NCBI GenBank assembly: GCA_002633005.1
Contig: NMRA01000923.1
Location: forward strand, 1-64,000
Length of the DNA: 64,000 bases
Direction of reading: 5' to 3'
Origin: Phoronis australis
Lineage: Eukaryota > Animalia > Phoronida
Part shown: positions 1-64,000 of the stretch, in pieces
How the letters are laid out: each line of letters begins with the position of its first letter
Numbering within the stretch: the first letter of the stretch is position 1
Made by a program: the position numbers and the translations under genes
The notes under the pieces: model-generated
What the model was told of the DNA's origin: nothing
Databases searched by the model: none
What the model saw: the letters and a program-made list of their open reading frames with translations, nothing else

Positions 1-267
1 GTGTCTTTGAGAAAATGTAATCCTTGCAAGACATTCAGGAAGTCTGTATACTAATTTCCAACAAATACTGCTCACATCCGTAATATACGAGAAACCGGCG
101 ACAAACAAACCTGAATCATAGCAAATACATGTGGGAAGAAGGTAACCAGAACAACCAAGACAGAAGCGATCCTAATGGTGCAAGTCCCCCATTTATGGGT
201 CTAGGGTCATGCCCTCATTAATCCATGCACTTAGTGTTTGACTATTACACAGAACAGTGAGTCTCAC

Positions 268-507
268 ATTCAACAGACACAGTAGCGATGGTTTTCCTTG
301 GGCCCACAGAACACTCATAGATTCCACTATCAGAGGGCTGGGCATTGAAGATGTACAAGTAGCCACCTGCACGTGTCTCAGCGTTAGTGGGAAGGGTCTG
401 CCGATCGCCTCTGGTCCACTTAACTTCACCACTATCTGCGTTACAACGGAGTTGGACACGGCCCCCGACTCTGACAGTCTGGCTCTCAGGGGAGATGGTT
501 ATAGGAC
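268..507 (-). CDS. HSPG2: Exon: Ig ([22 protein letters not shown]…WTRGD…DSGIYEC…)
   Basis: 240 nt, phase 1-1. Confidence 0.9.
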
Positions 508-3500
508 CTAGGAAATAGTTAATAGTCAGTGTGCGTGCGTGCGTGTGTGTGTGTGTGGGTTTGTGTGTGTGTTTGTGTGTGCATGTGTGACTAAATGTAG
601 TGACAGACTGGGTGAGTTAAGAATGTCTACCAATTAAAATAGAAGTAACACACGTTAGGGGCTAGATACTGTACACTATGGTGCCTAATTAAACATTAAG
701 TGAATTGTTTATGGAAAATCAGCAGTTTAAGAACATTAGATGATTCTTATTGGACTCAAATGCATGTGAGAGGTGATAAAGAAGAAGATTTAGATGATCG
801 TTAAATTGTAAAGAGTTAGTTTATGTCACAAAGTACCCAGTGAACTAAAAACTATCTAATGTTGGGGCATATAAACAGTCTATCTTGAATATCCCTTTTG
901 GGAAATAAAATGGTTAAACCGTCAATTCCATCTTCAGCCTTCACTGAGCAACAATAATAACTAGTCAGATCTTCCAAAACGGTGAAATCACTAACTTGTA
1001 CTCACAGTACGGTACAAGAGGGTACCTACTTAAAGGTGTTCACTCGTGTAATTTAAAACTCAAGTGTTTTAACACTACAAAATGGAGGATGCAACGATAC
1101 TTCAAGGTGAATCTCTATTAAATGAATAATGCGCATCATTTAGAACTACATGCCTTAACTGTGTCAACACTACTGTCATCAGCACGCAGCTAAGCTAGAC
1201 CACTGTGTGTTGTTGCTCACCTAAAATATTGATTCTAAACCTGGCTTCAGCCCGACCACCTTGGTTGATGCCTACACACATGTATTCTCCAGCATCTTCA
1301 GCCTGTACATTGTCAATGACCATCAGACCTGGCTGTATCCGCGCTTTAGCAGGTAGGGGTCGGCCGACACGCTCCCAACTTAATATCGGAGGAGGGTTAC
1401 CTGCAACATAGACACAACAAACTTACCAGGCTTACTTAGTATAACATTCAATGTATAATTGCCATTTACATTAAAAGTTCAGGCGTACCTTCTAGTAAAA
1501 CCAAGTACGGCAGACTCTCACCAATTGAGGACACAATACGACCAACAAAAGAAATTTCACGTTTTCATTTTTTTAATTAAAGATACGGTCTCTGCATACC
1601 TTCCCACAGACAATGTTTCTCAGAAATAGCTGGACATTCGAAGCAATGTTAGCTTTTGAAAAGTGAAAATGACTAATTTTAACATCACTTTTGTCCACAA
1701 TTGTTGAGATTGTACCGGTTTCACATACCCAATCTATAACTAGCCATATCCGGTCTCACGCACCCAGTCTATAACTAGCCATATCCGGTCTCACGCACGC
1801 AGTCTATAACTAGCCATATCCGGTCTCACGCACCCAGTCTATAACTAGTCATATTGCACTCAGTGCAAAAAGTGCTGCACAGCCCTGTCCATCAACATGT
1901 TGTGTATTTCTACAACAGCCTGTAAAGTCTTTCCAACTAGCTCACAAATTACAGGCTTCTGACAATGCTGTGAATGCCCCAATTTTGTCAAATGGTACTT
2001 GTAGATATTTATGCTATAATTAATAACTAAAGCATTATTTTGGAGCTATCTGTCTTATGAAAAGAGAAAAATAAAACCGACCCGAGTATCATATTGTGCA
2101 TTAAACTGATGAGATTTTACTGAAGAAACTGAGACCAAATTTAAACAAATTGTTCTTTGAAATCGACTCTATTGACCCTGTGAATGTGTTATTACAATCA
2201 TTATCAATCAGATACATGTACATACTTGTTGGCAAAGGCAGTAGCTCAGGTAACATGTCTGGACAAAATAGCAAAATATTCAAAGAAAAATGTAACTATC
2301 CAGACTTGCACATGCTGCTCTCAAGCGTCAACTTGCAACTTAAAGATGCACAATCTCATTAAATTGTGAATATACAAATGAAGTACCTAGTTACAAACAA
2401 CCTCGGGTCTTCCAGTGTGCCAGAAACCATTCGAGAACCAGTTACCATTACGAGCTCGCAAAACGAGACTATTTTTATGTGAATGAGTATGGTATTGATT
2501 TCATCGTTATCCTAATGAAACAAGGCAGTTTATATTATTTGTTTATTTCAATATCAAATAGTGATTGTGTAATATTTGAAATTACTAAGTTTTTATACGT
2601 TCACTCTTGTGTGTGTCACACTAAGTTATGGTGCTTTCTTTAAAACAGCAATTTATTTAAATACTGTTTCTTTTCCTGATTAGACTTGTACACACAGTTC
2701 TACAGGAAGTCACTAGATGGCACTTACTACAAAGTTAAATATTCACGGTTTTAGTGAGACATAGCATCTTTAACTAGGCAGGAAATAGATGGCGTACAGT
2801 TCAACAATCAGCCATTGAAGTCCCTTTTATAACAACATCCCAAGCATTCAGTTTAGACAGCTGATATCTCTGTAGTTCTAAAGAAAATAAAATAAAATTC
2901 TAAGACAAGGTTCCCCTAGCCATAGATCATGAAATAGTGTGCAAAGTTTCATGCGTATCAACCCTCCCGCTAAAGAAAAATCCATAGTCAAACAGCCTCA
3001 ACTGCCGCAAACCAAACGTTCTGAAAATGGCCAATAAAGACTTGGTGATTAATTGAAATTAGTTGTATTGAACAGTTTGCATATTATGCATATTAATAAT
3101 GAGTTTTAAGAGATGTTATGGGAAAGAAATGAAAAGTTAAGAATTACGTTTTTGAGAAAAAAAAATTTCAGGAAGGTTAACAACTATATAATTAATTATT
3201 AAGACTGCAGGTTACTGTGACATAATTAAGGATTAAGAAAGGTGTTGCAGAAATATGGGGAAAGATTGGAGTCTTCATGTTTTCGGTACAGTATAAATAA
3301 TTATACAATGTTTTTAATACTATGGGATGAAGATTATGATTCTCGTTCATGTATCCATTACCACAGGAAAACTAGAACGGGTCCATACTCACATTCTAGC
3401 TACAACAGGACAACTGGGGTTGATATTGATGAATTCACAACTACAAGGAACAACTAGGGTCATGAAAGGTTAACATAGTCATCTACCCNNNNNNNNNNNN

Positions 3501-6500
3501 NNNNNNNNNNNNNNNNNNNCAAAAATCATTATACAAGTTCAATCCAAAGCAAAACCCGGAAACGTAATTTCATTCACTAAAGCATTAAGAACAATTTACC
3601 ATTTATGATATACCATTTATGATACATCCTAGAAATCACATTGAGATACCACAGAGTTGGTCAGTATTAGAAAATAAATTGAGAATTTGATCAAACAATA
3701 CCAGATGAGTAATTGTGAAACGTTCTGACAGCAAAACAATGTGATGCGATGTTGAACCACATTGTCCCTTAAAGCCCCACACAGAACTATCATAATAATA
3801 AGGTCAAGCGAAAGTCACAAATTTCAAACTCAAATATATCAAGATAGCCCAACTCCATTCCATCTACATTCACTGTATGTAATTAGGGACATTAACTCAC
3901 TGTATTAAAGAACCCTAATAAAGAGTTCTAGTCCAAAAGATGAACCAAAGATGGTGCAGTATGCGGCTATATGAGAAAGTCAAGTGACCCATGGTTCTAA
4001 CTTGTTACCTTGTAAAACAGTCAACACGGCTGTAGCTTGATCATAGGAACTCTTTGCCACACACGTGTAAGCACCAACGTCATTGGCTGTGAAGGGATCT
4101 ATGATATACTCAGCCTGGCCAATATACTGTCCTGAGGGACTACTTGTCTGGCTGGTGGTGCTGCTGAGACGTTCACCTCGAGGAGACTGCCACTGGACAT
4201 CAACACGGCCCAGACCTATAGCAGTACACTCCAGGCGAACACGGGCTCCCAGGGGTGCACGAATCTCTTTATCCTCAAGCTCACGAATGACAATACCACC
4301 TAACGTAGAAAGACACAGTGCTTTAAACTAAAAAATCACCTTCAGGTTATAGTGCGCATGTATGAACATGGATACATGACCAGAAAGAATGTGCAGGAAA
4401 GAATGTTGTGTCCAGGCAACAGTTACCACAGAAACTCGCATCATTGTTCCCTATTCCCCAAACAAAAGAATCCAGGTAAAAATTCCAGTGGCTGTGGCAA
4501 GTGCCTATTGCAATACCAACCGGTAAGAAGCATTCATAGTTACTGGTTGATGAGTCTGGGATAGACCCTGGGAGAAACAAGGGAGCAACAAATACAGACA
4601 TTGAGTTAAAACATGGTCAGAAAAGTGAACAAATTGATTTGTGACATGTTATATTATAATCTAAACCACCATTGTGGATCATTGAGAATTGTAGCACACT
4701 ACATGGTCAGAAAAGTGAACAAATTGATTCACACTACATGGTCAGAAAAGTGGACAAATTGATTTATGACATGTGCTATTATGATCTAAACCACCATTGT
4801 GGATCATTGAGAATTGTAGCACACTACATGGTCAGAAAAGTGAACAAATTGATTCACACTACATGGTCAGATAAGTGGACAAATTGATTTATGACATGTG
4901 CTATTATGATCTTAACCATCATTGTGGATCATTGAGAATTGTAGCACACAATCTTACTACTGGTATTTTTAACACCACAGAAGACATCATAACTCACCAA
5001 TCTGCACCGTGGCCAACTGCGTGCCTGCAATGTTGGAGCCTGTGCACACATAGTTACCGGCGTCCTCTGAGGAGATGCGGCGGAACCGCAGGGATGATCC
5101 AACAACCTCAGTGTAAGGACCAAAGTCACCGCCACCTTGTCTGTGAAATAATGGAGCAAATATAATACAATGCAATTTAATACAATACAATTGACAACAG
5201 TGTAATACAACTCAAAAATATGACGAGGGAGAACATACAAATAAAATTTTCAATTTGTTTTGATTTTTCAGATTTCATGGATAGAGAGTAGCATTGTCTC
5301 GTGTATTTTTTCATTTCGTTCTGTGGTTGTACCTAATTTCTGATTTCCCAGTTGCTCAGACATTGCATTGAACTACTAAAAGATGGATGTCTATTAAAAC
5401 CCAGTGTTATGAGCAGTGTTCTTTCTCAAAAGACGTGACAGGCTGCAGGACTTTTATCAATTTCCTGACATTCGTTTTTTAGTTTTTATCATTGGTTATG
5501 CCTTACAGCATCTATTAAATTAAGGTTTCCATTTGAAGATCCCTGACTTAAACAAAGATACTACAGTAAACAACTTCAAGATATCTCATAAAAAATAATA
5601 CGAGACCTTGCTAGTATTTAAAATTCCTCTGGTGTATGAAGGGCTTAAAACTTAGTTGGCTAAAGTATTCAGAATACTGTAAAGCGGTATCTACGGTACA
5701 GAGCTTGAAAATGGTACAGCAAAAATAAAGTACCTTACAAACAAAATTCTAAAATTACACTCTTCCCACATGGTGTCATAAATTGGTGAAATTTTACAAT
5801 CCATGAACACTAATACCGGACAATCCGTCACTAACTACACGAGCACGTTGCCTACCTGGACCAGGTGACAGTGGGTCGAGGGAATCCAGCACTTGTCCTA
5901 CACTCCACAGTCAAACTCTGCCCTGGGATGATCTCACGGAAGGGACCTCTTGGGTAGATTTCCACCACGGGCTCCACTAATCTTTGTGCTAAATACACAA
6001 CACAAACACTTAATAAATGAATTCATGTTACAGTATACACCACGTGTAATACAACAACATTGAGGTACATGTTACAGTACACACCACGTGTAATACAACA
6101 ACATTGAGGTAAGTTGACTTCCCTGGCTCTGATGGGGCAACAGGCCAAGACATCTGATTGGTTCTTGAGGATGACTTCCGCCTTGCAGACCAATCGGGTG
6201 TCTGAGCCGACTGAACCGGCAAGGTCAATCAAGTAAAACCATTCTGTTTCTCAGTCACAATAGATAATTACATTTCTAACAGTAAAAATAATAGCACGAT
6301 TGTGTATTGACCTGTAATATGGGCAAAATCATAACAATAGAATATCTCTCTTTTCACCTTTCAAGGCTAACGGCTGCAATAGCAGTGAATTTAGCTTACT
6401 CTCAGATATTGTAACAGGAAATTGTGGGTGATTTTGGTTAATTGTTTGTGACGTTTAGGCTATATTCTGTAAATCAATTTTAGTGACTTTTCATTCCTGT

Positions 6501-9500
6501 ACTTGTGTTAATGTATAGTGTATTAGTTTGACTGAACAGGCCTCCACACATTACTACTATAAACTAGTGCAATTATAGTAAAAAGGTACAATCATTATGA
6601 ATGTGCACAACCTTTATAATTTATGATTATAGTGAAGTTGTTAGACATAAATTGCAAACAAGATATTGCTGTGCATGAGTGCCTGCATGCATGTTTTAGT
6701 TGTTTACGATCATGAAGCGTGTCTTTAAGTCAATTGTATTCACATTGCACAGAGAATTAAACTCTTCAAAAAAGTTCAAATCTTAGAACAAAAAATAAAC
6801 TGTTAACATTGAGCAACTTCTCAACAAGTATCTCCATTTCTCGTCCAATACAAGAGCGCGGGTACTTACACTCCACATTGACGACTGCTTGGGCAGAGGC
6901 GACACCTGCCACATTCTCAGCTGTACAGGTAAACACACCATTGTCCATCTTGTCAGCTCGTATGATACGTAGGATGTTACCTTGCAACTGAAAGTATTAC
7001 GGACTTGTTAAAGAGCTGTTACAGTATACAGTAAACAATATAGCTCAAATACATTGCTGCCCTTAATTTCCTCCCATGGCAAGCACTGGGCAAGATACTA
7101 GGTTAACTGCCACATAAATGTGAAGGATTTGCTAGTCCCAATAACTACCAAATTTATGAACGCCTTGTTGTTGGTTAAGTTTTGAGCTGAAATATAACTA
7201 AATCTTTACACTGTAAGTTTCTATGACATACTAAGCCACCAGCAGATAAGAAGTTACAAAGCACACTACGACAAGTTTTTTCACTTTGAATTCACAATTT
7301 CATTTTATTAAACCTCTATTTTAATCTAGGGAAAAAAATCAATGTTTTACTAATAATGCTTACAGTTGCTACGGTGGGAAATAACTTAGCACCCCCTGCA
7401 CTATATCATGACAAAACAGCGATAGCATTGAAAGATTACATACAAAAGCCTACGTGACCTACCCCCATTTTGTACGAAACAGAAGAAAATATCCAGGTAC
7501 ATACCTGATGTTTGGAGAGAAGTGGTCCCCCCGATCCAGAGAAGGTCCACCTTATGCTAGGTATAGGTCTGCCATCGGCCACACACTGTAGTATGGCAGT
7601 CTCACCCTCCCTGATGTTCACCTGGGCTGGTTGCATTACCACCGTTGGCTTCCGGTCTAGAACAACAGAACAACTTGATGTGGCATGATTTTTTAACTTA
7701 ATATGATTTTTTTAAACAAAGCAATAAGAATGGCAGCACAACGGAGGGCGAGGCTTAGTGCTGACGGACAGACTTGAAGTTGTACTTTGACATCTGGACA
7801 CACCCCGCACTCGTGCCAGTTTGATGTCCATTATTCAGTAAAGAACTCATCTGGTTCTCGAAATGCGCGGACTGCTGTAAGTGACTAAATACGTTATCAG
7901 AGGACCAGAATCTCCTGTAACCTCCATTTAAATGACTGATCACAATGCATGTATAACAAACCACTATCCAATAGCAAGACAACTGAATTTTGATTAGTGA
8001 GTTTAGAGTCCAACTCAAACTACAATAGCATAAAGTCAAAACAGCTCAGTGACAGACATGTGTTGTTACAGTAGCTCCACGTTACAATGAAGTTGGTTTA
8101 TAATGTTTGGTCACTTATAACATTCCATTCAACCAAGTTCTGAGACAACTGTACAGTATACAATTTTAATTTGTTTACAACCAACATTAATTATAACAGA
8201 GTTTTCGAAAGGTCCACGGAGGTCCGTTACAAGTTATCCAAATGTGCCCTCTCATTATGGGCACAGATATTGAAAACCAACTGGAGGTAATAAAGCAATT
8301 TTCTTATCGACCAGAGCACACATTCTTCAGCAATGCTTACTTTAAAATGGACAGACTAAGCAAATCTTGGCTATTCCCAGCAATAAAGAACAACAAAATA
8401 CAAAAGCAACAGCAGATGATTTACAACAGTCTAGAGAGCTAAGCAGTCCCCCCACCTGGCAAAATTCAAATGCTAACCACATTGGACACTTACTGATGGT
8501 TATGACAGCATCAATGACCAGCCTGGCCACAGCAGTCTGTTCTAATCCTGTCAGTGTAGTGATACTACAGATGTAGTTGCCTGCATAGTCTGGCTGGACA
8601 TTTGGGATGGTCAAGACACCGTCTTTCACCGATGAACCTGTCAATCATATGAACAGGACAATGCTACACCACGAACATAATTACTCTTCACTTATTGTAA
8701 ACACTGACTTGCCAAAATCGTAATGTTTCTATATGTAAAAGGCTGATTACGCTGCTGCAAGTAACGCAAACTTTACCAAACAGTCTCACTAATAAATAAT
8801 TTTAAACGATTAGTGAGTGAAAGTTCGGTCGAATTTCACGAGACACAACCGAGTACTTAGAAAAAACTGAACATTTTATCAAATATTGTTTATTGACATA
8901 TACACAGTACAAACCAAGCTAATCACAGAAATTTTCTTAATTCTTATTTTTAAAAAATCGCTTGTCCACCATACTATGTGCTGAATAGGTAAGAAATTGA
9001 AAACCACCAAGGCAGAAAATAACGATATAATTCTAAAACTATGGTTGTCGGCTTACCCACTGAATGCAGTCCATTCCATAACAGATGACTGCTGACAAAT
9101 ACTCTTACAATTTGTTTGAAAATAAAATGAGAAGCAATGTGTTGCAAAGTTATTACTAGAAGCCAGTAATGTAATAACAAATGAAAGAAAATTCTACAAT
9201 ATTTTTGTTAGTAATACTTCCTCAGCACAGTAACATATTTTCAAAAAATACACTGAATTAGGCGCAGTGATACAAACCTGGAGGCAAGACCCCTCCCTGT
9301 TTGGTCCACACCAACCGGTCTACTTCACGTCCCTGGGCATAGCAGTCGAAGGAAACGGACCCTCCTACAGTAACCTTGAGCTCTGGCTGACGGATGTAAA
9401 CAAATTGGTCTGCAAGAAACATCAAACGGGTTTGGGTACACAAATATCTAAAGCATTGCAATCTGGAGGAGGGGGCAGGCTTGACTATTCAAAACCCATA

Positions 9501-12500
9501 GGGGGTACTGAAACAATTATCTTCTCAGTCAGGACCATAAAGTCCTTACTGTGTTTACTTACACAGTCCAACTGGGACAGCTGTATGACTACGAGCAGGG
9601 TTCACTGACCTTGCATGTCAATTTCAAAAGGCCTGTTGTGTGTGTGAATGACACCCATGATTAACAACCGTCTGCCTAATTCTAAGCCACTATGCCCACC
9701 AGTTACCCCCTTCAAGCTCAAAATGATACAAAATAAATGATAGCTGTTAGTTTAATCAAGATATCCAGTTGAGAAACACTGAGAAACAGCATCTGTCAAC
9801 AACACGACAGTTCTAAGGTTAATTTCAATAAGGTGGAGATCAGGGCACCAACCCAAACACCAATTCCAGGCTCATCTAATCAATGCCTATAGGGGGTAAT
9901 CAAACAATTATCTTCCAAACCAGGACCATAAACCCTATGTGTTTAGTTACACAGTCCAACTGGGACAGTTTGCAATGAGCAGGGTTCATAAAAACTGCTT
10001 TCACTGACCTTGCATGTCAGTTTGAAAAGGTTTATTGTGTGTGAGCAAGACCCATGATTTACAAGTTTCCACAAAACTGTAAGTCAATACCTGGACTAGT
10101 TACCTCCTCCAGGACCAAAATGGAGTAACAGGCAAACTTTAAAGCTTTGATAAGGTTCTCTTCATATTGTAGAAGTGATAATAAAACAAGACGTTTCTGA
10201 ACTCAATGACAAAGCAACCCTTACAGGTCATACAAGCATGCACAGCAAAGTGCATGGTCTCAAAACTGCACCGGGAGCTTAACACTCTGTTCACATAATG
10301 GCCAGTGTTCTCCCCACAGAAAAACTACAAGCATTATCTCATGTGAACCCAGTATTTGCTCCAGCTGAGACATCTACAGTGACTTACTACAGTTGCGTTC
10401 ATCTGAGCCATCTCTACAGTCGTAGCGGCGATTACACTGTAACCTGCCGTCAATACATTGTCCATTGCGACACTGGAACTCACCCCTGCGACACCGTGCT
10501 AGAGAGAGATTGTGATAAGTATCAACATGCAGTGACTGGAGACTGAGAGTGAACCGTGGGAGACACATTACAACTACGACATACAGAGACAGACACGGAC
10601 TGTGTAGAGAGAATCAACAAACAGTGAGGAGTATGACATTCAAACAATGCTCTATGTAGGACTCTATCCTAACTGACAACCTTCGCAACATTCCCAGAAA
10701 TGGCTGATCAAAACTGTGCCTCATGCACTGTTCTCGATAACGTTTTCAGGAATTGCTTTTACACTCATTCACTTTTGCATGAGGGCCTACAAACTTCTAC
10801 AAAAAATGAAAAGTTGCATAAAACAAAAAATGGAATAGCTTGGAAAACTATATCCGCGTTCCTGCATGAGATTTCACCTTTAACATTTATGTCAAATCAA
10901 ATTTGTTTGTTTTATTTTTTGATACCATTGTTTGCTATGACTGCACATTTTTTCTGCTAATTTCATTTTAAAAATATGGTCACATGATCCTGTCAACGGC
11001 AGATTGAATTTTACAGGTTTTCTGATTTCAGAAATTAAAGATTTCTTCCAGAAAATTCTACAGTTTTGTAGATATTTAGTTTAATGAACACACTTGTTGA
11101 TAAGGTCCTACATAATCTTAACACAGTTCAAAACATGATAGACAATGCCTCTACTAGAGAAAAGTGTTTACAAGGAAAGGTGTCAATACAATAGCTAAGA
11201 GAAAAGTGACACTTAATACTATTGAAGAAAGAGGGACTGACTGCTGGTGAACATACGTAACATATATACGTCTGCACAAACTGAGGCAAAATGATATTTA
11301 AACTGCCACAAACGTATGACGCTGAACCGTATTTTTTGCCAAAAATATCCTTCCAGTGATTTTAGGATTATTATTAAATCAAACTCTATAGCCCATTTTA
11401 GTTTTCTCAAAAATATATAAGAACGAAATTTTGGTAACTATCATGGTGATTTGCTCTGCAACAGAATGGACATTTGGTATGAAGAGCTGAAGACTGCCGT
11501 GGCTAGGCAAAAACTTTATACATGCAAAACTTTCCATAACACAGCCTCGACAGAAAGAAAAGAAAATCGAGGCAAAACTTGAGTGAAAGCATTGCACAGG
11601 AAAGGAGCCATTTGAAAAATTGCCAGTCAGAGAGAAAAAGAACAGAATAACAAGTCATATCAAAGAATCAAATAACAGAAACAGGGCAACCAAACTTCTT
11701 CTCTCATGAACCGCATAGGCATTTTCACTTACAATATTCTTTTTTATCGTAAGCCATATTTTCCATCTCATGAACCACAATTCTTTTCTGTTTTTTGAAC
11801 AGCACTCATAACTCACAAGCAGATATTCAAAGAAAAGAACGCTGCTAATAAAAATAGGAAATATGGTGTGTAAGACAGGAAATGTAGCTGGTGAATAAAA
11901 ATAGGAAGTATGGTGTGTAAGACAGGAAATGTAGCTGGTGAATAAAAATAGGAAATATGGTGTGTAAGACAGGAAATGTAGCTGGTGAATAAAAATGTGA
12001 TCAAGAGAAAAGAGCACCTACAGTGAGAATGCCTCACGTGGTTCATGTGGGGGAAGAAGACTGAAGAATTGCAAGTGAAAGAATGCAACATATAAAAATC
12101 ACATAGTCAGAGAGATTTCATATTACGGACTGTCGATGAAAAAGTCACATAAGAAGAGCAGTTGCAGTCAAAGTGTAATAAAGATAACACTTAAAAAGGT
12201 GCCAGAAAACAACAGAGCACTCGTGGGATGATACAGTTCACTTTACTGAGATGGTTACCATACCTGGTCTACAGCCACTTTCATCAGCGCCATCATTGCA
12301 GTCGTTGGTACCGTCACATCGACGCGACGACGGAATACAGAGGCCAGAGCCGCAACGGAACTCTCCCTGGCGACACACCGTGTCTGGAATGGATAAATCT
12401 TGGTGATGAGCCAGCACATTCACTGATACGTTGTGACAACTGAGTGGAATATCGCAATCACAACTATAACCGTCACTATTCACATGTGGTCGTATTCTAC

Positions 12501-15500
12501 ACTAATAATTTGTTTTTTTGACTGCTTTTGATACCAGTTGGTTCTATCACAAAACAATCATAGAATAAATTCATGCTATACTGAACAGGCATTAAAACAG
12601 GTATGTCACTGGTCATTTTGTGAATTTCATATCATATGCTAATCATCATTAACACAATGAATTCGTATTATTACTGGAATAATGTTTAATCACGAAATGC
12701 TCAGACGTACAATGAATTTTTGCTCCAGCTATTATGCTGCAAATCAATGCGTCATACCTCAGGGCTCTAACTACTATTGTGTACATTATCATGTCATACC
12801 TTGTTTGACATAGAGTATAGTGCGCATGGTTCCTGTCCCTTCACTGTTCCTGGCTGTGCACGTATAGTCCGACTGTTCTGCCAGGGAAACACTTGGCACT
12901 AACATCGTACCATTTGGGAACGTTCTAGTTTGAGCAGTGAGTTTACCAATACGAGTGGCCGTCCACTCTATGGTTGGCCTTGGGAATCCATCGGCCATGC
13001 AGTGGAAGGCCACAAAGTCACCAGCGGTGGCCTGGATGTAGCGGGGATCAATGCGCACAGAGGGAACTTTTGGGATAGGTCTGTTATCTGTAGTGAGAGG
13101 AAAGTGTGACGGAGACCAACAATTTATAAAACTTTCAGTAATCCACCTTCACCATAGGAACGTGCATGAATACTTTCATATGTTAACAGAAATTGACAGC
13201 GATGGGATATTCATTATTGAGGATGTAATTTGAAAGGATTGTTAAGTGAATACTGTCTCATCATTTGCATCCCACAACCATCAACATACGTTTGCGCAAA
13301 TAGAGCAAATCAGAGCGTTCTACCAATGGCTGTACAAGACAAAAGTGATCAGACAAACTAGTTTCCTCATCATGATGAAAAATTCTGTAAACAGCAAAAG
13401 TACATTATATTAAGGTGGAAAAGTCATTCCCTGTTATGAGGAAAGATTACTAAGATGATGAATTTGGCTTCTGCCCAGCCGTCATTATGGGGGAATTCCA
13501 TGTCATTTTGTCTGCATACTGTGGTCTAGTACTGTATGCAACTCTTTTTAAAATTCCTTACATCAATACACAGCCCACTTGTATATAATTGCAATCTAAC
13601 CTGTCACAGTTCTGGGCACACTGTGGGACCTACATGGACGCATGAAGTCACACTTACTCGTAACAGTGAGCACCGCTTTGTCTGTTCCCACACTCAGCTC
13701 GTTTGACCCAGTACAGGTGTAAGTACCTGCGTCCTCAGGCTGGACATTCTCAATGGTCAACAGACCATTGGGCGAATCGATGACACGGTCGGACAGCTGA
13801 CCACCGTCCTTCGTCCACACAACTGTATAGGTACGCTATCAAAACACACTCAGATGGTATATGACCGAGTTGGGCTACTGACACTCATGTGGCACAGCCT
13901 GTTACAACGGTGCAATGTAAGCCGGGGGTTTATGATGTCATTACAGGTGGAAGCTCACAGCTAAGCCCACAGAACAACATTAATACCAACTTATAGCCAA
14001 CACTGGGTACACTCAAACAAAAGCTACAGATGCGATGAACATACAAACACTGTCTACACTTTGTAAAGAAAAAGTTAAAACAGGCTGCATCTAACTAAAC
14101 TTTTGGGGTGGATTACATGGATTTGAAGTGCTCTGTTAAATAATTACCTACTATTTAATTACTGATGTGGCTACTGTTATCATAATCTACCATAAAAAAA
14201 CTTTTAATCGATTAAACACAATATCCATCATTCCTCACTCTTAGTTAAACGCCAGCGAAACAGGACACCACCGGAGACAATAAATAGTCTCACTAGCACT
14301 ACACAAACAAAGCAGAAAACTACATAAGCCGCAGGAGACACCTTCCAATATTATAGTTGTATACTCAACAGGAGTCGCCATGTACTGTGGTTCGAATTAA
14401 CCAAGTGCTTCGAAAATTGCATCTCTTCCTTTATAAACGCAGTAGCCGAGCTGTTCATCTCTACTATTAATTGTTTAATTTTATTTATTTGAGCTAAAAA
14501 GAAAAGGGTCTCTTCAATTTGCATCAAGCGTCGATTAGAACAATTGTTCTAAACAGCCAACCAAGCACATGGACACTAAAAGGGAGAGAGCGATACTTAC
14601 AAGATTGTCATGGAAACATTGTACACCACAACTAACATTGCAAAGGTTTTAAAAGTAATAAAGAAAAGAGACGTACAACTGACAGACAAAGCAAGCAGCA
14701 GAGAGTAAGCACCCATCTGCAGATAAGCAATACATTTCACAAAATTTGTAAATAACATCATGTTCTTTTCCAGTAGTACACACCCATCAGCGTGCAAGTA
14801 AAGAACATCATATCATTGCACTATAAAATGAACAAGACACAAATTACAAGTTCAATATTAAAGTACTAATCAGTTCGATTAAATCATGATTAATATCAAA
14901 ATAGCTGCAGCTGTAGGTAAAGGAAACTGCTGAATGTAAAATTAACTGTCAAGTTATATATTCCTATCCAATTAACACAGTTGACCCACCTTTGCACAGT
15001 TACATTAACAACCCTGAAAGCCGCAGTACAAAACACCACACACTACAGACATAGTGCCTGGCTACATGAAACAAAACAGGACAAGGTTATTTACATCGTG
15101 GTTAGTAGACTTCATATGAAACACGTTTCAACACAACTCACTGATAACATGCCTTGTACATAAATGACTAAAAATTGACAAAAATTCCAAATGGCCATTA
15201 CATACTTTTTGTTTTTTAAGTTGTTTGACCTTAAAAATTCCGAATTTATAAGCAAGACACCAACTCTTGAAAAATAAGTCCCGTGAAACATGAAAACGTC
15301 AATGCTTGAAGAATCAGCAATGTGGTAACAAAGCATGAAAGAAGAAATTTCAAATCAAAAAGCTTCAACCACTGTAGCATTTAAATGATGAATTTCACCC
15401 ATGTACAAGGGCCAGTTGTCACAGTGTGCCAGTGGCTGACTACAGAGGATAGAAGAGAAAGAGCCAGGACAAAGTATGACTAGACAGAGTGGATGAGTGG

Positions 15501-30600: not shown

Positions 30601-33600
30601 GTACTGCCGAGTGCATCAAACTTTAGTTGTTATAGATTCCTAATTCCAGGATACATCATGGTGATTCTTAAGAACATGCAGATTCGTATAAGTTCACCCT
30701 TCAAGTCCTACCCTGCATACGCCGTCGCGATCACACTGATCTGAGTGTCCATTACAGGAGCAGGCTGACTTCTCAACACACCTACCAAGGTACTGACCAC
30801 TGGAGACACGCTGATAGCCTGGGGCACAGTTCTGTAGAGAGACCAGGCAATTAAAGCATACACAGCCAAGTTGTATACCTACTCTGGACTGTATTGATGG
30901 AGAGAGATACCCACATAAAAGTTTGGAGATGGTCACAATGGTACTCCCATTTACCAAGCTAAGTGGTTGCTCTCTGATACCAGGAGCGTTATAAGCTCAG
31001 TTCATTTCACTAACAGACATAAATCTGATAACCAGTTACAAAATATTAAAGGAGTGCTTCGTAAGAAACACAAATGCAAAATCATCACGATTGCAAAAAG
31101 CCAATACAATTTGAATGAAAACATAACACGTATTAGCATGACAAAGTTTATTTTGACAGACAGTAGAAGACTTGGTATATTTAAAACCACACAGACATTA
31201 GGTCCAACACCACCAAATTTTAACTCTAGGTACAACTCAAAAATTGAAAATTCAAAAGGCACGCTTTCAAGTAAACTTTCAGATATCCTGTGATATGCAT
31301 TGTCAAGTTTACAGTCCCATCGCAGGTAAAGTTTGACTATCTCGGGACTGAGGGCTACCTTTTGTAAGGCTCACATTTAGTGAGTCTGGCGAGATCATGG
31401 AAATTCTTGCGAGATTACACCAAAACATTGCAAGAGAACATGACCTCATCAGCTTTCATTCACAAGTATCCTGATAGAGAAGGACCCCCAGTCTATGACA
31501 AACTACTCACCTGGCAGGATGTGCCCGTGTATCCAGCAGGACAGCGACACTCCTCCACCTCATAGGCCACACCTCCCAGAGTGAACGAGGGCACAGTATA
31601 ACTCATGGACACTTCACTCAACCTGGCACACAAGCATTAGCAGGGGTCAGAGGTCAAGGATTAGTACATGGGACTAGAAGGTCAGCATTACATTCTGTGA
31701 CTCAAGTAACCCCAGACTGTTGATTATATGGGTTCAATTTACTTTGAGTTTACCTTGTAGCCTCACCTAACTAGCACACACTCTACTAGTCACATGACCA
31801 CCTAGTGCTCCCCTCCTTTCCTTGAATCTTATGGTCAGCCTTATCCCATATTTTCTACTAATGCCCATCCTCGATCTCTTTTGCTAATTCTATCAATGAG
31901 CTGGTTATCTTCAGCATGCAAACATTGTGCACATTGTGGTATTCATCACCATCTTAACATTATAGTATCACAATCGTAATAGCATGATAGATAAAAAATT
32001 CCACCATGTTCACTTTCTCCTTTCAACTGGCTTCAAATGACGTCACCTGCACAATTGAACAACATAAAAACTCACAAATTAAAACTACGTTGAGCCCTGC
32101 TTTGGTACGACAACTATTACCTTGGGACATCCCACTTCACTCAATGGCAAATAACAAAATGTTTTCATGAATACAGCATCATATTGATAACATGTGTGAT
32201 GAAAAATCAAGGCATGAAATATAAGGCACAAGTTAACACTGTGGTCAGATTAAAGCTCATGAGTATCATATTTGGCTCAATAAACTGCTTCACTCGAGTT
32301 TTATCTTATTTTTGAGTTGACTGTTTTGGGCTCTCCGAAGCTGCATTCAATATAACTTTAAACACGCACAGAAACAAAGTTTCATTATACAGGTTACTTG
32401 GCGACCAAACATGTGTTTAACTAGTTCTAGCCTATGCCAGCTTACCTAACCTGAGCCTGACTGGTATCATACACTGCTTTTATGTAGATGTAATCAAGGT
32501 CCTGAAGTACCATCATTACGTCTTCACGCGATGCCAACTCAGTGATGGTGGAGCCACCTCTGGGAGACTTCTCCCATTGACCCTGTGTAAAGAGAGAGCA
32601 AGGTGAGGATTACCGTGAACTAGTCTGAGTAAACATATCCCTTGGACCATTTAGTGAAGGACGCAAACTAGCCTGAGCTCAACTACTGCACAGTCAGTGG
32701 CCAAGTTGGTTCTTACCATAGGAAACTGAAGACAGTCTTCTAACCTGATATTGTTCCCAGAAACCTCATAACAAAAAAGGAGAGTTCTCCATGAAGTCAA
32801 CTCAGCCTGCTGCCTAGTAGGAGTAACCCAGCGTCCATTATTGTAATGCCACACAACAGACATTTGCTCAGAGTTAATAATCTGTTAAACCAGGCAAGTT
32901 CTTGTATAATTTGGTGCTGACAAATAACTCTTAGGAAGTGTAAATGGAAATAAGGAAAGGAAACACCACAGATTAAAAGTTACAGACATCACGTACAATT
33001 GTCCCACATGCTTTGCAGCGCACGCCATCTGGTTTTAAACTGGGCCATTGATTAAAACAGCAACGAGTGTTATTCAAGCAAGATCGATGTAAGAAAATCA
33101 GTGCTCACAGGATTTCCATCTATAGATAAGGGTTGCATAATTGGGAGACTGTATCAAAAATCTTAATACATAACAGGTGCTCACTACCCTGACTAGTAAA
33201 TGGAGTGTAAGATTAAGAAGATGTACGTTATCAGTGAGTTTTTCCCTAAGATTTTAATTTTAATTATTTTGAACTCAGTGAGAGCTGATCTCTATATATT
33301 TCAAATTCATCAGTAAAAAAATTTCTGCAATTCTTACATATTTTGATTTACCTTTTATCAGCTTTCACCATTAATAAAATCACATAAAACAAAGGTACTA
33401 CAAATAGATATCACAAAGTTTTCTTATTAATAACACAAAATGTAGTTTCAAAAGATCCTGGTTATAGTAGCTTACCTCTTCCAGGGGAACTGATACTTTG
33501 AATTTCCTGTTGGGTGCTGGCTGTTGACTGTGGGTGTAGTACAAAGTGATGCCATTGCCCTGAAATGAATACACGGAATATCTCGATTATAGAAATGAGA

Positions 33601-36600
33601 CTGTGCAAGCTTCAAGAGGAGCAAAAATCTGCAGCTCCAAACTAAGACAAATTAAAATTGAGTTGATTTGCTACACCAAATCTATCATCTATGAGATATC
33701 TATGCGATTTCAATTACCTTCATAATGACATCAGCTAGTGTGTTGGGCCGCCCACTACCCTGTGTTTCATATACTGCAGTATAGGTTAATTCTCCTCCGT
33801 ATGAAGTAATCTGAAATAAAGACAGACGGTCACACTGAGTCTCTTGTTGAAACACATTTCCTATAAGAACGTCAGAGAATTCACATTACTCCAATGCGCC
33901 ACGGTTAAAAGCCAGTGATATTGTGATATTTTGGGCTTAGATGGAGTAACTAGTCTGCAAAGGTGGCTTACAATTTTGTGGAGGGTTGTAAACCATGGGT
34001 GCCCTTCACACATAATGGGCCTATTGAAATTGATGTGCAACGTCACTGAAAGCAGACGTTTGAGAACCCTACTCCTAGTCCTACAATAGTCCCATTTGGA
34101 CTGTGTAAGTAAACACAGCTTAACAAAGGCTTTGTGGTACTGGCTGAGATGATTTGTTTTATTACCCCTATTTATTTGTTAATAGCTGAGCCCCTGAATG
34201 GAACTGTAAGAAAAGACCACCCATCAAGGACCATAATGTCAAATATGTGAAACAGAGGGTATGAGTTTTTAGTCAATTCCTGCTTTTATCTTTCAAGATT
34301 GATGCCAATGATGCATTATCAGGTGACCGAACGGGGATTGGTTGAAATCATCAAACTGGGGTTTAGTATCCCTTTAAGCCCAAGACATTTTTGAAGCAAA
34401 AATAGCCTCTTTCTTTGTTACGGCTGACTTTGCTTAACATAAGCAAATATTAAGATAGCCCAAGCACTGCTTACATGGTCACAATATAAGATGGTGAATG
34501 TACGAAGGGGATGCCATGCCTTTAATCAAGCACCTGATTGCCTAGAAACTAATTACCTTGTCCATAAGGAACTGTCCAGGTAGACTCCAGTAGTTCATTT
34601 CCCTAGCATCTTGTGCTGCAAGTGGTGATCTTTGAGGACTGTGCAATACAAACTCACTAGTTTGTGGTTGGAACAGGAAGGCAGTAGAACTACCTACTGC
34701 ACCAGTTGTCTCATCCACTATACTGATCTGATTGTGCAGACCAAACTGTAAATAAAGAACAGCTGAGTGTGTGACACACCCCATGGTTTAACTACGGCAC
34801 GCTTAATTCAATCAGGCCTGGGCCACTTCATGTTTAAGATACAGTACAGCTGGAGAGTAGCAGCACGATTCAGTCACGTGGAATAAGTTCATGAATGGTC
34901 ACAGCAAGGGATGTTTTATTTACGGTAACATCTAACCAATTTTAGAAATAAATAATAGCCAAAATTACACTTTTTCATTTTTCAAAGGCGTCTAACTTTG
35001 TTGCAACTGCCCACAATTTTTTCACAATATTTGTCTGTCAGCAAGTATAGCAAGAAAAAAACTTGTACATGGCAAAGCACTATTTTGGTACTTTGTATCA
35101 CTTAAGGAAAACTAAAAGTTCACCTCAGTGTCTGCCATATGGTAATATTTTACCGTATTGTACAGAATACCATACGGTACAAACTACATCGCCACCTATT
35201 GTACAACGTGGAACTACTAATACAGTACAACTCATATGACACTGAACTACATAAAGGAAGTCTTAAAGGCAAGTAGCATCATATGCTGTTTCACACAAGA
35301 TGCCCCTCCCACTTTTGCATGGACACATATAGCTAAAAGCATAAGTAGTGACACCGTGAATCACTTACAGACGTCCTGTAACTCTTTGTGCTGGTACACT
35401 GGTCGGTGACTCCAAAACAGAAACACCTCTTACACTGGCTGCGGTCCAGGGCGTTATCATTGTACAGCGGTGCTGGACAGACGGCAGTTTCACCTGACAA
35501 CACAGTATATCAGTGACTAGATTACAAAGCACAAAGTTTGTTGCAGTTTTTGCATACTCTCAACAGTTGTTTGAGGCTACACTTCACCCTTTTAGCTGGC
35601 TAAAACGAAAATGAAATAAGGCCTTTTACTCCCATGATATCGATATCATGAAGCAGGATTCCATTTCCAATACCAAGAAGAACATCAAAACCATGAGCGA
35701 TTTGAGAAAACGCTTCAAAATTTTAATTAAAATTTCGTATTGTAGCCAGCTACTCACGGTGAAACGCAATAAATCTGCACCTTCCCACAAAAAAACAAAA
35801 CAACTTCTGAGTTAGACCTTTCTTTGTTGTGAAATCGATGTCACCTTCTCCCTTAGGCTAGAAGAGATTTCTAGGCTTGAAAAGAATTGACATGTTGCTA
35901 TTGTTTCAGACTAGCCCCATTTAGTTCCTTGTGACGGCGGGTAAGTTTCCAAGACAGTATCAATATGGACATTTAGTTATTATAACCAATTTCAATCATA
36001 ACAAAGGATAACATGGTCATGTTGCTTCAGAAGACCAAGTGCACAATTAAAAAAGTAAAGTTTAAAAAACGAGAGCGCTCGGAAGAGCGACACTTGGCGG
36101 AATTAATCGAAAAGACGACAATGAGAGCGACGACGACAATCATGACGATCAAGGCGGCAATAATGGATAACACGGTAACATTCATGTGACTAGTGACGAA
36201 ATCAAATAGAGAGCATACAATGAACTACAATAAAGAACAATCGATGGCGCCACATGACTGTCCAGTCTACAGTAGAACAGTGCTGGCTGGGTCAGTCTGG
36301 GTCAACTAGGCATAATCAAAACAAAGTGAACTGAAAGCCAGCCAGCTGAGTGCATACGTGACCGATGGAACAACGGTATCCGAAAATCTCGAATAATTCA
36401 AAAAGTAGACGTCGCAGCGCAAAATGGAAATTATCATCTGAAAGCCCGTTCAAAACTATCTAAAGTGGTAGTTTGTCAAACACGATAACATTCATGTGAC
36501 TAGCAAAAAATCAAATAGAGAGCATACAATCAACTACAATAAAGAACAATAGATGGCGCCACATGATGGTCCAGTCTACAGTAGAACAGTGCTGGCTGGG

Positions 36601-39600
36601 TCAGTCTGGGTCAACTAGGCATAATCAAAACAAAGTGAACTGAAAGACAGCCAGCTGCGTGTGACCGAAGGAACAACGGTATTCGAAAATCTCGAATAAT
36701 TCAAAAAGTAGACGTCGTAGCGCAAAATGAAAATTATCATCTGAAAGCCCGTTCAAAACTCTATCTAAAGTGGTAGTTTGTCAAACACGATAACATTCAT
36801 GTGACTAGCAAAAAATNNNNNNNNNNNNNNNNNNNNNNNNNNNNNNNNNNNNNNNNNNNNNNNNNNNNNNNNNNNNNNNNNNNNNNNNNNNNNNNNNNNN
36901 NNNNNNNNNNNNNNNNNNNNNNNNNNNNNNNNNNNNNNNNNNNNNNNNNNNNNNNNNNNNNNNNNNNNNNNNNNNNNNNNNNNNNNNNNNNNNNNNNNNN
37001 NNNNTTTTTTTTTGAAATTCAAAGTCAAATAACTCGAAAACGGTAAATCTGAGAAATACGCTCTCGCAGACTTTTTGAAAGGCCATACTTCAAGGAATCC
37101 ACATGCAAAAATTCACGTCATTTGCTCTTCCCATAAAAAATGCGACACGAAAGCGATTGAAACCGTGTGAACATGCGCCACAGCCGCCATCTTGAAAGTG
37201 ATTTCCGGTTCAATAATTTTTTATATAAGCTTATTAAACTCAACAAACACGTGACCAGTTTGAAAGTGATTGGTTTGCAATTGCGCCCTCTACAGGAGAA
37301 AACGTTTTTAGCCATATTTCGGAGTGCGCATGCGCCACGTCCAATATTTCCGCCATCTTTAACCGGAAGTCAACGATTTTCTGCACAATTGTAGCACATG
37401 CGTTCTAGTATATTCGTACTGATTTTCAACCATGTAGGTCGAAAAATGCGGCCTCTACGAGTATTTGACTGTGAAATCAGATACAAAATGGCCGCCACGT
37501 CCGCCATTTTGTATCCGATCATGACCAAAAACAATAGCGTTCCAGTGATTCCCGATCTAAATGTTGGGTGCAAATTTCGTGAAAATCGGACCAGAATTGC
37601 GACCTGTAAAGAGCGAACAAACAAAAAAAAAAAATTGCTGTCAGAGCAACATACTTGGCGAAAGAATTCCGCCAAGTAATAAAATAATTGCAGGTGGTCC
37701 GGCACACGTTGTTCCAGATATGTACAGTCCGCTCAGGTGGACCCACTACACCAATCACCTGGAACCATTTTTATGCTATATTAACGTACAGTTAAAATGA
37801 GATGAGGAGCTACAGACCTGACTAAAGGGTCTAACAGTGTGCCCCAATGGGACTTGAACCCACGACCTTGAGTAAAAGGAAGCAGAGACTTATCCCACAC
37901 TGCTTCCTGCCAGAAGTTCTTAACATCAGAATGCATTTTTAAGGTTTTAAAAGTAAAGAGATAAAGTTTCTATTACTTCAACAGTCTTTACGTATAATCT
38001 TAGAGCAGTATAAATGTGCAGTACAACAACTTACAAAATCACAACCTCAGTATGCAATTACGAGAGTATAATAACTTGCTTAAAACAAATGTTCGCCAAT
38101 GGGATTGCTGACCCAACTGGGTGAGACAGGGCTCGATAGAAATCCAATTAAAATCAGTGTGAACCTATACATACTTTTTACGATCAAGATGGCATCAGGC
38201 TGTGCAAAAATGCTTCCCTTCCCGTTGATTGCCTCGCACGTGTATGCGCCTTGATCAGTCAGTCTAGCCTGCCTGATGGTTAGTACCCCACGACCATCCT
38301 TACTCTCCTGAGTCACCCGAGGTTCCTCTCCCACATGACCCCAGTTTAACCTCCATGTGATCAGCGGTGGGGGTGTGCCAATGGCCTCGCAACTGATGGT
38401 GACGGTGGCGCCAATGAACACCTCTACAGTGGGGTCAGGGGCCTTGGTAACCTGGGGACTCACTGCAAGAGGGAGGGTGACCAGATAACTATATCATCGT
38501 CAATAACTAAATATCAATCAGTTAATACAGCTACAAATGTAACAAGAGCAAGATAAAGCCCATTACAGTAGTCTCTATTCAATTTGCCTATACATAGAAA
38601 TTTTTCTGTTTTTCAAATACAGAATACAGTTATTATAAAATGAATAAAATTCTTACCCAAATATTGTCTTGAGTCACCAGTGCAGAACAAATCAAGGAAC
38701 AACAATTTAAGCACAATGTCAATATAAAATTCCCTTGTCAACATTGTGTTCTAAATCGTTGTGAGCATTTACCCTATGGTATGTGAATTAAGAGATGCAA
38801 TAAAGCGTAGATTACACTTCGTCCCAGCTGACAGATACACTTACAGCATCCCCTCTCATCCGATTGATCATCACAGTCTGGTTCCCCGTCACAATGGTAA
38901 CTTTTGGGTATACACTTGCTTCTATCAGCACAGCGGTACTCATCACTGCGGCAAGGTGAACCAGGCGGAGCGACAGCTGAAACATACAGTAAATACACAC
39001 AGGTTTAAGGCGGGTCTAGAAATTAAGGTTCACCACCTCTTTGAACCAAACTATCCAATTGGCCAATAGCTAACCATTACGTTAACTTAACACAACTCAT
39101 CCCAGTAACTTGACAACACCATAATTATGTTTTAAGTGAACACAGTATCAAATCTATTTGGGTTAATGCCTAGGTACTCTAAATTGAACCTTAAACTTAG
39201 GGGGTGGGCTTCATTCGATTACAACTGAGCATAGGTGTTCAATAATTGAAACTTCGGGGGTGGGTTTTTGTCAAATATGGGCACTTGCATCGGATGGCGT
39301 AAGCCTTTGAATGTGAGAATGATAACTTACGACAGTTGAGTTCATCTGAGTTGTCACCACAGTCATTATCTCCATCACAGCGCCAGACTTTGGATGCACA
39401 CTTGCCATTCCTACATTTAAATTCATTGGGCTCGCACATATTGGGCGTGCCTGAAAAAGATGCCAAGCTCTCTATACAGACTCACTATACTACAACAATG
39501 GCCATCAAACATCTGTTTACTTTAGTTTGTATTAGTCAAGTCCATACAAAGGTTTGCCTGTTGGTTACCAAATCTAAGTATTATGTCAAGAGGAACCCAC

Positions 39601-42600
39601 TAAAAACGGAACCACATTTCATGTCATGGTACAATGATTTTCTCTGCTATTTCTAATTTGGGAAGTTCAGCTGACTGATGATAGCACTGTCTGCTCCTAT
39701 CAGTTATGTGTGCATAAAACATAAAAGTTTGACAGGGACTACATTCTGATGACGCGAAAATCTTATGAGCAAAGCTAGTGTGATCACGATTTCTTGTAAT
39801 GCCTGCATAGTCTTGTGTATTTGCAAGTATTCAGTGCCACTGCAAGTATTCAGTGCCACTCTACAGAATAAAAACCTGGTTAACGTACATAAATAGCTCA
39901 ACCAGAATAAGCCTTTATCATCTAAGTATTCTCAAAGAATTCAGATTAGAACAAGGGAGCATTACATGAAGTGAAGAGATGGTATGTAGAGTGAACCCAA
40001 CTAAGTCATCAAATGTACCCGTAATGGAAAAACACGGACCATCTCCAAAACATGACATTCACACACAAAGTTTTAGTAATCAATTAATATGACCTCTTTG
40101 TGACATGACACAGCTCAAATATATATAAATAAAGACAGCCTACCACAGGTTCGTTCATCGGAGTTATCATTGCAGTCCGTGACACCGTTGCATAAGGCAG
40201 ATCGTGGGATACACTTGCCATCTCCGCATCGTGCCTCATCTGCACGACAATCTGTGGTTGGCGGCCTCGTAGCTGCAATACAAGGAGAGGACAGTGTCAC
40301 ATAAAGAACTGCTTAATGTAACAAGTCCTCAGCTAGCCATGGTTGACCTCTTACTTAATCCTGCATTTTGCCTCGTTGTGGTGTTTAGCTGGCAAAAACA
40401 AAAATCACTTTAGGCCCGTTTCTCTCATAAAATCAGTCTCAAAATATTCCTAACCATTATAGGATTCTATTTCTGATACCAACAGGTGATGCATACATGT
40501 GCCATTTGTGAATTCGTAATTTTGGGGTTGGCCCAATTAACTATGAAGTGTTTTCTCGAGTCGCTGACGGTTTCGATGTTCCTCCAAAATAGAAGCCTAT
40601 CACAGTAATGAATATTTTGAGACCGATTCTATGAGAGTAAAAATCCTGAAATGATTATCGTTATTTGGCCAACCAAACAGGGCGAATGAAGCTTTTAAAA
40701 AAATAGAAAAACCAGTTCAACTTTTAAATTAGTTGTTGATGGTCACACACCATACAGATGCTGCTGAAAATGAATTAAAATTTCTAATTAATGATCCTGA
40801 TGACAATTAACAATCTTAATCTCACTTACTTCAACTTAATTTTCAACTATTGTCAAACCAATGACAAACACAAGACGATCATTAGACAATTGTCAATATT
40901 AACATATATCGCGTACGTCTTGTCAAAGGATCAACTGAGAGTCTGACGTTAACAGAGCCACTCTGGGGTGATCCCTGGGCTTCACAGGAGTACACTCCGC
41001 TGTCACCGGGAGACACTCTGGCAAAGTAGAGTCGCCCATTGACATCTGATGCACCAGCTGGAAGGGCCTGCAAAATGGGAGGGTTTACAGTTGTATCGTC
41101 ATGGTTACCGAGAAGCCAGCAGGAGGCACAGGGATTACTCATCCACGGTATCATCATAATGAATGAAGACATTGCAAAATCAGACTTAATTCTCAAACCG
41201 GAGCAATTTGCACACAACTCTCTCTGTAAATTGTGTTCATACAAAAAAATGATGGTATATTGACCAAGGTCATCATCAAGTTCTTGGCATTAGCTGCATT
41301 GTGAGCAAGTGTGTAAGACAACGTCGCAGGTGAAGAACATAAGGTGAAACTAATCACTCAAGCTGAGGATTAGAATGAAGGCAATTGAAACGTAGTTAAC
41401 ATCAATTATATAAATAAATGTGGCCCTTAATATTAAAGCGGTATAACATAGTATTTTGTCAAGAACACACCGGGGAATAAGAAAAAAATAAAACTATTAC
41501 AAAGCTGTTCTACAGTGTGTATTGAGGGGTATTTTGTTACTATATTTACAGTATAGACCATTGGATGCAAATAACCTGTACCTGTCCATCTTTGGTCCAT
41601 TTCAAAATGGCAGCGCCACCTGTGGCCGAACAGGTAAAGCTAGCTACACCACCCTCATCCACACGCAGAGTTCTCGGGTCAACGCTCAGCTGAATACCTG
41701 AAATGACCATTGCGGTTCAGTATGCACTTACATTTTACAGGTGAGCAAAGGAGCCACAGACATGGCCTGTTTAATTAGTGTTATTGAGAGTGAGTTCACA
41801 TACTTAAATGAACTTTGTGACATTAGTTAAATGTGACCACAGATTTAGTAGAAGAGAACCAACAAAATAAACAAATTGTAAAGCAACCCACTTTAGATAA
41901 ATCAGTGCATGCATTTATCAGACACCATGTTATAGTCATTGACATCAAGTTGAAATAATGAAAAAAACAGTAGTTTTATAAGACACAGAGCACGTGTGTT
42001 GTGAAGACTACAATCGTGTTAAAGTGAAACCTACGGCAGTTGAGTTCGTCAGTTCTGTCGATACAGTTCCTGATGCCATCACATTTGCCAGAATCAGGTA
42101 CACAACGTCTGCCGTCACACACAAATTCACCAGGACGGCACAGGCTGGTGGAGGCTATAGTGGAGGGGAACATGTGATACTGAGTGATGTGAAGTAACAT
42201 GGGCAGACATATCACAGTGATGGAAGAGAGGGAGATATCATACTGTGTGAAGTGATATGAGCATATACAGAGAGGTGGAGGCTGCGGTAGAGAGAGACAC
42301 GTGATACTGAGAGAATGAAGTGGTATGAACACATATAGAGTAATGGAGGCTGTGGTGGAGAGACACCTGATACTGAGTGAAGTGATATGAGTGGTGGAGG
42401 CTGTGGTAGAGAGAAGGACATGTGATAGTGAGTGAAGTGATATGAACACACACAGAATGATGGGAGCTGGGGAGGAGGGAGGGACATGTGATACTGAGTG
42501 AAGTGGCGCGAACATTATACAGAGTGATGGAGGCCGTGGTGGAGAGAGAGAGAGAGAGAGATGTGATACTGAGTGAAGTGGAATTAATATATACAGTGAT

Positions 42601-45600
42601 AGAGGATGTGGAGGAGAGAGACATGATTGTGATACTGAGTGAAGTGATATGAACACATACAAAGTGATGGAGGCTGTGCAGGAGAGAGGGACACGTGACA
42701 CTGAGTGAAGTGACATGAGCACATACAGACTGATGGAGGCTGTGGAGGATAGAAGGACATGTGATACTGAGTGAAGTGGTATGATCAATGATGAAGGCTG
42801 TGGTGGAGAGAATGACATGTGACAAGGAACACACACAAGGCAGGCTGATGAGGTCCTCTGTAATAACTGTGAATATTTTTCTTAAATGTTACACACAAAT
42901 GTTATTGTGAACACTAAAGTCAAGAACATTTGGAACACTATTAAGTAGTTAACATCTGCCACGGCATCGCTTCCGATAGTCAGGTTTCAATAAAGACCAA
43001 TTTTGAAAAACATGTTTTTACATAACCCACTCATCACACACCCAACCGAGAAGTCTGTCCAGAAATGATTAGCTAAACACCTTCACCTTGCAAGTAATCT
43101 TGTTTCAAACACATATATCTGATTTTGAGATGCATGGGGCACTGCTTCGGTTAAAGCACACAAAACGAGTACAACACAACACCGAAAGGCATCACATTAC
43201 AAATAACACTACTTACCATATCCACGGAGACAGGAAAATAGATTAAACACGATAAATAAGAAACAAGTTATTTGATAAAAAATCTTTTACAAGACGGTTA
43301 CAAACAGTGCGACGAGAATCTTTAGGAATCCTCAGATTATCTATGACACATGGGAGGCACTTTGCTAAATATAAATACATAGTAGACAAATTTCTAGGAA
43401 ATCAGTCCACTTACGGCAGTTGCTTTCATCTGAACCGTCAGAACACTCCGGCCGTCTATTGCACACGCTCGATTTTTCCAGACACTGACCGTCACCACAT
43501 CTAAACTGGTCAGACCGACACGCTGCAAAACACAGCTAAATATTAACAAGCAAGAATTTGTCCACAATACAACCATACCATATAAGAAAAGCAAGGGTTA
43601 CTCGGTGCATTCCACAAAGCAGTTAAAATGCATGCAATCTGAAAATGAGAAATGAACGGGTTATTTAAAGATTAGAAAGGTGAAACCTAGAAAAAACGAA
43701 ATTAGTTGTGGAACAAAGAATGAGGTGGCGAGGACTAGTTGAGCTGGTACTGGTTTGTCCAGCTTCATATCAACAGAACATGATCACAAGAGTAATCGTG
43801 AACAAGAACAAAATGAAGACAACAAATGAACAACACCAAGCAGCAGGTTGGTTTTCCAACAAAATGCAACATAAAATATAAGGACTATCCATATAAATGC
43901 TAAGAACGATGACGGATACTGGAATTAATAAGCGAACAGAAATGCTTACCTAATAATACTTTTGAAAATGAGTTGACATACACAAGAACTTTTGAATCAG
44001 AAATCTAACAGGGCACAAGCTTTCAAGACTTCCAAACTTCCCCCATTCAGATAGGCCTACAGTACATCAGTGTATATCCCCTATGTGTACACCGCAGTGT
44101 TATTAGCACACATAATAGCCCACAAACAATGAGAAATGAAGCACAGCACACTAGAGGCAAGACAAAGTTTCCATTGAAGCGTCAGGTCCGCTCTCCCATC
44201 AGATCAAGCAGGCGGGTCAGGGTAAACACGACACTTACGACAGTCAAGTTCGTCAGTGTTGTCGGGACAGTCTCGACGACCGTCACAACGCCGGCGATTG
44301 TCTATGCATGGACCGTTCTCACACCTCCACTCATTGGCTGTACACGTCTGTTCACCTTGAAACAACATGCGGTATGTGGAACACCATCATTAGGAAGCAT
44401 CAAAAACACACCACAATGGGAGAAGTTGCTTGGCAACAGCTGATCTCTATCACACAAAGCAGGAGGTTGTTTTCATAGTCACAAAAGACCTGGAGATGTT
44501 GCTAGGCAACAGCTGACCTCTGTCACACAAAGCAGTTTTGTTTTCATACTAGAAGACCTGACATCGAATTTTCACAAACAACCGATTTTAAATATTGAGA
44601 AAAAAATAAGGCAAAATATCACCAGTTTAGATTTTCTGCTTTTTTTTCAGCATGGCAGACAAGCAGGACCGCATTCCTTCTGCTACATAGTTATTGCTGT
44701 ACAATATTTTGAGAAATTGTGGGTACTTGTAGCACCCAAAGCACCACCAAGTAAAGAGTAACAACTTTTGGTGAGAACCCAATTGAGATTTCACTTTACA
44801 TAACACCATCACTTAAGCATACATTATTTCAATGATGTGCACACTGTTGAAGTTGTTAAATGCATTCCTCTGTTACCTATATCACAATAGGAAACAAACA
44901 CACAGTATTTCTAAGTTACATTTAGTTATCACATTGTTTATACTATATTAACATGAGTTCATTGCTGCTCATCTAAGCACAATACACTCGACTAATGAAA
45001 CTGTAAATCTAAGGTCCAATGTGTTAAAGTCACTACAAACTGGCGCAGGGTTACTGTTTGTAGCTGAAGTTACAAATAACATGCAAGTCACAATTTTCTA
45101 CAATGAATATAAGCACTGTAACAACACTCGATTCCAAGGCTTCTGGAACTAAAAGGTCAATCAACATGTTAATGACTATGATGGGGGCGATGCCATCTTT
45201 TGGTTAACCTGAGCATTAGTGGATGAAGCGGGCGGAGGTTGTGCCACTTACTGCAGTCGCGTTCATCACTTCCATCTCGGCAGTCGACACGGCGGTTGCA
45301 GCGACGTTGTATGTCTATACAGCGTCCTGAAGTGACACACCGGAACTCTCTGCTGCTGCAACGCTGTGGCTGTACAGCTACAGAAACAGTGAACATGTCT
45401 CAAAGACGGTGTTAATACACAAACTATATTTCTGTTATCGAACACCACCTGACTCACAAAATACCTCAATACATAACTGACATGTTTCATACAACCCACA
45501 GATATTCACAGGTAATGTTGCAGTCATCAAAATATGCAATATGCAAATTTATACTCGTTCCTTGGTTCACAAACAAAAGACATGACTCAAGAGGACAGAT

Positions 45601-48600
45601 TAACAGTTGCACACTAAGAGGCAGCACTGCCTGCCAACCCCTTAGCACTGTCACTTGACTGAATACATGCATTGATCTCTGTTCCAACAGACAGAGAACA
45701 CATACCACAATTGTACTCATCAGAGCCATCTCGACAGTCGCGACGACGATCACAGCGACGCCTATTGTCAATACACTGACCAGAGCGACAGCGGAACTCA
45801 GCATTGGTGCAACGATTTGATGCTAAAGGAAAAATCAAATTTACATTTCATGGCAGAACCCTGAAAGCAATACCTTAAAACACTTAAAAATAAATCTCAT
45901 TTGAACCATTTGGCAAGACGGTCACAAAATGTGTGGCATAGCTTGACTACATTTGATTCACTCTCCCGGCGTTTAAGTTAGGTCAGCCGTCAACACCACC
46001 TGATTGGTTTGTAAGCTGGAAGTCGTCAGAGGAAACCAATGAAACAAATGTTAAGGGTAGATTCGAGTTGCAATCCGTAGACCCAGATCATTTATAAAGC
46101 GGGAAGAAATCTTCACTTATGAAATTTCTAAACGTTGAGTTCAGTATCCCTTCAACATTTCAGCCAACCTCTTCAGTGGCGGCCATTTTATTAGGGATAT
46201 GCTGGTAAGCTCACAAGCATAATTCCAGAAACACTCGCCTTTTCCACAAAATGGCAGTGATAAAATCTCAGGGACCAAAAGGACCATAGCCTGGACGCTT
46301 TTTTTGTCATAATTAATTTAAGTAAGCTACCTCATCAAAAGCGTGAAAAGTGAAAATAAACATCTTGGTTCATTTGGCAGTTCTTATCTTAATGACGTCA
46401 GCTTAACATGTGTGGGCAGGAAATTGGATGTCCACTGTTAGGAGAGAGATTCCGTACTTGGGACAGTCAATCTCAACGAAACTGCATAATGACTCGTGTG
46501 ATTATGTGTAGTCTCATGTGATCTTCGTCTTAGCAAGATTCTTACGGCTACCGAAATTACGCCGGGAGAATGAACACGAGTTTATCTAATCTAACCTAAT
46601 CTGACACACGAGCCACAGTTCATTTCCAGTAGGCATATAGAACTCTAGTTTGAATGTACATTTAATATATGCAGAGTATAGAATAAACATGTTCCAGCAA
46701 AGCCATCACCAGTGGGGTAATAACAAATTTATTTTTCATCAAAATAGTGCAGGAGCAAGCAGTGTGCCCATGACCTGTCAATCTGCGTGGACCTGTCAAT
46801 CACAATATGACAGTGCTGCTCATAAGTCACAGGATGGCCCCAAAAAGACAAAATCAAAAATTAATTCTAAACATAAATCAATTTATTTTTGGTAGGGCTA
46901 AAAATATGCAATCTTTGGGTGATGTTTCCACAAAGTATTTAAAATCATACGAGTCGAACTGACAGAGTTTGAAACTTTACAAGAAATTTTGCAGGTTTCT
47001 TTTTGGAGTCATTCTGTTGCATATAAAGATGTGATCCCAAGCTGCAGCCAATGTATATCTATCAATCTGAATGGTCCAGCTGTCAAAGCCAGGCTACCAA
47101 CACTTACATATTGTTATCTCGAACAATTCTGCTACAAATTCAGACAAATGAAATGAACACAAGACCAGACAAACACTGGACACAGTAAAACATCAACAAA
47201 CAAAGCAATTACAGCAACTTAGTTAACTCAAAATAAATGAGAAATCACATTAGGATAAGCTTGAGAAATTAAGTGAAGCTATCAGGCTTATAACACAGGC
47301 ACTTGAGTTTATCTGTTCCTCGATCACATCACGATCACATCACGACTGACATCACTCACTTCTAAAAAAACATAAAGGTTGGACACCCACAATCTGCTCA
47401 AAATTTCCAATCAAATATGCATGGAACTCTACAAAACCAGCACTGAACAAATCTTTGAATACTTTTTTCATTTGATCTCTTCCAATTGCCTTCAAGTGGT
47501 GATTTGACGACAGAAAATGTCAAAAAACACCAAAATCACAATTTCAAGGACCTCATTTTGTGACGCAAGACGTTGATGGCAGACGAGCATCCGGGTTGTT
47601 GGCGGACGACTCCCAAAGCAATTCCAGAGCTGTTTTCGCGCACCCACGAATGTTATTTGAGTGCCCTCCACGTAATTTAGTATCAATTTGAATGTAATTA
47701 AACTCTGATTATGCAAACATTGTTTATAACCCTGGAACCACGGGTTGCTGGCTTCTAACGCCTACTGCGAAATCTGCCATTCACCAATGATGATTTACCG
47801 CGACTAAACGTGTGGTCAGACATCGGAAATGTTCGTTGTGCTTCAACAAAGAGTAGCATATAATGTCAAGATCAAACACAAGATATGCTGGTTCTTGCAT
47901 ATAAGTTCTAGGTTAAGGGTTAAAATGAGCTATATGAAACAAATTACACTTAAGTGGAAGGTTAATTTTAATAACCTCAATTATTGAAATTGGGGATAAA
48001 TTTCTTGACTTTGACGAAGGGGTTGCTTGCTCAAACTCGAAATTTTGTCTTCAACAGGCGTGAAAGATAAAGCAGAACTGAAATCCGCCATGTTAACTAT
48101 TTTAGGTCCTTGAATTCAGAGTTGTGAGTTTGTTTTGAAAATTTCGTCGCCAATTCACCACTCACAAGGATAATTTAATGAAATCTAGGAAAAATAAGTC
48201 TACGGAGGTTTATGCAATACCAGTCTGAGAAAGATGCAGGGAGATTTTATTTGGATTTGGGACAGTTGAAGTTGGTAGCCTCGGCTCGGCAAAGTTTTAG
48301 TGTCCAACCTTTATGTTTCTTATAGATGGTTATGAGTCATCGAGAAATTCGAGTGCCTGTGGCTTATAATAGATGTCACAAAACTCTATCATCAGCACCT
48401 AGCTTTAGTACAAAGCATGTTAATATATTATACAAAAACTCATATGATTAGATTGTCCAACTGCCACGACAAAGAAATTCTAAACGTGGGGAAGGGTCGG
48501 TAAAAGGAAACCCACTTATTCAGAGAAGAGACTCAGAGAAAAGGAACCCAACAACAGGAAGTCTCCACTCTTTTGTAAAATTAATTTCCAGACACATCAC

Positions 48601-51600
48601 CACTTCATAAGGAATAATTTCATAATCCTAACTCTTCCATAAGAGTTCCTAGACAGTCCTCTTTTTAAACACACGAAACACTTAACATGAGAAGAGGGGA
48701 CATGCTGTCAAAAACGAGTACTGAACATATTCTGTAATGGAACTATTAAATACAGATGGGATCAAAAACCTGAAGTGAAGATTGTTGTTAGTAAGAAAAA
48801 GGAATTTTCTGAACAGATTTTCTTAGTGAACCCTTTAGAAAAGAGGAAATCAAATTGGAAAAGGCATTTTTGTAAGATATTTTGTCGAAATTGCACCTTT
48901 TTCTGGGGAAAGTAGTCATGATAAAGTCACCCATCAGTGGTAGCTCCCGCACACCTCTTCTGGGAGAAACCTCCAAGTTCAAAATCTACCAAACCGACAA
49001 AAGACATAAACCTTTTTGGGGAGGAAAAGAGGGTAAAACATCAAATAGGCCGTGAATGGACTTTAAGCATTGGTCACGTTAGATCGAGTGTTCTAGCGTT
49101 CTTTAAAATCAGCAGTCACTACATCCAAAGAATGAGCAGCTCTTAAACCAACTGGTTTATCCAGTCTCACTGCACAAGAAATTAATAATCTAAAGCTATG
49201 GGCAAGACATTTTGCTGGGAAGCCTGTGTAAGATCGCAAAGCATGAAATACACCATTAGGAGTTCACACAATTCTGTGAAAGAGCTGTCAAAGGTTAAGG
49301 GCGTGAACTTACTGCAGTCCAGCTCGTCAGACCGATCGCGACAGTGCGGATATCGATCACAACGCTGAGCTCGACTAATACAGGATCCATCTGAACAGCG
49401 GAACTGGTCAGATCTGCAACGTCTTCTCACTGACAAGTAGAAGTAAGTGAACAGTAGAATGATGTTTTACTCCATTAGTTTACTAAGTAACTGATAGGTG
49501 GAGGCATGAGCTGGGCCCGATGTACTACCTCACGCTTATTACCGAGATGAAATGCTCGTCTATAACAGATGACACAGAGAGCAGAGGAAAAAATAAGAGA
49601 GAAAGTGAAGAATAAGTGACAAAAAGATAAATAATAACTAAAACGTAACATAATTTACTATGCTAAAGGGAGAGTTTGGAATAAAACCAGTTAGACAAAA
49701 TAAAAAACTATAGAACAGAACAAAAGGAGAATACATTGGCAGACTTCAGTGACAACTTGATAGAAAAAAAAATAAGTTTCATTGTTAGGTTGATTAAAAC
49801 CAACTCCTATACTTAGTAATTTTATCTGTTCTCAGACCGATGGTGTAATTTTCCATATTATTTTGATTGCAACTTATAAGAAATGTTTGAATCTGAAACC
49901 ATGTTTACACCGATGACTTCAAAATGATTTTACCGTAATTGTTTGGGGTTAATTCGATTTAGGAAGGGTAACAGTCACTTACAGGTATCCCACATTCTGA
50001 GAACCAGTTTTCTCCACTGGATATCGGGCATCAAACTGGTTCTCAAATATGGGACCCCTATAAGTGACTATTGCCAAATGGACCTAATCAAAACCAATCC
50101 TTACTCTGTGAAAAGTGCACAACAGAATCAATTGGACGTAGGTGGGGGAAGCCATATTTTCCGGTATACTTGCACATGTGCAGATCTAAGTTTCTGTGTC
50201 TACCTTTGGCCAAGATCGTTGGAAAACAGTAGCAATCTTTTCCAGCACCTCATCGTCATCATGAGAATATTAACCAAATAAAAACTAAACATGACCTTGA
50301 AAACAATACAACTGCTCGTCATTTATAACAGGAAGCACTTGCCAGCGAGATGAGAAATGAGCATGCAGCACAGTCCCTAAACCAATATTGTTTTTGTAAT
50401 GTAAACAGAGAGATGAAGCAACCTAAGCTGATCAGTACGTCGATTCCTAATTTCATCGGTGTAAACGAGGTATGAGAAAATGCCAAAATTTTGAAACATC
50501 ACAGTGTAAACGAAGTATAAGAAGTGCCAGAATTTTGAAACATCATCGGTGTAAACGGGGTATGAGAAAGTGCCAGAATTTTGAAACATCATCGGTGTAA
50601 ACGAAGTATAAGAAAGTGCCAGAATTTTGAAACATCATCGGTGTAAACGAGGTACGAAAAAAGAATTTTGAAACATCATCAGTGTAAAAGACGTATAAGA
50701 AAGTGCCAGAATTTTGAAACATCATCGGTGTAAACGAGGTACGAGAAAGTGCCAGAATTTTGAAACATCATCGGTGTAAACAAGGTATGAGAAAGTGCCA
50801 GAATTTTGAAACAAGAGGAGGAATTTTAAGTAGTAAACTGTTCCATTTCAAAACCTATAAAGCACATCATACAAAGTAGAGTGGAACAAGAGTCGTCTAT
50901 CTACTGTAGTCATTTTGACAAGATAAAAAAAATCAAATGCTTGAGGTTATCCCTACATGTATTCAAACATGATGCTGTAACATTTCTGAAATGCTCTGAG
51001 CAATGTTTAGAGAACTTGAGCCATGTTTGTAAAGCTCAGAGTCGGGCATGTTTAAAATACAGAGCAATGTTTGAAAACCATATCCTTTTCTCCTTTACAA
51101 CACAAATAACTGAAACAGTATCACATAGTGGTAATTGTACTTAATTCTAGTGTTGTAAATTGATACCAACATGCTCTGCAAGTGAAAATAATGTGCAACT
51201 ACAGCTGTCTGTGTAGTGTTAGGGTATTTTGATTTACAAAGGTATTTTGGAAAAAGTGAACTCTAGTTTTAGAGGGGATAAAATTTAACCAATTGTCTAC
51301 AGCAGTGCAAGTGGTTGAGAACAGGTATGTTTATCTATAAATACTATAATTTAACAAATATGCACAAAAGGAAAGTCTCTTAGTAAAGCCATGTGTACTC
51401 ACTATCATACGTTAAATGACTGGGATGAACTACTATGATGGGAAATAAAATCAAGGCAGTTAAGAACTAGTGCCAATAGTAACAGGCCTAGTAGAAGGAA
51501 TGAAGACAGTGATGAAGTGAATAAGGGCCACTGGTGAGGTCGGGAGACATGCCACTCACTACAGCGTCGCTCATCGGAGCGATCAGAACAGTCAGGATAC

Positions 51601-54600
51601 CCATCACAGACACGACGCCGGTCAATACACTCAGAGGTAGTTTGACAGCGGAAGTAGCGATTGGATGGGAGACAGGGGGATATCCGCTTATGGCTAAAGA
51701 GGAGAGCTACAGAGACAAATCATAAGGTGATGACAATGAGCGGAATGGAGTTTCTTGCAGAAGAAGACGCAAGACATTCAGAAACAGGCAATGCTTAGAA
51801 ATGAGGAAGCCTCGGATTAGAAACATTTTCAGTAGATGTACCACTAAGCTGAGGGAACAACCAACAAAGGAATTCATTATTACCATGGAACTAAATGAAA
51901 AAATGATTAGTAATATGCTAGTTTGACATAAGCAACAGAAAAGACAAAAATGTGTTGTCAATCTCTGCATGAAAATTTTATACCCAACTTAGTGCAATGG
52001 TAAAATGAGTAGCAGCAATGAGTAAACATCAGTTTAATTTGATCTAATAAGTAATTACAGAAGATCGCATAACTTAAAATGAGCGGTCCTTATTGGAGGA
52101 CATATTAGCTGTGTTATCATATATTGTGGTACTGTACACGGCTATAATGAAGAGTTGTGGAAAAGTCAGTTACATCAACAGAGGTGTCCGGCTAGCAGGA
52201 TAACACAGGAAATGATTAGGTATAATGATGCCAATTGTTTTGTTTAGACAAGTTGAAGCACACTGCCACACACACATTCATACTGCATGTAATGCAACAC
52301 TTTGTTTAACAAAAGCAACATCTTCAAATTAGACAAGCCTCTCAAAGCTGAAATTGAAAATAACTCTAACCATGACAAGCACAACAGACACATATTTCAT
52401 AAAGCATCAAATGGAATGCACAGGAAAGATGATGTGCTTCACAACTGTGAAGCCCAAAATTGTGAAGCCCAACCCAATTTAAAACATTAAGTAGTGTGTC
52501 AGTCAAATCATAATCTATGATGTCCATGAAACCTAGTTCCTGAACATCTACTACCTTAAAGCCTTTTCATACTAACTTAACTACGCTACCAGAGGAGTGT
52601 CGTGAACTGTGAAGTTAGTTAAGCTTTCAAACCAGCTTCGGAATTTAGCGGCCACCACAGTTATCACACTGTTCGTATAATCCAAGATATCGAAAGGTTT
52701 CAAATTTAGAAGTATCATATACTGGTTGGATAATAAAAGAAATGATTAACATCAGAATGGTGAATATTTGGAAAAATGATGAAATAACAACATGTGCCGT
52801 TACGACACCTGTTGATAGTTCTTGCGACATCGAACCTAATTATTGATGCTGCAGCAAAAGATCAACACACCACTGGTAAATCCACCCAAGTTGTCCAGTC
52901 GTTATTTTTGATCAAAAGACCGAAGTGAACCGTTCACAACGACCGACACTCCACAAAACACCAACGCGTTGCTTTTGGTGTGAAAGGCTCTCTAGGCTAC
53001 TAAGAAAACAAAGTATGCAGAGGCATGCGTTTCAAGATGAGTCAAAACATAAAGAAGGCTGAAATAACTAATAGCACACTCCTGTTTAAATCAACAAATA
53101 TAAGTAAGCTGCACATAACTAATCAGTTACAATGTCCCAATAGATGCAGCAAAGGACATTGTTAGATCAATGCAGACAGTTGTTATGATCATAGCAATGT
53201 TTACCAGATGTTGCTTCTAGATGAAAACCTTCAGAACCAGCTACAAAAAGCAGGTAACGCTAGACAACACTGACCGCAAACTTAAACAGCTAGTTAGACT
53301 TAGCAAAAAGCATTTTAATGTTAAGAACACTTTTAACTGCATTGCTATATAAGGTTGGAGGTGGATTCGTAATACCGTACTCGTCCAAGTTATGCCCACT
53401 TACTAATTTTCCAAATTATATTTAAATGCAGTTGTTTGGTAACAGGCCAACTATGAACTTATGAATTTGAGACTTAAGATTCCTCAAAGCATAATAGCAT
53501 AATGAATATTCATTTCACCGCCCAAAACGCATGCTTTCACTCACAAGCAGCATTATGTCCAATTTTTACTTAGTTCTTGCATGTAAATTGGGTCACATAA
53601 GTACGACTCACCTGTCGTCGACCCTAATTGGCAGTTTGGGGAAACTGACAACACCAACTTTGCGAAATGTTTTCCTTTTAATGCTCACATTCAGCTTCAA
53701 GTATTCAACGCGAATTTTAAGATTTTTAATTTGAACACACTAGGCAATAACCAAGAAAAGTACGATAATTATTTTACTCATTTTTGTGTAAAAAAACATG
53801 TACAAACAATAGGTTGAACTACCTAAGAATGACTATGAGTGAGAATGGCATATGGGAAGTGTCAAAAAATTTCAAGCTAATTCATGAGAATGTCATCTGG
53901 GAAGTGTCAAAAAATTCAAGCTAATTTAGTATATCTTAACTGGATGTCACCACAGGAAACTATTGGAGGGATTACAGGGATGGCTTAAAGCATATTTAGC
54001 ATCTGTAAAAGTCCTTATTAGTAGACAAATGAAGAACAGAGTCTAAAAATATATGTATAAACATAATTTTACACTTATCGACTTGGTGATCACATAGCCA
54101 TGAATTCCTGGCTAACTTTTTTTCTTAAAATTTGGAAACAGTTGTATTTCAATATTTTCAAAATTTGACTTAGGTTAGACAGTAAGCTTTTGTTTTGTTG
54201 TGAATGATAATTTTGACAATAAAATAATAAATACAAAACGATCCTTATTGCATTTGAGATAAAAGGCACAAAATACAAAAACGATTCACGAACCATAGAC
54301 TTATACATTATTTCTCAACATATTGTAGCCAAGTGTACGAACCTCACACTCTACGTAAAAATAATCGTATGGTTGTAATTATTTTGTCACAGTTAATGCA
54401 GTACATACCACAGTTGACTTCATCGGAGCCATCACTGCACTGAGATGTTCCATCACACTTCTGAGAGGCAGGGATGCAAGACTTGTCACCACAGGTAAAT
54501 TCAGTGTCTGAATCACACTCCTGTGTTCTGCCTGAAGCTGTACGAGGAAAACAAAGATAGGAATTAGAAAAAAGTGCAGGTGTCATAAGTTAAAATGATC

Positions 54601-57600
54601 AAGCAATTAATGCTATGGTGTATTAGTTTCTGATGACTATAAACATGGAATATATCGAGATTGTACATGAAACACTCATGTTATGGAAAATATAAATTCA
54701 ATATTACCCTGTTCATAATACCCCAAACCCACACCCAAGTTAAAACAGGAACAGCTTGTTCGGGTGGAAGTCCTAATGTAAACACAACTTCCTCTGGAAC
54801 AACATGACATTGCAAATCCAAGGGACATCCTGCATTCAAACTTCTCTTTTGCACAGGTACAAAAAAATTCATGAATGACTCTACCAATTGGAAAGTTTAG
54901 AAAGTTAACACACTACTGAGCAGAGTCTAACTGTATACTACAACCCACTAAGCCTTTACTTCTTTCTGTCAGCACTATAGAACACTGCACTGCAATGGTG
55001 AACTAATTTAGATGTAAACTAACGATTTGAATGGCAACAGTCAGATGAGAACGTACACTATGGATGTGCACCATTGTAAGTAAATTCAGAATTGTGCATA
55101 AATACAATACTAACAGTAGCCCAGTGGTACTTTGGGATACTGATTATTGGATAAACGTCTCCTCCATTTGAGTGGGCAGTCTTCCATACTGACATCTTGT
55201 TGCCTTCAAAAAGTCAGAGTACCAACGTCTCTTTTCAAAAATACTAACAACAATAAAGGCAAACATGTATACATAAGTACTTCATTCCCACAAAACCACA
55301 ATAAGAGACAACAGAAGAGAAATGTTTTATTTCACAGTTCAAAATATACAAATGAAAAAATAAAGAATTGAGGATAAGCAAGTACAGTTAAAGAGGCCTG
55401 AAGTGTGAAAACATGTAAATGATACCTTTTAAACAGCTTGTGGTGAACCTATTTCATTGCGATGATAAAGGGAGTTATTCACCTTGCATAATGCAAGAAT
55501 TTCTAGAAAACAATCGTCAACATTCGCTACTTTTGGAACACAGAATGAACTATGCACTTTCATCCCAATAGTTTTCAAATTCCCCGCCTCTAATAATATA
55601 CATAAGTGCATAGCACAAAGAATTTCCACGTAAACATTTCCCAAGTGCATAATCGCCATTGTTTTGTTTACATTAAAGGATACATTTTCCATATAAGTGA
55701 AATGTGCTAAGTCTAAGTCTTGCCAAACCAAATAAGGTGACATACTTTCGTGTTCAGCAAGAAAAATCAACGAAATGATGAGCATCTGACAGTCACTTCT
55801 TTTTTTAAATTTGAAACTAAACAAAAAATGCTTTGACACGCACAGAATTTCAAAATCTTTACAAACAAAATGCAAAAATATCTGGTGAACAGTTCGACTT
55901 GTGTTTCAGTGGCAAAGAACCACTTTGAATAATGCAATTTAGTCCATTTTCTGTGTTATGTCACTTTTAAGACAAAGACACAATCTAAGACAAATGTAAC
56001 AGCACTACCACAGCAATATTTGCAAGTTAAAATATAAATATGTTAACAGCGTATAAAAGCAGATATATTAACACTGCACAAAAAAATCAAGACACGTTAA
56101 CACTGTAGTAGAAAATGAAGATATAATAACATATAGAAGCAAAGAACTGACAAGGCAGTACAAACAATAACAGAAATTTCAGCTGGTACATTGTCACACA
56201 AGAGACTACATAGGAAACAAGAACAAGGAATACACCACAATAGAATTACTGCAACTATAACCTGTTCTTTCAGCTTGTATTTGATATTCTCTGTTTGCAG
56301 TGTCAAAATTGAATTGGAACTTGAATTCAACCTTATCTTCGTTGATGAACGTGCACCTCTTTAACTCTGGAGACTCTGAAAATGAATACCAAAATATCAA
56401 TAAATGGAAGAAGCACATAGGTGGATCCATTAACAAAAGATAACATCAAGGTAGACATGGGAAAGGCATCAACAAACGCCAAAAGAAAACGGACAAACTT
56501 CTGTCTCCCCATTATGATGATCAAGTCTGCCAAAAGATTTTTTTGGCTTATAAAACCTGAAAATGATGCCATGACTCATCATTCAGACTGTATCATCATC
56601 TCACGATGTTCTGAGACCGCTACAATAGCCCATTATAATAGTGCATAACGTTGACCCAATTCCAGTGTCCATGTGGATTACACTAGGTGGCACCTTGGCA
56701 ACTTTGGAAGCTGTGGAATGGCGAAGGTAAAAAAATGCAAAAAATTAAGCCAACTTTTATTAGGGCTGTTCCAGTAAAATCTGTATGGGAGGGGGGAAGG
56801 CACCTTTTTTTCACACCCACCACCCATATTTTTCATTTATTTCTTCAGCCTACCACCCGTAACTTTTTATAAGTTTGAAATGCAACCACCCGTAATTTTT
56901 TTTTGTTCTTGTGGTTGACTGCACAGGCGCTTGAATTTATCTGTTCCTCCATCACCACTAACGTCATTCATTACTAAGAAAACATTCGTTTCTTATATAT
57001 GGTTATTAACCATCGAGAAATTCGAGCACCTGTGGTTAAATGGTGTTATGGGCATGCGGATGAGGAGATCGGAGGGAATGAAAATGTCGGAGCTTTTTGC
57101 AAGTTGCATTTTTGTTTCAGTTTTTGATTCTGTGCGGATTGTTTATACAATTTACTAAAATTACCCACCATCAAACATTTATGGCCCAATGAAACAACAA
57201 AGACCTGTAAATTTTTATTTTTTTGAAGTACGACCACCAGCCATTTTGAATTTAAATCAAACGCAACCACCCATAAATTTTTATTTCAGTTGCCTTCCCC
57301 CCCAAACAGATTTTGCTGGAACAGCCCTTAGTTAAATTGCTTTTTTCGATGGCAAGTGGCTTTAACTCTGAGTTTAAAAGAGCTGCGAGGAATTCCGCTT
57401 GCGTTCGTCCAATTTTAGGCTATAGCACCATACATAAAATTCAGCCGCAAAATTATAATAGGCCATTTGCAAAATGAATAACAGCAATGAATCATGTTTG
57501 CTAGAAGGTAACGAAAATGTCCCTTCAACAATTTAACAAGGTTGTCGGCTTATTAAAAAAAGTGCAGCCACAGTAAAATCTTAATATTCATTCTGTAATT

Positions 57601-60600
57601 GTGACAGGAACATGACGCTCTCAGCTTGGCATGCGTGTAGCACAAGTCTTAGTTCACAATTTGTTGCATCTTTGTAACTTATCACAATTTTTTACACTCG
57701 AGGAAAAGTGAATTGCCTTCCCACTTCCTTAACTTCCGGAAAATTCTCCGACATTCTGTCCTGATGGTATTCAACTTGCACTCAGCTGTCATGACAAAAT
57801 CCTGCTAGCAACCAGCCATCATGACAGGGCCCAGCAAGTATTTCTCTCTGCATACTTTTAGAATTTTCCTGCCTTTAGTGAATGTGCAGCAAATTAAAAT
57901 CAAAACATGAACCAAATGGAATTTTCCCATGACTTGGGATATATTTTGTCTTGATATTGAAAGACGACATCTGCGCTGCTAATGAGNTTCAGTTTTTGAT
58001 TCTGTGCGGATTGTTTATACAATTTATTAAAATTACCCACCATCAAACATTTATGGCCCAATGAAACAACGACCTGTAAATTGTTATTTTTTTGAAGTAC
58101 GACCACCAGCCATTTTGAATTTAAATCAAACGCAACCACCCATAAATTTTTATTTCAGTTGCCTTCCCCCCAAACAGATTTTGCTGGAACAGCCCTTAGT
58201 TAAATTGCTTTTTTCGATGGCAAGTGGCTTTAACTCTGAGTTTAAAATAGCTGCGAGGAATTCCGCTTGCGTTCGTCCAATTTTAGGCTATAGCACCATA
58301 CATAAAATTCAGCCGCAAAATTATAATAGGCCATTTGCAAAATGAATAACAAGCAATGAATCATTGTTTGCTAGAAGGTAACGAAAATGTCCCTTCAACA
58401 ATTTAACAAGGTTGTCGGCTTATTAAATAAAGTGCAGCCACAGTAAAATCTTAATATTCATTCTGTAATTGTGACAGGAACATGACGCTCTCAGCTTGGC
58501 ATGCGTGTAGCACAAGTCTTAGTTCACAATTTGTTGCATCTTTGTAACTTATCACAATTTTTTACACTCGAGGAAAAGTGAATTGCCTTCCCACTTCCTT
58601 AACTTCCGGAAAATTCTCCGACATTCTGTCCTGATGGTATTCAACTTGCACTCAGCTGTCATGACAAAATCCTGCTAGCAACCAGCCATCATGACAGGGC
58701 CCAGCAAGTATTTCTCTCTGCATACTTTTAGAATATTCCTGCCTTTAGTGAATGTGCAGCAAATTAAAATCAAAACATGAACCAAATGGAATTTTCCCAT
58801 GACTTGGGATATATTTTGTCTTGATATTGAAAGACGACATCTGCGCTGCTAATGAGGAGAAAATTGCCCCACACTAATAAGAAAGACTATGACGCCAATT
58901 TCATAGGGCAGAATAAATGAGATCTGGCAAATTTAGTTACTGTACCTTCAAGTTTATCAACCACATCCACCCGTGGACACTCCTGGTCACAGGCTGTGCC
59001 ACTCTTCGCAAGTTCACCAGTGCCCAGCAGGAGGCATTCAACACAGGGTTTTAACTCTCCACATTTATTACCACAGGTCTGTAATAGCAATCAACAGCAA
59101 CACATTCAGACAGACATTATACATTAGGCTAATAGACAGAGAACACAACAGTGAAATAGCATGGAAAGAGTAAAACAATGCAACTTTGACTGGAACTCAT
59201 AACTATGCTCCATGGAACAAGAGAATGTCAGCTCTGACAACATAACTCACTGGACAGTCTTCACAAAATCGCCCTCTGTAAGGCTCTTCACAGACACAAG
59301 CTCCACAGTTACAGGTTCCATGACCACTACACAAATCCTGCAATGCAAAACAAACCTATGGCAGCACTTATGAACACAAACATAATGTAAATATTAGTAA
59401 AAACTCAAAAGTTTCTCTTTCTGCATCGTTTAAAGGCTTCATAAATTGCTGCAAACTCAAACAATTTGCCAAATGTTAACAGTTGTACAGCACAAAAACT
59501 ACATAAAAGTACAAACAAAAATAAAAATTTCCAATGATATACACCAACTCCAACAAAGCACATTTTTGTGCAAGTCAGGAAATAAAATGAAAAGAATCAA
59601 TCCAGCTATGTAAGTTTACATGTGTCACCCATTGTAGCATTACTATATAGTTAGAAGTTGGCTATACATACCCCTGCGCCAGTAGAAGCACGACATTTGT
59701 CTGTTGACAATGAACAGTCGCATGAAGGGCCAGTGTAGAGTACATTACATACACATTGGCCACATACGCATCTACCTTCACCATTACAAATAGCCTGCAG
59801 GAAAAGATTAGAAAAGTTACGAATTAGTTGAATGGGTAGTAGCTCAGCAGGAAACCCACACACACCTACCCTAGAATAACTCACAGCAGTGCAACTTGCC
59901 GCACTTTTAAGTAGAGCGTCCACACATACATAAGCGCTACTCCGCGCATGCAGAACTTTATAAAAATACGATGGCATGAAAAAGAAAGGACAACTGCGCA
60001 AGCAAGCATATCTTACTTCACCTTTTCACCAGTTTTCCGGCCATGTAGTGATTAGAAATCGTGCCAGTTACCCTTTAACTGCTTATCCTACACCGAAAAG
60101 GTGCACTAGCTAAAATAGCGTCCAGACAGTCCCCAAAACTATTGACAACTCGTTCCAGAAGTAACTAAGGTAAGTCTGAGTGTGGATGGTGTTAGACATA
60201 ATTTGTTGTTGAAATGTCGCGCGTTTGGAACTACGGTAACCATGTGCATGCAAATGCGAATGATTGTTCTGTTACTGCTAGAGAATAAAAAAATCTGATG
60301 AATGACAACTGTAATCATGAGGTTCGACATATTTGTGTTTAGACCAGAACAGTGTATAAAGCACTATGTAACTTGAGGGACTTAAATGGCGATTTGTTAG
60401 TATTAACCAGAGACAAAAGCACACAGAACCCTTCTACTAATGTAGCAGTTATCCACGGGAAACAAAAAGTGATTTTTTTGCTCACTTGACATTTTTCATG
60501 GTTATGTTGACGGTCTGCAACTCATGTTCCTAATCTTAAAATCAATCAAAAATAAGTATGACCATGTGACCATGGACTTGACATTACATATAGAAATCAT

Positions 60601-60693
60601 TGAGAAAATTTGAAAAACATTATTCAAAGGTAAAACCCATTCTTACCCCATTTGCAGAAGGACATTTACCATCCGGAGGGCAAATGGGTTCAA
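268..60693 (-). CDS. HSPG2: Perlecan (basement-membrane heparan sulfate proteoglycan core protein), partial multi-exon gene span; open at both ends
   Basis: Domain order LDLa-Ig-L4/LE x3-Ig(n). Perlecan-diagnostic motifs: [54 protein letters not shown]. Exon phases join in frame. Inclusion of exons above 56 kb is an inference. Confidence 0.93.
529..590. repeat. (GT/GCGT)n microsatellite
   Basis: Seen directly. Confidence 0.85.
1221..1400 (-). CDS. HSPG2: Exon: Ig second part (GNPPPILSW…[12 protein letters not shown]…)
   Basis: 180 nt, phase 1-1; partner first-half exon not visible. Confidence 0.9.
1715..1854. repeat. 35-bp tandem repeat x4
   Basis: ccggtctcacgcacccagtctataactagccatat. Confidence 0.92.
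4009..4299 (-). CDS. HSPG2: Exon: Ig (…[18 protein letters not shown]…[11 protein letters not shown]…)
   Basis: 291 nt, phase 1-1. Confidence 0.9.
4611..4949. repeat. Higher-order tandem repeat (90+35 bp = 125-bp unit)
   Basis: acatggtcagaaaagtgaacaaattgatt at 4611, 4701, 4736, 4826, 4861. Confidence 0.9.
4998..5140 (-). CDS. HSPG2: Exon: Ig second half (…[12 protein letters not shown]…)
   Basis: phase 2-1. Confidence 0.9.
5856..5988 (-). CDS. HSPG2: Exon: Ig first half (…[10 protein letters not shown]…[19 protein letters not shown])
   Basis: phase 1-2. Confidence 0.9.
6025..6110. repeat. 43-bp tandem duplication
   Basis: catgttacagta(t/c)acaccacgtgtaatacaacaacattgaggta twice. Confidence 0.85.
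6870..6987 (-). CDS. HSPG2: Exon: Ig second half (LQGNILRI…[11 protein letters not shown]…)
   Basis: phase 0-1. Confidence 0.9.
7505..7656 (-). CDS. HSPG2: Exon: Ig first half (…[16 protein letters not shown]…)
   Basis: phase 1-0. Confidence 0.9.
8494..8637 (-). CDS. HSPG2: Exon: Ig second half ([24 protein letters not shown]…)
   Basis: 144 nt. Confidence 0.9.
9278..9409 (-). CDS. HSPG2: Exon: Ig first half ([22 protein letters not shown]…[11 protein letters not shown])
   Basis: 132 nt. Confidence 0.9.
9470..10110. repeat. Two diverged direct copies (~9470-9720, ~9870-10110) of a dispersed repeat; inverted third copy at ~34085-34170
   Basis: Shared gtgtttacttacacagtccaactgggac and ataggggg…aacaattatcttc…aggaccataa. 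Confidence 0.7.
10388..10498 (-). CDS. HSPG2: Exon: second LDLa inside domain IV ([35 protein letters not shown])
   Basis: 111 nt, phase 1-1. Confidence 0.88.
11847..11996. repeat. 47-bp tandem repeat x3
   Basis: aataaaaataggaaatatggtgtgtaagacaggaaatgtagctggtg. Confidence 0.92.
12264..12383 (-). CDS. HSPG2: Exon: LDLa inside domain IV ([35 protein letters not shown])
   Basis: 120 nt, phase 1-1. Confidence 0.88.
12800..13087 (-). CDS. HSPG2: Exon: Ig (…[15 protein letters not shown]…SDYTCTARN…)
   Basis: 288 nt, phase 1-1. Confidence 0.92.
13658..13835 (-). CDS. HSPG2: Exon: Ig second half ([12 protein letters not shown]…[11 protein letters not shown]…)
   Basis: Resembles human YTLVWT…DAGTYVCTGSN. 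Confidence 0.92.
15606..15700 (-). CDS. HSPG2: Exon: Ig first half ([32 protein letters not shown]); a second donor would extend it to 15591
   Basis: phase 1-0; two in-phase donors. Confidence 0.85.
16950..17225 (-). CDS. HSPG2: Exon: domain IV Ig (…YTCQVEG…VTWIRADG…DSGKFVC…)
   Basis: 276 nt, phase 1-1. Confidence 0.9.
17675..17762 (-). CDS. HSPG2: Exon: last LE of domain III ([29 protein letters not shown])
   Basis: phase 0-1. Confidence 0.9.
18178..18291 (-). CDS. HSPG2: Exon: LE ([14 protein letters not shown]…[17 protein letters not shown])
   Basis: 114 nt. Confidence 0.9.
19659..19892 (-). CDS. HSPG2: Exon: L4 III-3 end/LE (…[22 protein letters not shown]…[16 protein letters not shown])
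   Basis: 234 nt, phase 0-0. Confidence 0.93.
20052..20135 (-). CDS. HSPG2: Exon: L4 III-3 ([28 protein letters not shown])
   Basis: 84 nt. Confidence 0.88.
20481..20573 (-). CDS. HSPG2: Exon: L4 III-3 ([31 protein letters not shown])
   Basis: 93 nt. Confidence 0.9.
20899..21090 (-). CDS. HSPG2: Exon: L4 III-3 ([11 protein letters not shown]…[12 protein letters not shown])
   Basis: 192 nt. Confidence 0.9.
21468..21608 (-). CDS. HSPG2: Exon: LE ([41 protein letters not shown])
   Basis: 141 nt. Confidence 0.92.
21828..21913 (-). CDS. HSPG2: Exon: LE ([28 protein letters not shown])
   Basis: phase 1-0. Confidence 0.92.
22431..22576 (-). CDS. HSPG2: Exon: LE ([30 protein letters not shown]…)
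   Basis: phase 2-1. Confidence 0.92.
22975..23096 (-). CDS. HSPG2: Exon: LE ([34 protein letters not shown])
   Basis: phase 0-2. Confidence 0.93.
23495..23608 (-). CDS. HSPG2: Exon: LE ([38 protein letters not shown])
   Basis: Perlecan GLYLGTCE motif. Confidence 0.94.
23812..24609. other. Probable assembly artefact: ~398-bp near-identical duplication around a single N (24211)
   Basis: Copies differ only by a SNP and a C-run length. Confidence 0.8.
24631..24690. repeat. (GT)n/(GTGTGC)n microsatellite next to a splice donor
   Basis: Seen directly. Confidence 0.95.
24698..24809 (-). CDS. HSPG2: Exon: L4/LE ([10 protein letters not shown]…[16 protein letters not shown])
   Basis: 112 nt, phase 2-0. 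Confidence 0.93.
25251..25369 (-). CDS. HSPG2: Exon: L4 III-2 ([32 protein letters not shown])
   Basis: Conserved perlecan REHxLMALA; phase 0-2. Confidence 0.93.
26327..26410 (-). CDS. HSPG2: Exon: L4 III-2 ([28 protein letters not shown])
   Basis: 84 nt. Confidence 0.9.
26882..26974 (-). CDS. HSPG2: Exon: L4 III-2 ([31 protein letters not shown])
   Basis: 93 nt. Confidence 0.92.
27982..28164 (-). CDS. HSPG2: Exon: L4 III-2 (…[13 protein letters not shown])
   Basis: 183 nt. Confidence 0.92.
29287..29427 (-). CDS. HSPG2: Exon: LE ([18 protein letters not shown]…[13 protein letters not shown])
   Basis: CFCMGV motif; 141 nt. Confidence 0.92.
29641..29854 (-). CDS. HSPG2: Exon: laminin EGF (FSREC…[13 protein letters not shown]…GRCICK)
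   Basis: LE consensus, phase 2-0. Confidence 0.93.
30206..30333 (-). CDS. HSPG2: Exon: laminin EGF ([36 protein letters not shown])
   Basis: LE consensus, phase 0-2. Confidence 0.93.
30712..30831 (-). CDS. HSPG2: Exon: laminin EGF (NCAPGYQR…[17 protein letters not shown])
   Basis: LE consensus. Confidence 0.92.
31511..31622 (-). CDS. HSPG2: Exon: L4/LE (LSEVSM…[16 protein letters not shown])
   Basis: 112 nt, phase 2-0. Confidence 0.92.
32446..32582 (-). CDS. HSPG2: Exon: L4 III-1 (…[22 protein letters not shown]…)
   Basis: 137 nt, phase 0-2. Confidence 0.92.
33476..33559 (-). CDS. HSPG2: Exon: L4 III-1 ([28 protein letters not shown])
   Basis: 84 nt, phase 0-0. Confidence 0.9.
33718..33810 (-). 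CDS. HSPG2: Exon: L4 III-1 ([31 protein letters not shown])
   Basis: SYGG motif; 93 nt. Confidence 0.92.
34557..34745 (-). CDS. HSPG2: Exon: L4 module III-1 (…[13 protein letters not shown])
   Basis: YWSLP motif; 189 nt. Confidence 0.9.
35369..35493 (-). CDS. HSPG2: Exon: domain III start, LE ([31 protein letters not shown])
   Basis: CFCFG motif; phase 1-0. Confidence 0.92.
36068..37680. mobile_element. Non-autonomous Helentron/HINE (DINE-1-like) element with internal ~305-bp tandem array
   Basis: subTIR acttggcggaatt (36092-36104) inverted to aattccgccaagt (37665-37677); extra inverted copy acttggcg (37653); hairpin cgctc-ggaa-gagcg (36076-36089); A-rich flanks; repeat units start ~36169, ~36479, ~36784, then N gap. 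Confidence 0.7.
37839..37903 (-). repeat. tRNA-derived fragment (SINE-head-like), not an intact tRNA
   Basis: Minus strand …ggtcgtgggttcaagtcccattggggca with B-box GGTTCAAGTCC; D and anticodon arms not coherent. Confidence 0.4.
38175..38462 (-). CDS. HSPG2: Exon: domain II terminal Ig (ITWRLNWGH...[11 protein letters not shown])
   Basis: Perlecan-diagnostic WRLNWGH; 288 nt. Confidence 0.95.
38845..38976 (-). CDS. HSPG2: Exon: LDLa 11 ([36 protein letters not shown])
   Basis: 132 nt, phase 1-1. Confidence 0.93.
39331..39450 (-). CDS. HSPG2: Exon: LDLa 10 ([35 protein letters not shown])
   Basis: Perlecan-typical CEPNEF repeat. Confidence 0.93.
40144..40272 (-). CDS. HSPG2: Exon: LDLa 9 ([35 protein letters not shown])
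   Basis: 129 nt, phase 1-1; resembles a conserved perlecan LDLa repeat. Confidence 0.92.
40380..40680. mobile_element. Degenerate foldback/MITE-like long inverted repeat
   Basis: ctctcataaaatcagtctcaaaatattc vs gaatattttgagaccgattctatgagag; pairing extends outward and inward. Confidence 0.55.
40917..41067 (-). CDS. HSPG2: Exon: Ig within domain II, second half (ALPAG...[10 protein letters not shown]...LSVDPLTR)
   Basis: DxGxYxC motif; phase 0-1. Confidence 0.88.
41582..41697 (-). CDS. HSPG2: Exon: Ig within domain II, first half ([38 protein letters not shown])
   Basis: Ig B-strand Cys and C-strand Trp; phase 1-0. Confidence 0.9.
42035..42154 (-). CDS. HSPG2: Exon: LDLa 8 ([39 protein letters not shown])
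   Basis: 120 nt, phase 1-1; acceptor abuts a minisatellite. Confidence 0.87.
42150..42825. repeat. Minisatellite, ~11 units of ~50-72 bp (consensus ~66)
   Basis: ggaggctgtggtggagagagggacatgtgatactgagtgaagtgatatga… repeated. Confidence 0.9.
43415..43522 (-). CDS. HSPG2: Exon: LDLa 7 ([35 protein letters not shown])
   Basis: 108 nt, phase 1-1. Confidence 0.9.
44239..44355 (-). CDS. HSPG2: Exon: LDLa 6 ([35 protein letters not shown])
   Basis: 117 nt, phase 1-1. Confidence 0.9.
45252..45377 (-). CDS. HSPG2: Exon: LDLa 5 ([36 protein letters not shown])
   Basis: 126 nt, phase 1-1. Confidence 0.9.
45706..45822 (-). CDS. HSPG2: Exon: LDLa 4 ([35 protein letters not shown])
   Basis: 117 nt, phase 1-1. 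Confidence 0.9.
47294..48361. mobile_element. Non-autonomous TIR DNA transposon, 8-bp TSD (P-superfamily-like CANRG termini; hAT possible)
   Basis: TIRs cacaggcacttgagttt / aaattcgagtgcctgtg; exact TSD gcttataa at 47286-47293 and 48362-48369; no transposase ORF. Confidence 0.8.
49313..49429 (-). CDS. HSPG2: Exon: LDLa 3 ([35 protein letters not shown])
   Basis: 117 nt, phase 1-1. Confidence 0.9.
50454..50812. repeat. Minisatellite, ~44-bp unit, ~8 copies
   Basis: catcggtgtaaacgaggtatgagaaagtgccagaattttgaaacat repeated. Confidence 0.92.
51560..51706 (-). CDS. HSPG2: Exon: LDLa 2 (..[40 protein letters not shown])
   Basis: LDLa consensus; only the distal tag acceptor keeps phase 1; gtgagt donor. 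Confidence 0.85.
54409..54537 (-). CDS. HSPG2: Exon: LDLa 1 ([36 protein letters not shown])
   Basis: LDLa consensus, phase 1-1, 129 nt. Confidence 0.88.
56262..56375 (-). CDS. Exon: integrin beta-tail domain, second half ([38 protein letters not shown])
   Basis: ttttcag acceptor, gttata donor; 114 nt, phase 1-1; resembles beta3 CTYKNEDDCVVRFQY. Confidence 0.8.
56763..57327. mobile_element. PIF/Harbinger (Tourist-like) MITE
   Basis: ~40-bp TIRs gggctgttccagtaaaatctg… / …cagattttgctggaacagccc; TTA on both flanks. Confidence 0.8.
56922..57034. mobile_element. 113-bp mini copy of the 47294 TIR family nested inside the Harbinger MITE
   Basis: Same termini (cacaggcgcttgaatttatc…gagaaattcgagcacctgtg); degenerate 8-bp TSD gttgactg/gttaaatg. 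Confidence 0.7.
57116..58856. other. Probable assembly artefact: ~870-bp near-identical duplication around a single N (57987)
   Basis: A few SNPs and indels; the second copy holds only the right half of the MITE. Confidence 0.8.
58946..59078 (-). CDS. Exon: integrin beta-tail domain, first half ([44 protein letters not shown])
   Basis: CPTC..C....CVEC pattern of integrin beta tail; 133 nt, phase 0-1. Confidence 0.9.
59251..59337 (-). CDS. Exon: integrin-beta I-EGF4-like ([29 protein letters not shown])
   Basis: cag/gtgagt; 87 nt, phase 0-0. Confidence 0.9.
59672..59794 (-). CDS. Exon: integrin-beta I-EGF ([41 protein letters not shown])
   Basis: CxGxGxCxCGxCxC integrin-beta motif; cag/gtatgt; 123 nt, phase 0-0. 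Confidence 0.9.
60647..60693 (-). CDS. Exon: start of integrin-type EGF ([16 protein letters not shown]), phase 1-0
   Basis: tgttgtag acceptor, gtaaga donor, 47 nt; joins next exon in frame. Confidence 0.75.
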
Positions 60694-62405
60694 CTACAAC
60701 ACAGAATGTAACAAAAATTAAAACATGGACAAATGATATACATGGTTATATTGGATAACAAACATTACCACTAACTACATGGCAACCCTCATGATGGTTG
60801 CCATGGAGAATCCAATCACCAACAACAGAGGTTTCACTTTCAAAACCCATGATGACAGTTGTACACCTACTCACAGCTTATACAGACATGGAATGTATAA
60901 AGAATATACAGTAGAGTATCCACAAATTGGGACAAAAATAAAATACCAACATCGTCATTGTCTATTTTTAAAAAAAAATACTTCATTGCTAAAAATGCTC
61001 AATAGATGATGATAGTTATATAATTCAAAGTGTGAAAATAATGAAGAAACGTTTCCTTCCAGTTTTCTAGTTGAAAATATTCATTAAGTAAAACATGACT
61101 GTTCCACCATATTCTGTTCTAACTGAAAGAAACATTACTGTAGTTCATGGACTAGTAGTGTGTGTCTCAAAATGTTCACCTGTAAATTTCAACTACAAAA
61201 AACAACTGACTTACCTTTGACCAATTAAGTATATTTTCAGGTGATGTTTTACCTTTGGCGTTTTTTAAATAGACTGAAAACAGTGTTGTCTGTCTGATAA
61301 CATAATTAAAAATAATAGTTTTCATTTCACCACTTGTTGAACTCCTAGGTAACTCTCTGATTTTCATAAACTAAAATGCAGTCTTGTGCTGACCACAGAC
61401 ACAGGTTAAGTCAAAAGCTGACTGATGTATTAGGTGAGGTAATATATAGCGTCTGTCCAAAAAACGACCTGGCGAAATTCCCAAGTCGCCCACTGGGAAA
61501 TGAGCTCATCAAAGGGAAAACCCATGTGCGGCAGTGCAGTGGTCCTGGCCTTCACAAACGACAGTACGAAAGATGACCGATTTGCAGCCTGTTCCACAGA
61601 CCAAAGAATCTCGAGAGGAAGCCAATGTGATCACATGCTCAGCTTGCTATTAATAGCAATATCTCGCAAAATCTTGCATTTTTGCGAGGACAAGTCTTCG
61701 CTTCCACGGAATGAACATCTGTTCAGCTAAGAAAGCAGCTAATCATAAAACATTCACTTCCTGAATTGAATTCCGTAACCACAAGAAATCCGCAAGCAAA
61801 ACCAGTATGATTGCCTTGCAGGTTTGTTTGTAATGCATGGTGATATCTCGCGACGACATGCATGATCTTGTGATTTTGCTAGTTTGTCTACAGAACAGGC
61901 CAAACAACTCCAGCTTCTGTCAATTTCATAACGTAAAATTGTCGCCAGGACTTGACAGGGACCTCAGGGGTCTTACACTCCACTGATTTATCCACATTAT
62001 TTTGAAATCGCTTTGCCCAGTCAAACATTGAGTGTCATAAAAGAGATAAGCATACCAGTAGAACTACTCTCTTTTATCACATTTGTGTAGACTCACAGTT
62101 TAACTGTGGATTTCTGTAGACACCAGACCGTCCTGAGTTGCATCATATACCAACTCCGGACGGTTTCGATTAAGCGTTATGTACTTCCTGTTATACTTTA
62201 AGAGCAGGTTAGGATGTGAGCTGAGGGTGGCATATGTACTGATTTCAAGAAGTTAATCTAACATTTGTAAACCAAAGGTGTTTTATTTGAAGAAAACGAT
62301 ATGACAGCTGAATTTTCTTTGTCCGACTTCTTCTGACTTTGGTTGCAAAAATCCGGTGACTTGTACAGGTTGCCAAAACAACCCCTGCAGAGGTTAACCA
62401 GGTCG

Positions 62406-62487
62406 ATAGTTCAGACTTCTGCGCTTATTACTGACTGCTATGCTTCAATAGTTCAGACTTCTGCGCTTATTACTGACTGCTATGCTT
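62406..62487. repeat. ~42-bp tandem duplication
   Basis: atagttcagacttctgcgcttattactgactgctatgctt twice. Confidence 0.85.
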
Positions 62488-64000
62488 GTTAACCAACCAC
62501 ATTAGCTGCTCACATCACCATAGTTCATATTGTAGTGTGACCCCATCACTAGCACCAATTTTTACCTTCTGTGGTGGTAAGCAATAAGGTCAATACTATT
62601 CCCTCACCGATAATATGCTCACTTGGCAATTACAGGCTAATAACAGGAGTAGGATAAAATAGTGAAAACCACCAAGTCAAATTTGACCTCTTCCCTTACA
62701 AATGATCACATCATTGTCTTCAGTGACAAGGTGGAACTTGTTGGACATTGGATGAGACCTTACTACTAAAACCAATGTCAGTCACCAAGATGACATGGTC
62801 AAAGGCAACATAGACTTTATTACAATGCCAATGTGGTGGGGAACCTGAAAGTCAGCAAGTGGTCAACGAAGTGGACATGGTGGACCACCACATCCTGCTG
62901 TGAATTCTGTAACTAAATCTGCCAGAAATTGCATGCTTTATCCTGCTTTTGTAGGCACTACATTTTCAACAGAAGTGCAATGATTTTATAACTACATGTC
63001 TTTTACCTTATTACCCATCAACCCGGATATGTTAAGTTCAACAGCCTATTTTCAATTAAGAACTGTGAGCACCCAAATACCAAGCACATTTTGAGAGTAG
63101 GAGGAACAGTCAAACCACATCTGAAGTTGAGAGCATGTTCTCAAAATTTAATGAAATTCACACCAGCACCTGAGTAAAACCACAACATTATCCATTACTT
63201 GTTGGGCCTAGCAAGGTGGCCACTGGTTTTGCTTCTGAGGACAGTGTTTTAATAAACGCCGAAACAACTGTCAAGCTGATTTAAATTCATCCTTGTTTTT
63301 ATCAACATTATTCTTAAATAACTTGAGACTTTTCCAACCAGGTATCAAATAGCCAGGTTAAAGATTGGATTTTTTAACTTCAGCTTGACAAATAAAGAAA
63401 CCGTTTCCCATAGTTCTAGTTCTCAGTGAGTAGTGTTTCATGTTACTTAGAGAGGGCATCTAAGTTTGACAGCAGGAAACAGAATTCTAAACAGCCTGCA
63501 AATCAGTCTTGATGATTTGGTAGCTTGGTTCTAATATTCTCAGACTTCAACCGATTACATTCCAAGCCCTTTGTCCTGCTATCAAAGGACAGATCACATA
63601 GGTTATCATAGACAAACACATTATGATAAATACTACTCTGGTGACTGGTGAGGACAGATAAGTTGACCACCTGTAAGCCCTTCAGTAAAATTTATGATGA
63701 TGGACTCATCCAGGAGTCCTGAGACAAATGACCAAAATTTAAAGATACTACCTCCACTACATTTTAGTTACATTCTTCATGGAATAGACATCAACATAAA
63801 TCAACTTTTAATGAAAACCTCATTCACAAATGATGTTCTTCCCACACAAAAAATTGAAAAAAGAACAGAATTTAATACTTAGTGACTTACAAAGATAACA
63901 GGCTGTCATCCAAAGCTCTCACGATTAATTCGCTTACAAGGAAAACATGCATTTCTAAAGATATCCGGAAATTTTCAAAGCTGTTTGTTCAACCTTCTTC

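Follow-up and report, generated by a model that had tools for sequence, protein, structure and literature searches.

An integrin-beta lower-leg module ahead of the perlecan LDLa array in Phoronis australis and its probable fusion to perlecan

Does a perlecan gene of the phoronid Phoronis australis encode part of an integrin? The question is raised by a 64,000-nt stretch of DNA (contig NMRA01000923.1, positions 1 to 64,000; hereafter the window), in which five minus-strand exons resembling the lower leg of an integrin beta subunit lie directly ahead of the first LDLa exon of a perlecan gene. A preliminary description of this DNA had proposed that perlecan acquired these exons by exon shuffling. 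We consider it likely, with a probability of roughly 0.7, that the module exons are spliced into the perlecan mRNA, which would give a secreted perlecan carrying an integrin lower leg, an estimate that rests on the sequence of the locus. The six exons at the centre of the question are as follows:

60647..60693, minus strand: module exon 1, phase 1-0; the first two Cys of I-EGF3, without the last Cys of I-EGF2
59672..59794, minus strand: module exon 2, phase 0-0; the remaining part of I-EGF3 and the start of I-EGF4
59251..59337, minus strand: module exon 3, phase 0-0; the remaining part of I-EGF4
58946..59078, minus strand: module exon 4, phase 0-1; the first half of the integrin beta-tail, profile columns 205-248
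56262..56375, minus strand: module exon 5, phase 1-1; the second half of the beta-tail, ending one profile column before the ancestral intron that precedes the transmembrane (TM) exon
54409..54537, minus strand: first perlecan LDLa exon, phase 1-1; Pfam Ldl_recept_a, E 1.3e-10

The preliminary description had placed all six exons correctly, each with AG and GT ends, and its claim of in-frame splicing held, the six together giving 633 nt and 210 amino acids with 0 stops. We also recovered the phases that it reported, with phase 1 at either end of the module and a first LDLa exon in phase 1-1 after it (1-0, 0-0, 0-0, 0-1, 1-1 and 1-1 over the six exons). The module itself comprises 167 codons without a stop or frameshift, and every one of its splice sites is intact. 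Exon 1, at 47 nt, is too short to be recognised by a profile alone; its Cys pattern precedes none of 296 donor-like intronic sites, its donor outscores 35 of 48 perlecan sites and its acceptor outscores 12 of 48.

Scanning metagenome contigs with a pattern for the integrin cytoplasmic motif, taken in part from the preliminary description, yielded 115 loci, nearly all of which were integrin beta when translated. A profile of 350 columns, running from before I-EGF1 through the cytoplasmic tail (the head is not covered), was built from 22 loci with at least 170 open upstream residues. Module exons 1-5 aligned collinearly to columns 123-290 of this profile with 130.5 bits, bearing out the identification of the block as two I-EGF repeats and a beta-tail. 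When 3471 six-frame pieces of the window were searched blindly, exons 2-5 were the top four matches (E 7e-9 to 4.6e-5) and the fifth match had an E of 0.66; exon 5, with E 4.6e-5 among these pieces, is therefore the second half of the beta-tail. Matching the exons to Pfam one by one supported the same assignment in part, with EGF_2 on exon 2, I-EGF_1 at the cut-off on exon 3, Integrin_B_tail on exon 4 (E 1.3e-6) and Ldl_recept_a on 54409-54537, but exon 5 alone gave no beta-tail match. The score of exon 4 fell below the Pfam cut-off (29.2 vs. 33.6 bits) because this exon is half the domain. Against the PDB, the top match of exon 2 was integrin beta-1, residues 567-604 (E 1.2e-8). Exon 3 alone retrieved reelin slightly ahead of beta-3, so single exons are not decisive, and PDB searches with exon 4 alone and with exon 5 alone returned nothing. 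The first repeat scored 31.1 bits on the I-EGF3 profile vs. 28.1 on that of I-EGF4, values that fit either I-EGF3 or a duplicate of I-EGF4, and the second repeat scored 47.9 bits on the I-EGF4 profile. Identity of the module to the 22 integrin-beta legs was 32-43%; in a tree it formed a long branch (3.08), and the tree resolves neither its placement nor its donor.

The module agrees with integrin beta subunits in the collinear order of its domains, in its cysteine frame and in the position and phase of four introns. Unlike an integrin beta, the module has no I-EGF1/2 in the window, no TM or cytoplasmic exon and no 663-687 cysteine pair, and its first intron lies elsewhere. The absence of a TM or cytoplasmic exon between the beta-tail and the LDLa exon had been noted at the outset; in the whole window, the profile found none and the DNA pattern for the cytoplasmic motif had 0 matches at 3 mismatches. 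The profile likewise found no I-EGF1/2 exon in the window, and thus none within the 3.3 kb upstream of the module, up to position 64000. Two possible traces of a TM segment were rejected. Read-through of exon 5, taken as a decayed TM segment, was equalled by 60 of 500 random intronic extensions, and hydrophobic frames in the T-rich 1.7-kb intron between exon 5 and the LDLa exon, taken as a TM exon, did not reach the profile.

All 22 integrins of the profile carry Cys at columns 266 and 291; the module has neither. Column 266 is a Val in exon 5 and, given the donor at 56262, nothing occupies column 291, whose Cys is encoded on the absent membrane exon. The module contains 24 Cys in total and keeps all the other invariant profile Cys, at columns 124-258; the last Cys of I-EGF2 is absent together with its repeat. 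The beta-tail disulfides of beta3 are given in the accessible part of PMC13146540 as 608-655, 614-635, 617-631 and 663-687, the last being strained and allosteric, and 663-687 is also named in an excerpt of PMC6738422. Since the order and spacing of columns 210-291 match the beta3 numbering, we infer that the two missing Cys are the partners of one bond, 663-687. With the preferred donor, the module keeps three of the four beta-tail pairs of integrin beta. Once the membrane exon was gone, loss of the remaining partner Cys would be the expected result of selection on a folded, secreted domain. The argument from paired loss becomes weaker if a second donor is used, since this would add a Cys:

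56250..56261, minus strand: possible extension of exon 5, 12 nt to a second phase-1 donor, adding four residues of which one is Cys

The donors at 56250 and 56262 scored 5.7 vs. 4.0 with a matrix made from all donors and 3.5 vs. 6.4 with a non-LDLa matrix. Because 56250 is also a phase-1 donor, the frame of a fusion would be kept with either.

The pattern of Cys retention also bears on whether the block is still a functional sequence. It might be left over from an integrin-beta duplication, decaying and not expressed, at a site upstream of perlecan or within one of its introns, and the long branch, the lack of any relative found for the block and an AT shift at third codon positions are points in favour of that reading. 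The third-position G+C of the module is indeed low, with a z of -3.56 vs. -0.97 to +1.07 for 11 perlecan blocks (the same blocks set the expectation); AT-richer codons are equally compatible with a foreign origin, a low level of inclusion, relaxed selection or a separate gene. A remnant is nonetheless hard to reconcile with the open frame and intact splice sites, or with the retention of every invariant Cys of columns 124-258 at ~40% identity when the sole two losses amount to one bond, a state that neutral decay would not leave. We consider this explanation very unlikely.

Intron positions provided a second line of evidence on the origin of the module. Splice junctions were mapped automatically in 35 of the 115 integrin loci, namely those that contain introns and extend at least 900 nt upstream. 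They represent 14 gene groups, 12 of them with a mapped junction; a few of the calls are clearly erroneous, and in many cases the locus does not reach across all the sites. Of the five introns in the module, four fall at intron sites of integrin-beta genes: column 172 in phase 0 (6/12 groups), column 205 in phase 0 (7/12), column 251 in phase 1 (5/12) and column 289 in phase 1 (5/12, at column 290 there). The 3' limit of the block is the phase-1 intron that precedes the membrane exon. In the five groups that have this last intron, the membrane exon begins just before the last beta-tail Cys, and other loci have an intron at column 299 instead. None of the 12 integrin gene groups has an intron at the site of the first module intron (column 130, phase 0); three have one at column 134 in phase 1. 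The mapping also placed no integrin junction at the position of the exon 1 start, few loci being mapped that far upstream. Of the symmetrical phase-1 shuffle that had been proposed, the 3' half stands, that edge being an ancestral phase-1 intron. The 5' edge does not correspond to an ancestral integrin intron, so a clean 1-1 shuffle is not what is seen, and this edge was probably remodelled.

Taken together, the shared intron positions and the paired Cys loss suggest that the block is genomic integrin DNA that has adapted to the absence of its anchor; they uphold the derivation from an integrin-beta gene, with loss of the anchor, which we regard as well supported. Under this model, a copy of a stretch of genomic integrin-beta DNA would have landed in the perlecan gene or immediately ahead of it. 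Its 3' break would have fallen within the phase-1 intron that precedes the membrane exon, a phase compatible with the phase-1 LDLa exons, and would have left the last beta-tail Cys behind, after which its partner may have changed to Val. The 5' break may have occurred in or near the I-EGF2/3 exon and been remodelled later.

The gene that follows the module on the minus strand has the following parts:

42035..51706, minus strand: seven further one-domain LDLa exons, phase 1-1
38175..41697, minus strand: Ig, three LDLa and Ig, the rest of perlecan domain II, from the exon-chain model
17675..35493, minus strand: domain III, made up of three laminin-B (L4) units plus laminin EGF repeats, from Pfam and the exon-chain model
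268..17225, minus strand: first part of domain IV, an Ig array that includes two LDLa exons and continues past the window end

An approximate exon-chain model of the locus contained 60 exons (4 of the module and 56 of perlecan) and 8197 coding nt and was open to the end of the window. Domain II (LDLa then Ig), domain III (L4 with laminin EGF) and domain IV (the Ig array) were all found, identifying the gene as perlecan; domain V (laminin G and EGF) would lie beyond the window. The nearest perlecans were identified by the domain II Ig exon at 38176-38460, which is 68% identical to the perlecan-like protein Tubulanus XP_074655735.1, 62% to Branchiostoma belcheri KAI8488443.1 and 53% to Elysia RUS87348.1. 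Perlecan/HSPG2 relatives share an order of LDLa array, Ig, three LDLa, Ig, laminin-B/LE units and Ig array. What sets the Phoronis australis locus apart is an integrin lower leg preceding the LDLa array, a run of eight LDLa ahead of the first Ig, and a further two LDLa within the Ig array; the latter are phase 1-1 exons at 12422-12264 and 10498-10388, both on the minus strand.

We then considered whether the proximity of module and perlecan could be a product of the assembly, as a contig join lies within the module:

57116..58856, strand not applicable: a single N at 57987 with a copy of an 870-nt sequence on either side, the copies agreeing at 862 of 867 positions, inside the beta-tail intron

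This duplication is most likely a contig-overlap artefact. Since the N at 57987 falls between the two halves of the beta-tail, it has no bearing on the step from exon 5 to the LDLa exon. An inverted repeat at 56751-57339 (arms of 43 nt, 81% complementary, 503 nt apart), which is MITE-like, lies partly in the duplicated overlap. A misassembly that set part of an ordinary integrin-beta gene beside perlecan could draw on both the join (a single N and 870-nt overlap) inside the module and the repeat within the overlap. It would have had to unite two halves of one beta-tail domain with matching phases, however, and exon 5 and the LDLa exons lie on one gap-free stretch, with no N from exon 5 to 37005. 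An ordinary integrin would also have the column-266 Cys found in 22 of 22 and an upstream I-EGF2, which is lacking within 3.3 kb, a distance exceeded by only 1 of 59 modelled introns. Misassembly therefore seems to us highly improbable. The window has a second single-N junction of the same assembly pattern at 23812-24609 (N at 24211), with a 399-nt near-identical overlap (397/398). Elsewhere in its introns are tandem repeats of 46-nt units at 50453-50840 and a low-complexity array at ~42160-42880 that gives long spurious open frames.

A join of exon 5 to the LDLa exon would span a 1.7-kb intron. All LDLa exons are phase 1-1 and hence compatible with the phase-1 end of the module, and the locus leaves no space for the remainder of an integrin. 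The exon 5 donor is weak, with only 3 of 48 perlecan donors scoring lower, and donors of its CAG/GTT type occur at 3 of 48 well-supported perlecan exons. If exon 5 is instead read through in full, 18 residues follow before a stop. A crude count of acceptors was set aside, as an AG before the Cys was also present in 19 of 34 unspliced sequences.

The weak donor and open read-through could also mean that the module exons form the 3' part of an independent gene for a secreted, integrin-beta-derived protein, similar to ITGBL1 but with a beta-tail. Such a gene would stop after the 18 read-through residues and be polyadenylated near 55331, where an AATAAA is located, and perlecan would have a start of its own, either at 55785 or in exons past 64 kb whose splicing bypasses the block. 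The codon use of the module, which differs from that of perlecan, would suit this arrangement, as would one further feature of the intron:

55746..55785, minus strand: signal-peptide-like candidate first exon with an ATG, a hydrophobic stretch and a strong phase-1 donor; the main formal rival start of perlecan

A loose rule also gave more signal-like first exons in this intron than expected, 3 vs. 0.33. A strict rule gave 1, vs. 1 in 49.6 kb of other introns, and 39 of 300 local shuffles yielded as many or more. The single AATAAA of the 1.7-kb intron occurs at the background rate (0.62 per kb). Other points speak against a separate gene: the in-phase donor of exon 5 nearly coincides with the ancestral intron, read-through would end in a tail with an unpaired Cys, and a promoter would need to be squeezed into <500 nt unless the gene were nested on the same strand. 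We judge a separate gene unlikely and favour splicing of the module into perlecan. In the region 60694-64000, the search for an upstream perlecan start (signal peptide or SEA) gave a best tblastn E of 0.19 and 2 exon candidates vs. 4.0 expected. One candidate SEA exon (63718-63671, minus strand; 48 nt, phase 1-1) faintly resembles the N-terminal region of Branchiostoma KAI8488443.1, accounting for that E of 0.19; it lacks a continuation and is at background rate, and we kept it as a weak lead only. With a fusion, the start of the gene would lie outside the window, which makes the N-terminal placement first proposed for the module tentative.

An integrin leg without head, membrane anchor and tail does not bind ligand or signal as an integrin. 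As read here, with no ligand-binding head, anchor or cytoplasmic tail, the module would be unable to signal. If fused, it would more probably form a stiff, disulfide-bonded spacer or a protein-binding arm between the start of perlecan and domain II. Because it begins and ends in phase 1, the module is possibly an optional block of perlecan. The beta-tail is, to our knowledge, particular to integrin beta chains; here it stands apart from the receptor, probably inside a core basement-membrane protein. In alphaIIbbeta3, the beta-tail touches the calf-2 domain of the alpha subunit, according to a section of PMC13146540. By analogy, and less likely than a spacer, the module might act as a decoy that is tethered to the matrix and, by docking on integrin alpha legs, adjusts adhesion from the extracellular side, having shed the strained 663-687 bond, which contributes to the gating of integrin activation, and being switched on or off as a phase-1 cassette; we regard this role as doubtful. 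If it were true, a basement-membrane proteoglycan would have taken the lower leg of its own receptor class. The gene keeps a record of the event in its donor intron positions, its phase-compatible break and the loss of the orphaned Cys, and it provides a natural test of whether I-EGF3/4 and the beta-tail fold, and bind, without an alpha leg and without the 663-687 bond.

Other proteins also carry additions at the place of the module. Branchiostoma belcheri KAI8488443.1 has 8 thyroglobulin type-1 repeats there, and Tubulanus XP_074655735.1 has ~180 residues (about 63-243) without a Pfam match just before its LDLa array. The stretch preceding both inserts is presumably a SEA domain, for which there was no Pfam call. 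Together with the module, these inserts suggest that the stretch before domain II is an uptake site for new modules in invertebrate perlecans. Perlecan domain I (SEA) is described as absent in some invertebrates in the available portion of PMC4398486. Although the source of KAI8488443.1 calls it Nidogen-2, this protein is the N-terminal portion of a perlecan in which the 8 thyroglobulin type-1 repeats are interspersed with LDLa repeats. A secreted protein of integrin-type EGF repeats is known in ITGBL1/TIED, which has 10 such repeats and was reported, in the accessible text of PMC8978763, to be associated with beta1 integrins and to lower their activity. ITGBL1 is a stand-alone protein of ten repeats, whereas the module in the window consists of two repeats and a beta-tail and is likely part of perlecan.

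We were also curious whether the same architecture occurs elsewhere. No integrin families were listed for 11 perlecan matches, only 2 of which reach upstream of the LDLa array. Single-exon homologue searches among proteins of at most 2000 aa, a range that leaves out full-length perlecans, gave three candidates for exon 4, none of which scored, and none for exon 2. Two exon-4 matches among 1.84 billion proteins were rejected as repeat artefacts. A scan for related loci with the two I-EGF exons produced 582 pattern matches and 0 confirmed, and the ESM Atlas contained no usable match to exon 4, recognition being low. Among the titles listed by full-text literature searches there was no paper on a perlecan with I-EGF repeats and a beta-tail, or on a perlecan-integrin-beta fusion; the word integrin was not found in the accessible text of the perlecan-evolution paper PMC4398486, and the available parts of the perlecan reviews PMC6266596, PMC10381214 and PMC3308698 describe no integrin-beta domain. 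Since the protein searches covered sequences of up to 2000 aa, gene models in databases may already include this architecture without its having attracted comment. P0009 and P0019-P0021 are perlecan Ig/LDLa fragments, or cluster members, that their source labels 'dystroglycan 1'.
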